From: Elusimicrobiota bacterium
GTDB lineage: Bacteria; Elusimicrobiota; Elusimicrobia; UBA1565; JACRDR01
Assembly: GCA_016207565.1 (NCBI GenBank)
Contig: JACQPK010000267.1
Span: 1 to 58,428 of the forward strand
Length of the DNA stretch: 58,428 nucleotides
Reading direction: 5' to 3'
This document shows positions 1 to 58,428 of the stretch, piece by piece; the stretch's first letter is position 1; each line of letters starts with the position of its first letter. The position numbers and the translations under genes are program-made. The notes beneath the pieces were generated by a model. That model did not search any database and was not told the DNA's origin. It saw only the letters and a list, made by a program, of their open reading frames with translations.

Positions 1-1
1 C

Positions 2-193
2 GCCGACACCGTTCAAGACGAGCATGACGACAACGGCGACGATGGCGACAGCGACTACGGTGCGGTCGAAGCCGAGGCTCCACCGCCGGCCGAGGATGGC
101 TGCGGAAACTGCATCGAGACCGACGCGATCCCGGAGGGCATGTCCGTCGAGATCGGGGGAGTCGAGTACGTCGGCACCGGAGACTTCCCCTAG
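2..193 (+). CDS. 3' end of a gene cut by the window edge; acidic C-terminus (...HDDNGDDGDSDYGAVEAEAPPPAEDGCGNCIETDAIPEGMSVEIGGVEYVGTGDFP*)
   Basis: Frame 2 is open from the window edge to TAG 191-193. It is absent from the ORF track because there is no in-window start. The composition looks coding. Confidence 0.35.
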   Translation, partial: ADTVQDEHDDNGDDGDSDYGAVEAEAPPPAEDGCGNCIETDAIPEGMSVEIGGVEYVGTGDFP

Positions 194-221
194 GCCGGGC
201 CCCCCCTAGGCCCGTCGAACC

Positions 222-230
222 TGCTATCAT
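222..230 (+). promoter_or_regulatory. Extended -10 promoter candidate TGCTATCAT for tRNA-Ser
   Basis: TGn + TATCAT ends 9 nt before the mature tRNA 5' end at 240. The identical 9-mer recurs at 36835-36843 before rnhA. Confidence 0.4.
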
Positions 231-239
231 GCAGCGTCT

Positions 240-331
240 GGAGGGGTGCCAGAGCGGTCGAATGGAGCCCGCTTGAAACGGGCCAGGCGCCGAGAGGCGC
301 CTCGGGGGTTCGAATCCCTCCCCCTCCGCCA
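240..331 (+). tRNA. tRNA-Ser (anticodon UGA), class II with long variable arm, encoded CCA
   Basis: Manual fold: acceptor GGAGGGG/CCCCTCC; anticodon stem GCCCG/CGGGC with loop CTTGAAA (anticodon TGA). The variable arm is a 7-bp stem AGGCGCC/GGCGCCT with a GAGA loop. T-loop is TTCGAAT, discriminator G, then CCA at 329-331. Confidence 0.9.
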
Positions 332-342
332 GTTTAGGCCTC

Positions 343-933
343 GTGACCGTTTCCACCGAACTCACCCGACTCGCCGGCGTCTGCGCTCAGCCGCCCGTGA
401 CGTTCAGGACGCTCGTGGCGCCGATGACGGCGCGCGAGCACGCCGTGCTGACGTTGTTTCTGGGCGTCTGCTTCATGCATCCGGTGCCCATGCCGGGCCT
501 GTCGTTCATCCTCGGCGTCATCATCTCGATCGCGGGGGCGCGGATCGCCCGCGGGCTCGGGCCGTGGGTGCCCGAGCGCTGGCTCGACCGGGAGCTGCCG
601 GGAGGCGTGCTGGCTCAGGTGCTCGAGAAGGCGGCGGCGCTCGCCAGGCGAGTCGAGCCGAAGAGCGCGCGACCCTCGGCGTGGATGGACGGCGCGGCCA
701 TCCGGCTCGTCGTCGGGGCCTCGATCTCGATCTGCGGGGTGCTGATCTGCACGCCCTTTCCCCCGCCGACGAACTTCCCGCCCGCGATCGCGCTGATCCT
801 GCTCTCGGTGGCGACGATCCTTCAGCGGCCGGGCTGGCTCGCGGCCGGGCTGATCGCCCTCGCCGCCAACCTCTGCCTCTTCGGCGCGCTGACGGCCGGC
901 GCGGCCGTGGCGGCTCTCGCCGTGCTCAGATGA
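343..933 (+). CDS. ExoD-like (exopolysaccharide synthesis family) integral membrane protein
   Basis: 196-aa ORF with a GTG start. It has several hydrophobic segments and an HPVPMPGLSFILGVIISIAG...LP pattern typical of the ExoD family. Confidence 0.55.
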   Translation: MTVSTELTRLAGVCAQPPVTFRTLVAPMTAREHAVLTLFLGVCFMHPVPMPGLSFILGVIISIAGARIARGLGPWVPERWLDRELPGGVLAQVLEKAAALARRVEPKSARPSAWMDGAAIRLVVGASISICGVLICTPFPPPTNFPPAIALILLSVATILQRPGWLAAGLIALAANLCLFGALTAGAAVAALAVLR

Positions 934-1426
934 TCACGCTCGTCGCTCCCTCTTCGATCTCCGGCTCGACCGGCGAGAACTCGTCGAGGGCGAACGCGGG
1001 CTCGGAGCCCACGCAGCCGATGAAGCTCACGAAGAACCAGGCCGGCTCGCCCGGCTTGAGCTCCTTATCCATCGCGTCGAGGGCGTCCCCCGTCGTGGCG
1101 ACCCACGCGGCGTCGCTCCCCCGGCCGAGCTTGAGCTCCTTCGTGAAGCGCGCGGCCTGATCTTCGGCGTTGAGCTTGGCCGTCCAGCGCTTCAGCAGCC
1201 TTTCCCTCGGCTTCGGGAGCGGCCTAGACACCGGGCGGTAATCGATCCGCAGGGAGAACAGCACGTCCTTGACGTCGACGCCGTCGGCGCCGGGCTTGCA
1301 CGGATGCTTCTTGACGACGGCCGCGGGCGTCGACTCCGGATAGCGCTCCGGATCGAAACCGGGGTCCTCGGCGGCGGCGGAGAGGCCCGCGGCCAAGACG
1401 AGGAAAAGGACGGCCCGGAGGATCAC
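926..1426 (-). CDS. Secreted hypothetical protein
   Basis: 166-aa ORF with N-terminal signal peptide ILRAVLFLVLAAGLSAAA. Non-repetitive composition. The start codon (GTG) is uncertain. Confidence 0.5.
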   Translation of the reverse strand: MILRAVLFLVLAAGLSAAAEDPGFDPERYPESTPAAVVKKHPCKPGADGVDVKDVLFSLRIDYRPVSRPLPKPRERLLKRWTAKLNAEDQAARFTKELKLGRGSDAAWVATTGDALDAMDKELKPGEPAWFFVSFIGCVGSEPAFALDEFSPVEPEIEEGATSVII

Positions 1427-1470
1427 CTCCTAATAGATAGCCGGAGAGCGCCCTCCGCGCAACCGGGTTT

Positions 1471-1479
1471 TGCTAACCT
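1471..1479 (+). promoter_or_regulatory. Extended -10 candidate TGCTAACCT, 7 nt before ATG 1487
   Basis: TGnTAnnnT geometry with no Shine-Dalgarno before 1487. Confidence 0.35.
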
Positions 1480-1486
1480 GTCGTAG

Positions 1487-2668
1487 ATGAGCGGCGTCCT
1501 GGCCGAAGCACCTCGCACCGTCTCGCCCGACCTCGTCTGCACGGGTTCCCCGTGGGAGCTGGGCTTCGTCCAGGGAAAGGCGCTGGCCGGCCGGATCCAC
1601 GCGACGCGGGGCGACCTGTCGAAGCTCGAGCTCTTCCGGCTGCGCCAGCCCTGGTTCCTCCCGTTTTCGGCCTACCGCGTCGTCGCCGAGCGCAAGGCCC
1701 GCGGGCTGCTCGAGCTCCCGCTGCGCCGAGAGCACCCTAGGGGCGCCGAGCGCCTCTCCGGCATCGCGGCCGGCGCGGGGCTCAGGCTCGACTCGGTCCT
1801 GCTCCTCAACGCCTTCGAGTCGTTCATGTCCGCGGCGCGCGAGCGCTGCACGCTGCCGTCGCCCGCCGCCTGCTCCGCGATCGCCCTTCGGGGGGCAAGG
1901 ACGGCGACGGGGGAGCCCGTCCTGACCCGTCTCTTCGACTACATTCCCGTCGCGCAGCCCTACTTCCTCGTCCGCGAGACCCGCCCGGAGGGGCGCTTGC
2001 GCTCGCTCGACTTCACCGTCGCGCCCCTCGCCGGCGCCATCGACGGGATCAACGAGAAAGGCCTCGCGATCACCTACAACTACGCGTACACGCAAGACGA
2101 GGCGAAGCCCACCGGGCCGATTTCGCTGGCGATCTCCGAGGCGCTCGAGCGCTGCGCGACCGTCGAGGAAGCGGCGCGCGTCATCGGCGACAAGCCCCGC
2201 TGGGGCGGCGGGCTGCTCATGCTCGCCGACGCCGACGGGGACATCGCCTCGCTCGAGCTCTCCTCCACGGCATCGCGGCTGCGCCGCCCGGCGGAGGGCG
2301 GCGACTGGGTCTGGCACACCAACGCGTTCCACACGACGGAGATGCGGGCCGTCGAGCTGCCGCCCGGGGCCGTCTTCGACCGGCGCGCGCCGCGCGCCCT
2401 GCGCGGACGCCGGGTGCACGACTCCGCCGAGCGCCGGGGCGCCCGTCTCGCCGAGCTCTTCGCGGGCGACGACCGGCTGTCCGCCGACGAGATCGTCTCC
2501 CGGCTGGCCGATCACGGCGACGACGACAAGCCGGCCGACACGACGGTCTGCGTGCACGGGAGCTTCTGGCACACGACCGCGGTCCTCCAGTATTTCCCAC
2601 GCTCTCGCCGGATGAGGGCGTCCTTCACGACCGCCTGCCGGGCGTCGTTTAGGGAGCTGGCGCTCTAG
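1487..2668 (+). CDS. Peptidase C45 / acyl-CoA:6-aminopenicillanic acid acyltransferase family protein
   Basis: 393 aa. Has a CSAIA nucleophile-type Cys context, a GINEKGLAI motif and the overall family layout. Confidence 0.7.
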   Translation: MSGVLAEAPRTVSPDLVCTGSPWELGFVQGKALAGRIHATRGDLSKLELFRLRQPWFLPFSAYRVVAERKARGLLELPLRREHPRGAERLSGIAAGAGLRLDSVLLLNAFESFMSAARERCTLPSPAACSAIALRGARTATGEPVLTRLFDYIPVAQPYFLVRETRPEGRLRSLDFTVAPLAGAIDGINEKGLAITYNYAYTQDEAKPTGPISLAISEALERCATVEEAARVIGDKPRWGGGLLMLADADGDIASLELSSTASRLRRPAEGGDWVWHTNAFHTTEMRAVELPPGAVFDRRAPRALRGRRVHDSAERRGARLAELFAGDDRLSADEIVSRLADHGDDDKPADTTVCVHGSFWHTTAVLQYFPRSRRMRASFTTACRASFRELAL

Positions 2669-3873
2669 GCGGCGGGTCGATGGCCGCCCCGCTCCGACGG
2701 CATTGTATCCATTCCTCTGGAAATCAGCGTCCAGTAAGCCTGGTACGCGAAGACCTGCTTGCGCTGCTTGCCGGTGATCTCTTTGACGATGCCGAGTTTC
2801 TGCAGGCGAACCATCGCCTGCATCACGGTCGGCAGGCTCAGGCCGAGTTCCTCCTGCGCAATCGCCAGCGACACGAGGCATTTCTTCTCAAGCACTCCAT
2901 GAAGCTTGATGGCGGAAGCTGAAGCCTTCCCGAGCGTCTCGATCTTGCGCCGGTCAGCCGCGAAGGTCTTGATGGCTCTTTCGGCCGTCTCCGCCGACCC
3001 CTTGGCAACCTCTTCGACGCCGGCGAGATAGAAGGCGAGCCATTCTTCCCACGCCCCGCGAAGGCGGACGCTCATGAGCGCCTCGTAATAGTCCATGCGC
3101 CGTTGCTTGAAGTAGAGGCTCAAGTAGAGCAGGGGATATGCCAGAGCCCCCTCCGCGTAAAGGATGAGCGGGATCAGCAGACGGCCGACGCGGCCGTTGC
3201 CGTCCAAGAATGGATGGATGCTCTCGAATTGGGCGTGAACGAGACCGGTCTTCATCAGCGTGGGCGTTTGGATCGGGTCGCCGTGGATGAACTTCTCGAG
3301 CGCGCCCATCGCCGGCAACACCTCATGCGGCGGCGGCGGGACGTAGACCGCGTTACCGGGCCTCGTCCCACCGATCCAGTTCTGCGAGGTCCTGAATTCG
3401 CCGGGACTCTTGTCCTCGCCGCGAGTCCCTCTCACGAGCACCTCGTGGACTTCGCGGATTAGGCGCAGGCTCATGGGAAAGCCGTCCCGGAGCCGGCGAA
3501 GGCCGTGCTCGAGAGCCGCGACGTAGTTTGAGACCTCCTTCACGTCGGAGGCCGGAACGCCCGGCGCCTGCTTGGTTTCGTAGAGCAACAAGTCGGAAAG
3601 GGAGGACTGCGTTCCCTCGATCTGAGACGAGAGCACGGCTTCCTTCCGGACGTAGGCGTAGAGGATAAGCTGCGGTCCCGGAAGGGCCGCCGCCATGCCG
3701 TCGAGGCGCGCGACGGCCTTCGTCGCACGGTCTTGGACGATGAGCAGCTTCTCCGACAGATCTAACGGGGGATTCGGAGGCAACGGCTTCGGGAGGAAGC
3801 ACTTGTAGGGTTCCGGTCCCGGCTGCCGCTCCCAACGACCCGAGCGGCTGGACCCTTTAGTCGGCTCCGCCAT
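2665..3873 (-). CDS. Fic family protein (class II, intramolecular inhibitory motif)
   Basis: Canonical Fic motif HPFLDGNGRVGRLL. N-terminal inhibitory-type motif SSQIEG matching (S/T)xxxE(G/N). C-terminal winged-helix-like tail. Confidence 0.9.
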   Translation of the reverse strand: MAEPTKGSSRSGRWERQPGPEPYKCFLPKPLPPNPPLDLSEKLLIVQDRATKAVARLDGMAAALPGPQLILYAYVRKEAVLSSQIEGTQSSLSDLLLYETKQAPGVPASDVKEVSNYVAALEHGLRRLRDGFPMSLRLIREVHEVLVRGTRGEDKSPGEFRTSQNWIGGTRPGNAVYVPPPPHEVLPAMGALEKFIHGDPIQTPTLMKTGLVHAQFESIHPFLDGNGRVGRLLIPLILYAEGALAYPLLYLSLYFKQRRMDYYEALMSVRLRGAWEEWLAFYLAGVEEVAKGSAETAERAIKTFAADRRKIETLGKASASAIKLHGVLEKKCLVSLAIAQEELGLSLPTVMQAMVRLQKLGIVKEITGKQRKQVFAYQAYWTLISRGMDTMPSERGGHRPAA

Positions 3874-3879
3874 AATTAA

Positions 3880-3908
3880 ATGATAGCTGGCTACCCTTAA
3901 GTTAGCAA
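3880..3908 (-). promoter_or_regulatory. Promoter candidate for fic: TTGCTA-17-TATCAT, then 6 nt, then ATG (leaderless geometry)
   Basis: Read on the minus strand: -35 at 3908-3903, -10 at 3885-3880, ATG at 3873-3871. The surrounding intergenic region is AT-rich. Confidence 0.45.
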
Positions 3909-3959
3909 GACCCTAATTAATGCCCGCGGAGCCTCGCGCGCATTGGGTTTGCCTCCGCC

Positions 3960-3987
3960 TTGACTTTCCGCCCCCCAGGGCTATCCT
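3960..3987 (+). promoter_or_regulatory. Promoter candidate TTGACT-16-TATCCT, 8 nt before ATG 3996
   Basis: Near-consensus -35 and a TAnnnT -10. Predicted +1 is about 3994. Confidence 0.4.
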
Positions 3988-3995
3988 AGGGTAGG

Positions 3996-5111
3996 ATGCC
4001 GTCCCATCAGCGCACGGCGGCGATACTGTTCCTAGCCGCCTTGCTCGTCGGCGGCGCAGCCGTCGTCGGCCTGCGATCTCGCTGGTCCGGAAGCTCGCCC
4101 TCCCGGCGCCTCAAGACCGCAAACCCCTCCGCCCGCCCCGGCGCCCTCGCGCCCGCCCCGCTCGACGAGGAAGAAGAACGATCGGGCCTCGAGCTGGTCT
4201 CGGGGTCCGGCATCCGCTTCGGCGGGCCGGCCCGGTACGGCTCGTCGGCTTCAGGCATCGCGACGGTCGACGCGGGGGGCGGCCCCTCAGGGATCGCGTC
4301 CCGGCTGCGCGAGGCGCTCGAGCTCGGGCCGATGGAAGGGCTCGGCGAGCCGGAATACGACCCCTCGGCGGCGACCGAGGCGCCGGCGGAGCCCTCGGCC
4401 GAGGCGGCGACGGACGAGAAGGGAAGACGCGGTCCCAATTCGCGAGATCACGGCTCCGCCTCGGCGGGCCGTTCGGGCACGTCTGCCGCCGGAGAGACGG
4501 CCGGTCCCATGGGCACCGCCGGCACGCCGGCGGAACCGTCGCCGGCCGGCATGCTCCTCTCGATGTTCAAGCCGGCGGACCGGACCCGGCTGTTGACCCA
4601 TCTCGAGGGGGGCAAGGGCTTCGTCTCCGCGTGCAAGGCCAGCGGCCTCGCCGCGCAGTGCATGTCGGCCGGGCAGGCGTGCACCCGCCAGGCCGCGTGC
4701 GGCCGCTGGCTCAACGGCCAGCTCACTGCGCACGCGCGCGCCAAAGCGGGCGACGCGGAACTCGCCGGAGGCGACCAGGTGGGCGGCGTGGGGGCCCAGG
4801 TGGGCGGATTCGCCTCCGGATACGGCGCCGGCGAAACGAACGCCGCCGGCCGGGAAAAGGGGCTCGGCTCCGGCGGCGGACGCGGTTCGGGCGCGGCGCG
4901 ATCGGCCGTGAAGACGGCGAAAAAGGACGACACGCCCGAGGAAGCCCTGACGCCCTCGCCCCGCCCCACCCCGACGCCGACCCGCATCACGATCCGGCTG
5001 CCGTTCGGCGGGACCCTGACGATCCCGACGTTCACGCCCACGCCGACCCCGCGGCCGGCCCCCATCACCACCCCCGTCGAAAAGGGGAATCCGAAGTACT
5101 TTCTGAAGTAA
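3996..5111 (+). CDS. Membrane-anchored low-complexity protein with C-x8-C-x6-C-x5-C motif and Pro/Thr-rich tail
   Basis: 371 aa. N-terminal TM segment AAILFLAALLVGGAAVVGL. Cys motif CKASGLAAQCMSAGQACTRQAAC is encoded at 4632-4700. It is the first gene of a long + strand operon. Confidence 0.6.
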   Translation: MPSHQRTAAILFLAALLVGGAAVVGLRSRWSGSSPSRRLKTANPSARPGALAPAPLDEEEERSGLELVSGSGIRFGGPARYGSSASGIATVDAGGGPSGIASRLREALELGPMEGLGEPEYDPSAATEAPAEPSAEAATDEKGRRGPNSRDHGSASAGRSGTSAAGETAGPMGTAGTPAEPSPAGMLLSMFKPADRTRLLTHLEGGKGFVSACKASGLAAQCMSAGQACTRQAACGRWLNGQLTAHARAKAGDAELAGGDQVGGVGAQVGGFASGYGAGETNAAGREKGLGSGGGRGSGAARSAVKTAKKDDTPEEALTPSPRPTPTPTRITIRLPFGGTLTIPTFTPTPTPRPAPITTPVEKGNPKYFLK

Positions 5112-5129
5112 TTTGTCATAATTCGTCGG

Positions 5130-6692
5130 ATGGCCCAGAGGCCCGAGAGCCTCGAGCTCCTGCTCGAGGTGTCGCTGCTTTTGTCCTCGAAGCTCGACGT
5201 TTCCGAGCTGCTGGAGACCATCATGCAGCTCTCCTCCCGCGTCGTCAACGCGGAGACCGCCAGCCTCCTCCTCGTCGATCCGAAGACCAACGAGCTCTAC
5301 TTCGACGTCGCGCTCGGCCTGGCCCCGGAGCTGACCAAGATCCGCCTTCCGATGGGCAAAGGCATCGCGGGCGCGTGCGCGCTCGAAGGCAAAACGCTGG
5401 TCATCAACGACGTCGCCTCGGACCCCCGCTGGAGCTCGACGATGGACAAGCAGTCGGGCTTCAAGACCCGCTCCATCCTCGCGGCCCCGATGAAGTTCGC
5501 GGGCCGCACGATCGGCGTGGTGGAGGCGATCAACCACATCGGCGGCGGCTTCTCGCCGGAGGACATCCGCATCTTCGAGGCCTTCGCCTCCCAGGCGGCC
5601 GTCGCCGTCGAGAACGCGCGCCTGTTCGCCTCCGTCCAAGAGGAGAAGACGCGCCTCGACACCGTCTTCACCCAGATGACCGACGGGGCCCTCTTGACCG
5701 ACGAGGCGGGCCGGGTCACGCTCGCCAACGGGGCGGCGGTACGCCATCTCGGCGGGCGGCTCGAGGCGGGCGCGGAGCTCGAGGTCGTGTTCGAGGGCCT
5801 CGACTTCAATCCTCCCGTGCGGGAGCTGCTGACGTCGCCCGAGGTGCACGCGTCGTTCGAGGCCGTGCGCGAGCTCCCCAAGCCCCTCGTCGTGGCGGGC
5901 ACCGCGAGCATCGTCCGCTTCGAGCGCATCGGCCGCACGCCGCCCTCGATGGGACGGCTCTTCATCTTCCGGGACGTCACCGCCCAGCGCCACGAGGACG
6001 CGCTCAAGCGGAGCTTCCTGTCGCTCATCTCCCACAAGCTCAAGACGCCGCTGGCCTCGATCACCGGCTACTCGCAGCTCCTGATGGACGACCTCTCCGC
6101 GAACACCGCGCCCCAGATGATGGAGCGCTCCGTGCGGGCGATCCTCACCCAAGGCAATAAGCTCGCGTCCTTGGTCGAGAAGCTCCTCAACTTCACCACG
6201 CTGGAGGACCTCAAGGAGCGCGACGTCGAGCGCGGCTGCGTCCCGGTCGACGGCGTGCTGGCCGACGCCACCGAAGCTCTCAAGGGCTGGATGGACGAGA
6301 AGAAGGCCGCGCTCACGGTCAACTCCGCCCCCGGGCTGTCGGTCTCGGGCGACCGGCTGCTCCTGCGCGACGTCTTCAAGAACCTGATCGAGAACGGCGT
6401 GAAGTTCTCCGAGACGGGGCGCCCCGTCGAGGTATGGGCCGAGGCGGTCGGACCGGAGGTGGCCGTCCACGTCCGCGACCAGGGCCCCGGCATCCCCCCC
6501 GAGGAGCAGGCGAAGGTCTTCGACAAGTTCTACCAGATCGAGGCGAGCTTCACCGGCCAGGTCGACGGCTGGGGCCTCGGCCTGCCGTTCGTGAAGAAGG
6601 TCGTCGAGACGCACGGCGGCCGCGTGCGGCTCGAGAGCTCGCTCGGCAAGGGCACGACCGTGACGTTGTTCTTGCCCTCGGCGGCGCCATGA
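5130..6692 (+). CDS. GAF domain-containing sensor histidine kinase
   Basis: N-terminal GAF-like region. H-box FLSLISHKLKTPLASITGYSQLL. HATPase C-terminus GWGLGLPFVKKVVETHGGRVRLESSLGKGTTVTLFLP. Confidence 0.9.
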   Translation: MAQRPESLELLLEVSLLLSSKLDVSELLETIMQLSSRVVNAETASLLLVDPKTNELYFDVALGLAPELTKIRLPMGKGIAGACALEGKTLVINDVASDPRWSSTMDKQSGFKTRSILAAPMKFAGRTIGVVEAINHIGGGFSPEDIRIFEAFASQAAVAVENARLFASVQEEKTRLDTVFTQMTDGALLTDEAGRVTLANGAAVRHLGGRLEAGAELEVVFEGLDFNPPVRELLTSPEVHASFEAVRELPKPLVVAGTASIVRFERIGRTPPSMGRLFIFRDVTAQRHEDALKRSFLSLISHKLKTPLASITGYSQLLMDDLSANTAPQMMERSVRAILTQGNKLASLVEKLLNFTTLEDLKERDVERGCVPVDGVLADATEALKGWMDEKKAALTVNSAPGLSVSGDRLLLRDVFKNLIENGVKFSETGRPVEVWAEAVGPEVAVHVRDQGPGIPPEEQAKVFDKFYQIEASFTGQVDGWGLGLPFVKKVVETHGGRVRLESSLGKGTTVTLFLPSAAP

Positions 6693-8083
6693 GCAAGCTC
6701 TCGGCGGTGAAACCCGAGGACTGGGCGCCCGTCCTGGCATTCGAGGAGTACGCGGAGGCCTATCTCGAGGAGTCGTGGGGAGCGAGCCTCCACTTCGAGG
6801 ACTCCCGTACGGAGGAGATTGCCTCCGGCGCCGACGTGGGCGCCGGGCTGCGCTACCTGCGGCGCTCCGAAGGTCCGTCCGGCTTCGAGACGCGGCACGG
6901 AAGCCTCAACGCGATCGACCCCGCCGCCGCGATGGCGCTCGCGCGCCGGCTCGCGGGCTCATCCTTGAACGGACGCTCGAAGGGCCTATCGGCCCTGACG
7001 CGCTGCGCTCAGCCGGTCACGATCCGCCCGGAGGACATCGGCCTCGAGCGCAAGATCGAGCTCCTCGTCTCCGTCGACCGCGCGCTGCGCGAGGAGTTCC
7101 CCCTCCTCCGGCAGGTCAGCCTGACCTACGCGGAGCGCCGCAAGGCGTTCATGGTGCTCAATTCCGAAGGGCACGCCCGCTACGAGGAGCGCGTCGCGAC
7201 GCTCTTCGTCGCCGACGTCACGGCCGAGCGAGACGGCATCCTCCAGACGGGGCACGAGGTGGTGGGCGGGGCCAAGGGCTTCGAGCTCCTCCTCGAGCAC
7301 GATCCGCTGCGCCTCGCGCGCGGCGCCGCGGCGCGAGCGGTCGCCAAGCTTTCCGCGCCTCCCGCCAAAGCCGGCGAGATGCCCGTGGTGCTCGCCGCCT
7401 CCGCGGGCGGGACCTTCGTCCACGAGGCGATCGGCCACTCGCTCGAGGCCGACCACGTCCAGGAGGGCACCTCCCCGGCGTACGTCGGCAAGGTCGGGCA
7501 GGTCGTCGCGCCCGAAAACCTCAGCATCGTCGACGACCCGACGCTGCCTTTCGCGCGCGGCTCCTTCGCGTTCGACGACGAGGGCACCCTCGCGCGTCCG
7601 ACCGCGGTCGTCAAAGACGGCGTCCTGCGGGAGTACCTGTACGACCGCATCACGGCGGCGAAGGACGGCAAGGCGCCCAACGGCCACGGCCGGCGGGAGT
7701 CCTACCGCCACCGGCCGATCCCGCGGATGTCGAACCTCTACATCGCGCCGGGCAAGGACGATCCCGCGCGGATCCTCTCCGAGCTGGACCGCGGGCTCCT
7801 CGTGACGCGCATGGGCGGCGGGCAGGTCAACACCGCGACCGGCGAGTTCGTGTTCGAGGTGGACGAGGGCTTCTGGGTCGAGGGCGGCGTCATCAAGCAC
7901 CAGGTCCGCGACGCCAACCTCTTGGGCATCGGCCCGGAGACGCTCAAGTCCATCGATCGCTTGGGCTGGGACATCGGCTGGGGCATCGGGACCTGCGGCA
8001 AGGACGGACAAGGGGTCCCCGTATCCGACGGACAGCCGACGCTGCGGATCCCCCGAATGCTTGTGGGCGGCAGGCATGATTAG
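6689..8083 (+). CDS. tldD: TldD family metalloprotease
   Basis: HEAIGH zinc motif and a conserved C-terminal GTCGKDGQGVPV region. The start ATG overlaps the kinase stop (ATGA at 6689-6692). Confidence 0.88.
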   Translation: MSKLSAVKPEDWAPVLAFEEYAEAYLEESWGASLHFEDSRTEEIASGADVGAGLRYLRRSEGPSGFETRHGSLNAIDPAAAMALARRLAGSSLNGRSKGLSALTRCAQPVTIRPEDIGLERKIELLVSVDRALREEFPLLRQVSLTYAERRKAFMVLNSEGHARYEERVATLFVADVTAERDGILQTGHEVVGGAKGFELLLEHDPLRLARGAAARAVAKLSAPPAKAGEMPVVLAASAGGTFVHEAIGHSLEADHVQEGTSPAYVGKVGQVVAPENLSIVDDPTLPFARGSFAFDDEGTLARPTAVVKDGVLREYLYDRITAAKDGKAPNGHGRRESYRHRPIPRMSNLYIAPGKDDPARILSELDRGLLVTRMGGGQVNTATGEFVFEVDEGFWVEGGVIKHQVRDANLLGIGPETLKSIDRLGWDIGWGIGTCGKDGQGVPVSDGQPTLRIPRMLVGGRHD

Positions 8084-8546
8084 GATACTATGGGGGCTGG
8101 TCCTGGCGTCGGCCCTCGTCGCGACGGCGGTCGCGATGGGGCGCAAGACGCCGAAGACCAGCCCGGGAAACGAACCCATGGACGCAACGGCCGACGTGAC
8201 TCCCAGCGAGTGGCGGGGCGCCTACAGCGCCGAGAACGCGCCGAGCGCGCGCATCGTCGAGAGCGGAGCCGAGTGGGACCGCCTGTGGCGCGACTCGCTC
8301 AACCAACCCGCGCCGCCGGTGAACTTCTCGCAGTACGTCGCCGCGGCGGTCTTCCTGGGCGCGCAGCCGACCGGCGGCTACGGCGTCGAGTTCTTGCCTC
8401 CCTTGTCGAACGCCCAGGAGCTCGCGCTGCGCTACCGCGTCGTGAAGCCGAAGGGCTTCGTCACCCAGGCCTTCACGCAGCCGTACGCGATCAGGCTCTA
8501 CAAGAAGACCGGCCAGCGGGTGTCCTTGGCGGAGGAGCAGGGGTGA
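8076..8546 (+). CDS. PrcB C-terminal domain-like secreted protein
   Basis: Signal/TM segment MIRILWGLVLASALVATAVA. The EWDRLW...VNFSQYVAAAVFLGAQPTGGYGVEF...TQPYAIRLY pattern resembles the PrcB_C family. An alternative TTG start lies at 8061. Confidence 0.55.
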   Translation: MIRILWGLVLASALVATAVAMGRKTPKTSPGNEPMDATADVTPSEWRGAYSAENAPSARIVESGAEWDRLWRDSLNQPAPPVNFSQYVAAAVFLGAQPTGGYGVEFLPPLSNAQELALRYRVVKPKGFVTQAFTQPYAIRLYKKTGQRVSLAEEQG

Positions 8547-9292
8547 ACCTCGCCGCCGTGCTCCTCCTGGGCTTTGCCGCGGGCGCCTGGGCCCAGGACG
8601 CCGAGCCCGCCCCCGCGCCCGTCCTGGAGGACGTCTCCCTTCCGATGCCTCGCGAGGGACGGGCGGGGTGGGTCAAGGCCAAGTCGTCGTTGCTGCTCTA
8701 CGACTCGTCGGGGACGCTCGTCAACGAGGTCGGGCTCGGCCACTGGGAGGAGCTCGGCTCCGGCGGCACCGCGCAGCGCAAGATCGTCCGCGGCGACGTC
8801 TCGGACGACGGCCGCTTCGCCTGGGCCTGGGAGCGCGTCGACACGGTGAAGGTCGGCCGCACCGAGAAGCCCCTGACGACCGCCCGCCTCCTGCGCTACT
8901 TCGGCACCGAGGGCCAAGAGCTCTTCCGCAACGAGCTCGCGGACGCCCCGCGAGGCCTCGATCCCGTCTCGCTCTCGAAGGACGGCGAGTGGCTGCTCCT
9001 CACCGAGCGGGGTCCCGACGCCTGGATCGTCGCGGCCTACGACTTCATGGGCAACCGCCTCGTCGACGCGCACGGCAAGGGCGCGGTCGAGTTCGCGCAG
9101 CTCGCGCCCAACGGCCAGTACGCGCTGGTCCGCTGGCACCAGCTCGACCTGCCGCCCGAGTATACGCTCCTCAAGATCGGCGACCGCGCCTCCACCGGCG
9201 TGCCGTCGCTCAAGGGCGTCGGCGTGGCCCCGAAGGTCACCGACGACGGCCGGGTCGTCGTCGGCGCGAAGGTCGTCTACCCGGAGAAATGA
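8543..9292 (+). CDS. Secreted hypothetical protein with SxDG-type beta-propeller-like repeats
   Basis: The GTG start overlaps the previous stop (GTGA). Signal peptide VNLAAVLLLGFAAGAWAQ. The upstream part of the 400-aa ORF is Arg/Gly-rich junk overlapping the previous gene. Confidence 0.6.
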   Translation: MNLAAVLLLGFAAGAWAQDAEPAPAPVLEDVSLPMPREGRAGWVKAKSSLLLYDSSGTLVNEVGLGHWEELGSGGTAQRKIVRGDVSDDGRFAWAWERVDTVKVGRTEKPLTTARLLRYFGTEGQELFRNELADAPRGLDPVSLSKDGEWLLLTERGPDAWIVAAYDFMGNRLVDAHGKGAVEFAQLAPNGQYALVRWHQLDLPPEYTLLKIGDRASTGVPSLKGVGVAPKVTDDGRVVVGAKVVYPEK

Positions 9293-10878
9293 TCCGTCTG
9301 CTGGTCGCCTTCTGGCTCGCCGCGGGCGCCTGGGCGCAGGTCGCCCCCGACGTGGGCCGGGCCGCGGAGGTCCAAAACGAGGAGACCGCGCTCGTCGCCC
9401 GCGCCGCCGAGGCGCTACGCGACGACGCCTCGATGCGCGACTCGCTCGCGCGCCGGCTGCTCGCCTCGAGCCTCGCGGACCAGCTCTCCGGCGGCGAGAC
9501 CGACCCCGAGAAGGCTAAAGAGGCCGTGGCCCAGTGGATCGCGGAGCATCCCGAGGACGCGGCCAACCTCGCCGTCGGCTTCGCCAAAGACGACGAGTCG
9601 GGCACGAAGGAGTTCGAGATCTCGCTGCGAGAACGGGTCTCGCGCAGCCTGGCCCTCAACCCCGAGCGCTACCACGGCATCCTGGGCGTCCTCTCGGCCG
9701 CGGGCAAGGAATCGAAGCTGATCAAGAAGCTCGAGAAGAAGATGGACGAGGAGGAGCAGCGCGAGCTGGTCAAGCGCCTCTTCGAGGGACAGGGCGGCGA
9801 GCAAGGACGCGTGCTCAAGCAGCCCGAGGGCGACGGCAAGGGCTCGGGTTCCGGGGGCGGCGCCTCTCCGTCGGCCGTCGCCGGCTCCAGCGCCTACGAC
9901 CGGCTCAGCGAGCTCAACCCGTCGGGCTACTCGCCCGAGGTGCTCTCGCTGCAGAGCCAACTCAACGCGCAGCGCCCGCCCGGCGCTCCGAAGCTCATCG
10001 AAACGGGCCGGCTCGACTACACGACGCTCGCGTATCCGACCTACGCGCTCCGCTCGGACCTCGGACGGCAGTCCGGGTCCGCCGCCGCCCGAGAGGCCTG
10101 GGCCGTCGCCCGCGCGCTCGGGCGCGAGCGCGAGTTCACCGCCGAGCAGTACTCGCTCCAAGGCGTCCAGGCGTCGCTCGCGAAGGCGGGAAAGGGCGTG
10201 AAGCTCCCCCCGCGCGTCGTGCGGAGGAAGGAGGCGCTGGAGAGGGCGCGCGCCGCGATCGCCGAGTTCGAGGCCGAGGCCGCGCGGATGCAGCAGCCGT
10301 CGGCCATCCATCGCGCGGGGCTCCGCACGCTCTCCGCGAAGCAGAAGGAGGCCTCCCGCTGGCTCGTCATCGCCAGCCTGGAGGCCGACGTCGAGCGCCT
10401 CGAGGCCGAGTCGGGCTTCTGGACCGCCGACCTCGAGAACCTCGTGAAGACCGCGCCCGCGGCCGAGCACGCCCGCCAGGCGTTTTTGGGCCGCGGGAAG
10501 GCGGTGCGCGAGCGTCTCGCGCGCATCCAGGCCCGCGACCAGGCGGCGCTGGCCATCCTTCTCTCCTCCGACTACGCGGCCCGCTGGAGGCAGATGGAGG
10601 GCGAGTTGGCCGAAGGCAACCGGCTGCGCCAGGGCCTCTCGCGCGACATCCAGCTCGTCTCGCGGGTGCCCGGCCAGCTGCACTCGGCGTACCGGCCGGT
10701 GCCGCGCTGGCGCGCCTGGCTCGAGAGCGCGCTGATCAAGCTCGCGCCGACCACCCGCATCGCCCGCGAGGCGAGCGCCCGCGAGCGGCGCGCGAGCGGC
10801 TGGTCCGAGGCGTTCGGCCTCGTCGCCGCCGGAGATTTCGTGCGCGCTCAGCGCGCCGCCGACGAAGCATCCCGTTAG
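9289..10878 (+). CDS. Secreted alpha-helical/coiled-coil hypothetical protein
   Basis: ATGA overlap with the previous gene. Signal peptide MIRLLVAFWLAAGAWAQ. Cys-free, Ala/Glu/Arg/Leu-rich helical composition. Confidence 0.6.
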   Translation: MIRLLVAFWLAAGAWAQVAPDVGRAAEVQNEETALVARAAEALRDDASMRDSLARRLLASSLADQLSGGETDPEKAKEAVAQWIAEHPEDAANLAVGFAKDDESGTKEFEISLRERVSRSLALNPERYHGILGVLSAAGKESKLIKKLEKKMDEEEQRELVKRLFEGQGGEQGRVLKQPEGDGKGSGSGGGASPSAVAGSSAYDRLSELNPSGYSPEVLSLQSQLNAQRPPGAPKLIETGRLDYTTLAYPTYALRSDLGRQSGSAAAREAWAVARALGREREFTAEQYSLQGVQASLAKAGKGVKLPPRVVRRKEALERARAAIAEFEAEAARMQQPSAIHRAGLRTLSAKQKEASRWLVIASLEADVERLEAESGFWTADLENLVKTAPAAEHARQAFLGRGKAVRERLARIQARDQAALAILLSSDYAARWRQMEGELAEGNRLRQGLSRDIQLVSRVPGQLHSAYRPVPRWRAWLESALIKLAPTTRIAREASARERRASGWSEAFGLVAAGDFVRAQRAADEASR

Positions 10879-10886
10879 GAGAAACG

Positions 10887-11942
10887 ATGAACGCGACCCT
10901 GATGACGGTCCTGGCCGCCGCGGCACTGGCCGCGAAGACGATCCCTCCCCCGCGCCCCGTGACGCCTCGCGGGCCGCTCCTGGCGCAGGAGCAGGCCACG
11001 ATCGAGATGTTCCGCAGGGCGAACGAGTCGGTCGCCTACATCACGACGCTGGTCGTCCAGCAGGACATCTTCAGCCTCGACGTGTTCGAGATCCCGCGCG
11101 GCGCCGGCTCCGGCTTTGTCTGGGACGATCAGGGGCACATCGTCACCAACTACCACGTGATCCAGGGGGCCTCCAGCGCGCAGGTCACGCTCGCGGACCA
11201 CTCGAAATGGAACGCTCAGCTCATCGGCGTCGCCCCCGACAAGGACCTCGCGGTGCTCAAGATCGACGCGCCCGCCGCCAAGCTCAAGCCGCTCGCGGTC
11301 GGCACCTCCAAGGACCTCCAGGTCGGGCAGTCCGCCTTCGCGATCGGCAACCCGTTCGGCCTCGACCAGACGCTGACTACCGGCGTCATCAGCGCGCTCG
11401 GCCGCGAGGTGAAGTCGCCCATCGGCGTGCCGATCCGCGGCGTGGTCCAGACGGATGCCGCGATCAACCCCGGGAACTCGGGCGGGCCGCTCCTCGACAG
11501 CGCCGGCCGCCTCATCGGCGTCAACACCGCGATCTACAGTCCCTCGGGCGCGTACGCGGGCATCGGCTTCGCCGTGCCGATCGACACGGTGAACCGCTAT
11601 GTCCCGCAGCTCATCGCGTACGGCAAGGTCGCCCGCCCCGGCTTCGGCGTGAACATCGCCGAGGATACGGTCGCCAAGAGGATCGGCGTGGAAGGCGTGC
11701 TGCTCATCAACGTTGCCCGCGGCAGCGCGGCGGCGAAGGCGGGCCTCCGCGGAACGAGGCGCGACTACGACGGCGAGATCATCCTCGGCGACGTCATCGT
11801 GGCGCTCGACGGCAAGGTCATCAAGGACTCCGAGGACCTCTACCGCTTCCTCGAGCAGAAGCAGCCGGGCGACGTCGTGGCGGTGACCGTGCTGCGCGAC
11901 AAGAAGCGCGTCACCGCGAACGTGAAGCTGCAGGAACTATGA
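10887..11942 (+). CDS. HtrA/DegP-like S1C serine protease with one PDZ domain
   Basis: AGGAG is 5 nt upstream of the start. Catalytic contexts TNYHVI (His), DLAVLKI (Asp) and GNSGGPLL (Ser). C-terminal PDZ-like region. Confidence 0.9.
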   Translation: MNATLMTVLAAAALAAKTIPPPRPVTPRGPLLAQEQATIEMFRRANESVAYITTLVVQQDIFSLDVFEIPRGAGSGFVWDDQGHIVTNYHVIQGASSAQVTLADHSKWNAQLIGVAPDKDLAVLKIDAPAAKLKPLAVGTSKDLQVGQSAFAIGNPFGLDQTLTTGVISALGREVKSPIGVPIRGVVQTDAAINPGNSGGPLLDSAGRLIGVNTAIYSPSGAYAGIGFAVPIDTVNRYVPQLIAYGKVARPGFGVNIAEDTVAKRIGVEGVLLINVARGSAAAKAGLRGTRRDYDGEIILGDVIVALDGKVIKDSEDLYRFLEQKQPGDVVAVTVLRDKKRVTANVKLQEL

Positions 11943-11985
11943 CCGCCGCGAGCAAGGAACCGGTTGCGCCCTACGGGGCGCAACC

Positions 11986-12900
11986 ATGACCTGGACCGGG
12001 CTCGCGCGGGCGGCCCAGGACTCGGTCAAGTACCTGTCCTCGCCGCAGGCGCTCGAGAGCCTGCGCCGCGATCCATACTGGCCCAAGTGGGACTCGCCGT
12101 GGTGGCACATGGCGCTCCTCTGCGAGCTCGGCGAGTCGAGCCTGATCCCCGTCGACACGGCGCGCGCGCTCGCCGCCTCGATCCGCGAGACGTGGAGGCC
12201 GTTTTTCCCGCGCAAGACGGCCGACGTGCCGCCCGGCGACGACGCGTACCGTGTCATCGGCTGCCTCTGCGCCGCCGGCACGGCGATGCAGATGCTGCAC
12301 TCCTGCGGGCTCGACCCCGACGCGGAGCTCCCCTTCGCGCGGCGCATGATTCTCGACAGCCGCCTGCCCGACGGCGGGGTGAACTGCGAGAGCGACGCCT
12401 ACGAAGGGAGCCGCAAGAGTTCCGTCGTCTCGACCGTGCCGGCGCTGGAGGCGATCTTGTACTGCACCCGGCGCCCCTTCACGCAGGAGGAGGAGGCGTT
12501 CCTCCTAGGCGGCGCGGAGTACCTGCTGGCGCACCGGCTCTTTCGCTCGACGAAGGGCTCGATGATCAAGCCCGAGTGGACGGAGCCCTGCTTCCCCCGC
12601 TTCTACGACTATGACGTGCTCCGGGGGCTCTCGTTTTTGTCCCATCTCGGCGCGCAGCGGCCGCTCCCGTGGCGCGAACGCGCCGCCGAGGCGCTCGAGA
12701 TCGTCGAGCGCTGGGCGAAAGGCGGGTTCCGCGTCGCCCGGCCGCTGCCGACGCCCCGCAGCATGGAATACCGGGGGGGCGCCTGGGTCCGCGGCACGGC
12801 GGCGGAGTTCCCGCTCCTCAAGGCCTGCCGCGGAGGCGACGGCGCCCGCGAAGCCCTCGCCCGCGAGTGGAGGCAGGTCACCTGCGCCGGGCGCTGCTGA
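11986..12900 (+). CDS. Hypothetical protein (Trp/Cys-containing, possibly alpha-alpha repeat fold)
   Basis: 304-aa ORF with a complex, non-repetitive composition (DPYWPKWDSPWWHMALLCELG). No family recognised. Confidence 0.55.
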   Translation: MTWTGLARAAQDSVKYLSSPQALESLRRDPYWPKWDSPWWHMALLCELGESSLIPVDTARALAASIRETWRPFFPRKTADVPPGDDAYRVIGCLCAAGTAMQMLHSCGLDPDAELPFARRMILDSRLPDGGVNCESDAYEGSRKSSVVSTVPALEAILYCTRRPFTQEEEAFLLGGAEYLLAHRLFRSTKGSMIKPEWTEPCFPRFYDYDVLRGLSFLSHLGAQRPLPWRERAAEALEIVERWAKGGFRVARPLPTPRSMEYRGGAWVRGTAAEFPLLKACRGGDGAREALAREWRQVTCAGRC

Positions 12901-13766
12901 CGGCGCTTCTGGCCGCCCTCGCCGCGCCCGCCGGCGCCGGCGAGTGCGTCTTCTACCTGAAGGCCTCCACCGCCTCGTTCGAGGCCCGGCTCTACGACCC
13001 GCGCTCGGAAAAGGACCGGAAGGCGCCGCTCGGCCGCGTGCCCTCTCCCGAGATCCTGTGGGACCACTCGTGGGAGAAGGTGTACTGGCTCGACGGCGGG
13101 CTGATCCGCCGCGCGTGGTGGCTCGGGAAAGGCAAGGCGCCGTGGCCGGTGCCTCTTCCGGAGGAGCTCGGCGCTCCGGCCGCGTGGTGGCTCGACTGGC
13201 GCGGGCTGAAGGTGGTCAAGCGCGCGGCCGACAAGCTCGAGCTCTGGGAGCACGTCGCGGCGAAGAAGACCTGGCGCCTCGGCGAGCGCGAGCGGCTGCT
13301 CGAGCCGGCGACGCGCGCCCGGCAGGCGGCCGGCGTCCTCTACGACTGGAACTCGCGGCGCCGGGACAAACCGCTCGCCGAGCTCCTGGCGGCGATGCAG
13401 GGGAACGCCCATCTCCACTCCATCCGCTGGGTCGGCACGCGCGAGTCGGGGGTCGGCCGCATCGCGTTCTACGGGGTCGACGGCTGCGGCCTGCGCGTGC
13501 AGGTCCACCGCGACGAGGCCGGCGCGCACATCGTCGCGCCGCTCTTCCACATCTGCGACAAGCAGGAGAAGGGCACGCTCATCTACGGCGAGCCGGACGG
13601 GGCGGGCTTCGCGCCGGTCGCCTTCGGCGAGGCCGCGCCGTGGCTGCTCTTGGGCATGGCGCCCAAGATGGAAGGGCCGCGCCTGCTGCGCCTCGAGGAC
13701 GCGAGGGAGGAGAAGTCGTTTCCTCCCGGCTCCTCGCACGCGGCCTGGGTCCCCTGCCCCCGTTGA
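12867..13766 (+). CDS. Secreted hypothetical protein
   Basis: The globular part of the 365-aa ORF starts after signal-like LLTALLAALAAPAGA. GTG 12867 was chosen as the start but is uncertain. It overlaps the previous gene by 34 nt. Confidence 0.45.
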   Translation: MEAGHLRRALLTALLAALAAPAGAGECVFYLKASTASFEARLYDPRSEKDRKAPLGRVPSPEILWDHSWEKVYWLDGGLIRRAWWLGKGKAPWPVPLPEELGAPAAWWLDWRGLKVVKRAADKLELWEHVAAKKTWRLGERERLLEPATRARQAAGVLYDWNSRRRDKPLAELLAAMQGNAHLHSIRWVGTRESGVGRIAFYGVDGCGLRVQVHRDEAGAHIVAPLFHICDKQEKGTLIYGEPDGAGFAPVAFGEAAPWLLLGMAPKMEGPRLLRLEDAREEKSFPPGSSHAAWVPCPR

Positions 13767-13783
13767 TGGGGTATAATGACTGG

Positions 13784-14185
13784 ATGAAGTATTTCACCGT
13801 CGAGGAGGCCCGCCGCGCGCTGCCGGAGGTCCGGAAGGTGTTCACGCTCTGCAAAGAGCTCCGGTGCAAGGCCAAGAGCCACGTCGAGAACCTGCGGCGG
13901 CTCGAAAGCGACGCTCACGGCAACGCGGCCCAAGCCGCGATCGAGCGCGGCCAGGTCGAGTTCCTGGCCGGCTGTCTGGAGCACGCGCTCAAAGGCCTCG
14001 AGGAACTCGGGGTCCTGCTGAAGGGCCTCGACCCCGGCCTCGTCGATTTCCCCCACCACATGGCCGACGGCAGCGAGGTCTACCTCTGCTGGCGCGAAGG
14101 CGAAGACGATATCACCCATTACCATTCGACCCGCGAGGGCTTCGCCGGCAGACGGCCCCTGCCCAAACCCGCGCTCCGGCACTGA
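13784..14185 (+). CDS. DUF2203 family protein
   Basis: MKYFTVEEARRALPEV... and C-terminal GLVDFP...VYLCWREGEDDITHYH...GFAGRRP match the DUF2203 pattern. TATAAT (13772-13777) lies 6 nt before the ATG. Confidence 0.75.
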   Translation: MKYFTVEEARRALPEVRKVFTLCKELRCKAKSHVENLRRLESDAHGNAAQAAIERGQVEFLAGCLEHALKGLEELGVLLKGLDPGLVDFPHHMADGSEVYLCWREGEDDITHYHSTREGFAGRRPLPKPALRH

Positions 14186-14193
14186 GGGATCCC

Positions 14194-14766
14194 ATGGCCA
14201 AGACGATCGGCGTGCTCGTCGAGCAGGACTACCAGGAGCTCGAGTTCTGGTACCCCGTGCTGCGTTTCCGCGAGGCCGGCCACAACGTCGTCGTGATCGG
14301 CTCGGGCTCGGCCGAGCGCTACCACTCGAAGAAGGGCTACCCGGCCGACGTCGACACCGCGGCCGACCGCGTGAACGCCGACGACCTCGACGCGATCGTG
14401 ATCCCCGGCGGCTGGGCTCCGGACTACCTGCGCCGCCACGAGGCGGTCAACGCCCTCGTGCGCGACTGCTACCGCGGCGGCAAGGTGGTCGGCGCGATCT
14501 GCCACGCCGGCTCGGTGCTGGTGAGCGCCGGGGTGCTCTCGGGCAAAACCGTCACGTCGTGGCCGTCGATCCGGGCGGACCTCGAGGCGGCCGGGGCGCG
14601 CTGGGTCGACAAGGACGCGCAAGTGGACGGGAACCTGGTCACCTCGCGCAAGCCGGACGATCTCCCGGCGTTCTGCCGCGCGATCCTCGCGGCGCTGGAG
14701 AAACCGGCCGTGAAGCCGGCGGCCGCCTCCCCCCGCATCGCGGCCCGCAAGAACGGCGGACGCTGA
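14194..14766 (+). CDS. DJ-1/PfpI family intracellular protease/amidase
   Basis: Nucleophile elbow AICHAG, VIPGGWAP, and a family-typical length of 190 aa. Confidence 0.88.
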   Translation: MAKTIGVLVEQDYQELEFWYPVLRFREAGHNVVVIGSGSAERYHSKKGYPADVDTAADRVNADDLDAIVIPGGWAPDYLRRHEAVNALVRDCYRGGKVVGAICHAGSVLVSAGVLSGKTVTSWPSIRADLEAAGARWVDKDAQVDGNLVTSRKPDDLPAFCRAILAALEKPAVKPAAASPRIAARKNGGR

Positions 14767-14768
14767 CA

Positions 14769-14799
14769 GTCTCATCGGGTGCGACGCACCCGATGAGAC
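14769..14799. repeat. 31-nt palindromic element, copy 1 (GTCTCATCGGGTGCGACGCACCCGATGAGAC)
   Basis: 14-bp perfect stem with a 3-nt loop. The outer flanks CGCTGAC/GTCAGCG (14761-14767 and 14802-14808) extend the palindrome across both convergent stop codons. Confidence 0.8.
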
Positions 14800-14802
14800 G
14801 GG

Positions 14803-15189
14803 TCAGCGGCGAGGGGAACGCGCGAAGGCCAGGACGTGGCCGTCCGGGTCCAGCACGTAACCCGCCTCGTCGCCCCAGTTGCGGAGCCGCAGCGGACTCA
14901 GCTCCCGCGCGCCGTTTGCGAGCGCGCGCTGATGGAGTTCGGGCGCGTCGGGCGTGAAGAGATAGACCTCCGCCCGCGGTACGCCGGCCGCGGAGGCGGG
15001 GTCGGCGATCGCGTCGCCCAAGAGGCGCTTGATGCCGGCGCTCGGCATGAGCCCGAGCACCGCGCCGTCGTTGAGCCTGAACTCGGTCATCCCGGGAACG
15101 TCGAGCTCCGGCTTCTTGCCTAGCACCGCGGCGTAGAACGCGGCGCTCGCCTTCTGATCGGAAACGTAGAGGATGAAGATCGCTTTCAT
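14803..15189 (-). CDS. VOC (glyoxalase/bleomycin resistance) family protein
   Basis: 128 aa; MKAIFILYVSDQKASAAFY... is typical of the VOC fold. ATGA overlap with the upstream GNAT gene. Confidence 0.8.
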   Translation of the reverse strand: MKAIFILYVSDQKASAAFYAAVLGKKPELDVPGMTEFRLNDGAVLGLMPSAGIKRLLGDAIADPASAAGVPRAEVYLFTPDAPELHQRALANGARELSPLRLRNWGDEAGYVLDPDGHVLAFARSPRR

Positions 15190-15629
15190 CGTGGCACCCG
15201 CCTCATGAACACCTTCTGCGTCTTCTCGAGCTCAAAGCCCCGGCGGAGATAGAAGCCGTGGGTCCGCTTGCGGATCACGTTGCAGCGGACGCGGAGCGCC
15301 GGCAAGCGCTTTTCGCGCGCCCAGCGCTGCGCGGCGCGCTCGAGCGCGGCGCCGAGCCCGCCGCTCCGGCAGCGCTCGTCCACGACGAGCCCGGCGATCT
15401 CCGCGTGCTCGGGCAGCTCGAGGAAGAGCTGCGTCCGCACATGGAGCCAGCCGCACGGCACGCCCTCGTGATCGGCGACGAAGACCGCGTGCCGCGGCGA
15501 GCGGATGATCCGGCGCAGTCGCGCGCGAAACGCCGCCGCCACGTCCGGATAGCCGAGCTGCGCCGCCAACCGCCGCAGCGCCTCCGCGTCCTTGAGCCCC
15601 GCCCGCCGGATCTTCGTGCCGCGATCCAA
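15186..15629 (-). CDS. GNAT family N-acetyltransferase
   Basis: Acetyl-CoA motif VVDERCRSGGLGAALERAAQRWA. The start was set to an in-frame TTG at 15629, just after the upstream stop; the start is uncertain. Confidence 0.7.
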   Translation of the reverse strand: MDRGTKIRRAGLKDAEALRRLAAQLGYPDVAAAFRARLRRIIRSPRHAVFVADHEGVPCGWLHVRTQLFLELPEHAEIAGLVVDERCRSGGLGAALERAAQRWAREKRLPALRVRCNVIRKRTHGFYLRRGFELEKTQKVFMRRVPR

Positions 15630-15639
15630 TCGAACGCCG

Positions 15640-16419
15640 CTAGGAGACGCGCTTCTTCTTCTTGAGGTAGGCGAACGGATGCCGGTCGGGGTCGACCGCC
15701 GGCGGGGGCGGCGGGGCCTCGCGGCGGTCCTCGGCGTAGTAGCGCTCCCAGAGCGCGGTCGGGTCGCCGCCGAGGAGGTAGCGCAGCAGGATCCACTGGT
15801 TGTAGAGCGTGTTCGTGATCGCGCCCCAGCGGCGCAGCCGGCGGGCGGCGGGCCGGATGTGCTCGGGCAGCACCTCGATGACGCCGAGCTTGCGGAGGCG
15901 GCGGCAGAACTCGACATCCTCCATCAGCGGGATCTCGGGGAAACCGCCGCACCTCTCGTAGACGTCCTTCGAGACGCAGAAACCCTGGTCGCCGTAGGCG
16001 AGGCCGAGGAACCGCGCGCGCCAGTTCTGGCCGTCGGCGATCAGCGTGTAGGGGAAGTGGTTGCCGTAGTCGACCGAGAACACCGTCGCCGCGAGCGGCT
16101 GGGCGTGCGTCCTCAGCCAGAACTTCTCGAGCCGCTCCTGCCAGTTGCCGGGCGGCTGCGTGTCGGCGTGCAGGAAGAAGAAAAGGTCGCCGGTCGCGAG
16201 CTTCGCCCCGGCGTGGAGCTGCGCGCCGCGGTTCGGCTTCTCGAGGACGCGGACCTGGTCGACGAAGTCGCGCGCGGCGTCGACGGTCTTGTCGGTCGAG
16301 CCGCCGTCGACGAGGATGATCTCCATGTGCGTCTCGTCGGAGATCTCGCGCAGGCGCTTGAGCGACGGGCCGATCTGCGGGCCCTCGTTCCAGGTCGGGA
16401 TGATGACGGAGAAGCGCAT
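15640..16419 (-). CDS. Family 2 glycosyltransferase
   Basis: MRFSVIIPTWNE...ILVDGGSTD...FLHADT is a GT2 signature. Confidence 0.85.
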   Translation of the reverse strand: MRFSVIIPTWNEGPQIGPSLKRLREISDETHMEIILVDGGSTDKTVDAARDFVDQVRVLEKPNRGAQLHAGAKLATGDLFFFLHADTQPPGNWQERLEKFWLRTHAQPLAATVFSVDYGNHFPYTLIADGQNWRARFLGLAYGDQGFCVSKDVYERCGGFPEIPLMEDVEFCRRLRKLGVIEVLPEHIRPAARRLRRWGAITNTLYNQWILLRYLLGGDPTALWERYYAEDRREAPPPPPAVDPDRHPFAYLKKKKRVS

Positions 16420-16420
16420 C

Positions 16421-17599
16421 TCAGGCGAGCGGCTTGAACACGAGGCCGGTCGTGATCTTCGGGAAGAAGTAGGTCGACTTCTGCGGCAGGAGCCCGATCC
16501 GCTCCACCGCTCGGCGGATATCCGCGACGCTCGCGGGCTTCACCAAGAGCGCCGCCCCCTTCGATTCGCGGGCGAGCCGGACGGCCTCCGCGGCCTCATG
16601 CGTGTACTTGAGGTGATGCGGGTCCACGCCGGACGTCACCGACCGGGCCAGGTACTCGACGCAGAGCCCGCTCTTGGCGCCCTCCGGGGACTTCGGCACG
16701 GCGAGCCAAAACGCGCGCGGCGCCTCGAAGAGGCCGAAGGCGTACGGGGACGGGTGCGCGTCGAGCACCTCGAGCAACGCGGTCAGGCCGGGCTTGGGCG
16801 TCAGGCGGCAGCGCTCGCGCGCGCGCGCCTGCGCCTCGCCCGGCGGAGAGACGACGCGGTGCGTGGGCAGCACCAGAAGCCCCGCGTCCTCTTCCGCGCA
16901 GACGTAAACGAGCATCGTCGACGTCGCGGGCGTCTTCGTCCGGCGGAAATACTCCTTCGCGACCTCGAAGCGATGGTGGCCGTCGGCGATGAGCAGCGTC
17001 TTCGGCCCGAGCGCCCGCTCGAGCGCGGCGACCGTCGAGGGCTCGTCGACGCGCCACACCTTGAAGCGCGACCCGTCGGAGCTCGTCCCGGCCTCATCGG
17101 ACCGCGCCGACTTGGCCCGCCGCAGCAGCGCGCGCACGGCGCCGCCGGCGTCGCGGAATAGCCCGAAGATCGGACTGGTGTTCACCTTGAGCGCGGCGAG
17201 CTGCTTGAGGCGGTCCGCCTTGGGCTTCGAAAGGGTCTTCTCGTGGCGACGGACCGTCCTCGGACCCGCGCGGCGCAGGTCGAGGGCGCAGAGCACGCCG
17301 GTCCGCACGTAGCGGCGGCCCCCGTAGGCGAAGGCCTGCTCCACGACGTAGTAGGCGGGCGCGTGGTCGGTCCGCACGATGCCCCGGTCGTTCCAGCGGC
17401 GCCACACGCCGCCCGCTTTCCGGTAGCGGTCGCCGTTGCCGGAGGGCAGCTCGAGATGGATCGCGTTGAAGGGAAGGCGGCGCAACCGGTCGGCCAGCCG
17501 GGCCCCGATCACGTCGTAGGGCGGACAGACGGCGCGATCCATGGCGACCCGCTTGCGGTCGTAGCGGACACCCCGGAACGGACGCATCAGCGCAGGCAT
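16421..17599 (-). CDS. DUF1015 domain-containing protein
   Basis: RPFRGVRYD N-terminus and ADGHHRFEVA motif. The start was taken at MPALMRPF; the upstream part of the 532-aa ORF belongs to a kinase relic. Confidence 0.8.
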   Translation of the reverse strand: MPALMRPFRGVRYDRKRVAMDRAVCPPYDVIGARLADRLRRLPFNAIHLELPSGNGDRYRKAGGVWRRWNDRGIVRTDHAPAYYVVEQAFAYGGRRYVRTGVLCALDLRRAGPRTVRRHEKTLSKPKADRLKQLAALKVNTSPIFGLFRDAGGAVRALLRRAKSARSDEAGTSSDGSRFKVWRVDEPSTVAALERALGPKTLLIADGHHRFEVAKEYFRRTKTPATSTMLVYVCAEEDAGLLVLPTHRVVSPPGEAQARARERCRLTPKPGLTALLEVLDAHPSPYAFGLFEAPRAFWLAVPKSPEGAKSGLCVEYLARSVTSGVDPHHLKYTHEAAEAVRLARESKGAALLVKPASVADIRRAVERIGLLPQKSTYFFPKITTGLVFKPLA

Positions 17600-17633
17600 C
17601 GACTTCCGATGATTCCGAATTCCGTGGAGTGTG

Positions 17634-17827
17634 TCAAGAACCCGGCTCCAACTCGATCCAGAAGCGGGTCCCCTTTCCCGGTTCGGTCTCGTAGCCGATC
17701 CGGCCGCCCGGTTCCACAGCAGAAAACGGCCCGCCGTATCCGCCACGACCACTCCTTCGGCGACGTGGTGGACGATGAGCTGCAAGAGCTCGAGCTTGTC
17801 GACGAGCTGCAACCGCGGAGCTTCCAT
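17634..17827 (-). pseudogene. Relic of a PAS sensor histidine kinase with an internal deletion and frameshift
   Basis: One frame encodes a PAS N-terminus: MEAPRLQLVDKLELLQLIVHHVAEGVVVADTAGRFLLWNRAA. A second frame then encodes only the extreme HATPase C-terminus, GGRIGYETEPGKGTRFWIELEPGS*. Everything in between is missing. Confidence 0.5.
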
Positions 17828-17878
17828 GGCCTCCCCGCTCGCCCTTAGGATACCACACGATTTCGTACAATCGACGGG

Positions 17879-19006
17879 ATGCGCCTGCTGCTTTTCGGGG
17901 GCAGCTTCGACCCGCCCCACCGAGGCCACAAGGCCCTGCTGGAGGCCGCGCACCGAACCCTCCGCCCGGACCGAACCCTCGTCCTGCCGGCGTGGCTCTC
18001 TCCCTTCAAGTCCGGCCACGGGGCGCCGGCCCGCGACCGGCTCGCCATGGCGAGGCTCCTCGTCCGGGGCCTGGAGCGCGCCTCGGTCGACGGGTTCGAG
18101 ATCGCCCGAGGCCGCCGGACCTTCGCCTATGAGCTGCTCCGGGAGGCCCGCCGCCGCTATCGGGGAGCCGAGCTATGGTTCTTGATCGGCTCGGACTCGC
18201 TGGCGACGCTGCCGGGCTGGAAGCGTCCCGGCGAGCTCCGGCTCGGCGTCTCCTGGCTGGTCGGCCACCGGACGGGCGCGCCCGCCCGGCCCCCGGAGGG
18301 CTTTCGGGTGCGCTTCCTGGCGGGCCGGTTCCCCGACGTCAGCTCGACGGAGCTGCGCGCCCGGCTCTACGCGGGCGAGGACTGGGGCGAGCTGCTGCCG
18401 AAACGCGTCGCGCGCTACATCCGCAAGCGGCGCCTCTACGGGCTGGCGGCGCACGAGGAGCTGGCCCGCGTCCTGTCGAAGGACCGCTATGCCCACACGC
18501 TCGGCGTGGCGCGGCTGGCCGCCGAGCTCGCTCGCCGTCACGGGCACGACGCCGGCGCCGCGGCGCTCGCGGGGCTCCTCCACGACTGCGGCCGGCGATT
18601 CGACCCTGCGGGGATGGCGCGCTACGCCCGCGAGCGGAGGCTCCCGGTGCCCGAGCGCGAGCGCACGCTGCGGGAGGCGCCGCTCCTGGCGCACGCCTAC
18701 ATCGGCGCCGACCTCGCCCGGCGCCGGTTCGGCGTGACCGATCCCGCGGTGCTCGGCGCCATCGCGCACCACACGCTCGGCAAGCCCCAAATGACCGCCT
18801 TCGAGCGGCTGCTCTACGTGGCGGACCTCGCCTCCCCGGACCGCGGCTTCTCCACGGCCGACCGGATCCGGCGCGTCGCGCTGCGGGATCTCGACCGCGC
18901 GTTCGTCGAGGCGGTGCAAACGAAAGAGTACTGGACCCGAAAGCGCGGCGGCTGGCTCCATCCGATGACGAGCAGGGTCCGGCGTTGGGCCCGGACGCTG
19001 CGCTGA
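17879..19006 (+). CDS. nadD: Fusion protein: nicotinate-nucleotide adenylyltransferase (NadD) + YqeK-type HD phosphohydrolase
   Basis: N-terminal LFGGSFDPPHRGH (HxGH) and SSTELR motifs. The C-terminal half has RYAHTLGVA...LLHDCG...HH, typical of YqeK HD domains. Confidence 0.85.
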   Translation: MRLLLFGGSFDPPHRGHKALLEAAHRTLRPDRTLVLPAWLSPFKSGHGAPARDRLAMARLLVRGLERASVDGFEIARGRRTFAYELLREARRRYRGAELWFLIGSDSLATLPGWKRPGELRLGVSWLVGHRTGAPARPPEGFRVRFLAGRFPDVSSTELRARLYAGEDWGELLPKRVARYIRKRRLYGLAAHEELARVLSKDRYAHTLGVARLAAELARRHGHDAGAAALAGLLHDCGRRFDPAGMARYARERRLPVPERERTLREAPLLAHAYIGADLARRRFGVTDPAVLGAIAHHTLGKPQMTAFERLLYVADLASPDRGFSTADRIRRVALRDLDRAFVEAVQTKEYWTRKRGGWLHPMTSRVRRWARTLR

Positions 19007-19007
19007 T

Positions 19008-19862
19008 ATGCGCTCGTTGAACTCGTGGGCGCGTCCGGTCGAGCTCGCGCTCGTCGTCGTCGGGCTCTCGGTCGCCGTGGCGCTCGGCGCGCTCGAGAGG
19101 CGCTCCGGGCTCGCCGCGAGCCTGCGCGCCGGGGCTCCGGTCGTCGCCCGCCTGAGCTTCCGCGGCGAGACCCGCGGCTCGTCTTTCGTCCTCGTCTACC
19201 ATCCAAGCTCGAGAACGCTCGATATCGCCGACCTCGCAGGCAAGCCCCTGACCGCCGCCGACCCCGACGGCGTCCTCCCGCCCCCGGCGTTCGAGGCCTC
19301 GGTCGACGTCCTGGGCGAGGCGCCCGCCGACGCGCTGGCCGTCCGCCGCCTCCTGGACTCGTGGCCCCGCGGCCTGCGCTTCTGGTGGGAGGCCGCCCGG
19401 CCGTCGCGGCAGGGAGCGCTCGCGGGGACGTCCGCCTACGATCGCGCGCTCATCGCGCTCGAGGCCTATCGCCTCGCCCCGGGCTCCGTCCGGCCCGTCT
19501 GGCCTCCGGCGAGCGCCTACCGGCGGGAGCTCTGGGCGAGCCTCCTGCGCGACGCGCCGGCCTCCGCCGACCCCGCCCAGATCCGCGTCGAGGTGCTCAA
19601 CGGCTCCGGCGAGTCCGGGCTGGCCCTGAGCGCGACGAAGGCCCTGCGCTGGCATCAGGTGGACGTCATCGACTACGGAAACGCCGACGACCACGGCGAG
19701 ACCCACCTCGTCGACCGCGCGGGCCGGCCGTCGGACGCCCGGCGGGTAGCGGAGCTCCTCGGCTGCCCCGACGCGGACGTCTGGACGCAGTACGACCCCT
19801 CGGCGACGGCGCCCGTCGCCCTCGTCTTAGGCCGGGATTTTCGCCGTTGCCGACGGCTGTAA
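19008..19862 (+). CDS. LytR_C domain-containing membrane-anchored protein
   Basis: N-terminal TM segment, and C-terminal IRVEVLNGSGESGLALSATKAL...VIDYGNAD pattern. Confidence 0.6.
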   Translation: MRSLNSWARPVELALVVVGLSVAVALGALERRSGLAASLRAGAPVVARLSFRGETRGSSFVLVYHPSSRTLDIADLAGKPLTAADPDGVLPPPAFEASVDVLGEAPADALAVRRLLDSWPRGLRFWWEAARPSRQGALAGTSAYDRALIALEAYRLAPGSVRPVWPPASAYRRELWASLLRDAPASADPAQIRVEVLNGSGESGLALSATKALRWHQVDVIDYGNADDHGETHLVDRAGRPSDARRVAELLGCPDADVWTQYDPSATAPVALVLGRDFRRCRRL

Positions 19863-19875
19863 TCCCGGCTATACT
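19847..19875 (+). promoter_or_regulatory. Promoter candidate TTGCCG-17-TATACT upstream of pilT (leadered; SD GGAAGGAG)
   Basis: Hexamer spacing read directly from the sequence. The -10 ends 35 nt before ATG 19911, leaving a leader of roughly 29 nt. Confidence 0.35.
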
Positions 19876-19910
19876 CCGCTTCTGAGACAATCCGGGGAAG
19901 GAGCTACTCC

Positions 19911-21002
19911 ATGGAACTCGTCGAAATCCTAAAGACCGCAGTCGACTCGGGCGCCTCCGACATCCACATCGTCATCGGCAAGCCGCCGATGATGCGCGCG
20001 GACGGAGACATCGCCGAGATCCCCGGCTTCTCGGTGATCAACGCCGAGGAAGCCAAACGCCTGATCTACTCGATCCTGTACGAAGAGCAGCGGGCGAAGT
20101 TCGAAGAGCACTGGGAGCTCGACTGCTCGTTCGCCGTTTCGGGTTTCGCGCGATTCCGCGTCAACGTCCTCCTCCAAAAGAACGGCGTCGAGGCGGTCAT
20201 GCGCGTGATCACCTCGAAGATCCCGACGCCCGAGCAGCTCCGGCTGCCGAAGGCGGTCGTCGACTTCGCGGACCTGCCGCGAGGCCTCGTCCTCGTCACC
20301 GGCGCGACCGGCTCCGGCAAATCGACCACCCTCGCGTCGATCATGGAGCTGATCAACCAGAAGTACAAGTGCCACGTGCTCACGGTCGAGGACCCGATCG
20401 AGTTCGTCTATGAGTCGAAGTCCTGCATCTTCCGCCAGCGCGAGGTCGGCCAGAACACGAAGAGCTTCAACGACGCCCTCAAGCACGCGCTGCGGCAGGA
20501 CCCCGACGTCATCTTAGTCGGCGAGCTTCGGGACCTCGAGACGATCCAGCTCGCCCTGACCGCGGCGGAGACGGGCCACCTCTGCTTCGGCACGCTGCAC
20601 ACGCAGGACTGCCCGTCGACGATCGATCGCATCATCGACGTCTTCCCGCCGCACCAGCAGATGCAGGTGCGCGTCATGCTCTCGACCGCGCTTCAGGGCG
20701 TCGTGACCCAGCTCCTCATCCCCCGCAAGGACGGGCAGGGCCGGGTCGCCTGCCGCGAGATCATGGTGGCGACCCCGGCCATCAACAACCTGATCCGCGA
20801 AGGAAAGACGCACATGCTGTATCAGGCGATCGACACGGGAGCCAAAAACGGCATGATCTCGATGGACAAGGCGCTCGCGGAGCTGGTCCGCCAGGGGCTC
20901 ATCTCGCCCGAGGAGGCGCTCACGCGCGCGCACAGCCTCGAGTCCCTGAAGAGCCTCATCGGCTACACCGGGAGCTCGTCGAAAGCGACGCTGATGGGCT
21001 GA
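19911..21002 (+). CDS. pilT: Type IV pilus twitching motility ATPase PilT
   Basis: Walker A GATGSGKST. PilT-type GELRDLETI, HLCFGTLHT and AINNLIREGK motifs. Confidence 0.92.
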   Translation: MELVEILKTAVDSGASDIHIVIGKPPMMRADGDIAEIPGFSVINAEEAKRLIYSILYEEQRAKFEEHWELDCSFAVSGFARFRVNVLLQKNGVEAVMRVITSKIPTPEQLRLPKAVVDFADLPRGLVLVTGATGSGKSTTLASIMELINQKYKCHVLTVEDPIEFVYESKSCIFRQREVGQNTKSFNDALKHALRQDPDVILVGELRDLETIQLALTAAETGHLCFGTLHTQDCPSTIDRIIDVFPPHQQMQVRVMLSTALQGVVTQLLIPRKDGQGRVACREIMVATPAINNLIREGKTHMLYQAIDTGAKNGMISMDKALAELVRQGLISPEEALTRAHSLESLKSLIGYTGSSSKATLMG

Positions 21003-21006
21003 GGCC

Positions 21007-21912
21007 ATGGACAACGCGGCGATGCTCAAGGCCCTCCGGGGCCTGCACCTCCTCGAGCGGATCCCCGACGACCGCCTGCCGACGCTGGCGGGCTTCCTCA
21101 AGCAGAAGGCGTTCACCGACGGCACCGTCATCTTCGAGGAGGGCTCCGAAGGAGACGCGCTGCTGTTCGTCGCGAAAGGGAGCATCCGCGTCTCCAAGCG
21201 GGTGCTCGGCGAGAAGGGAGAGATCGAGCAGAAGGACCTCGCGATCCTGCCTGCCGGCGAGTGCGTCGGCGAGATGTCGCTCATGGTGCCGGGCCCCCGC
21301 TCGGCCCGGGCCACGGCGGCGGGCGACGTCGAGGTCTTCCAGCTCGAGCGGACCGACCTCCTGCGCTGGCTCGACTCGAACCCGGCGCTGGCGGTCGGGT
21401 TCTTCGCCGAGATCGTCGAGACGCTCACACGGCGCCTGCGCCGATCCTCCAACGAGCTGACGCTCCTCTTCGACCTGAGCCAATGGCTGCTGGAGCCGAT
21501 CCCTTCCGGCAAGGACCTCCTGCAGAAGGTGCTCGGGCACCTCGTGCCGCACGTCGAAGGGACCTGGAGCGGCGCCGCCTTCCTTTATAACGAGTTCAAC
21601 GAGGAGATGGAGCGCGTCGCGAACCAAGGCCAGGCCGAAGTCCCTTCGACGTGCCCGGTGTTCGGCGACCAAAAGACGATCTGGCTCGACGGCAAGAGCG
21701 TCGCCGTCGCGATCCCCGGTCCCAAGCGGCTCGACGGCTACCTCGTCCTGGTGGGCGCCCAAGAGCCCCCCCCCGAGCTCCGCAACGAGATCTCCCGCAC
21801 CCTGGCCACCTCGGCCGGGCTGATCGAGTCCGCTCTCGAGAACATCCGCTTCCGCACGGAAGACCAGCTCCGCGCCCGCCTGCAGAGCGCCCGCTCCGCC
21901 GGATCGTTCTAA
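21007..21912 (+). CDS. Cyclic nucleotide-binding domain protein with GAF-like C-terminal half
   Basis: cNMP-binding pattern ...FEEGSEGDALLFVAKGSIRV...GECVGEMSL...RSARATA. Confidence 0.75.
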   Translation: MDNAAMLKALRGLHLLERIPDDRLPTLAGFLKQKAFTDGTVIFEEGSEGDALLFVAKGSIRVSKRVLGEKGEIEQKDLAILPAGECVGEMSLMVPGPRSARATAAGDVEVFQLERTDLLRWLDSNPALAVGFFAEIVETLTRRLRRSSNELTLLFDLSQWLLEPIPSGKDLLQKVLGHLVPHVEGTWSGAAFLYNEFNEEMERVANQGQAEVPSTCPVFGDQKTIWLDGKSVAVAIPGPKRLDGYLVLVGAQEPPPELRNEISRTLATSAGLIESALENIRFRTEDQLRARLQSARSAGSF

Positions 21913-21929
21913 TTAACTAAGATAGAGGC

Positions 21930-22313
21930 GTGAGGCGAGAGTTCAACCCCTTCAAGCAGCTTGCCGTGGGCTGCGCGCGCGCCGCCTACGACAAGAAGGC
22001 CGAGGACGTCGTCCTGGTCGACGTGCGGAAGTCGAGCATCGTCGCGGACTTCATGCTGCTCGTCAGCGTGACCTCGCCGGCCCATCTCGAGGCCGTGCAG
22101 GCAGCCATCGAGGACGTCATGGAGCCCTCGGGCATCGAGCTGCGCCACCGCGACGGCTCGCATTCCGCGCTGTGGCGCGTGCTCGACTACGGCGGCCTGC
22201 TCGTGCACCTCATGCACCAGGAGGCGCGGCACTTCTACGGGCTCGACAAGCTCTATCACGACCAGCCGAAGCAGCGGTGGATGCCGGTCGCGCGAAAAGC
22301 GAAAGCCGGATGA
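21930..22313 (+). CDS. rsfS: Ribosome silencing factor RsfS
   Basis: DKKAEDVVLVDVRKSSIVADFMLLVSVTS...WRVLDYGGLLVHLMHQEARHFYGLDKLY matches the RsfS/IojAP pattern. GTG start. Confidence 0.85.
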   Translation: MRREFNPFKQLAVGCARAAYDKKAEDVVLVDVRKSSIVADFMLLVSVTSPAHLEAVQAAIEDVMEPSGIELRHRDGSHSALWRVLDYGGLLVHLMHQEARHFYGLDKLYHDQPKQRWMPVARKAKAG

Positions 22314-23953
22314 TCGTCGAAAGGATCAAGAAGGACGCCTCCAAGCGGATCGAGGATTGGGCGGCGGAGCAGGGGCTCGGGGCGCCGCCCGCGCCGAGCT
22401 TCGCCCCTCCCCCCGCTCACGTCGCGGCCGACCTCTCGGTGCCATGGCCGCTCGGCGCCGCGAAGCTGCTCAAGCGCAAGCCGCTCGAGATCGCCGGGGA
22501 GCTGTCCGGCGCTCTGGGCGGGGTGCCCGGGATCGAGAAGGCCGAGCCGGCGCCGCCGGGGTTCGTGAACCTGCGGCTTTCCCAGGACGCCTTGGTCGAG
22601 AACTTGAAGGCGATCGTAGCCGAGCCGGGCGGCTACGGCGCCGGGCTCGCCGGTCCCCCCCGCAAGATCCTGATCGAGTACGTCTCGGCGAACCCGACGG
22701 GTCCGCTCCATCTCGCCTCCGGACGCGCCGCGACGCTCGGCGACAGCCTCGTGCGCATCCTCCGCCGCCTCGGCCACACGATGTGGGCCGAGTATTACGT
22801 CAACGACGCGGGAGGCCGGGCCGAGAAGCTCGGGCTCTCGCTGAGGGCGCGCTTCGAGAACCAGCCGGTCCCCGAGGACGGCTACCACGGCGACTACCTC
22901 AAAGACATCGCCGCCCAGCTCCCCGAGGACGCCCGGACCTGGACGCCCGAGCAGTTCGGCCGGCACGCGATGAAGGTCCTCCTCGAGACGCACAAGGCCG
23001 ACATGGCCGCCTTCGGCGTGACGTTCGACCGCTGGTTCCTCGAGAGCGAGCTCTACGCCTCGAAGGCGGTCGAGCAGACGCTCGAGGTCCTGCGCGGGCG
23101 CGGCATGGTCTACGATAAGGAAGGCGCCGTCTGGCTCGGGACCCAAGCCGTCGAGGGCGCCGACGACGACAAGGACCGCGTGCTCGTCAAGAGCACCGGC
23201 GCGCCGACCTATTTCCTGCCCGACATCGCGTACCACAAGAACAAGTTCGACCGCGGCTTCACCGAGCTCATCGACATCTGGGGCGCCGACCACCACGGCT
23301 ACGTGCCCCGGATGAAGGCCGCCGTCGCCGCGCTCGGCAAGGAGGCGAAATCCTTCCACGCGATCGTGCACCAGCTGGTGCACCTCTTCCGCGGCAACGA
23401 AGCCGTGAAGATGTCCAAGCGCGCGGGCGAGTTCGTGACGCTCCGCGAGGTCGTGGAGGAGGTCGGCCGCGACGCGTGCCGCTTCTTCTTCGCGCTGCGC
23501 ACCGCGAACTCGCACATGAACTTCGACCTCGAGCTCGCGAAGAAGCAGAGCTCCGAGAACCCGGTCTACTACGTGCAGTACGTCCACGCGCGGATCTGCT
23601 CGATCTTCCGCGAGGCCGAGAAGGCCCTGGGCGCCGGCCTCGGCGAGCGCGCGAGCCTGGCGAACGCGGACGGCGCGCGGCTCTCGACGCCCGAGGAGCG
23701 GGCGCTGCTCATGAAGCTCGCGTGGTTTCCGGCGGCGCTGCAGACCTGCGAGGCGGAGCTTTCGCCGCATCCGCTCGGCAATTACCTGCTCGAGCTCGCC
23801 GGGCTGTACCACCCCTTCTACGAGAAGTGCCGCGTGCTGGAGCCGAAGGACCCCGACACGACGCTTGCCCGGCTCGCGCTCTGCGCGGGCGTGCGCGACG
23901 TCATCGCCCAGGGCCTCTCGGTGCTCGGCGTCTCCGCCCCGGAAAAGATGTAG
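22310..23953 (+). CDS. argS: Arginine--tRNA ligase
   Basis: ATGA overlap with rsfS. SANPTGPLHLASGR (HIGH-type) and a KMSKRAG (KMSK) motif. Confidence 0.92.
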   Translation: MIVERIKKDASKRIEDWAAEQGLGAPPAPSFAPPPAHVAADLSVPWPLGAAKLLKRKPLEIAGELSGALGGVPGIEKAEPAPPGFVNLRLSQDALVENLKAIVAEPGGYGAGLAGPPRKILIEYVSANPTGPLHLASGRAATLGDSLVRILRRLGHTMWAEYYVNDAGGRAEKLGLSLRARFENQPVPEDGYHGDYLKDIAAQLPEDARTWTPEQFGRHAMKVLLETHKADMAAFGVTFDRWFLESELYASKAVEQTLEVLRGRGMVYDKEGAVWLGTQAVEGADDDKDRVLVKSTGAPTYFLPDIAYHKNKFDRGFTELIDIWGADHHGYVPRMKAAVAALGKEAKSFHAIVHQLVHLFRGNEAVKMSKRAGEFVTLREVVEEVGRDACRFFFALRTANSHMNFDLELAKKQSSENPVYYVQYVHARICSIFREAEKALGAGLGERASLANADGARLSTPEERALLMKLAWFPAALQTCEAELSPHPLGNYLLELAGLYHPFYEKCRVLEPKDPDTTLARLALCAGVRDVIAQGLSVLGVSAPEKM

Positions 23954-23954
23954 C

Positions 23955-24491
23955 TCACTCGCCCAGCTTCTTATTCCCCGTCGGCGGCCCCTTCTTCGGC
24001 TTCTGCGGCGACATGCCGGGGATGGCCGCGAAGAGTCTAGGCGCGTCCAGGAAGTCGGCGGCACCACGAAAGCGCTCCAGGTAGGCGGCGAATTCGCGTT
24101 CGGTCTCGGGATAGCGCGTCAGACCGGTCCCGCTGAGGAGACTCAACTCGAGCCGGCCTCCCTCCACGCGATATTCGGCGGGCCACCAGCGACCCTCGGG
24201 AGATCCGTGGACATACCCGATCCACAATAGGTCGAACTCCTGCGCCGAGCTCCGGATGCGCGTCCGGACGGCATACAACCGTTTGGTCTGCCCGTCCTGG
24301 TACGTCGAGTCGATCTGATACGCGGACCCCTTTCGCGAGCTCACTTCGTGCCGGTCGCCATTCTCGTCCCATACGCCCACAAGGGAACCGTCGATCGGCT
24401 GCAACTGCCCAACGACGACGCTCGAGCCGCTCTTGATGCAGGCGGACGAGAGCGCGACAAGGACCAACAGCAGGGGAAGGTTTCTATTCAT
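23955..24491 (-). CDS. Lipoprotein, hypothetical
   Basis: MNRNLPLLLVLVALSSAC has a lipobox. CATCCT lies 6 nt before the ATG. Confidence 0.6.
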   Translation of the reverse strand: MNRNLPLLLVLVALSSACIKSGSSVVVGQLQPIDGSLVGVWDENGDRHEVSSRKGSAYQIDSTYQDGQTKRLYAVRTRIRSSAQEFDLLWIGYVHGSPEGRWWPAEYRVEGGRLELSLLSGTGLTRYPETEREFAAYLERFRGAADFLDAPRLFAAIPGMSPQKPKKGPPTGNKKLGE

Positions 24492-24710
24492 GCCCGCAGG
24501 ATGGCCCAATCTCCCCCGAAAGGCACACAACGTTTTCGCCAAGAAAAAGAGTTAATCCCCGCATCACGAATTCCGCCCCCCCTCCGGGCCCATAAGTTCG
24601 CTGAAAACCATCGCCCGCCGCGACCGCCAAACCTCCGGCTCCCTACTACAAGGATTAGGGCTCCTGCGTCGCGAGGCGCGATGCGCGCGGTGCGCGTGTC
24701 CACGGGGGCC

Positions 24711-26033
24711 TCAATCCGCGGAACAGAGCGGAACGTTGGAGCCGAGCATGCACACGGTGCCCTCACTGCAGGACCCTCCGATCGACTGGTTCGACCGGCA
24801 GGGCGGCGGCATCGGGCTGAACGGCGCGACGTAGTCGTGATGCAGCTTGCCGGCCGGCCCGCAGGTCAGGGCGTTGCAGTTGCGCTTGACCACATCGAGG
24901 TAACCGTCCACCTTTTTGCCCGTGGTCGCGTCGGCGAGGATGAAGTGGGCCTTGATCTTGTTGTCGCCCCACATGCCCGCCTCGTAAGGGATCGTCCCTA
25001 TCCATTTGCCGTCCTTGTATTCCCAATGGTGGTTCCCCCAGTCCGCGCCGCCGTTGCGGCGCTTGAACGGCATGATGTAGTTCGTTCCGATCGACGCGCA
25101 GTAGCCGGAGGGACTCGTCCACTCGCCGCGGCGGTGGTCGAGGACCTCGTAGCAGACCGTCGTCTTCTCGGCTGCCAAGCCCGTGATCTCGTAGCGGATG
25201 GTCCGCGGATCGTTCATGTCGAACTCCGCCCGAGCCGGGGTGATGGCCGGCTCCCCGGCGGCCGCGATAGCGGCGTGCGATCCGATCCCTCCCGCGTGGG
25301 TGGAACCGGACGCCGACTTGAGGTCGTTCGAGGCCGCGCCCGAGGAGCCCAGCAGCCCCGCGGCGGCCGTCGTCGGGCCGGGAGTCCCCGCGGTCGTGGC
25401 GGCGGGCGCGGGCGCGCCGTGCTGCGAAGTCCCGGCGGCCGCGCTGCTGAACTTCGGCGCCCGCGTGTTGAGTCGGCTCAAGCGGTTGATCTGGGTCGGG
25501 ACGGCGCGCAACACGCCGACGGAGGACATCCGCTCGAGCCGGCGCTTCCCGGCCGCCGCCTTGGCCGCCTGGGGGATGCGCGCGGTCCTCGCGGCGAGGG
25601 CCGGCATCGCGAAGAAGGCGGTGGTCGCGGCGCCGAAGCCGGACCGGGCCGAGGCGGCCGAGCCCTGGCGCGCCGCGGCGATCGGCGCCGGCGCGTCGCG
25701 CAGCGCGGCCTCGGAACCGGCGTTCAGGCCCTCGATCGGGATCGGCGGCGGCTCGCCGATGCGGCCGGCGGGAGGCAACGGCCCCGCGGGCGAGCGGAGC
25801 GGAGCGAAGCCCGGCCCTTTCGCCGCGCGCGGCGCGGCAGGCTCGCGCGTTAACGCGGGCAGGCGGTCTCCGTCGAACTCGTAGGACGACAACGACGACC
25901 CGGCCGGAGCGGGTTGCGGCCAACGCACTCGGTCGGCGAGGTCGGGCGGCGGAGCGCCGATCGAGAGGACGACCCCCAACGCCGCCGCCGCGACGGCGGC
26001 GGCGCCCGAACGCCCGACCCATTCTTGGTTCAT
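24711..26033 (-). CDS. Membrane-anchored surface protein: shared N-module + type I Cys-rich C-terminal domain (geneC)
   Basis: TM segment AAAVAAAALGVVLSIG and a low-complexity linker with GFGAATTAFFA...GKRRLERMSSVGVLRAVPT. The C-terminal domain is paralogous to that of the 28718-29821 gene. Confidence 0.65.
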   Translation of the reverse strand: MNQEWVGRSGAAAVAAAALGVVLSIGAPPPDLADRVRWPQPAPAGSSLSSYEFDGDRLPALTREPAAPRAAKGPGFAPLRSPAGPLPPAGRIGEPPPIPIEGLNAGSEAALRDAPAPIAAARQGSAASARSGFGAATTAFFAMPALAARTARIPQAAKAAAGKRRLERMSSVGVLRAVPTQINRLSRLNTRAPKFSSAAAGTSQHGAPAPAATTAGTPGPTTAAAGLLGSSGAASNDLKSASGSTHAGGIGSHAAIAAAGEPAITPARAEFDMNDPRTIRYEITGLAAEKTTVCYEVLDHRRGEWTSPSGYCASIGTNYIMPFKRRNGGADWGNHHWEYKDGKWIGTIPYEAGMWGDNKIKAHFILADATTGKKVDGYLDVVKRNCNALTCGPAGKLHHDYVAPFSPMPPPCRSNQSIGGSCSEGTVCMLGSNVPLCSAD

Positions 26034-26043
26034 ATGCCCCCCT

Positions 26044-27546
26044 TCAACGGACGCCGACGGCTTTCTGCAGGACGCCGATCCTTCGGTCCAGCTCGCGGGC
26101 GATCTCCGCGTAGAGATGGCGCGCGTTGTCGGCGAGATCGGTGCGCCCGTGCGCGATCACGGGCGTGCGGCCGGCCTCCATGCGCTCGCGCGCCTCGCGG
26201 AGGCGGCGCTTGAACTCGCCCTGGCCCTCCGGCCAGTCCGCGCGCCAAAACGCGGTGCCGCCCCCCGTGCACGTATTCGAGGTCGATTGGGGGCCTTTGT
26301 CCATCTCGGCCTGGTATCCCATATAGTCGAGCTTCTTGAGCTCGGTCCACGCGCGGGCGTCGCCCGCGTTGCACGCGCTCAAGAGTTGAAACCAGTCCTG
26401 ATAGACCGGGTTCTGGCATCCAGGCGTCACGAGCAGCACGTTCGGGTCGATGACCGTGCGGCGGCAATCGGTCCAGAGGAAGAACTCGTTGGAGCCGGCA
26501 TACGGGAGGTACTCGTAGACGCGGTCCATCGGCGTGCGCTTCCAATCGGCCAGGAACACATCCCCGGCCTCGAAGCGCGCGTTCCGCGGGAGGCGAGCCG
26601 GCTCGGCGAGCCAGTCCGTCATGCGGATTCGAGCCTCGAGGAGTTGCCGCAAGGCGATGACCGCCAACGTCTCGGTGGGGCAGTCGCCGGAGGCAGGGCA
26701 CGTCCGCTGCGGCAGGGCCGCGAGGATCCGGTAATACTCGGCGAGCAGTTGCGCGTCCGACGGGAGCGCCCCCCCGGCCGGCGTCGAGCCCCTGGGCAAG
26801 GACCCCGCGGCGCCGGCGGAAACGGCTCCGCGTCCCCGAGTGACGGTATCCGACGAGCGTGCGTCTTCGCCCGAACGGGCCGCCGAAGCGCTCGAGCGTC
26901 CGGCCGCGCTCGCATCGGAGGAGCCCGCAGCGCCCGCGCCCAAGGACTTCGCCCCGGCGCTGGACCCGGCAAGAGCGGCCGAGCGGGCCGAGACCGCCGA
27001 AAGCCCGCCCAACGCGGGGAGCAGCGTCGGCGCGGTGCGCGCGACGCCGATCGAAGCGAGGCGCTTGAGCCGCTTCTTGGCGGCGGGCCGAGCGGGCTGG
27101 ACGACGGCGGCGGCCCGGGGCGCCTCGGCGGACACGGCGAGAAACGCGGAGCTCGCGCCGCCGAATCCGGCGTGCGCGACGACGCCGCCTTGGGCGGGAA
27201 CGGCGGCCGGGACGTCGCGGAGCGACTCGTCCACGTAGGCGGCGCCGGCCTGAGGCGGCGCGCTCCGGCCGCCGGCGCGGGCGACGGACGGGAACGTGGG
27301 TGAAAACGGCGTCCCGGCGACGGAGAAGGAGCCGGGCGCGGCCGACGGCGCCGGCGCCTCTGCGATCAGCTCGGGCAGGCGGTCGAACGGCTCGGGCTCC
27401 TCCGCGGGATCGACGGCGGCTCGCGCGGGCCACAACACCGGCTCCGCGCGCTCCTCGGCGGGCCGCTCCATCGAGAGCGCGACCCACAGGGCCGAGCCTC
27501 CGAGCGCGAGTCCCCAACCGGCGAGCCAGGTCTTCGTCATGATCAT
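26044..27546 (-). CDS. Membrane-anchored surface protein: shared N-module + type II Cys-rich C-terminal domain (geneB)
   Basis: Start MIMTKTWLAGWGLALGGSALWVAL overlaps the geneA stop (ATGA). Contains GFGGASSAFLA...AKKRLKRLASIGVARTAPT, then an unrelated ~250-aa domain with 8 Cys. The rest of the 953-aa ORF is a read-through artefact. Confidence 0.65.
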   Translation of the reverse strand: MIMTKTWLAGWGLALGGSALWVALSMERPAEERAEPVLWPARAAVDPAEEPEPFDRLPELIAEAPAPSAAPGSFSVAGTPFSPTFPSVARAGGRSAPPQAGAAYVDESLRDVPAAVPAQGGVVAHAGFGGASSAFLAVSAEAPRAAAVVQPARPAAKKRLKRLASIGVARTAPTLLPALGGLSAVSARSAALAGSSAGAKSLGAGAAGSSDASAAGRSSASAARSGEDARSSDTVTRGRGAVSAGAAGSLPRGSTPAGGALPSDAQLLAEYYRILAALPQRTCPASGDCPTETLAVIALRQLLEARIRMTDWLAEPARLPRNARFEAGDVFLADWKRTPMDRVYEYLPYAGSNEFFLWTDCRRTVIDPNVLLVTPGCQNPVYQDWFQLLSACNAGDARAWTELKKLDYMGYQAEMDKGPQSTSNTCTGGGTAFWRADWPEGQGEFKRRLREARERMEAGRTPVIAHGRTDLADNARHLYAEIARELDRRIGVLQKAVGVR

Positions 27547-28553
27547 CGCCCCGTGTAGCGGCGCCGGCAGGCCTCGTCCGCATTGCAGCGCCGCATGGCT
27601 TCCATGCACGCCGGGGTGACGTTCGCGCCCCGGCAGGCCTCGAGTCCGGTGACGCCGTTCTCCGCGCCGGTCTCGAGGACGCGCAGCAACTGGCGGCGCG
27701 ACTCGTCGTCCATGCGGCTCAAGAGCGCGGAGCTCTCCAGCCCCTCGACCTCTTGCGACTCTCCCGCGTCCTTCACCCTCGCCAGCTTCCAGTCGATGCC
27801 GCGAGCCTCCTGTCCTAGATCGCTTCGGCCGCGGACCTCCTCGTCGCGCAGGCCGTCGCCGGCGTTCTCTCCCGCCGCGCGGCGCGGACCGGCGCCGTAC
27901 GCGCTCGGCGCGTCCCGCAGATCCGTCGGCCGCTCGAGCGACGGGTTCGACGCGAGAAGGCGCCACGCGTTGCCGCTGTCGGAGCGGAATAGCCTCGCCT
28001 CGGCGGCCGCGCCCCGGACGACCGTCGCCGGGCGCGTCGCCGCGGCCCGCGGATACAACGACCGGCCGGACGCCGCGGACATGCCGGCGAGGGCCGAGGA
28101 GCGCTCTTGCGAGCGGGCCGGGCCCTGCCACCGCGCGCGGCCTTTCAGGGAGCCGGAGGCGTCCCACTCCATCGCCTTTCCTTCGTCCCACGCCGCGCCG
28201 GGAGCCGAGCGCGCCGCGGTCGGCTGCGCCTCCGCCGCCGCGCGCGAGGCGCCTAGCGCCGCCAACGAGGAACCGTTGCGCGGGCCGCCGCGCCGCCGGG
28301 CCGCGCCGGCCGCCGCCAGCGGCTCGCCGGCCGCGGTCCAGGCGGCGGCCGGACGCGCCGCGAAAAGCGGGCGGGGCGCCTCGAGCCTGCGGCCGACCGA
28401 GAACCGAGCGCCGTCCGCATCGGTCGTCCATAAGGCGAAGACCGCGCCGCTGGCCCCGCCTCCCAGCGAGAGGAGCGCCGCCAGGATGAGGAGCCGCCGA
28501 TCGGAACCGTCGGGCGGCACCGTCCTGCGCACCTGGATCATCGGCTCGTTCAT
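27543..28553 (-). CDS. Membrane-anchored low-complexity protein ending in C-x8-C-x6-C-x5-C (geneA)
   Basis: Start taken at MNEPMIQVRR...RLLILAALLSLGGGASGAVFALW. Cys motif CRGANVTPACMEAMRRCNADEAC is encoded at 27567-27635. Confidence 0.6.
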   Translation of the reverse strand: MNEPMIQVRRTVPPDGSDRRLLILAALLSLGGGASGAVFALWTTDADGARFSVGRRLEAPRPLFAARPAAAWTAAGEPLAAAGAARRRGGPRNGSSLAALGASRAAAEAQPTAARSAPGAAWDEGKAMEWDASGSLKGRARWQGPARSQERSSALAGMSAASGRSLYPRAAATRPATVVRGAAAEARLFRSDSGNAWRLLASNPSLERPTDLRDAPSAYGAGPRRAAGENAGDGLRDEEVRGRSDLGQEARGIDWKLARVKDAGESQEVEGLESSALLSRMDDESRRQLLRVLETGAENGVTGLEACRGANVTPACMEAMRRCNADEACRRRYTGR

Positions 28554-28559
28554 ACCGGC

Positions 28560-28588
28560 AGGATGCGCCGATCCCGAAGACCCCTCCA
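28560..28588 (-). promoter_or_regulatory. Promoter candidate TGGAGG-17-CATCCT, 6 nt before ATG 28553
   Basis: Read on the minus strand. It has the same TGGAG -35 box and spacing as the three upstream modules at 31270, 32861 and 38281. Confidence 0.4.
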
Positions 28589-28682
28589 CGAAAAAGCCGT
28601 TGACACCGGAATCTGTCGTAAAAACCGGAGCTTTTACGCCGGAAACCGTATTCGCACAAAATTCCTTCAGAGGCTCTCCGCC

Positions 28683-28711
28683 TTGCATTCCCACGCCGCG
28701 GACCGCATACT
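28683..28711 (+). promoter_or_regulatory. Promoter candidate TTGCAT-17-CATACT, 6 nt before ATG 28718
   Basis: Hexamers and spacing read directly. No Shine-Dalgarno is present. Confidence 0.4.
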
Positions 28712-28717
28712 TTCGCG

Positions 28718-29821
28718 ATGGCGCACGCCGCTTCGAAGCTCGACCTAAAAACCCTCGGCCTGCTCGCCGTCGTGGTGCTCCTGAGCATGCTCGCGGGGAC
28801 CGGGACGGTGCGCCTATTCCTCAAAGGGGGCGGGACCTCGAAGCCGAGCGCCGTAGACGTCACGGTCGCCCCCGAACCACCCGAGAAGAAGAGCGTCTTC
28901 GCCAAAGACGAGCCCGCCGGGGAGCCGGCGCCCCAAGCTCACGCCGAGGTGAAGGTGCCGGTGCTCCCGCTGCCGCCGACCCTGCCGCCCAAGCGCCGGA
29001 GGAAAATGCCGCCGCAGCCCGCTCCCGAGACCCCGGAGCCGCCCCAGATCGCGCCCGCGAACTTCTTCAACTACGGGATCGGGGAAGGGGTCGAGAAGTC
29101 GGGCGCGCGGTTGGACGTCCCCGCGGCCCCGGAGCGTCCGCGTCGCGAGCTTCAGCGCGTCCCGTCGATCGGCCAAGCCCGCCCGCGCAACGTCACGGGC
29201 GCCAAGCCCCCTTCCGTGCCTCGGCCGGAGGGAAGCGAGTTCAAATCCGCGAAGGCGTCCGGGGCCGCGCTCAAGGCGCATCTCAGCCGGATGTTCGGAG
29301 AGCCGGACGGGGCCCTGAGGGTGCCGCTGTCCAAGTTTACCACCGACACGCCCGGCGACGGCGAAGGGCGGACCGGCGAAAGCGGTCCGGCCCGAGGCAC
29401 GCCGGCGGGCGGGATCGACCCGCGGCTGCGGCGCATCAACAACGCCACGATCACCGACGAGGACGCGCAGAACCCCGCGATCGAGCCCCGCCACGCGACG
29501 TTCGACATGGCCGCGCCGCGGACGCTCCAGTACCGAGTGACCGACATCCCGAAAGAGCGCACCGTCGTCTGCTACGAGGTGCTCGCGCACCCCTGCTGCC
29601 CGGAGTGCGTCGGCCCCGGCAATCAATGCGAGAGCTCGGCGAACTACTCCTCGTTCAACGGGAACGCCGACTGGAGATACGAGGGCGGCGCCTGGCTCGG
29701 AACGTTGGTGTACGTCCCGGCGGCGTACGGCTGCGAGGGCATCCAGGTCCGCTTCGTCTTCGCCGACAAGCGGACCGGCAAACACGCCGGCGCCGGCATG
29801 AACGTCGTCAACGGCTACTGA
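28718..29821 (+). CDS. Membrane-anchored surface protein: diverged N-module + type I Cys-rich C-terminal domain
   Basis: TM segment LGLLAVVVLLSMLAG and the motif RPRRELQRVPSIGQARP. The C-terminal region ATFDMAAPRTLQYRVTDIPKERTVVCYEVLAH... aligns with geneC AEFDMNDPRTIRYEITGLAAEKTTVCYEVLDH... Confidence 0.65.
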   Translation: MAHAASKLDLKTLGLLAVVVLLSMLAGTGTVRLFLKGGGTSKPSAVDVTVAPEPPEKKSVFAKDEPAGEPAPQAHAEVKVPVLPLPPTLPPKRRRKMPPQPAPETPEPPQIAPANFFNYGIGEGVEKSGARLDVPAAPERPRRELQRVPSIGQARPRNVTGAKPPSVPRPEGSEFKSAKASGAALKAHLSRMFGEPDGALRVPLSKFTTDTPGDGEGRTGESGPARGTPAGGIDPRLRRINNATITDEDAQNPAIEPRHATFDMAAPRTLQYRVTDIPKERTVVCYEVLAHPCCPECVGPGNQCESSANYSSFNGNADWRYEGGAWLGTLVYVPAAYGCEGIQVRFVFADKRTGKHAGAGMNVVNGY

Positions 29822-31284
29822 TGCGGCTGACGACGAAGATCACGCTGCTGCAAACGGGTTTCGCCGCCGTCGTGCTGCTCGCGACGCTGCTTCCCTTGGT
29901 CGTTTCCGAACGGCGCCACGTGCGCGAGCTCGAGGAGAAGCGCCAGGCCGCGCAGGTGGAGCAGCTCGCCCGCGCCTGCGGCGAGGCGTTCAAGAGCCAA
30001 GACGAGGCCGCCGCGCTCGGCTATCTCAAGACGCTCGTGCTGGTCTCGCCGCCCGGCTCGATCAGCTACGGCGCCTTCCTCGACGCCGAGGGCCGGACGT
30101 GGCTCCACACCGAGTTCCTCCACGGCGGCCGCGCCTCGAAGGGGAAGCGCGCGGCGGACCCGCGCGTAGACGCGGCGCTCGCCTCGCCCGAAGGCGGGCG
30201 CTCGGGGAACCTCATCTGGGCCCCGGTATATTTCACCGGACCCGCCGGCCGCGAACGCCGCGGCACCGCGGTCATCGCCTACGACCCGGCCGCGGCCTCG
30301 CAAGCCCTCGGCGCGCTCCAACGCGACTCGCTCTCGAGGGTCGCGCAGGTAGCGTTGCCGGGCCTGGGCCTCGGGCTCCTGCTTGCGTTCGTGCTCGGCC
30401 GCGCGCTGGCGGAACCGATCCAGCGCTTGGCCTTCGGGACGCGCCGCGTCGGCGAAGGGAGGCTCGACACGCGGATCCCCGACGAGGGCTCCGACGAGCT
30501 CGGCGACCTGGCGCGGGACTTCAACGCGATGGCCGCCAAGCTCAACGAGCTCGACGAGCTCAAAGACAGCTTCCTAGCGCAGATCACGCACGACCTGCGC
30601 AACCCGCTTACGGCGATCATCGCGCACGTGAACGTGCTCGGCATGGGAATCCACGGACCCGTGAACGAGAAGCAGAAGAAGAACCTGGACCTCGTCCAAG
30701 AGAGCTCGCTTTACCTCAACGAGCTGATCGGCGACATCCTCGACCTGACCAAGCTCGAGGCGGGCAAGATGGAGTTCGCGCCGAAACCGGTGGACGCCCA
30801 CGCCGCGGCCCGCGCCGTACTCGACCTCAACTCCGCGCGGGCCGCGGAGTACGGCGTCGCGCTCGAGTGCGCCGTGCCCGAGGGCGCCTCCGTCACGGCC
30901 GACCCCGAAGGCCTAAAGCGCGTCCTCATCAACCTCGTCTCCAACGCGCTGAAGTTCACGCCCAAAGGCGGCAAGGTGACGGTCGGCCTCGCCTCGGTCA
31001 ACGGCTCGGACCGGATCTCGGTGTCCGACACCGGCATCGGGATCCCGGAGGACAAGCTCGGCCTCCTATTTAGGAAGTTCTCCCAGGTGGCCGAGACCAA
31101 GAACAAGGTGCGAGAGGCGGCCGGCACCGGCCTCGGGCTCGTCATCTGCAAGCAGATCGTGGAGGCCCACGGCGGCACGATCGGCGTCGAGAGCGTCTAC
31201 CGGAAGGGCACGACGTTCTTCTTCCACCTTCCCAAGGCCCCCCGGCCGGAAGACCCCGCCGTTCCCTCCCTCAAAGACGGCTGA
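29821..31284 (+). CDS. HAMP domain-containing sensor histidine kinase
   Basis: The start shares one nt with the previous stop (TGATG). Two TM segments flank a ~150-aa periplasmic region. Has HAMP, an H-box FLAQITHDLRNPLTAI, and HATPase GTGLGLVICKQIVEAHGGTIGVES. Confidence 0.9.
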   Translation: MRLTTKITLLQTGFAAVVLLATLLPLVVSERRHVRELEEKRQAAQVEQLARACGEAFKSQDEAAALGYLKTLVLVSPPGSISYGAFLDAEGRTWLHTEFLHGGRASKGKRAADPRVDAALASPEGGRSGNLIWAPVYFTGPAGRERRGTAVIAYDPAAASQALGALQRDSLSRVAQVALPGLGLGLLLAFVLGRALAEPIQRLAFGTRRVGEGRLDTRIPDEGSDELGDLARDFNAMAAKLNELDELKDSFLAQITHDLRNPLTAIIAHVNVLGMGIHGPVNEKQKKNLDLVQESSLYLNELIGDILDLTKLEAGKMEFAPKPVDAHAAARAVLDLNSARAAEYGVALECAVPEGASVTADPEGLKRVLINLVSNALKFTPKGGKVTVGLASVNGSDRISVSDTGIGIPEDKLGLLFRKFSQVAETKNKVREAAGTGLGLVICKQIVEAHGGTIGVESVYRKGTTFFFHLPKAPRPEDPAVPSLKDG

Positions 31285-31388
31285 AACGATCCTCCCTCAG
31301 CCTGAAAATACTCCGAAAAGTAATGCGGTAACACCGTTCAGCGCCAAGTTTATGGAGACCGCGCCCGCCTCGGGCTACCGTAAGGCCA
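31270..31388 (+). promoter_or_regulatory. Conserved upstream module, copy A (boxes 1-5; -35 TGGAGA 31353-31358, -10 TACCGT 31376-31381)
   Basis: Colinear with the copies at 32861 and 38281. Box 1 overlaps the kinase stop codon. Confidence 0.55.
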
Positions 31389-31403
31389 GTGAGGAGGCCG
31401 GAC

Positions 31404-32726
31404 ATGAAGAACCGATTCTGGATCGCGCTCGCGAGCTTGGCTCTCGGTGCGTTCGCCGAGGCCCGGGAGGCGCTGGCGCCGAGGGCGCAGGTCGAGTTCG
31501 AGCTGGGCGTCGTGCGCCACGAGTTGCGCAAGAAGAGCTCCGGGCCCCGCTGGAGCGCCGGGATCACCTCGATGGCCCAACTGTCGCTCGACGCCCGCCG
31601 CGCGCGGCTCGGCGGAGGCGGCGGGGCGCCTTCGGGAACCCTCCCCAAGCTCTCGGCCCTCTCCGTCCCCGGAGCCGGCGCGAGCGCGGTCGACTGGCGG
31701 GACCGCGACGGCCGGGACTTCGTGACGCCGGTCAAGAACCAAGGCAAGTGCGCCAGCTGCTGGGCGTTCTCGACCACCGCGGCGCTGGAGTCCTACATCC
31801 TGAGGCGCTCGAGCGTCTCCTCCCAGATCGACCTCTCCGAGCAGATCGTGGTTTCCTGCAGCGGCGCCGGGAACTGCGTCGAGGGCGGCTTCCAGGACTA
31901 CGCGGCGGAGTATCTCCAGAGGATCGGAACGGCCGACGAGTCGCTCGCTCCCTACCAGGCGGCCGACGCGCCGTGCACGCTCCTCGGGGGCTCTTGGACG
32001 AACGAGACGCTGCGGGCGGGGCAGTGGTTCTCGGTCGACGGCTCCGTCGACGGCCTGCGCTCCGCGCTGGCCGACCACGGGCCGGTCGTCGTCTGGTTCC
32101 GGGTCTACGCCGACTTCTTCTTCTATCAGTCCGGCGTCTACGAGCACGTCGCGGGCGACTGGATGGGCAACCACTCGGTCGTCCTGGTCGGCTACGACGA
32201 CACCCAGCGCGCCTTCATCGCCAAGAACAGCTGGGGGACCCGGTGGGGCGACCGAGGCTATTTCCTGATCTCCTACTCGGCCGTGTCGTCGGAGGTCGAG
32301 CTCGGACGCTGGTCGCTCGCGTTCGCGCCGAAGGAGCCGTCCCCGGTCCAGGTCCGCGTCGCCCAGCCGAGGCCGAACGCGATCGTCGCGCCGGACGCCG
32401 CCGCGACGGGAAGCGTGACGTTCGAAGGCGACGAGAACTTCCGCGTGACCGCGTTGGAGTTCACGGTCGACGGACGGAGGCTTCCGCCGGTCGAGCCCGC
32501 TCAGGCGTGGTCGGTCGCGCTTTCGACGGAGAGCCTCGCCGACGGCCCCCACACGCTGACGGTCACGGCGGCCGACAACGCCGGGCACACCCGCACGGTG
32601 TCGGTTCCGTTCACGGTCGGGGAGACGCTCGTCGACGACTTCGACTTCCGCCACCCCGGTCCGGACACGGACCTGGAGGACCGCCGCCGCCGATTCCGGC
32701 GCCGGCCCTTCACGCTGCGGCCGTGA
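31404..32726 (+). CDS. Papain-like (C1A) cysteine peptidase, secreted, with C-terminal Ig-like domain
   Basis: GAGGAGG is 6 nt upstream of the start. Signal peptide MKNRFWIALASLALGAFA. Catalytic contexts QGKCASCWAFS (Cys), GNHSVVLVGYD (His) and KNSWG (Asn). An alternative GTG start lies at 31389. Confidence 0.85.
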   Translation: MKNRFWIALASLALGAFAEAREALAPRAQVEFELGVVRHELRKKSSGPRWSAGITSMAQLSLDARRARLGGGGGAPSGTLPKLSALSVPGAGASAVDWRDRDGRDFVTPVKNQGKCASCWAFSTTAALESYILRRSSVSSQIDLSEQIVVSCSGAGNCVEGGFQDYAAEYLQRIGTADESLAPYQAADAPCTLLGGSWTNETLRAGQWFSVDGSVDGLRSALADHGPVVVWFRVYADFFFYQSGVYEHVAGDWMGNHSVVLVGYDDTQRAFIAKNSWGTRWGDRGYFLISYSAVSSEVELGRWSLAFAPKEPSPVQVRVAQPRPNAIVAPDAAATGSVTFEGDENFRVTALEFTVDGRRLPPVEPAQAWSVALSTESLADGPHTLTVTAADNAGHTRTVSVPFTVGETLVDDFDFRHPGPDTDLEDRRRRFRRRPFTLRP

Positions 32727-32761
32727 CCGCGGGTTTCTCGCCGGCGGCTGCGCCTACCTAG

Positions 32762-32845
32762 GCTAGTGCGGCCTTGATCGGCCAGCGCGAGCGCGCGGTA
32801 GCGCCGCGTCTGCGCGTCATCTTCGATGAAGAGGGTCGTCTTTCC
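32762..32845 (-). pseudogene. Fragment of an OmpR-type response regulator N-terminus
   Basis: GKTTLFIEDDAQTRRYRALALADQGRT aligns with the intact regulator GKTILMIEDDGNTRRAFAAALASLGHRV (36116-36799). There is no start codon, and similarity stops after ~28 codons. Confidence 0.45.
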
Positions 32846-32860
32846 TTGAGCCCTGGGGCT

Positions 32861-32974
32861 CTCAAAGACCGCTGAAACCGTCCCGCGCCCCCTGGAAATA
32901 GACGAAATTTCCGGCGAAATCCGTTCAGAGAAGAATGCGTGGAAGCGGCGCGGCGGCCGGGCTACCCTGCGAGC
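32861..32974 (+). promoter_or_regulatory. Conserved upstream module, copy B (-35 TGGAAG 32940-32945, -10 TACCCT 32963-32968, ATG 32975)
   Basis: Colinear with copies A and C. The -10 is followed by exactly 6 nt and then ATG, with no SD. Confidence 0.55.
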
Positions 32975-33208
32975 ATGAACGCTACAGCAGAGAGCCTGAG
33001 GCCGATCACGATACTCGCCGCCGGGCTCAGCGCCCAGGCAACGCCGCAGCCGGCAACAACTCTGACCAAGGCGATCGGAGCGTCGAGTGCCCACGTCGCC
33101 TTGGCGACCGGGCCGGCCGGCGTCTTGGCGACCGGCGCCGAGCCCGGGGTCCCCGACCGCCGCAAACGGCTGGCTGCAGGTGTTGGCGCCCGATCGGTGA
33201 TCCCATGA
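32975..33208 (+). CDS. 77-aa stand-alone copy of the shared N-module (signal peptide + GASSAHVA...RRKRLAAGVGARSVIP)
   Basis: Signal-like ITILAAGLSAQA. The C-terminal half aligns with geneB GGASSAFLAV...AKKRLKRLASIGVARTAPT. ATGA overlap with the next gene. Confidence 0.45.
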   Translation: MNATAESLRPITILAAGLSAQATPQPATTLTKAIGASSAHVALATGPAGVLATGAEPGVPDRRKRLAAGVGARSVIP

Positions 33209-34248
33209 AACGCTTCTTGCTGCCGGCCGTCGCGAGCCTGCTCGTCCTTCTCGGACCGGGAGCCGAGGCGGGCCCGCGCAAGCGGAAGCTCGCGCCGCTC
33301 ACCTCGTGGCCCTCCGCGGCGCAGACCGCGAAGAGCCTGTCCGGCGTCTTTACCGCGGCGCCCGGCGACGCCGGCCTCCAGTCGTCCGAGGCCGGCACGC
33401 CTTCGGCGCAAGACGGACGGGGCGGCCTGGCCTTCGGCCGCGCGACGGGCGTCGAGGCTTCGGTGCTCCGGTCGGGCCTGCCGTCGGGAGCGCACGCGTC
33501 CGCGTCGACGCAGCATGCGTCCTCGACGAAGACCGCCGCGGGGGCCTCGGAGCCCGAGCCCGCCTCGGCGTCGTGCCGCGGCGAGGACTGGGTCGATCTC
33601 TCATGCTCGGTGCCGCCCCAGCCGGAGGTGCAGGCGCTCACGGCCGAGGAGCGGGAGGAGTGCGAGGCCGAGGCCCGAGCGGCGCCCTCCTACCTCGGCG
33701 CGGAGTGCAACCCGGCGGCATGGTGGCTGCGGCGGCACCATTATGAGACTCCCGCGTACTTGGACGCCCAGGCGGGCTGCCGCGAGCGCGTCCACAACGT
33801 CTGGTGGACGCGGCGCACCTTCGATAGCTGTCCGGAGACGTTCGGCTCCGGGCAGCGCCGGATGATCGAGGGACCCGCGGGCGCCCTCGTCACATTCAAG
33901 GTGCAGACCCAGAAGTTCCAGCCCGGGATCCACCACGTCAACGAGTGGGTCGCCGCCGAGCGCCCGATAGCGCAGCCGCGTTCGGTGAAGGCGTGGATCT
34001 CGGCCGAGCCCGCCGGGGAAGCCGTGGCCGGTCTCGGATGCAGCAGGGAAGGCGTGTTCATCTTCAGCGTCGACCTCAGGTATCTGCTTTACGACGCGGG
34101 CGGGCCCGTGCCGGCGGACACGCAGCGCGCCGTGGACACGTACCAGTGGTGCCTGCTCAAGGCCGAGCGCGTATACTACATCAACTTCGAGATCACCGAG
34201 TGCGACGCGGCGGTCTGCGGAGTCGTCAGCGAGCTGTACCTGCACTAG
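33205..34248 (+). CDS. Secreted Cys-rich protein (paralog of 38396-39466)
   Basis: Signal peptide MKRFLLPAVASLLVLLGPGAEA. PRKRKL...GLQSSEAGTP aligns with PKRKL...GLQSTQAGTP. The C-terminal ...QWCLLKAERVYYINFEITEC aligns with ...NLCILEPGGHYYLNVAGRC. Confidence 0.65.
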   Translation: MKRFLLPAVASLLVLLGPGAEAGPRKRKLAPLTSWPSAAQTAKSLSGVFTAAPGDAGLQSSEAGTPSAQDGRGGLAFGRATGVEASVLRSGLPSGAHASASTQHASSTKTAAGASEPEPASASCRGEDWVDLSCSVPPQPEVQALTAEEREECEAEARAAPSYLGAECNPAAWWLRRHHYETPAYLDAQAGCRERVHNVWWTRRTFDSCPETFGSGQRRMIEGPAGALVTFKVQTQKFQPGIHHVNEWVAAERPIAQPRSVKAWISAEPAGEAVAGLGCSREGVFIFSVDLRYLLYDAGGPVPADTQRAVDTYQWCLLKAERVYYINFEITECDAAVCGVVSELYLH

Positions 34249-34291
34249 TGGGGAAGTTCCGTTGCGCCTCCCGATTTGGGAGGATCGCCTC

Positions 34292-34798
34292 ATGAACACG
34301 TCCAAGGCGACCGGGCTCGGGGCGTGCCTCGCCCTGCTCGCGATGCTCTTCGGCTTCATCCTCGGCGGGGCTTTCGGAGGCGCCGAGAGCTCCATCAAGC
34401 AGCGCCTCGCCGACTCGGGCGCCGCGGCGCTGCAGACCGCCTACGCGGGCGACAAGGCCGCGATGGACGCGGTCGTGAAGAAGTCCTGGGAATACCTCCA
34501 GCGCGCCCACCTCCACGGCGGCGCGATCGGGGCGGGCGCGCTCGCCTCCATCCTGGCCCTCACGTTGCTCGCGGCGCCGGGACGCCTGCGGGACGCCAGC
34601 GCGCTCGCGCTCGGCGCCGGCTCGCTCCTCTACCCCGTGTTCTGGCTCGTCGCGGGCCTGGCCGCCCCGGGGCTCGGGAGCACGGGCGCCGCGAAGGAGG
34701 CGTTCAAGTTCTTGGCGGTGCCGGGCGCGGGGCTGTGCATCCTCGGGCTATGCGGGACGCTGGCCTGCGTGGCGCGCGGGCTCCGGTCGAAGCCCTAG
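34292..34798 (+). CDS. Integral membrane protein, hypothetical (about 4 TM)
   Basis: GGGAGGA lies 7 nt upstream of the start. The protein is hydrophobic and Gly/Ala/Leu-rich. Confidence 0.55.
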   Translation: MNTSKATGLGACLALLAMLFGFILGGAFGGAESSIKQRLADSGAAALQTAYAGDKAAMDAVVKKSWEYLQRAHLHGGAIGAGALASILALTLLAAPGRLRDASALALGAGSLLYPVFWLVAGLAAPGLGSTGAAKEAFKFLAVPGAGLCILGLCGTLACVARGLRSKP

Positions 34799-35595
34799 CG
34801 CGACGCCGAGTCCGCGAACCAGACGAGGGGCCCGTTCCAGGACTCGTGGCTGAACGCGCGGACACGGACCGGGGCCATAAAGCCGCCGCCGGCGTTGAAA
34901 TCGCCGGGCGTATGCTGCGACTCGACGGCCTTCAGCCCGGTCGCCTGCTCGATCGAGGATGCGAGTGCCTTCGCGTCGCCGCCTTGGAAAAAGACGACCG
35001 ACGGCGCGCCGAGCCCCGCCTCCGCCTCGAGCCACTTGTCCTGGACGATCTTGCGCGGATCGGTGTAGGTCACCTGCAAGGCGATCTCGGGGTTTTTCTC
35101 GCCGTTGAGCGAGAGCTTCAGCGCGTAGAGGCCGCGGCCCGACGACTTGACCTTCGAGAACCATTGCTCGTAGCGCGAGTCGTCCGGCGACTCCTCGAGT
35201 CCGGCCTTGGCGCGGGCGGCCGCCCAGTCCTTCTCGTCGGTGAGCGTTTCGATCCGACCCGTGACCGGGCTCCCCGCAAATCCCATCGACTTCGACATCC
35301 CCCGCGTCCCTTCGCTCTTGATCCCCGCCGCTCGCGCGCCGAGCCTCGCGTGGAGCGTCTTCTCGTCGTCGCCGAGCGCCGCGCCGGATAGTCCCTTGCC
35401 GGGCGCGAGTCCCCGCGGCGCCACGAACACCCTCACCACGGCCGGCCCGTTCGCGCTGACGATGAGCCGGTCGGTGCGCAGCTTCCCGTCGACGACGGTC
35501 GTGCTCTCGCGGCCCGTGGCGCCGTGCAGGCAGGCGAAGGCGGCCGAACCGGCGGCGGCGAGCGTCAGGACGGCGAGGAGGAGTCGGGTCTTCAT
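34795..35595 (-). CDS. Secreted hypothetical protein
   Basis: GGGAGG is upstream of the start. Signal peptide MKTRLLLAVLTLAAAGSAAFA, followed by a complex globular sequence. Confidence 0.6.
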   Translation of the reverse strand: MKTRLLLAVLTLAAAGSAAFACLHGATGRESTTVVDGKLRTDRLIVSANGPAVVRVFVAPRGLAPGKGLSGAALGDDEKTLHARLGARAAGIKSEGTRGMSKSMGFAGSPVTGRIETLTDEKDWAAARAKAGLEESPDDSRYEQWFSKVKSSGRGLYALKLSLNGEKNPEIALQVTYTDPRKIVQDKWLEAEAGLGAPSVVFFQGGDAKALASSIEQATGLKAVESQHTPGDFNAGGGFMAPVRVRAFSHESWNGPLVWFADSASR

Positions 35596-35644
35596 GGGGG
35601 GCCTCCCGGGCGCTCGGAAGGATATCCCCGGAGCGATTGTCACG

Positions 35645-36115
35645 TCAAGGGGTCTTCTTCTTGACGCGGACGAGCACGTGGCGCACCTCGAGCGTGTCCC
35701 CCTCGAAGTCCTCGTGGAGCCCGAGCTCGACGACGCGGTACCACAGCCGTCCGGGCTCCACCGCGTAGACGTGGTTCGTGCACAGGCAGGCGAACTCGAA
35801 GCCGAGAGAGGCCTCGGGCGGCTTGACGTGGTGGGGCGCGGCGAAGAAGCGCAGGAGCCCCTTCGTCTCGTTACGATACACGAGCACGAGCTTGCGCGTT
35901 TCTCCGGGCCGCAACGCGACGTTCGCGCCCTTGATCTCGGGCCCCGCGGGGAGCCGCGAGGCATCCGAAACCTCGCCCATCTTCCAGAGAGGCAGGCGGG
36001 TGCTCGCGTCGTACTCGTGCACGCGCATCGCCTTCGGGAGGTCGCGGTAGTCCCACCGGATGGAGACGGTCGCGGCCCACGCGCTCGCCGCGAGCAGCGG
36101 CAGCAGCCCGGTCAT
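35645..36115 (-). CDS. Secreted hypothetical protein
   Basis: 156 aa with signal peptide MTGLLPLLAASAWAA. It starts immediately after the regulator stop. Confidence 0.6.
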   Translation of the reverse strand: MTGLLPLLAASAWAATVSIRWDYRDLPKAMRVHEYDASTRLPLWKMGEVSDASRLPAGPEIKGANVALRPGETRKLVLVYRNETKGLLRFFAAPHHVKPPEASLGFEFACLCTNHVYAVEPGRLWYRVVELGLHEDFEGDTLEVRHVLVRVKKKTP

Positions 36116-36799
36116 CTAGGAGAAGTAGCGGAAGCCCTTGCCGGGGACGGCCTGGAGCCGGTCCGCCAGGGACTGCGGGAGCTTGCGGCGCAGCTTCGAC
36201 ATGTGAGCGTCGACGAGGTTGTCGACGGCGACCGTCCGCCAGAGCGTCGAGAGGATCCACTCGCGGCTGAGCACCTTCGGCCGCTTCTTCACGAGCGCGT
36301 AGAAAAGGTCGAACTCCTTGGCGGTGAGGTTCGGAATCGTGACGTCGCCGAACTTTACGAGATGCGCGGCGGGGTCGATGGTCAGGTCGCCGGCCTCGAG
36401 CTGCCCCCCCTCGTCCTTGTCGAGCGCGAGGCGGTTCATGAGCGCCTGCGCCCAGAGGAGCAGCTCCTGCGGGAGGACGGGCTTCACGAGGTACTGGTCC
36501 GCGCCGGACTCGAAGCCCTCCTTCTTCTCGTCGAGCTGTCCCTTGCCGGTGAGCATGATCACCGGCGTCGCGTGAAGCGTCTTGTGCGCGCGGACCTTCT
36601 TGCAGAAATCGTAGCCCGTGCCGTCGGGGAGCCCCACGTCGAGCACGATGAGGTCGGGCTTCTCCGTCTGGAAGAGGTGGTAGCCGACCTCGATCCCCTC
36701 GGACTCCAGCACGCGATGGCCGAGGCTGGCGAGCGCCGCGGCGAACGCGCGGCGCGTGTTGCCGTCGTCCTCGATCATCAGGATCGTCTTGCCCGCCAT
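36116..36799 (-). CDS. OmpR/PhoB-type response regulator
   Basis: Receiver domain (ILMIEDD...DLIVLDVGLPDGTG...MLTGKG) plus a winged-helix C-terminus (LTAKEFDLFYAL...VDAHMSKLRRKL...GKGFRY). TATACT lies 8 nt before the ATG. Confidence 0.9.
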   Translation of the reverse strand: MAGKTILMIEDDGNTRRAFAAALASLGHRVLESEGIEVGYHLFQTEKPDLIVLDVGLPDGTGYDFCKKVRAHKTLHATPVIMLTGKGQLDEKKEGFESGADQYLVKPVLPQELLLWAQALMNRLALDKDEGGQLEAGDLTIDPAAHLVKFGDVTIPNLTAKEFDLFYALVKKRPKVLSREWILSTLWRTVAVDNLVDAHMSKLRRKLPQSLADRLQAVPGKGFRYFS

Positions 36800-36834
36800 T
36801 GGCCGCGAGTATATCAACTTGGATGCCGGTTGAG

Positions 36835-36843
36835 TGCTATCAT
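36835..36843 (+). promoter_or_regulatory. Extended -10 candidate TGCTATCAT, 6 nt before ATG 36850
   Basis: Identical 9-mer to the tRNA-Ser promoter candidate. No SD is present. Confidence 0.4.
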
Positions 36844-36849
36844 GGCCGC

Positions 36850-37608
36850 ATGGCGCACGCGGACACGATCTTCGCGTACTCCGATGGAGCCTGCTCGGGC
36901 AACCCAGGGCCCGGCGGCTGGGGCGTCGTCCTGATCCTGCCGGAAGGCCGCGTCCGCGAGCTCGGCGGCGGCGAGCGCCCCACGACCAACAACCGGATGG
37001 AGCTCCTGGGCGCGATCGCGGCGCTGCGCGCGGTCGCCGACCGCCCGGAGCCCGTGAAGCTGTTCACGGACTCCTCCTACGTCGTCAACGGCGCCACGCT
37101 CTGGGTCCACGGCTGGCGGCGGCGCGGCTGGAAGACGATGGAAGGCAAGGACGTCCTCAACCGCGACCTCTGGGAGACGCTGACGGAGCTATCGGCCGCC
37201 CGGCGCGAGCGCCTCAAGTGGGTCCAGGTGAAGGGCCACGCGGGCCACGACCTCAACGAGCGCTGCGACGAGATCGCGGTCGCCTACACGAAGGGGAAGC
37301 GCCCCGAGCTCTACGACGGGCCGGCGATCGGCTGCGGCTACTCGCTGCTGGAGCCGGGGGCGGAGCTGCTGCGCAGCGCGGTGCGAAAACCCTCCGGTCC
37401 GATCCGCGAGAAACCGAAGGGCGGCTACGGGACCAGGCGCCGTTGCGCCGCCGCCAGCTGGTACCTGAGCCTCGTGGCGGGCAAGTTCGAGAAGCACGCC
37501 ACCTGGCCCGAGTGCCAGGCGCGCGTCAGCGGCGTGAGTGGCGCCAGGTTCAAGAAGGTCACCTCCCCCGACGAGGAGGAGTCCATCCGCCGCGCCTGGG
37601 GCTGTTAA
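36850..37608 (+). CDS. rnhA: Ribonuclease HI with C-terminal hybrid-binding (Cauli_VI/RNase H1 N-terminal-like) domain
   Basis: RNase H core SDGACSGNPGPGGWG...TNNRMEL...TDSSYV...HAGHDLNERCDEIA. The C-terminal WYLSLVAGKFEKHATWPECQARVSGVSGARFKKVTSPDEEES matches the HBD pattern. Confidence 0.85.
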   Translation: MAHADTIFAYSDGACSGNPGPGGWGVVLILPEGRVRELGGGERPTTNNRMELLGAIAALRAVADRPEPVKLFTDSSYVVNGATLWVHGWRRRGWKTMEGKDVLNRDLWETLTELSAARRERLKWVQVKGHAGHDLNERCDEIAVAYTKGKRPELYDGPAIGCGYSLLEPGAELLRSAVRKPSGPIREKPKGGYGTRRRCAAASWYLSLVAGKFEKHATWPECQARVSGVSGARFKKVTSPDEEESIRRAWGC

Positions 37609-37649
37609 AAAAGTAAACCCTGGGGACTGTCCCCAACGTTTACTTTTTT
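37607..37649. terminator. Bidirectional intrinsic terminator between convergent genes
   Basis: AAAAAAGTAAAC...TGGGGA-ctg-TCCCCA...GTTTACTTTTTT. This is a GC hairpin flanked by an A-tract and a T-tract that also pair with each other. Confidence 0.75.
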
Positions 37650-37651
37650 GC

Positions 37652-38233
37652 CTAGGGAGCCTGGGGCTCGTCGGGCTCGGTGATGTAGCCGGAACCCTCG
37701 ATCCAGCCGGAGCCGCTCACGCGGACCCAGCCGCCGTTGTTGTAGCCGTTGACCGGGATCGAGCCCTCGACCCGGATCGTCCCCACGTAGCGCCCTCCTT
37801 TATAGAGCGTCACGTAGGCCGACGGCCGGGCCCAGCCGTTCACCCAGCTTCCGTTGACGTAGTAGGTATCGGAGTGGGACACGGTGACGAAGCCGCTCAG
37901 GTAGCGGCCCTCGTTGTCTTGGAGCTGCGTGTTGCCGCTGACCGTGATCCAGACGTAGCCGGTCCGGCCGTTCCCGACGTAAGCGTCCCCGGAGACGTAG
38001 ACGTGGCCGCGGAGCGTGACGTACTTGCTCTGCCCCGCCGCGACCTTCCGCAGGGACGCGCCGGGCGCGGCGGTCCGGGCCTCGAGGGCGCGGATCGGAT
38101 GGCGAAGCTTGAAGGCCCCGAGGGACCCAAACGCCTGGACGGCGGAGGCGGCGGACACTTCCGCCGAGCCGACCGCCGCGGCGGGCGCGGCGAGACCGAA
38201 CGACAACCCGAGCATGAGGAGTCCTTTCATCAT
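37652..38233 (-). CDS. Secreted beta-rich Gly/Tyr/Val repeat protein, hypothetical
   Basis: Signal peptide MMKGLLMLGLSFGLAAPAAA. TTGCAC-18-TAGAAT-6-ATG promoter geometry at 38240-38269. Confidence 0.6.
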   Translation of the reverse strand: MMKGLLMLGLSFGLAAPAAAVGSAEVSAASAVQAFGSLGAFKLRHPIRALEARTAAPGASLRKVAAGQSKYVTLRGHVYVSGDAYVGNGRTGYVWITVSGNTQLQDNEGRYLSGFVTVSHSDTYYVNGSWVNGWARPSAYVTLYKGGRYVGTIRVEGSIPVNGYNNGGWVRVSGSGWIEGSGYITEPDEPQAP

Positions 38234-38280
38234 GCGCCGATTCTAGGACTTTGGGCCCGGCTTGTGCAAACGGACCGGGA

Positions 38281-38395
38281 CTCAATAAGCGCTGAACCCC
38301 ACAGGTGGAGACGCCAAAATCGTTGAATTCATTACATTTTCACGTTGAGCGCTGTTTGGTTGGAGTCCCCGAAGTGCGGGGGCTAGACTATCCGC
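38281..38395 (+). promoter_or_regulatory. Conserved upstream module, copy C (-35 TGGAGT 38361-38366, -10 TAGACT 38384-38389, ATG 38396)
   Basis: Colinear with copies A and B. The -10 is followed by exactly 6 nt and then ATG, with no SD. Confidence 0.55.
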
Positions 38396-39466
38396 ATGAA
38401 GAACATCCTGCTTCTCACGGCCCTCGCGACCCTCACGCTCGCCGCGCCGGCCGCGGCCGCCCAAAAGCCCTTCGCCCGGACCACTCCGAAGCGCAAGCTC
38501 TCACGCCTACAGGCCCCGCCTTCGAACCGGCCGGGCTTCCTGAATTTCTGGGCCGCCTTCACCGCCGGCTCCGCCCCGCAGACCGGCCTCCAGTCGACGC
38601 AGGCCGGCACTCCGGAGAGCGGCCGGTTCATCGGCGGCCCGGCGCTCGGCGCCGCCACGGCGACCCGATACGGCGGCATCGGCGACACTGCGAGCTCCGG
38701 CAGTCCGTCGACGTCCACGCACGCCGGGGTGATTTCGAATACCTTCCCTACATCCCTGTCATTCGACCAGCGGAGCACCGAACTCCGGCCGTACTCGAGC
38801 GCGCCCGGACCGCGGCGGCTCTCGCGCGACTATGTGTCCAACCCGCCGCTGATCTGCCCCTACGGCAGCCCGGCGGGCGAGCCGGGCACCGGCCTCTGCC
38901 GCTACCGAGGCCTGGTGATGGCCGAGGCCTACCCACCCCCCACTCCGGAGGGTTTCGTGGAGAGGGAGATCTACGCGCTGGAGCATTGGCCCGGGCAGGG
39001 CTGGGGGCATCGGATGCTGCGGATGGGAGCCGGCGCCAAGTGGGCGGTGCGCTTCAAGGCCGAAACGACGAACGCCGTCCAAGTCGGCGGCCTGTACGCC
39101 CTTCCCCTCCGCAGCCCGATGGCAATGTTCGTCTCAGTCTCGCGCAGGCCCGGAGATTTCGACGTGGCGCCGGGCTGCCTGCGCACGCCGGCGAGTCTGG
39201 CGAACGACGACGGCGGCGGCGCGCCCAACGTCGACGCGGTCATCGAGCTGCGCTTCACCCGGACGCCCGACGCGGGCCAGCGCCAACAGGCGGAGCTCGG
39301 GAACCTCTGCATCCTCGAGCCCGGCGGCCACTACTACCTCAACGTCGCCGGGCGCTGCGCGCCGGAGCTCGACCCGGACAATCTCTACCGCGAGGCCCGA
39401 GACACGTGGGGCTGCCCCGTCGCGCTATCGAATATAAACCGCTACGTCAACGCCAGCATGCCTTGA
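38396..39466 (+). CDS. Secreted Cys-rich protein (paralog of 33205-34248)
   Basis: Signal peptide MKNILLLTALATLTLAAPAAAA. See the paralog alignment blocks listed for 33205-34248. Confidence 0.65.
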   Translation: MKNILLLTALATLTLAAPAAAAQKPFARTTPKRKLSRLQAPPSNRPGFLNFWAAFTAGSAPQTGLQSTQAGTPESGRFIGGPALGAATATRYGGIGDTASSGSPSTSTHAGVISNTFPTSLSFDQRSTELRPYSSAPGPRRLSRDYVSNPPLICPYGSPAGEPGTGLCRYRGLVMAEAYPPPTPEGFVEREIYALEHWPGQGWGHRMLRMGAGAKWAVRFKAETTNAVQVGGLYALPLRSPMAMFVSVSRRPGDFDVAPGCLRTPASLANDDGGGAPNVDAVIELRFTRTPDAGQRQQAELGNLCILEPGGHYYLNVAGRCAPELDPDNLYREARDTWGCPVALSNINRYVNASMP

Positions 39467-39474
39467 CCGCGCAG

Positions 39475-40752
39475 CTAACAGTGCCGGAAGGCGCGGCGGG
39501 CGGCGGCGATCGTCCGATCGATATCCGCGGGGGTGTGCGCCGCCGACAGGAAGGCGGCCTCGAACTGCGCTGGCGGCAGGTACACGCCCGCGTCCAGCAT
39601 CGCCTGGAAGAACCGCGCGTAGCGCTTGGTGTCCGCGGTCTTCGCCGACGCGTAGTCGCGCACCGCGTTCGACGTGAAAAACAGCGTGAACATCGAGCCG
39701 GTCGACTGAACGCGCGCCGGCACGCCGGCCTCGTCCGCCGCCTGCTGCAGGCCGCGCGCCAGCCGGCGCGTCAACGACTCGAGCCGTGCGTACGGGGACG
39801 TCCGCCGCAGCGTCCGCAGGCACTCGAGGCCCGCCGCGACCGCGACCGGGTTGCCCGAGAGCGTCCCGGCCTGATACACCGGCCCCAGCGGCGCGACGAG
39901 CTCCATCACCTCTCTGCGCCCGCCGTAAGCGCCGATCGGGAATCCCCCCCCCACGATCTTGCCCAGGCAGGTCAGGTCGGGCTCGATCGCGAAGCGCTCC
40001 TGCGCGCCGCCGAGCCCGAGGCGGAAACCGGTGATGACCTCGTCGAAGACGAGCAGCGCCCGGTGGCGCTTCGTGATCCGCCGAAGCGCCTCGAGAAAGC
40101 CTCGCTCCGGCAGGACGGTCCCCATGTTTCCCACGACGGGCTCGACGATCAGCGCCGCGATGCGCGCGCCGTGCTTGCGGAACGCCGCCTCCACGGCCGC
40201 GGGGTCGTTGTAGGGCAGGACGATCGTGGTGCGCGCCCAGGCCTCCGGCACGCCGGCGGAGTCGGGGCGGCCCAGCGTCAGCGCCCCGGAGCCGGCGGCG
40301 ACCAGGAGGCTGTCGGCGTGGCCGTGGTAGCAGCCCTGGAACTTGATCACGCAGTCGCGCTTCGTCCAGGCGCGGGCGACGCGCAGCGCGCTCATCACCG
40401 CCTCGGTGCCGGAGCTCGTCAGCCGGACGCGCTCCATCGAGGGATAGGCGCGGCGGATCTCCTCGGCGAGGAGGACCTCGCCTTCGGTCGGCGCCCCGAA
40501 GCTCGCGCCGCGGGCGGCGGCGGCGGCGGCCGCGCGCGTCACCCCGCGGTGCGCGTGCCCGAGGATGAGCGGCCCCCAGGACAGGCAGTAGTCGATGTAG
40601 CGCTTGCCGTCGGCGTCGATGAGCCGCGCGCCGGAGCCCCGCTGGGCGAAGACGGGCGTGCCGCCGACGGCCCGGAAGGCGCGGACCGGGGAGTTTACGC
40701 CGCCGACGAGGACGCGTTGGGCGCGGGCGAACAAGGCTCGAGAGCGTTTCAT
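39475..40752 (-). CDS. hemL: Glutamate-1-semialdehyde 2,1-aminomutase
   Basis: VNSPVRAF, SGTEA, VFDEVITGFR and the GKIVGGGFP (PLP-Lys) context. Confidence 0.92.
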   Translation of the reverse strand: MKRSRALFARAQRVLVGGVNSPVRAFRAVGGTPVFAQRGSGARLIDADGKRYIDYCLSWGPLILGHAHRGVTRAAAAAAARGASFGAPTEGEVLLAEEIRRAYPSMERVRLTSSGTEAVMSALRVARAWTKRDCVIKFQGCYHGHADSLLVAAGSGALTLGRPDSAGVPEAWARTTIVLPYNDPAAVEAAFRKHGARIAALIVEPVVGNMGTVLPERGFLEALRRITKRHRALLVFDEVITGFRLGLGGAQERFAIEPDLTCLGKIVGGGFPIGAYGGRREVMELVAPLGPVYQAGTLSGNPVAVAAGLECLRTLRRTSPYARLESLTRRLARGLQQAADEAGVPARVQSTGSMFTLFFTSNAVRDYASAKTADTKRYARFFQAMLDAGVYLPPAQFEAAFLSAAHTPADIDRTIAAARRAFRHC

Positions 40753-41180
40753 GGCCGCGACAATAGCAACGTCCCGGCCACCACGAGCACCGTCCCCGCG
40801 ACCTTGGAGCCCGTGAGCGGCTCCTTCAAAAACAGCGTCGCCAGGAGCATCGTAAATAGCGGGAACGCCGCGCAGAACGGGACGACCTTCGAGGCCTCCG
40901 CGGACGCCAGCGCGCGGTAATACAGGAACACACCCAACAGCGGCAGCGTCACGCTGCCCGCGAGCATCCACAGCACGCGCCGGTCGGCGCGCCAGACCGC
41001 GAGACGGATCTCGTCGAAGTAGAGCACCATCGGCATCAGCAGGATCACGAAGAAGAGGTAGAAGCGGGCGAGGAACAGGTGATGGCTGTCGAGCCTCTCG
41101 AGCGCCGCCTTGTCGAAGTAGGCGCCCGCGCCCCAAAGGCAGATCACGGCCACGCACGTCAGGATCGTCGTCGCGCTCAT
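40749..41180 (-). CDS. EamA-like (DMT superfamily) small membrane protein
   Basis: 143 aa, 4-5 TM, single EamA-type half. ATGA overlaps at both ends, with hemB upstream and hemL downstream. Confidence 0.65.
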
Positions 41181-42205
41181 CGACCGGTAAGGCCGCGCGC
41201 GTCAGCGCGCGCGGCACGGCCGTAAGGAGAACGGCCTTCGGCCAGCCAGCGGGCGGCGTCGAGCGCGTAGTACGTGAGGATGAGGTCGGCGCCGGCGCGC
41301 TTGATCGAGGTCAGCACCTCAAGCGCGATGCGCTTCTCATCGATCCAGCCCTTGGCGCCCGCCGCCTTGATCATCGCGTACTCGCCGGACACGCTGTAGG
41401 CCGCGGTCGGCATGCCGAACCGCTCCTTCACCTTCGAGAGCACGTCGAGGTAGGCGAGGGCCGGCTTCACCATCACCATGTCCGCCCCCTCCTCGACGTC
41501 GAGGGCGACCTCGCGCAGCGCCTCGAGGACGTTGGATGGGTCCATCTGGTACGTCGAGCGGTCGCCGAACTGCGGCGGCGACTCGGCCGCGTCGCGGAAG
41601 GGGCCGTAGAAGCCGGAGGCGTATTTCGCGGCGTAGGCGAGGATCGGAGTGTCCCGCAGCCCCGCGCCGTCGAGCGCCCGCCGGATCGCCGCGACCTGGC
41701 CGTCCATCATGCCGGAAGGCGCGATGACGTCGGCGCCGGCCTTCGCCTGGCTGACCGCGGTCTTCGCGGCGAGCTCGAGCGTGTCGTCGTTGTCGACGCG
41801 GCCGTTCTTCACCACGCCGCAGTGGCCGTGGTCGGTGTACTCGCAAAAGCAGAGGTCCGCCATCACGGCCATGTCGGGGAGAGCGTCCTTGACGGCCGCC
41901 GCCGCTCGCTGCACGATGCCGTCGGCGGCGTAGGCGCCTCTCGCCAGCGAGTCCTTCTTCTCGGGGATGCCGAAGAGGATGATCGAGCGCACCCCCGCCT
42001 TCCAGGCCTCCTTCGAGAGCTTGACCCCTTCGTCGACGGAAAGCTGGAACTGCCCCGGCATGGAGCCGATCGGCCGGCGCTCGTTCTTGCCGGGACGGAT
42101 GAAGAGCGGCAGGATGAAGTCGGAGGGCTCGAGCCGGGTCTCGCGGACCAACTCGCGGATCGCCGGGGTCGAACGGAGCCGTCTCAGCCGGGTGGCGGGG
42201 AACAT
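41177..42205 (-). CDS. hemB: Porphobilinogen synthase (delta-aminolevulinic acid dehydratase)
   Basis: RLRRLR..., the Cys-rich metal site [14 protein letters not shown], and the active-site VMVKPA region. Confidence 0.92.
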
Positions 42206-42224
42206 GACCCCGCCATTCTACTAC

Positions 42225-43208
42225 TTACCGGCTTTTCGAAAACACGGCGTCGATCCGAGCCCCCACCGCGCCGGCGTCGACGTACCGGGGCTCGGGGCCG
42301 AACGCCTCCTCGAGCCACGCGGCGAGCCGCACGCCCGCCCGCTCGAGCCGCTCGAAGGCGATCGGCTGCATGCGGTCCTGGTAGCTCTCGTCGATGCGGC
42401 CCTGCGTCCGGCGCTGCTCGGGATAGATGACGTTGGCGGCGATGTCGTGTCCCTCGAGGACCGCCGAGATCTTCGGGTCGCCCTGGAGCCACGAGCCGGT
42501 GTCGGCGCGGGCGAGGTCGGCGTTGAGGCGGTCCATGAGACCGGGGAGATCCGCGGCGACTTGCTTGTCGAGGCGGACCGGGTCGAAGGGGCCGGTCCAC
42601 GCGGGCCGCGACGCCCACTCGCGCAGTTGCACCACGCCGTCCCAGACCTGGTGGAGGCTCTTGCGGATGTCGCCGAACTCGACGCGGGCCTCAGTGCCGC
42701 CGTGGTCGTGGTTGTCGGCGACGTGCAGGGGTTGGTGGAGATCGCCGGCCAGGTGCACGAGGAACATGAGCGCGACCTTTCTCTGCTGGGCGCCGGTCTC
42801 CCGGCGGAGCGCGCGGATCTGCAAGTCGATCTGCGCCCATACGCACTCCGTGCCCTCGGGGCAGTGGCGCGGGAGGTCGGACTCGGAGACCCGCGCGCCG
42901 ACCGGGACGTTCATGTAATGCCAGTCCTTGGTCACCTTCGCCGCGTCGGCCGGGAGGGAGACGAGGCCCCCGCAGTGGATCGTGCCGCGCTCGTGCAGGA
43001 TCGCGTCGGCGCAGCTCGCCACGCGCTCGAGGCCGTCGGCGGCGCCCAACAGGCCGTCCACCTTCCGGCGCGTCTCGCTCGAGAGGCGGTCGTGGGCGAT
43101 GCGGGCGACGGCCCGGTGGGCCAGGGGACCCCAGGCGAAGGCCTCCCGGCCGAGTACCGACGACAAGGCGAGTACCGCCGCGACCGTCCTGAGTCGGCGC
43201 TGATTCAT
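42225..43208 (-). CDS. S1/P1 nuclease family protein, secreted
   Basis: Signal peptide followed by WGPLAHRAVARIA. Also has HYMNVP and HLAGDLHQPLH motifs. Confidence 0.85.
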   Translation of the reverse strand: MNQRRLRTVAAVLALSSVLGREAFAWGPLAHRAVARIAHDRLSSETRRKVDGLLGAADGLERVASCADAILHERGTIHCGGLVSLPADAAKVTKDWHYMNVPVGARVSESDLPRHCPEGTECVWAQIDLQIRALRRETGAQQRKVALMFLVHLAGDLHQPLHVADNHDHGGTEARVEFGDIRKSLHQVWDGVVQLREWASRPAWTGPFDPVRLDKQVAADLPGLMDRLNADLARADTGSWLQGDPKISAVLEGHDIAANVIYPEQRRTQGRIDESYQDRMQPIAFERLERAGVRLAAWLEEAFGPEPRYVDAGAVGARIDAVFSKSR

Positions 43209-43312
43209 GCCTCCAGGATGACCGATTCGGTGAGCCGCTTGATGAGGCCAAGGTGCTAGCCGGAAAGGAGGCTTTGGGACCAGCCGGAACCAAAGATCCG
43301 GCACCCATATTT

Positions 43313-43978
43313 CTACTTTATTTTATTGATTTTTTTCTTGCGGGTGCCCGGCGTGAGAAGCGGCTCGATGCCGCCCAAGGAACCGCCGACCTTGAAGCGG
43401 TCCAAAAACACCGCCGGGACCTTGTGGGCGACGGGGTCCTGAGGCGCGGCTCCGGAGGGGACGCGCACCAGCTGGTCCGGCTTGAGCGTGACGGTCTTGC
43501 CTTGGGCGGTGATCTCGACTTGGCTCTCCAGGCCGGCGAGCAGGGTCTCTTTCGCGTCCGTCTTGCCCCAAAACAGCGTGCCGCGAACGGCCGCGACGGC
43601 CTGGGGGGTCGAGACCCGCATCCGCCGCCCCGCCCGCAGCCTCTTCACCAGCCCCAATAGCCACTCGCCGGCCTTGAACTCGACGTTCGGGTCCTCGGCC
43701 TCGCCGCCCAAGACCAGCGTCGAGCCGCCGGCCACGAGCAGGGTCGCCCCGCCGTCGAGCTCGAGCTGCGCCACCGCCGCCTCGCCGGTCTTGATCCAGT
43801 CGCCCGAGATGAGCGTCGCGCCCCGCTGCGCCTTCACGAAGGCCCCGTGCCCGAGCGCCTTGATCGTGACGTCGCCCGAGACGCTGAGAATCCGCGCGTA
43901 AAACTCCGCCGCCTGCGCGCTCTTGGCGGGGGCCGCCCACGCGGCGCCCGCAAGCGAGAGGATCAACGCGAGCAGCAT
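43313..43978 (-). CDS. FecR domain-containing secreted protein
   Basis: Signal peptide MLLALILSLAGAAWA, with a FecR-type GDVTIK...ATLISGDWIKTGEAAVAQLELDGGATLLVAGGSTL region. It starts 2 nt after the addA-like stop. Confidence 0.7.
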   Translation of the reverse strand: MLLALILSLAGAAWAAPAKSAQAAEFYARILSVSGDVTIKALGHGAFVKAQRGATLISGDWIKTGEAAVAQLELDGGATLLVAGGSTLVLGGEAEDPNVEFKAGEWLLGLVKRLRAGRRMRVSTPQAVAAVRGTLFWGKTDAKETLLAGLESQVEITAQGKTVTLKPDQLVRVPSGAAPQDPVAHKVPAVFLDRFKVGGSLGGIEPLLTPGTRKKKINKIK

Positions 43979-43980
43979 CG

Positions 43981-46900
43981 TCACGATTCTATCACTTGGC
44001 CGGTGCGCAAGAACACGAGCTTGAACCCGCACGGCTTGCCGAGGGCACGCCGGACGGCCTCGCGATAGACCTCGGCCTGCACCGCGTGGCGTTTGACGAG
44101 CGCCGCAAGCTCCCGATCGGACACGCGCTCGGTCTTGTAGTCGGCGATCCAGAGCTTGCCGCCGGCGCGATACAGGAGGTCGATCGAGCCGCGGACGACC
44201 TGGCCGCCGTCCGCGTAGATGAACGGCAACTCCCGGCCCAGGATCACCGCCCGGGCGAGCTCGCGCGCCGCCTTCGACGCGATGAAGTCCCCGAGGATCG
44301 CGCGGCACTCGTCGCCGATCGCGGCGGCGTCGGCCGCTCCCTCGCGTTCGACCCTGGCGACCTCCCGCGCGACGGCCTCCCGCAGTCTCACCTGGTGCGT
44401 CGCACCGGATGAGACGGCGAAGTCCCAGCGCTCGAGCACGCGGTGGCACACGACGCCGACGAGCCGGGGCGAGGCGCCGGCCGGCGCGTCCTCGGCCCGC
44501 TCGAAGCCGGCCCGCGCCGGCGGCTTGTCCTCGAGGGCCGCGAGACGGGTCGCGCTCGTCGACGCCGGGCGCTCGGCCGCGGCCGCCGACGCCCATCTAG
44601 CCTTCCAGAGCGCGCCGAGCCCCGTGAGGTCGATCGCCGTCGCGGGAGCGGCGCGCGACGGCGCGGACGGGGCCGGCTCCTCGTCGAGATAGGCGATCGG
44701 GACCCGCCGGCCGCCGAGCGTGAGCGCCTCCGGCGCGTCGTCGCCCGGCCAGGCCCCCGCGCGCGCGAGCAAGCCCGCGAAGCTCGCCTCGCTCCCGGGG
44801 GAGAGCGAGCCCGCGAGGATCAGGCGGTCGCGCGCGCGCGTCATCGCGACGTAGAGCAGCCTCACGCCTTCGTAGCGCTCCCGGCGCGCCTCCTCGAGCT
44901 TCAAAAACCCCATCGCCGCGTCGGCCGCCTTGGCCTTCGGCAGCGAGAGGCCGACCGCGCCCGCCGTCCAATCGACCCTCGAGGCGGGCGGGTCGCCTCC
45001 GCCCGGAGGCGCCGCGAGGTTCGGCAGGATGACCACGGGCCACTCGAGGCCCTTCGACTTGTGGACCGAGAGGATGCGCACCGCGTCGAGATGCTCGTCG
45101 GCGAGCGGGCTCTCGCCTTCCCGGGCGAAGTCCTTCATCTCCCGCTCCACGAGGCCGATGAACTCCTTGAGCGTCGCGCCGCGCTCCTCGGCGGCGCGGG
45201 AGGCGAGCCGCGCGAACTTCAGCAGGTTCGAGGCGGTCTGGTCCCCGTAGTAGGCCGCCGAGGCGAGCTCGAGGAGGAACGTCTCGCGGAAGACGCGGGC
45301 GACGAAGTCGCCGAGCGGCTCGCGCCCGGCCCGCTCCCGGAGCCCCCGCAGGGCCGCATACAGCGTCGTCAGCCGCGCGCGGGCCGCCGCGCCCAGGGCG
45401 CGAGGCGGATCGCGGCGATAGTCCATGCCGGACGCCTCGCGCAGCTCGAGCAGCTCCCGGTCGTCGAGGCCCGCGAGCGGCGAGCGCAGAAGCCCCGCCA
45501 TCGACACGCGGTCGCCGGGCTCGTCGAGGACCCGGAGGAGGTTGAGCAGGTCGAGCGCCTCCTGCGTGCCGTAGAAGTAGCGGTCGGCCTCGACGGCGTA
45601 GGGGAGGCCGGCGCGCTTCAACGCGTCAAGGTAGACCTCGAGCGACGTCGTGGTCCGAAGCAGGATCGCGACGTGCCGGAACTCATACGCCCTTCCCGGC
45701 CCCGCGTTTTCCGCGATCCACCGCGCGATCCATTCGGCCTCGCGCCCGCGGCCGTCGTCGGCTCGCTCCCCGTCGCGCAGCCGCGCGACGACGAGCTCGA
45801 CGGCCGTGCCGTCGAGCGCGGCCCTCATCGGCTGGATCGCCAAATATCCCGGCTGCAGCCCGGCCTCGAGCGTCATGAGCCTCTCGTGCACCGCGTTCAC
45901 GGGATCGACGACGCCGTCGTGGCCGCGGAAGCTCGTCGTGAGGTCGCATCGCTCGGCCCCTTGCGCGAGCAGGAGCTCGGTGAAGCCGTGGTAGGCGCGC
46001 ATGTCGGCGCCGCGAAAGCGGTAGATCGACTGCTTCGGGTCGCCGACGACGAAGAGCTTCCCCGCCTCGAGGCTCAGCTCGCGCCAGGAGGAGGCGCGGG
46101 CCCCCCGGCGCTCCCCGAGGTAGAGCAGCAGCTCCCCCTGCACCGGGTCGGTGTCCTGGAACTCGTCGATAAATAACGCGTCCCAACGAGCCTTGAGCGC
46201 CTCGCGCACGGCGGGGTGGTCGCGCACGAGGTCGCGCGCGCGCCGGAGCAGCCCGAAGTACGAGACGAGGCCGCGGCGCCGGTGCCGCTCGCGCACGCGC
46301 GCCGAGAGGCCCTCGACCAGCTCGACGGCCCGCCGCACGAGCCGCTCGCCGTCGCCGGAGGTCGCGGCGCACAGGACCGTCGCCTCCCGGTAGGCCGCCT
46401 CGTCGGGATCGCCCTCCCAGGCCTTCGGCCACGTGTAGGCCTTGACCTTCCGGAACTCGTAACGCTCCGGCCAGGCGCCGCGGCCCGCGCACGCGGAGGC
46501 GAGGTCCTTGAGCCGGGCGGCGGCCTCGGCCGCCCCCTCCAGGATCTTGCTGGCGCCGCCGGGGCGCGGCTTGGAGCCGAAGCCCTCGAGCGTCGCGGCG
46601 AGCCTGCCCAGCCGCTCGCGCATCGCGGCCGTCGCGCCCGGCGCGGCCTGGCAGGTCTCCTCCTCGCAGAGCGACCGGGCCAGCGTCTCGAGGTCCGCCA
46701 AGCCGACCAGCGGGAGCAGCGAGAGCCACAGGCCCCGCCGGGGAGCCGCCTCGCCGAGCTCCGCGTCGAGCCACGCGGCCCACTCGCTCTCGAAGAGCTC
46801 CTGCAGCCCGGGGCCGGTGTCCACGTCGAAGCCGGGGTCGACGCCCGCCTCGAGCGGGTGGAGCCGGAGCACGTGCGAGGCGAAGTGGTGGATCGTGCCG

Positions 46901-47316
46901 ATCATGGCGCGATCCATCCGCTCGAGCGCCGAGGCCGCGACCGCGCCCACGCGCTCGGGCGCCAGGCCGAAACGCCCGCGCGCCTCGGCGAGGAGCCGGC
47001 GGGCCTCGTCGCGCCGCGATCCGGAGGGAAGCGCGTCCTCGAGCTCCGCGAGCACGTCGGCGAGGCGCCCCGAGAGGCGGAGCTGCACCTCGCCCGCCGC
47101 CTTCTCGGTGAAGGTGAGCGCCACGAGCCGGGTCAGGTCGACGCCCTTCCCCTTCGGCCCGCCGGCCAGGAGCGTGAAGAGGATGCGGTCGGTCAGGAGC
47201 GTCGTCTTCCCCGTACCGGCGCCCGCCTCGACGACGACGTTGCGGCGCAGCTCGAAGCGGGCGCGGTCGCGGGCGGCCTGGTCGGGAGGAAGCACGGAAG
47301 CCCTCATAAGGTCCAT
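43981..47316 (-). CDS. UvrD/AddA-like helicase with C-terminal PD-(D/E)XK nuclease domain
   Basis: Walker A AGAGTGKTT, UvrD/Rep helicase motifs, and C-terminal GSIDLLYRAGGKLWIADYKTE. Confidence 0.88.
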   Translation of the reverse strand: MDLMRASVLPPDQAARDRARFELRRNVVVEAGAGTGKTTLLTDRILFTLLAGGPKGKGVDLTRLVALTFTEKAAGEVQLRLSGRLADVLAELEDALPSGSRRDEARRLLAEARGRFGLAPERVGAVAASALERMDRAMIGTIHHFASHVLRLHPLEAGVDPGFDVDTGPGLQELFESEWAAWLDAELGEAAPRRGLWLSLLPLVGLADLETLARSLCEEETCQAAPGATAAMRERLGRLAATLEGFGSKPRPGGASKILEGAAEAAARLKDLASACAGRGAWPERYEFRKVKAYTWPKAWEGDPDEAAYREATVLCAATSGDGERLVRRAVELVEGLSARVRERHRRRGLVSYFGLLRRARDLVRDHPAVREALKARWDALFIDEFQDTDPVQGELLLYLGERRGARASSWRELSLEAGKLFVVGDPKQSIYRFRGADMRAYHGFTELLLAQGAERCDLTTSFRGHDGVVDPVNAVHERLMTLEAGLQPGYLAIQPMRAALDGTAVELVVARLRDGERADDGRGREAEWIARWIAENAGPGRAYEFRHVAILLRTTTSLEVYLDALKRAGLPYAVEADRYFYGTQEALDLLNLLRVLDEPGDRVSMAGLLRSPLAGLDDRELLELREASGMDYRRDPPRALGAAARARLTTLYAALRGLRERAGREPLGDFVARVFRETFLLELASAAYYGDQTASNLLKFARLASRAAEERGATLKEFIGLVEREMKDFAREGESPLADEHLDAVRILSVHKSKGLEWPVVILPNLAAPPGGGDPPASRVDWTAGAVGLSLPKAKAADAAMGFLKLEEARRERYEGVRLLYVAMTRARDRLILAGSLSPGSEASFAGLLARAGAWPGDDAPEALTLGGRRVPIAYLDEEPAPSAPSRAAPATAIDLTGLGALWKARWASAAAAERPASTSATRLAALEDKPPARAGFERAEDAPAGASPRLVGVVCHRVLERWDFAVSSGATHQVRLREAVAREVARVEREGAADAAAIGDECRAILGDFIASKAARELARAVILGRELPFIYADGGQVVRGSIDLLYRAGGKLWIADYKTERVSDRELAALVKRHAVQAEVYREAVRRALGKPCGFKLVFLRTGQVIES
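44385..44415. repeat. 31-nt palindromic element, copy 3 (inverted orientation, 2 stem mismatches), inside the addA-like CDS
   Basis: GTCTCACCTGGTGCGTCGCACCGGATGAGAC, compared with copies 1 and 2. It encodes VSSGATHQVRL in the addA reading frame. Confidence 0.7.
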
Positions 47317-47336
47317 TACTCCTGAGTTAACCCTTC

Positions 47337-47463
47337 AACGGAGGAACGCAGAGGCACGCAGAGGAAGTAACGAAGAGGCGCGCAAAGGACAGCACTGATT
47401 GCGGATCCGTCCTCCGCGTTCCTCTCTGTAAATTCCCTTCGCGTACCTCTGCGTCCCTCCGTT
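47337..47463. repeat. 127-nt imperfect inverted repeat (arms ~55 nt) in the addB-addA intergenic region
   Basis: The left arm AACGGAGGAACGCAGAGGCACGCAGAGGAAGTAACGAAGAGGCGCGCAAAGGAC pairs with the reverse complement of the right arm, GAACGGAGGGACGCAGAGGTACGCGAAGGGAATTTACAGAGAGGAACGCGGAGGAC. ACGCAGAGG is tandemly duplicated in the left arm. Confidence 0.7.
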
Positions 47464-47482
47464 CTTACCGTAAGAGCGATGT

Positions 47483-50400
47483 TCATAGGGGCAGCTCCCG
47501 CCGCTCGAGGAACTCGGCGAGCTCCCGGGACGCGTCGGCGCGGCGCGCGGTCGGCCCGTGCGACTTGCGGCAGACGGCCGCGAAGGCGCAGCGCCCGCAG
47601 GCCCCATGCATCGACTCGTCGCGCGCGATCATGAACTCGCCGCGCTCGATCCCGGCGACGAAGCCCTCGAGGCGGTCCCAGAAGCCCGGCCGGAGCGCGC
47701 GCCACTCCTGGGGCTCGAGCGCGACGATCGCCGGCTCGCCCGGATGTTCGGGCGTCCCCTCGAGGCAGTACAGCGCGGCGCCGGCGACGTCACCCTCCCG
47801 GCCGAGGCCCATGGCCAGCGCGAGCTCGAGGTAGATCGGCGGCTGCAGTTCGCCCATCCGCTTCAGCCGGTCGCGGAGCTTTGCCGGCCCGCGCCCGGAC
47901 TTGTAATCGACGATCCAGAGGCGGCCGTCGGGGGCCGTGTCGATGCGGTCGGCGCGCCCGCGCAGCGCGATCCCGCGCGCGCTCCCTTCGAGCGGATGCT
48001 CGAAGAACCGGGGCACGAGCCCGGTGAGCCTGACGCGCTCGACGTCGAGCGCCGCGAGCCGGCGCAGCCGGAGCTCCAGGCGCGCGCGCGTCGCCTCCCA
48101 CACCACGGGATAGACGCCGAGCTCGCGCCAACTCACGGCGCCCAGGACCTCGCGGAGGGCTCGCTCGAGGCGCGGCGTGAAATCCGCGCGGGCGTCCTGC
48201 CAGAAGCCCTCCTCGGCCAGGGAGCGGTGGAAGCGCTCGAGCACGTCGTGCGCGAGCGTGCCGCGGGCCGCGGGCGCCACCTCGCCACGCTCGGCGGGCT
48301 CCGCCGGCTCGCCGAGGCCCAGGACGCGGCCGGCGAAGTACTGGAACGGGCAGGCGAGGTACTCCTCCAGGGCGGAAGGCGCGTAGCTCGGAGCCTCGGC
48401 GGCGCCGCGCCTCGACGCGGGCCCGACCAGCCCGTCGAACGCGCCGGGCGCCCCCGGGCGGTTGAGCAGGGCGACGCGCTCGCGGCACGCGTCGAGCAGT
48501 CGGGCGTCGAAGCCGAGCCCGGCGAGGCCGGCGCTCGAGCCGGCGCCTCGCGAGACCTCGAGCGCGGCCTCCTTCGGCGAGAGCCGGGCCTTTCCGGCGA
48601 ACTGGAGCTTCTCGAACGGCCGCCGCGGCACGCGCACGGCACGCTCGAGCTCGGTGCCGGCCGCGCGGCAGAGCTCCCGGAGGTAGATCGACGGGACCTG
48701 CGCGCGGCCGTCGTCGCCCGACCGCGGATAGACGCAGGTCAGGCTCTCGACGGCGGAGCCGGCGAGCAGCGTGAAGAGGAGCCTCTCCTCGGCGTAGCCC
48801 TCGAGCTTCGGCAGGATCCAGTACCCGCCCGGGTGCTCGAGGCGCGAGCGCACCGAGTCGGACACCAGCGGGTCCTCGCGGACCTGCCGCGGGAATACGC
48901 GCTCCTGCAGGCCGATCAGGAAGAGGTGCTTGAAGGACTCGCCGCGGGCGGACATCGCGTCGAGCACGCGCACGCCGAGGTTCGGCCCGGCCGGCGGCGA
49001 CTGGGCGCGGCGAAGCTTCTCCTCGAGCGTCTCGAGGAACTCGGCGAAGTCGGCGCCGGGCGCGGCGGGCCCGAACCCCGCCAGGGCGTCCACCGCCTCG
49101 AGCACCGCGTCGAAGGCCTCGCGGGCGGGCCCGGGCTCCGGTCGCGCGAAATGCGCCTCGAGCGCGCGCCGCGCGTGGGCCGCCATCGCCGGCCAGGGAT
49201 CGGCCGGCAGGCCCGCCGGCCCGGCGAGCTCGCGGTCGAGCCCGCGCACCCAGCGCCACAGCGACGCGACGTGCGCCGCCGGGATATTGGGGCCGTGCTC
49301 CTCGGATCCGAGCGGGAGGTCGCGCTCGATCCACGGGGCCAGACGCCCCTCCCACTGGAGGAGCCCCGAGTGGAGCCCGAGCTTGCGCACGATCGCCGGC
49401 CAGTCGTGGACGCCCTCCTCCGAGGCGCGGAGGCGGCAGTACGGCGAGGAGACCAAGTCGAGCACGCTTCTCGCGGGGAACTCGCGGCGGCGCAGGGTGA
49501 GCAGCCCGAGCGCGAGCCGCGCCGCCGGATGGCGCAGCAGGGGACCTCCCGCGTCCGTCCAGTACGGCACGCCGTTCTCGGCGAACACCTCCGCCACCGC
49601 CGCGCGGTAGGGCTCGAGCGTCCGCGCGACGACGCCGATGTCGGCGAAGTCGGGAGCATCCGGGCGGGCGCGGAGCGCCAGGATCTCCTTGGCGACGAGC
49701 CACACCTCGTCGCGGGCGCCCGAGGCGCTGAAGACGCGCAACGCGTCCGGTGCGGGCGCGGCCTGGGCGCCCGGGACGAAGAGCGCGTCGGAGGCCGCGC
49801 CGAGCGCGAGCGCGGCCGGCTCGGCGGGGAGATGCCGGGCCTTCGCGCGGCCGAGCTTCACCTTCAGGAACCGCTCGGCGAACGCGAGTCCCGGACGGCC
49901 CGGGACGTAGGGGAAGAAGACCGTGCACGCGAAGGCGCCGGCCATGGCGTCGAAGAAGTCCGCCTGGGCGCCCGTGAGGTCGTAGAAGCCGTAGTAGAGG
50001 AACTCGGCGTAGCGCGCGAGCGTCTCGGCCTGGCCGTCGCTCACCGCGTCCGCCGCCTCGCGGGCCAGCCCCGACGGCGGGAGGCACCCGAGCGTCGCGA
50101 GGCGCCGCCGGTAGCCGGACTCCAGCGCGAGCAGCGCCGAGAGCCTGCGCCGCTCGTCGGGCTCGAGCGGCAGCCGGTCGAGGTGTTCGCCGAAGCCGTC
50201 CGGGTCGACCCCCGCGTCGATGAGGTCGCGGAGGCTCGAGCGGTAGGCGGCCGCGAGCCCGCGGGAAGGCCGGGCGCCGGCGTCGGCGAGGAGGCGGTCG
50301 AGCACCTTGTCGTGGAAGAGCCCGTCGCCCACGAAGCGGGCCGAGGGCCCGCCCCGCGCCTCGAGCGCCTCCAGGGCAAGGCTATGGAAGGTGTGGAATC

Positions 50401-50581
50401 GGACGTTGAGGAGGGCGAGCCCGCCCTCGTGGGCGGCGAGCCGCTCGAGGCGTTCCGCGAGCCTGCGCGACGGCGCGACGACCGCCACGGCGCGTCCGGG
50501 GCCGGGCTTCGACTCCTTGAGCGCCGCGAGGAACGCGCGCTCCAGCGACGGGAAGGCCCCGCAGACGACGCGCAGGCTCAC
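47483..50581 (-). CDS. AddB-like PD-(D/E)XK nuclease/inactive helicase subunit with Fe-S Cys cluster
   Basis: The GTG start overlaps the upstream stop (GTGA). Nuclease region RADRID...LWIVDYKSG. The Cys pattern (CPFQYF upstream, plus C-terminal CGRCAFAAVC) is typical of the AddB iron staple. Confidence 0.8.
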   Translation of the reverse strand: MSLRVVCGAFPSLERAFLAALKESKPGPGRAVAVVAPSRRLAERLERLAAHEGGLALLNVRFHTFHSLALEALEARGGPSARFVGDGLFHDKVLDRLLADAGARPSRGLAAAYRSSLRDLIDAGVDPDGFGEHLDRLPLEPDERRRLSALLALESGYRRRLATLGCLPPSGLAREAADAVSDGQAETLARYAEFLYYGFYDLTGAQADFFDAMAGAFACTVFFPYVPGRPGLAFAERFLKVKLGRAKARHLPAEPAALALGAASDALFVPGAQAAPAPDALRVFSASGARDEVWLVAKEILALRARPDAPDFADIGVVARTLEPYRAAVAEVFAENGVPYWTDAGGPLLRHPAARLALGLLTLRRREFPARSVLDLVSSPYCRLRASEEGVHDWPAIVRKLGLHSGLLQWEGRLAPWIERDLPLGSEEHGPNIPAAHVASLWRWVRGLDRELAGPAGLPADPWPAMAAHARRALEAHFARPEPGPAREAFDAVLEAVDALAGFGPAAPGADFAEFLETLEEKLRRAQSPPAGPNLGVRVLDAMSARGESFKHLFLIGLQERVFPRQVREDPLVSDSVRSRLEHPGGYWILPKLEGYAEERLLFTLLAGSAVESLTCVYPRSGDDGRAQVPSIYLRELCRAAGTELERAVRVPRRPFEKLQFAGKARLSPKEAALEVSRGAGSSAGLAGLGFDARLLDACRERVALLNRPGAPGAFDGLVGPASRRGAAEAPSYAPSALEEYLACPFQYFAGRVLGLGEPAEPAERGEVAPAARGTLAHDVLERFHRSLAEEGFWQDARADFTPRLERALREVLGAVSWRELGVYPVVWEATRARLELRLRRLAALDVERVRLTGLVPRFFEHPLEGSARGIALRGRADRIDTAPDGRLWIVDYKSGRGPAKLRDRLKRMGELQPPIYLELALAMGLGREGDVAGAALYCLEGTPEHPGEPAIVALEPQEWRALRPGFWDRLEGFVAGIERGEFMIARDESMHGACGRCAFAAVCRKSHGPTARRADASRELAEFLERRELPL

Positions 50582-51435
50582 GGCGTCGGCCTCGGGCTCG
50601 GGCTCGGCGTCGGCTGCCCTCGCGCCGTGTCGGTGGAGGCGGCGGCGCCGGCCGCCCCGCCGGCAAAGCGCTCCCCGTACGCCGAGACGCGCCGGCCGCA
50701 CTCCGCGTCCTTTCGGCATTCCGCCAGCGCGCGCTCGCATTGGCCGCCGGGGCCGAGCCGCCGGCAGATGTCGAGGAAGTCCGGGCCGGAGCCGGGCTGC
50801 ACCCAGTGGCCTTCGATCCTCGGATCTCCGCGCCCGCGCGCTCCCGCCGCCTCGACCCCGGGCCTAGACGCCGCCGCGCCTCCCGCCGCGGGGCCCTGGC
50901 CGCCGGGGGCGTTCCCTTCGCCCGGCTCGACGGCGTAGAGGCCGTAGACCTTGCCTTCGCCGGCCGCCGCTTTCGCCGCGGCCGCGGCCTCGCGGACGGA
51001 GACTCCGAGCCCCGGCCGGGAGGCGAGCCGCTCGGCCAATGCCCGAAAGCCTGCCTCCCGGGAGGCGCTCGCGAACAGCGCGGCGAAGTCCCGCTCGGCC
51101 GTCAGGTCGCGGAGGAAGTCCCGCGCGGTGGGGCCGGCCTGCCGGCGGGCCCGGCTCTGCGCGGCGCGCTCGACGAAACGGTTCCAGAGCGTCCGCAGCC
51201 GGGGCTTGGCGGCGAACTCGCGCGCGAAGGCGCGCGCCGCGGGGTCGTCTTGCTCTCGCCCGAGAAGACGCGCGAGCTCCTCAAAAGAGAGCGGCTCCTC
51301 CTTCGGCGGCGGCGGCGGAGCGGAGGCGCGGTCGTCGGGCGCGGGCGGCGAGAGCCTGGGCGCGAGCCACCACCCGACGAGCAGGCCGAGCAGCGAGAAC
51401 GCGAGGAGCGCGACGAGGAGGCCCGTGCGGCGCAT
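50578..51435 (-). CDS. Membrane-anchored low-complexity protein with C-x8-C-x6-C-x5-C motif
   Basis: Start taken at MRRTGLLVALLAFSLLGLLVGWW. Cys motif CRRLGPGGQCERALAECRKDAEC is encoded at 50698-50766. Confidence 0.6.
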   Translation of the reverse strand: MRRTGLLVALLAFSLLGLLVGWWLAPRLSPPAPDDRASAPPPPPKEEPLSFEELARLLGREQDDPAARAFAREFAAKPRLRTLWNRFVERAAQSRARRQAGPTARDFLRDLTAERDFAALFASASREAGFRALAERLASRPGLGVSVREAAAAAKAAAGEGKVYGLYAVEPGEGNAPGGQGPAAGGAAASRPGVEAAGARGRGDPRIEGHWVQPGSGPDFLDICRRLGPGGQCERALAECRKDAECGRRVSAYGERFAGGAAGAAASTDTARGQPTPSPSPRPTP

Positions 51436-51533
51436 TGCGTTTCTATCCCGTGCGTGCCTGGCCTCACCGTTACGCCGCAGATCGAGGCCTGGCACGCTAC
51501 CTCACGGATGATATCAAGTATAATCGCCGCTCC

Positions 51534-51950
51534 ATGAAGGAGATGGCCCGTCTCGCGCGGCTCGTCGCGAAGCTCCGGTCTCCGACCGGCTGCCCTTGGG
51601 ACCGGGCGCAGGACCATGTCTCCCTGATCCCGTATCTAAAGGAAGAGGCGCGCGAGGTCGAGAAGGCGCTCCGGCGCGGAGAGTGGCACGACATCGAAGA
51701 CGAGCTCGGCGACCTGCTCCTGCAGATACTCCTCCACGCGCAGATCGAGGACGAGCAGGGGCGCTTCGACCTCGAGGACGTCGCCCGCAGCCAGTATCTG
51801 AAGCTCCGGCGCCGGCACCCGCACGTCTTCGGCGGGACGAAGTTCAAGACGCCCAAGGAAGTCTTGCGGAACTGGGACCGGATCAAGTCGGTCGAGCGAG
51901 GGCGGCGCGCGGCCGACGTCCGGCGGCGCCTCGCGCGGCGGCGCGCGTGA
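51534..51950 (+). CDS. mazG: MazG-type nucleoside triphosphate pyrophosphohydrolase
   Basis: CPWDRAQDH...EEAREVEKAL...ELGDLLLQILLHAQI...RRHPHVFG. TATAAT lies 9 nt before the ATG. Confidence 0.85.
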   Translation: MKEMARLARLVAKLRSPTGCPWDRAQDHVSLIPYLKEEAREVEKALRRGEWHDIEDELGDLLLQILLHAQIEDEQGRFDLEDVARSQYLKLRRRHPHVFGGTKFKTPKEVLRNWDRIKSVERGRRAADVRRRLARRRA

Positions 51951-52390
51951 CGGGCGCGGGCGTCGCGCTCCGCTGGGTCGGCCACGGGACGCCCGAATAC
52001 GAGCGCCTCGTCGATCTGCGGCGGGAGATCCTCCGCAAGCCGCTCGGACTCGTCTTCACTCCGGAGCAGCTCGCCGCCGAGTCGGACCAACTGCACCTGG
52101 GGGCGTGGGACGGAGAGCGCGCGCTCGGCTGCCTGGTCCTGCGCATCGCGAGCGCCGATTCGGTCGTGATGCGGCAGGTCGCCGTCGCGGCCGAGGCTCA
52201 GCGCCGCGGGATCGGGAAGCTCCTCGTCGATGAGTCGGAGCGCGAGGCGCGGCGCCGGGGACTGGCGCGGATGAGCCTCCACGCGCGCGAGACGGCGGTC
52301 CCGTTCTACGAGCGACTCGGCTACCATATCGAAGGCGAGCCCTTCACCGAGGTCGGGCTCCCTCACCGCGAGATGGCCAAAACCCTGTAG
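51947..52390 (+). CDS. GNAT family N-acetyltransferase
   Basis: GTGA overlap with mazG. Acetyl-CoA motif RQVAVAAEAQRRGIGKLLV. Confidence 0.8.
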   Translation: MTGAGVALRWVGHGTPEYERLVDLRREILRKPLGLVFTPEQLAAESDQLHLGAWDGERALGCLVLRIASADSVVMRQVAVAAEAQRRGIGKLLVDESEREARRRGLARMSLHARETAVPFYERLGYHIEGEPFTEVGLPHREMAKTL

Positions 52391-52391
52391 A

Positions 52392-52422
52392 GTCTCATCT
52401 GGTGCGACGCACCAGATGAGAC
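52392..52422. repeat. 31-nt palindromic element, copy 2 (GTCTCATCTGGTGCGACGCACCAGATGAGAC)
   Basis: It differs from copy 1 only at the two paired stem positions (G:C changed to T:A). It starts 2 nt after the GNAT stop. Confidence 0.8.
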
Positions 52423-52435
52423 TATACTCCCGAAC

Positions 52436-53596
52436 GTGCCCTGGATCGGCTCCGCGGCGTGGGACCTCGGCTGGATCCAGTGCGGGTTATGGCTCTCCGC
52501 CGGGCACGCGGCCCTGCTGCTCGCCCCGACGGCCTTCGCCCCGGCGTACGCGTTGGCCTTCCTCCTATTCTGGATGTCCCACCGCGCGGGGACGATCCTG
52601 CTCTCCTTCGGGCTGCGCGAGTACCGCGCGCTCGCGGCGGCGCAGCCGGGCCGGTTCTACCTCGCGCCCGCGGCTTGGTTCGCGTTCGCGTCCGCGGTGC
52701 TCTTCGCGCCGGCCTGGATCACCGCCGAGCCCCTCGAGCGCCGGCTGCTCCTGCTCTTGATCATCCGCTTCGGGTATAACGCGCTCCACTTCGCCGGGCA
52801 GCACTACGGCGTGCTCAGCCTCTACCGGCTCCGCGCGCGGCAAGACCCCAGGTCCGCCGCCAAGGGCGTCGACAAGGCGTTCTGCTTCGCCGCCGCCGGC
52901 GCGTCGATGCTCCTGCCGTTCATGCTCGACGCCGCCGCGCGCATGTCGGCGCCGGCCAACGCATTGTCGGGCGTCCGAGGCGCCGCGGCCGCCGCGCTCC
53001 TCACGCTGGCCGCCTGGGTGGCCGTCAACGAGCGCGCCGAAGGCCGGCCCTCTTGGCCGAAGCTGCTGTACGTGCTCACGCTGGCCGCCGTCAGCGCCTT
53101 CGCGCTGCTCGGCCCGCATCCGGAGCGCACCGCGCTACTCATCGCCGTGCAGCACTACGTCGTCGCGACCGGGCTCTGCACCCGGATGGTCGTTCACTCG
53201 ACCGACGGGCTCGGGCGGCGGGCCTGGACCCCGGCGACCGCCTTCGCCGCCCTGTTCGCGATCGGCCTCGTGCCGGTCCTGCTGGGCTATCGCAGCGCCC
53301 ACATCGACACGGTCGACTGGCTCTTCGCCTCGTGGTGGGACAACGACGAGCTCGGCCTGGCCTTCCGGCTGTCGGCCGCGCTGGTCTACGGCCTGAGCTT
53401 CGCCCACAACGCGTGGGACGCGGCGGTGTTCCGTTTTCGCGACCCGGCGGTGCGCGCCGTGTCCGTCCCGCTGCTACTGGGCCCCGACGGACCGCGCGAG
53501 CCTGCGCTCACCGGCGGCGGGCGGCTTGCGGGCCCCGTTGAGGCTCTCGAGATCGCGCGCCTCGCCGACGGCGATCGCGACCATCGCCTCGGGTGA
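52436..53596 (+). CDS. Polytopic membrane protein, hypothetical
   Basis: 386 aa, about 9-10 hydrophobic segments, GTG start. The 3' end overlaps the convergent M16 gene by 123 nt. Confidence 0.55.
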   Translation: MPWIGSAAWDLGWIQCGLWLSAGHAALLLAPTAFAPAYALAFLLFWMSHRAGTILLSFGLREYRALAAAQPGRFYLAPAAWFAFASAVLFAPAWITAEPLERRLLLLLIIRFGYNALHFAGQHYGVLSLYRLRARQDPRSAAKGVDKAFCFAAAGASMLLPFMLDAAARMSAPANALSGVRGAAAAALLTLAAWVAVNERAEGRPSWPKLLYVLTLAAVSAFALLGPHPERTALLIAVQHYVVATGLCTRMVVHSTDGLGRRAWTPATAFAALFAIGLVPVLLGYRSAHIDTVDWLFASWWDNDELGLAFRLSAALVYGLSFAHNAWDAAVFRFRDPAVRAVSVPLLLGPDGPREPALTGGGRLAGPVEALEIARLADGDRDHRLG

Positions 53597-56167
53597 GAAG
53601 ACGCGGCGAGCCACGCGGCGGACGTCCTCGGCGGTGACCGCCTCCAAGCGCTTCACATAGCGCGCGAGCTCGCGCTCGGGGGGCAGCCCGTCCACCTCGA
53701 GCTTCCAGAGCATCCCGGCGAGCCCTTCGAGCGAGGCCAGGCGGATCGCGAACACGCCCGCGAGGTGCCGCTTCGCCGCGTCGAGCTCGGAGGCGGGCAC
53801 GAGCCGCTCGCGGATGCGGTCGACCTCGCCGCGCATCTCGCCGAGCGCGGCGGCGGCCACCTCGCCTCGCGTCTCCGCGCTGGCCACCCAGGTCGCGCAC
53901 CGGCTCAGAGTCGCGGCGCGCGCGTAGGAGCCGTAGGTGTAGCCCTTGTCGATCCGCAGGTTCAAGAATAGCCGCGAGGTCGAGCTGCCGCCGAGGATGT
54001 GGTTCATGACCACGAACGCCGGATAGTCCTCGTCCATGGAGGTCACGGGCAAAGCTTGCGCGAGGCTCAGGTTCACCTGCCGCGAGCCGCTCCGGGCCAA
54101 GAGCCGCGGCGCTCCGGCGGCCGCGGCCGGGACCGGCGGAGGGAGCGGCGGAGGGACGCTCTCGGGCCAGTCCCCGAGGCAGCGATCGAGGAGGCGGCGC
54201 GCCGTCTCCGGCGCGAGGTCGCCCACCAACACCAGCGTTGCGCCTCCGGGCCTGAACGCGCGGCGGTGGTACGCCCGCAGGCTCGCCCCCTGGATGGCCG
54301 AGAGCTCGGCGTCCGACGGGAACGGCCGTCCGTACGGGTGGTCCCCGTAGAGCGCCTTCTTCATGGCCTCCCCCGTGAGGAAGTCGGGGTCGAGGCGGAC
54401 CTGGCGCATGCGCTCGAGCGTCTGCTCGCGCCAGAGGGCGACCTCGCGCTCGGGGTAGGAGGCCTCGGTCAGCAGGCGGTTCAGCAAGCGGAGGAACGGC
54501 TCGGCGGAACGGGCCAGCCCGGAGGCCGACAGCACCGCGAGCTCTCTACGGCTCTCGACGCCGACGGAGAACCCCATGCGGGCGAAGGCGCGGGCGATCG
54601 AGGCGGCGTCCAGCCCCGCCACCCCTTTGAACAAGAGCGAGGCCGCGCCCTCGGAGACCCCGGAGTCCCGCGGCCCTTCGGCGAGCTTTCCCGCCGGCAT
54701 CGACAGCCGGAGCTCGAGGAGCGGCAGCTTCGCGTCGCGAACGAACAGCACCGACAGCCCGTTGCGGAGCCGGAACCGGTGTATCTTGGGCGAGCGCGGG
54801 GGCTTCGCCGGGCCGACCGGCGGAGGGGCCTCGCCCCGCGCCCGGGGCGCGGCCTCGGGGATCGGCGGCGTCGGCGGCTCCTCTTCGGGAGCCGAAGGCT
54901 TCACCGGCCGGACGGCGACGATCCCGCGGCCCGGCACCGGCAGCCAGCGGCGCATGGCGGCCGCGACCTCCGGCCGCCGGATCGACGCGAGCGCCTGGAG
55001 GTCGAACGCCAAGCGGCGCGGGTCGCCGATCAGCGCGGCGTAGGAGCTGAGCGTCCGCGCGCGCTCGAGCTGGAACTGAAGGCCGTGCAGCCACTGGAAC
55101 TCGAGCTGGGTCTTCGCGCGCTCCACCTCCGACTCGGAAGGGCCGCGGGCCGAGAGCCGCTTGATGAAGCCGTCGAGGCGCTTCAAGGCCGCGTCGGCCG
55201 AGGCGCCGTCGCGCAGCAAGGCGTCGATGCCGAAGGCGTCCGGGCCGCGCGCGTTCGTGTGGTGCGTCCACCACGGGATGGCCGCGCTCGTCGACAAGGC
55301 GAGCTTCGCCTCGCGCACGAGGTCGCAATACAGCGGGCTCTCCTCGCCGCCCGCGAGGAGCTCGGCCAGGATCGTCAGCGCCCAGAAGTCGCGCGAGCCG
55401 CGGTCGGGGGCGCGCCACGCCACCATCAGCCGCGGCAGCTTCGCGAGCGGGTCGGGGAAGTCCATGCGGCGGTCGCGCGTGAGCGGCGGCTCCGTGAGAT
55501 CCCGCGACGGCTCGACGGGTCTAAACGGGACGCGGCCGAAGTACTTGCGCATGAGCCTGCGCGTCTGGTGGGCGCCGATGTCCCCGGCGAGCGCGACCAC
55601 CGCGTTGTTGGGCGCGTAGTGCGCCTGGTAAAAAGCGCGCACGTCGTCGAGACGCGCGTCGCGGATATCGGCGGCGTCGCCGATCGTCGCGTGCCGGTTC
55701 TCCCAGAGGTCGAATACCGCCTCGCCCATCCCCTCCGTCTGCGCGCGGCGGTAGGGCTGGTTCAGGTACGAGCGCCGCATCTCCTCGAGGACGACCTGCT
55801 TCTCGAGCGCGAGCGCCCGCTCGTCGACGTGCAGCGTGTGCATGCGGTCGGCCTCGGCCCACAAGACGAGCTCCAGCGCCGCGGTCGGCACGACCGAGTG
55901 GTAGGTCGTGTTCGTCTTCATCGTGTAGGCGTTGCGGACGCCGCCGTTGCCTTCGATGAGCGCGGAGATCTCGCGCGGCCTCAGGTTGCGGGTCCCCTGG
56001 GCCATGAGATGCTCGAAGAGGTGCGCGAAGCCCGCCTTGCCGGACCGCTCGTCCCTGGAGCCGACGCGGTAGGTGACCGAGACCGCGACCGTGGGGCTCG
56101 ACCGGTCGGTCGCGACGACCACGCGCAGCCCGTTGGGCAGGACGAACGACGTGAGGGGCAGTCTCAT
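53474..56167 (-). CDS. Tandem M16 (pitrilysin/insulinase) family zinc peptidase (active N-terminal unit + inactive second unit)
   Basis: HLFEHLM (HxxEH) occurs in the first unit. The second M16-like unit (RFRLRNGLSVLFV...) lacks the motif. Start taken at MRLPLTSFVLPNGLRVV. Confidence 0.88.
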   Translation of the reverse strand: MRLPLTSFVLPNGLRVVVATDRSSPTVAVSVTYRVGSRDERSGKAGFAHLFEHLMAQGTRNLRPREISALIEGNGGVRNAYTMKTNTTYHSVVPTAALELVLWAEADRMHTLHVDERALALEKQVVLEEMRRSYLNQPYRRAQTEGMGEAVFDLWENRHATIGDAADIRDARLDDVRAFYQAHYAPNNAVVALAGDIGAHQTRRLMRKYFGRVPFRPVEPSRDLTEPPLTRDRRMDFPDPLAKLPRLMVAWRAPDRGSRDFWALTILAELLAGGEESPLYCDLVREAKLALSTSAAIPWWTHHTNARGPDAFGIDALLRDGASADAALKRLDGFIKRLSARGPSESEVERAKTQLEFQWLHGLQFQLERARTLSSYAALIGDPRRLAFDLQALASIRRPEVAAAMRRWLPVPGRGIVAVRPVKPSAPEEEPPTPPIPEAAPRARGEAPPPVGPAKPPRSPKIHRFRLRNGLSVLFVRDAKLPLLELRLSMPAGKLAEGPRDSGVSEGAASLLFKGVAGLDAASIARAFARMGFSVGVESRRELAVLSASGLARSAEPFLRLLNRLLTEASYPEREVALWREQTLERMRQVRLDPDFLTGEAMKKALYGDHPYGRPFPSDAELSAIQGASLRAYHRRAFRPGGATLVLVGDLAPETARRLLDRCLGDWPESVPPPLPPPVPAAAAGAPRLLARSGSRQVNLSLAQALPVTSMDEDYPAFVVMNHILGGSSTSRLFLNLRIDKGYTYGSYARAATLSRCATWVASAETRGEVAAAALGEMRGEVDRIRERLVPASELDAAKRHLAGVFAIRLASLEGLAGMLWKLEVDGLPPERELARYVKRLEAVTAEDVRRVARRVFSPEAMVAIAVGEARDLESLNGARKPPAAGERRLARSVGAQ

Positions 56168-56263
56168 GGCGAGTGGCCAGTATAGACCTTCACATCGCCA
56201 AGGCACAAGTTTGACGCGGGCGCCGCTCGTGGGAATGGAGGCCGGCGTTATCATATTTCCGCA

Positions 56264-56677
56264 ATGCTGGCCCCCGCGGTCCTGATGCTCTTGGCCCTCG
56301 ACCCCGTCTGGGCGTCCCGTCCGGAGCCCCTGCTCGAGGGGACCGCGTGGAAGCTCCTCGTCGAACGCGACGCCGTTCCCGAAGGCCTCTGGACTACCGA
56401 TCTGCTCGTCTTCGGCCGCAAGCGTTTCGCGGCGCTGGAATACCTCACCGCCGGCTTCTCGCCTAGCGTGTACCGCGTCGAGCGCGAAGGCGACGCCGTG
56501 CGCTGGTCCGCGGAACTCCAAGCGCCGAGCGGCCACCTCGTCCACTTCGACGGGGTCCGCCGGGGCCGCCGGATGACCGGCAACCTCCGGTGGCTGGATC
56601 CCGAGGGAGCCAGCGTCGAGCTGCCGTGGAAGGCGATCATCCGCCCTCCACCCAACCACCTTCCCTCGGGTCTCTGA
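56264..56677 (+). CDS. Small secreted hypothetical protein
   Basis: 137 aa with signal peptide MLAPAVLMLLALDPVWA. TATCAT/CATATT lies just upstream of the start. Confidence 0.5.
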   Translation: MLAPAVLMLLALDPVWASRPEPLLEGTAWKLLVERDAVPEGLWTTDLLVFGRKRFAALEYLTAGFSPSVYRVEREGDAVRWSAELQAPSGHLVHFDGVRRGRRMTGNLRWLDPEGASVELPWKAIIRPPPNHLPSGL

Positions 56678-56697
56678 AGGGCATATAATGGGGCCCC

Positions 56698-58191
56698 ATG
56701 AAACACGCCCGCAACGGCGCCGCGCGCGTCGCCCAGGTCGCGGCCCCTAGATCGGCGGGTCCGCTCCGCGAGACCTACACCTTCTCCGACGTCCTCCTCG
56801 TCCCCCAGCGGTCCCCGATCGTTTCGCGCAAGGACGTCGACACGACGGGACGGTTCTCGCGGCGGATCTCGCTCCACCTCCCGATCGTCTCCGCGAACAT
56901 GGACACGGTCACCGAGGCGGAGATGGCGATCGCGATGGCCCGCTTCGGCGGCCTGGGCATCATCCACCGTTTCCTGACGATCGAGGAGGAGTGCGCCGAG
57001 GTCGCGAAGGTGAAGCGCGCCGAAGGCATCGTCATCGAGCGACCGTATACGCTCTCGCCCACGGACACGGTCGCCGGCGCGCGAGAACTCATGCGCCGCT
57101 GGGAGGTGGGCGGCCTCCTCGTCGTCGACGCGAAGAAGAAGCTCGTCGGCATCGTCACGACCCGCGATCTCAAGTTCCTGCCGAGGGGCTCCGACGGCGA
57201 GTCCGTCACGAAGGTCATGACCGACAAGGTCGTCACGGTCAAACCCGGGGCGAGCCTCGCCGAGTGCGAGAGGATCCTTTCGGCCGCGAAAGTGGAGAAG
57301 CTGCCGGTCGTCGACGCCTCGGGCCAGGTCCAGGGCCTCATCACCGCCAAGGACCTGATGAAGAAGCGCCGCCACCCCGTCGCCTCGCTCGACAAGAAGG
57401 GCCGGCTGCTCGTCGGCGCCGCCATCGGGGTGGTGGGCGATTACCTCGAGAGGACGGCGGCGCTCCTGGAGTCGGGCGCGGATGTGCTCGTCCTCGACGT
57501 GGCCCACGGCCATGCCGACCACGTGATCGCGGCCGTCGAGAGGATCAAGGCGAAGTGGCCCAAGACCGAGCTGGTCGCGGGCAACGTCGCCACGTGGGAA
57601 GGGGCGCGCGATCTCGCCTCGGCCGGCGCCGACGGCGTGAAGATCGGCGTCGGGCCCGGCGCGACGTGCTCGACGCGCATCGTGACCGGCTCGGGCGTGC
57701 CTCAGCTCTCCGCCGTGCTCGAGTGCGCCCGGATCACGCGCGAGCGCGATATCCCGATCACGGCCGACGGCGGCATCCGCGACTCCGGCGACATCGTGAA
57801 GGCGCTCGCCGGCGGCGCCTCGTGCGTGATGGTCGGCAGCCTCCTCGCCGGCTCCGACGAGAGCCCGGGCTGGACCGTCGTCCGCAAAGGCATGAAGTAC
57901 AAGGCCTACCGCGGCATGGCGTCCTTGGCCGCGACCGTCACCCGCCGGCAGAAGGAAGGCGCCGCGGAGTTCGAGGCCGAGCAGCTCTCGGAGATCGTCC
58001 CCGAGGGCGTCGAGGCGCTCGTCCCCTACCGCGGCAAGGCGGCCGAGGTCCTCAAGCAGCTCGACGGCGGCCTCCGATCCGGCATGAGCTACTCCGGCGC
58101 GCCCGACCTTCGCGCGCTCTGGCGCAACGCCGAGTTCGTCCGCATCACGCCCGCGGGCTGGGCCGAGTCCAAGCCCCACGCCGTCGAATGA
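56698..58191 (+). CDS. guaB: IMP dehydrogenase
   Basis: FSDVLLVPQ, tandem CBS region, catalytic loop [11 protein letters not shown], and [17 protein letters not shown]. Confidence 0.92.
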
Positions 58192-58428
58192 GCGCGGCCG
58201 CGCTGCCGTGGCTCCTCGCCGGAGCCGCGCTCGCGCAGCCCGTCGCCGACAGCACCGCCCCCGCCGTCGCCGTCTCGACGACCGCCCCGGGCGCGCTGCC
58301 GGGCTATGAGGCCGCCGCCTCGACGGCATCCGTGCGCCTCTCGACCGAGGCCGTCCCCGCCGCGCTGCCGCTCCCGGTCACGCCGCCGGCCGCGCCGCCC
58401 CCGCCGCCGGTCGCCGCTCCGCCCCCGC
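58188..58428 (+). CDS. 5' part of a secreted Ala/Pro-rich protein, cut by the window edge
   Basis: ATGA overlap with the guaB stop. Signal-like [18 protein letters not shown]. The frame stays open to the window end. Confidence 0.4.
   Translation, partial: MSAAALPWLLAGAALAQPVADSTAPAVAVSTTAPGALPGYEAAASTASVRLSTEAVPAALPLPVTPPAAPPPPPVAAPPP

Follow-up and report, generated by a model that had tools for sequence, protein, structure and literature searches.

Hexamer-5 bp-hexamer direct repeats are documented for the OmpR/PhoB family of response regulators, the PmrA box being CTTAAT-N5-CCTAAG (PMC3973317), and OmpR sites occur in tandem arrays; at ompF and ompC (F1-F2-F3 and C1-C2-C3), several phased OmpR sites are found, with two ~10-bp sub-elements apiece (PMC3050692). 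A TANNNT hexamer lying ~12 nt ahead of the start codon is a leaderless signal in high-GC bacteria (PMC3160421, PMC3898074, PMC12340547). We analysed a 58,428-nt stretch of DNA from an uncultured Elusimicrobiota genome (hereafter, the window) and found that three of its secreted-protein genes have in common a colinear upstream promoter module of ~115 bp that resembles both.

An earlier, sequence-only reading had proposed three copies of this module, and all three were found where it had placed them: copy A (31270-31388, + strand), which opens within the end of a histidine-kinase gene (its final five codons and the stop) and extends to the predicted +1 of a peptidase gene; copy B (32861-32974, +), detected by the HMM and by leave-one-out; and copy C (38281-38395, +), which lies in the divergent intergenic region in common with gene 37652-38233 (− strand). 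An HMM built from the three copies yielded just A, B and C in the 58-kb window, the next match having E>1. In leave-one-out searches, the A+C model recovered copy B (E=1e-6) and the B+C model recovered copy A (E=4.5e-5), while for the A+B model copy C scored E=0.22 with the whole window as target and E=0.015 with just the 54 upstream regions, copy C being in both cases the best non-self match and colinear with the model. Pairwise identity of the copies is just 46-56%; the conserved columns group into boxes at fixed spacing with randomised spacers between them, and invariant columns are bunched, 25 of the 45 falling in runs of at least 4 (reached by 1 of 20,000 shuffles). No further module copies turned up when 185,579 species genomes and JGI metagenomes were scanned by pattern.

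The distal element, box 1, is a direct repeat of the form CTSAAN-N5-CTGAAN: CTCAAA-gacgg-CTGAAA in copy A (31270-31286, +; −118/−107, overlapping the kinase codons CTC AAA GAC GGC TGA), CTCAAA-gaccg-CTGAAA in copy B (32861-32877, +; −114/−103) and CTCAAT-aagcg-CTGAAC in copy C (38281-38297, +; −115/−104). The regular expression first written for it was one position too long, and in its corrected form, CTCAAWRASSGCTGAAMC, matches A, B and C exactly; exact CTSAA-N6-CTGAA occurs three times in the window, against 0.06 expected. Like PmrA/Pho boxes (PMC3973317), box 1 has two direct-repeat hexamer half-sites 5 bp apart (11-bp period) of similar shape (CTSAAN vs. CTTAAT/CCTAAG); unlike those boxes, which sit closer, next to or over the −35, its tandem pair is at about −115/−104, 65-80 bp upstream of the −35, at a distance from the promoter that differs by 3-4 nt between A and the other copies. 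A second tandem pair, box 2, is present in the AT-rich tract region of copy A (CTGAAA-atact-CCGAAA, 31302-31318, +), its half-site not being well conserved in B, C or D.

Box 3 is a single inverted copy of the box-1 half-site, placed exactly at −52 to −47: GTTCAG in copy A (31336-31341, −; inverted half-site CTGAAC) and copy B (32923-32928, −), and GTTGAG in copy C (38344-38349, −; inverted half-site CTCAAC). A PWM made from the box-1 half-sites alone recovers the inverted box 3 at exactly −52 in A, B and C, and gives four extra matches against 0.72 expected (as many in 22 of 5,000 shuffles). The TTCAGC first described for this box is exact in A alone, B having TTCAGA and C having TTGAGC, and the near-constant spacing described with it is borne out, with 18 nt from the start of box 3 to the start of the −35 in all three copies. 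Such an extra, lone inverted half-site is absent from PmrA/Pho boxes and unusual next to the head-to-tail dimers of OmpR-type regulators. Between boxes 1 and 3 lie AT-rich patches near −81, −70 and −59. As in the ompF/ompC arrays (PMC3050692), the predicted sites occupy a stretch of ~60-70 bp upstream of the −35 of a promoter predicted to be activator-dependent; unlike in those arrays, good conservation is limited to the distal pair plus a single proximal half-site, and the middle consists of AT-rich tracts rather than clear sites.

The 3′ part of the module has the features of an ordinary sigma-70-type promoter, with a weak −35, a 17-nt spacer (3/3 copies, as first reported) and a TAnnnT −10. 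The −35-like hexamers are TGGAGA in A (31353-31358, +), TGGAAG in B (32940-32945, +) and TGGAGT in C (38361-38366, +), and the −10 hexamers are TACCGT in A (31376-31381, +; GGGC just before it), TACCCT in B (32963-32968, +) and TAGACT in C (38384-38389, +). In B and C the −10 is followed by 6 nt and then ATG (32975 and 38396, respectively), exactly as had been claimed; in A the same geometry does point to GTG 31389, 7 nt downstream, with GAGGAGG and then ATG 31404 beyond it. The initial proposal that these elements are a −35/−10 pair for a leaderless mRNA remains the best reading of them: TAnnnT stands 5-7 nt ahead of ~11 of the 54 gene starts in the window (~20%), vs. 0.95% of all ATG/GTG, and leaderless mRNAs are therefore probably routine in the source genome. 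Copies B and C, and copy D of a related genome (below), are like leaderless promoters of high-GC bacteria (PMC3160421) in having the first T of TAnnnT at −12 and no Shine-Dalgarno (SD) sequence; that geometry is known mainly from Actinobacteria and Deinococcus-Thermus, whereas here the starts are predicted, from sequence alone, in an Elusimicrobiota metagenome-assembled genome (MAG).

That the module ends on the start codon of a secreted-protein gene, as claimed for two copies, is strictly true for copy C, not for copy B. The gene behind C (38396-39466, +) encodes an orphan secreted protein and is predicted to be leaderless, 38396 being the first possible start past an in-frame stop. What copy B abuts is the ATG of a 77-aa ORF (HY553_11520, 32975-33208, +) that is not demonstrably a secreted-protein gene and may be a small ORF without leader, or else a leader of 230 nt; the ORF stop and ATG 33205 overlap (ATGA), and GC3 of the ORF is 0.78 vs. 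0.88-0.94 for real genes. The secreted-protein gene, 33205-34248 (+), begins 230 nt beyond copy B's ATG and encodes an orphan Cys-rich paralogue of the 38396 protein, homologous to P0106 of the related genome. Behind copy A, the gene for a secreted papain-family (C1) peptidase (31389-32726, +) would start at the leaderless GTG 31389 or at the SD-led ATG 31404.

The cross-genome comparison covered two genomes, represented by the window of the source MAG and a 17-kb locus, L034, of a related MAG. A fourth complete copy (D, L034 5658-5776; full-length match to the three-copy model, E=3.5e-9) was found there ahead of the 33205 homologue, ending exactly on a secreted-protein start codon and with its boxes at the same distances (box 1 at −115/−104; ATTCAG at −52 to −47; TAGAGG at −35; TACCCT at −12, then 6 nt and ATG). 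Identity of copies B and D is 84-86% both in box 1 and in the segment from the −35 to the ATG, vs. only 42-45% for the downstream proteins. Across the four copies, the −35 reads T[GA]GA[GA]N, T1, G3 and A4 of TTGACA being kept, and GGCTA at the −10 is invariant (4/4); the −35 and −10 hexamers are each weak (3-4/6 matches). A fifth copy at L034 consists of box 1 only; CTSAA-N6-CTGAA occurs twice in this independent locus, against 0.01 expected, and all five matches are on the strand of the gene, ~100-120 nt upstream of island genes.

Copy D is back to back with a divergent OmpR-family response-regulator gene, whose own −35 and spacer are overlapped by box 1 of copy D. The DNA-binding domain of this regulator is near-identical to that of a regulator in the window, MBI4347482.1 (36116-36799, −), which was the sole DNA-binding regulator found in a Pfam scan of ~54 window ORFs (43981-47316, 47483-50701 and 53474-56206 being left out). 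It is a generic OmpR/PhoB-family member that falls below every NCBIfam equivalog cut-off and has no orthologue among the named members. Together with a HAMP-HisKA-HATPase sensor kinase (MBI4347475.1, 29821-31284, +) it flanks the module genes, and regulator genes of this family likewise adjoin their targets, upstream of whose poor −35 the sites lie, in PmrA/Pho systems. At the promoter of the window regulator there is no box 1, and a single CTCAAC half-site there is not conserved in L034.

Taken together, we consider it probable, from motif architecture and gene neighbourhood, that the copies are regulator-dependent promoter regions which form one small local regulon, likely of the OmpR/PhoB type. 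The layout of boxes 1 and 3 with AT-rich patches is that of OmpR/PhoB-family sites. In the 5′ two thirds of the module, a single DNA-binding protein would recognise CTSAAN half-sites, namely the distal tandem pair and the lone inverted half-site, which is fixed a helical turn from the −35 on its upstream side; the AT-rich patches in between may bend the DNA. A response regulator of the OmpR/PhoB family, in its phosphorylated form, would be the most likely binder: the candidate is the 36116-36799 protein in the window, and RR1 and/or RR2 in the related genome. The bound regulator may make up for the weak −35, allowing a housekeeping-type promoter to start transcription on, or a few nt from, the start codon; the mRNA would be leaderless from B, C and D, and from A it would either begin at a GTG with no leader or carry an SD in a leader of 16 nt. 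The HAMP kinase may control the response regulator, a pairing that is a guess because the two genes are 5 kb apart.

It is possible, if unlikely, that the boxes instead serve as operators for a protein of another family, a repressor or a looping protein, which would act on GCTGAA...TTCAGC 45-49 bp apart to shut an otherwise constitutive promoter. Box 1b and box 3 are indeed inverted copies of each other, the core of the module is a quasi-palindrome (the reverse strand of copy C is also matched by the model, E=0.006), and in L034 box 1 lies over the divergent regulator gene's −35 and spacer, a position typical of repression. However, the inverted-repeat spacing is not constant (49, 45 and 46 nt), a model of the inverted repeat only leaves the conserved first box-1 hexamer (CTSAA) unexplained, weak −35 and −10 hexamers are expected of activated rather than repressed promoters, and the Pfam-scanned ORFs nearby include no regulator other than the OmpR-type one.

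We regard as distinctly improbable, and as not supported, the earlier suggestion of a dedicated sigma factor; an alternative sigma factor would here read TGGAG (−35) and GGGCTA (−10), with the upstream boxes secondary. Its appeal lies in the invariant GGCTA and in a module −35 that lacks the TTG of the neighbouring promoters 28718 (TTGCAT) and 38233 (TTGCAC); yet TAnnnT is found at the same start-codon distance in ~10 genes that are unrelated and whose −10 boxes are canonical, gene 3996 has GGGCTAnnnT with a canonical TTGACT −35 upstream, and the module −35 itself keeps three positions of TTGACA. Sigma-54 GG-N10-GC geometry and a conserved ECF-type CGT −10 are both absent from copies A-C, the Pfam-scanned ORFs include no sigma gene and no sigma/anti-sigma pair, and boxes 1 and 3 would be left unexplained. 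An activator-dependent weak promoter fits better.

The copies might also be mere remnants left by duplication of upstream regions, under no common regulation, a reading that is already disfavoured and that we hold to be a little more doubtful still. The 33205 and 38396 genes are paralogous in their first ~88 residues and the island is rich in paralogue families, but the peptidase behind copy A is unrelated, identity is limited to the fixed-spacing boxes, all pairwise identities level off at 47-57%, whether the copies come from one genome or from two, and between genomes the boxes outconserve coding sequence; the earlier rejection of plain carry-over by gene duplication thus stands. A structured RNA (5′ leader/riboswitch or small RNA) with a box 1/box 3 stem, as had also been suggested, is very improbable and not supported: GCTGAA/TTCAGC pairing is possible and copy C folds better than its shuffled versions (z=−2.2), but the minimum-energy folds are unlike among copies (z=−0.9 for A, +0.4 for B), the RNAalifold consensus is only −6.8 kcal/mol with the stem broken and lacking compensatory changes, an Rfam search of the module gave no match at E≤1, and a genuine −10 would place the module outside the transcript, upstream of it. 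The idea of a dispersed repeat or miniature mobile element, which the module's several copies and its short, inverted ends (box 1b, box 3) might suggest, deserves next to no credence and is likewise not supported, given that each of the five copies precedes a gene start by a fixed distance and on the coding strand, that their interiors are unconserved, and that neither the remainder of the window and L034 nor the large genome and metagenome collections contained others.

The observation is sound and its kind is already known: probably a normal small regulon, not a novel element type. On its best reading, the module would mark a local regulon, under two-component control, of orphan secreted proteins that evolve fast.

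The three copies of the upstream module lie where the sequence-only reading had placed them (A, 31270-31388; B, 32861-32974; and C, 38281-38395), and they are colinear in a MAFFT alignment of 126 columns. An HMM built from all three returned three matches in the 58-kb window, namely A, B and C, with the next at E>1; leave-one-out models were used to take the circularity out of this search. The A+C model recovered B (E=1e-6) and the B+C model recovered A (E=4.5e-5); with the A+B model, C was the top non-self match, colinear over model positions 6-117 (E=0.22 in the whole window, and E=0.015 among 54 upstream regions). Pairwise identity among the three is modest (46-56%), and over all modules of the two genomes that make up our comparative evidence it lies at 47-57%, both within and between genomes, as expected if constraint is limited to the boxes. 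The invariant columns fall in blocks, 25 of the 45 lying within runs of at least four, which was reached by 1 of 20000 shuffles. The spacing claims hold: box 3, an inverted half-site, begins 18 nt before the first base of the -35 in A, B and C alike. Two of the modules had also been said to end at secreted-protein starts; this is true of copy C, which precedes the 38396 gene, but not of copy B, whose end is the ATG of a 77-aa ORF.

We searched for relatives of the secreted protein encoded at 33205, and a full HMMER search found one, P0106 (45% identity), on a 17-kb locus (L034) of a related genome, GCA_016212845.1, that is 87% (HemL), 91% (ALAD) and 85% (regulator) identical to the window. A further module, copy D (L034 5658-5776), lies immediately ahead of P0106 and is matched over its full length by the three-copy model (E=3.5e-9). 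It carries a box 1 (CTGAAC-gatcg-CTGAAA, -115/-104), a box 3 (ATTCAG, -52..-47) and a promoter-like 3' end, with TAGAGG at -35, a 17-nt spacer, cGGC-TACCCT at -12 and then 6 nt to the secreted-protein ATG. When B is compared with D, identity reaches 84-86% in box 1 and in the stretch from -35 to ATG, as against 72-77% for the best coding segments and 42-45% for the proteins. Thus, the boxes and their spacing, whose loss in a related genome had been named beforehand as evidence against a promoter, are conserved in L034. A second exact box 1 there (CTGAAG-gcccg-CTGAAT) lies 120 nt upstream of an operon whose products are homologous to the 28718 and 38396 proteins of the window; beyond box 1 this fifth copy is degenerate (E=0.1). 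When the pattern CTSAA-N6-CTGAA, derived from the window alone, was applied to L034, it matched twice against 0.01 expected.

The 5' part of the module resembles a response-regulator site. Box 1 consists of two directly repeated hexamers, 5 bp apart, and reads CTSAAN-N5-CTGAAN in 5/5 copies (CTCAAA-gacgg-CTGAAA in A, CTCAAA-gaccg-CTGAAA in B and CTCAAT-aagcg-CTGAAC in C, with the regular expression first proposed for it one position too long), and the exact form CTSAA-N6-CTGAA occurs three times in the window, always as box 1, against 0.06 expected. We built a half-site weight matrix from the six box-1 hexamers of A, B and C alone, and it called box 3 as an inverted half-site at precisely -52..-47 in each of these copies (4 extra matches vs. 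0.72 in shuffles; 22 of 5000 shuffles reached 4). The earlier rendering of box 3 as TTCAGC holds for copy A but not for the others. Box 2 proved poorly defined by sequence, but AT-rich patches do recur near -81, -70 and -59; their positions are kept among copies while their composition switches between A-tract and T-tract, and in the combined AT profile there is a period of 10-10.5 nt (reached by 30 of 5000 shuffles) that partly reflects mere positional conservation.

A hexamer-5 bp-hexamer direct repeat is a documented site of the OmpR/PhoB family, as in the PmrA box CTTAAT-N5-CCTAAG (PMC3973317), and box 1 has the half-site length (6-7 bp) and period (10-11 bp) of such sites. Ahead of ompF and ompC, tandem 20-bp sites for OmpR fill the DNA (PMC3050692). 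A regulator of this family is encoded at both loci: at 36116-36799 (minus strand; MBI4347482.1) in the window, where it is the sole DNA-binding regulator found, and as RR1 and RR2 in L034. RR1 and the regulator of the window share 66% identity, their DNA-binding C-termini being nearly identical, and the RR1 gene diverges from copy D across a common intergenic region. Its own predicted leaderless promoter (L034 5641-5680, minus strand) reads TTTCAG, 17 nt, TATACT, 7 nt and ATG, and the -35 together with part of the spacer is the reverse complement of copy D box 1, which suggests that RR1 is autoregulated. Autoregulation of the window's own regulator gene was considered and rejected, as only a single CTCAAC half-site is found there and it is absent from the L034 counterpart. 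The match to the family is partial in position: box 1 lies at -118..-98 and neither adjoins nor overlaps the -35, so that it sits farther upstream than classical OmpR/PhoB-family boxes, and the only promoter-proximal site is box 3, a solitary inverted half-site, which is unusual for the family. The distance from box 1 to the promoter also deviates by 3-4 nt in copy A. The quasi-palindromic core of the module and the overlap of box 1 with the RR1 promoter would also suit an operator for a repressor, a reading that we regard as unlikely, although it is the most probable of the alternatives.

The 3' part was proposed to be a -35/-10 pair driving a leaderless mRNA, and its sigma-70-type geometry bears this out as a prediction. 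The -35/-10 spacer, claimed to be 17 nt in the three window copies, is so in each of them and in D (4/4); the -10 TAnnnT stands 6 nt from the ATG in B and C, as had been noted, and likewise in D; and no Shine-Dalgarno sequence lies between the -10 and the start codon of B, C or D. The equivalent geometry in copy A leads, as described, to GTG 31389 (7 nt from the -10), and its true start is ambiguous because GAGGAGG also precedes an in-frame ATG 15 nt later, at 31404. The -35 hexamers (TGGAGA in A, TGGAAG in B, TGGAGT in C and TAGAGG in D) are weak matches to TTGACA that keep its T1, G3 and A4, and the -10 hexamers TACCGT (A), TACCCT (B) and TAGACT (C) are weak as well. In high-GC bacteria, a TAnnnT close to the start codon has been described as the mark of leaderless genes (PMC3160421; also PMC3898074 and PMC12340547). 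It is found 5-7 nt before 11 of 54 gene starts in the window vs. 0.95% of all ATG/GTG, among them the starts of hemL, of RNase H and of the gene that runs divergently from copy C (examples without a Shine-Dalgarno sequence are 1487, 13784, 17879, 36850, 52436 and, on the minus strand, 38233, 40752 and 43978), and several further genes have it at 8-9 nt. Leaderless or near-leaderless mRNAs therefore seem, from these start-codon contexts, to be common in this Elusimicrobiota MAG (~20% of gene starts), and B and C, with their leaderless geometry, are typical of the genome; the trait is not specific to the module. The 17-nt -35/-10 spacers also hold short palindromes rich in GC (GCCCG-cct-CGGGC at 31364-31375 in copy A and CCCCG-aagtg-CGGGG at 38368-38382 in copy C), closing with the conserved GGGC, which may be incidental in DNA of 70% GC.

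The sequence-only reading had offered a dedicated sigma factor or an activator, since the -35 differs from that of neighbouring promoters (TTGCAT, TTGCAC or TTGACT). The activator half of this proposal fits better. The copies contain neither sigma-54 GG-N10-GC boxes (-24/-12) nor boxes of the ECF GGAAC...CGT type, and no sigma-factor gene was found among the Pfam-scanned ORFs of the window, a scan that covered all but the long ORFs 43981-47316, 47483-50701 and 53474-56206. The weak -35/-10, the TAnnnT common to other gene starts of the window and the presence of GGGC ahead of the -10 at gene 3996, together with a canonical TTGACT promoter, all favour an activator-dependent housekeeping promoter, and we accord a dedicated alternative sigma factor little probability.

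The contig belongs to a MAG labelled Elusimicrobia bacterium (~70% G+C), and the modules lie between the housekeeping genes argS (22277-23953) and hemL (39475-40752), in an island made up mostly of orphan secreted-protein genes with fast-evolving internal paralogue families (24711, 26044 and 28718; 33205 and 38396). The flanking hemL-ALAD-FecR-addA block is syntenic in the window and L034, and the order of the secreted-protein genes differs (24711-29821 and 33205-39466 in the window; 2707-4941 in L034). An apparent single gene of 1233 aa at 27583-31284 is an artefact of high G+C; the region covers a gene on the minus strand (27543-28589), an orphan on the plus strand in a different frame (28718-29821) and a 487-aa HAMP-HisKA-HATPase histidine kinase (29821-31284), the last in agreement with the public annotation. 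Copy A box 1 overlaps the final five codons and the stop of the gene for this kinase, a candidate partner of the regulator. The 77-aa ORF below copy B (32975-33208; HY553_11520 in the NCBI annotation) has a weak coding signal, with a GC3 of 0.78 vs. 0.88-0.94 for real genes; no paralogue of it was found, nor does it significantly resemble the N-terminus of P0106; it is missing from L034, where the module directly adjoins the secreted-protein ATG, and its stop overlaps the start of 33205 (ATGA). Either it is translated as a coupling ORF or it forms a 230-nt leader specific to the lineage.

Other candidate sites in the island did not hold up. A degenerate fourth copy upstream of 28718 was rejected, as the resemblance is weak and not significant, with no HMM match on the right strand; the upstream region of the 28718-kinase operon (28600-28717) has a canonical TTGCAT-17-CATACT, CTTCAG at -53 and half-site-like words (CGGAAA/CGGAAT). 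A role for copy C box 1 at the divergent gene 37652-38233 was also set aside, since the promoter of its L034 homologue is leaderless and lacks box 1. A 156-aa protein encoded downstream of the regulator (35645-36115, minus strand) matches NCBIfam NF047614, the LIC11469/Lsa20 lipoprotein adhesin family of Leptospira, above cut-off. A separate 31-nt near-perfect palindrome, GTCTCATCnGGTGCGnCGCACCnGATGAGAC, occurs three times in the window, between convergent genes, within an AddA-like gene and adjoining the -10 (TATACT) of 52436, a leaderless gene (14769-14799, 44385-44415 and 52392-52422), with no copy in L034; a REP-like element and an operator are both possible readings.

Could the modules simply have been carried along by gene duplication? 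Paralogous genes do lie downstream, but the peptidase behind copy A is unrelated, the conserved positions fall in blocks and the boxes persist across genomes, so the earlier judgement that this is not simple promoter carry-over stands, and a duplication relic appears slightly less probable still than a dedicated sigma factor. The suggestion that box 1 and box 3 pair as the stem of a structured RNA did not survive: folds are not alike among copies (fold-energy z-scores -0.9, +0.4 and -2.2), their consensus is only weakly folded, the stem is broken without compensatory changes and Rfam gave nothing at E<=1, all of which make an RNA element very improbable. A mobile or dispersed repeat (MITE) is more improbable yet, as 5/5 copies lie upstream of genes, on the coding strand and at a fixed distance from gene starts, with no copy elsewhere in the window and L034 or in the public collections scanned. 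There, the pattern CTCAA-N5-GCTGAA-N40-55-GTTSAG-N12-GGAR gave 12 matches in GTDB species genomes and 20 in JGI metagenomes, all chance-like (in unrelated taxa or coding sequence; best HMM E=0.019).

Most other comparative routes were empty, as the lineage is barely sampled. Homology searches with the 38396 protein matched only itself, those with the kinase ORF matched kinase cores alone, and the nearest relative of the peptidase (38% identity) is encoded at a locus, L033, from which the module is absent. Cluster look-ups of conserved neighbours yielded short contigs that end before the island, and a structure prediction for the 33205 protein from a two-sequence alignment was unusable (pLDDT 45).

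We reason that the module is a conserved, functional-looking feature of a known kind, probably a regulated promoter common to a small two-component regulon. A phosphorylated OmpR-type regulator would bind both the tandem repeat far from the promoter and the single inverted half-site close to it, with the intervening AT-rich tracts aiding DNA bending, and the bound regulator would recruit RNA polymerase to the weak -35/-10 pair, so that transcription would begin at or beside the start codon. The copy B transcript would open with the 77-aa ORF, and the ATGA overlap could permit coupled translation of 33205. A more elaborate version, in which the head-to-tail tandem and the inverted half-site are held on one helix face by phased A/T tracts and wrapped or looped by the paralogous RR1/RR2, as a bipartite activator and lineage-specific switch for a fast-changing, leaderless secretome island of Elusimicrobiota, seems to us rather doubtful, a shade more so than the repressor operator.

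The module reveals no new kind of mechanism. To our knowledge, almost nothing is known of regulation in the phylum Elusimicrobiota, and the analysis supplies a candidate motif (CTSAAN-N5-CTGAAN and, at -52, the half-site in inverted orientation) together with a list of targets of a two-component system. Leaderless, -10-adjacent starts, if as common in the lineage as they seem, would be relevant to gene-start annotation of such MAGs. Finally, the module marks the orphan secreted proteins and the papain-like peptidase as a putatively co-regulated cluster, and nothing else at present offers a better handle on what they do.
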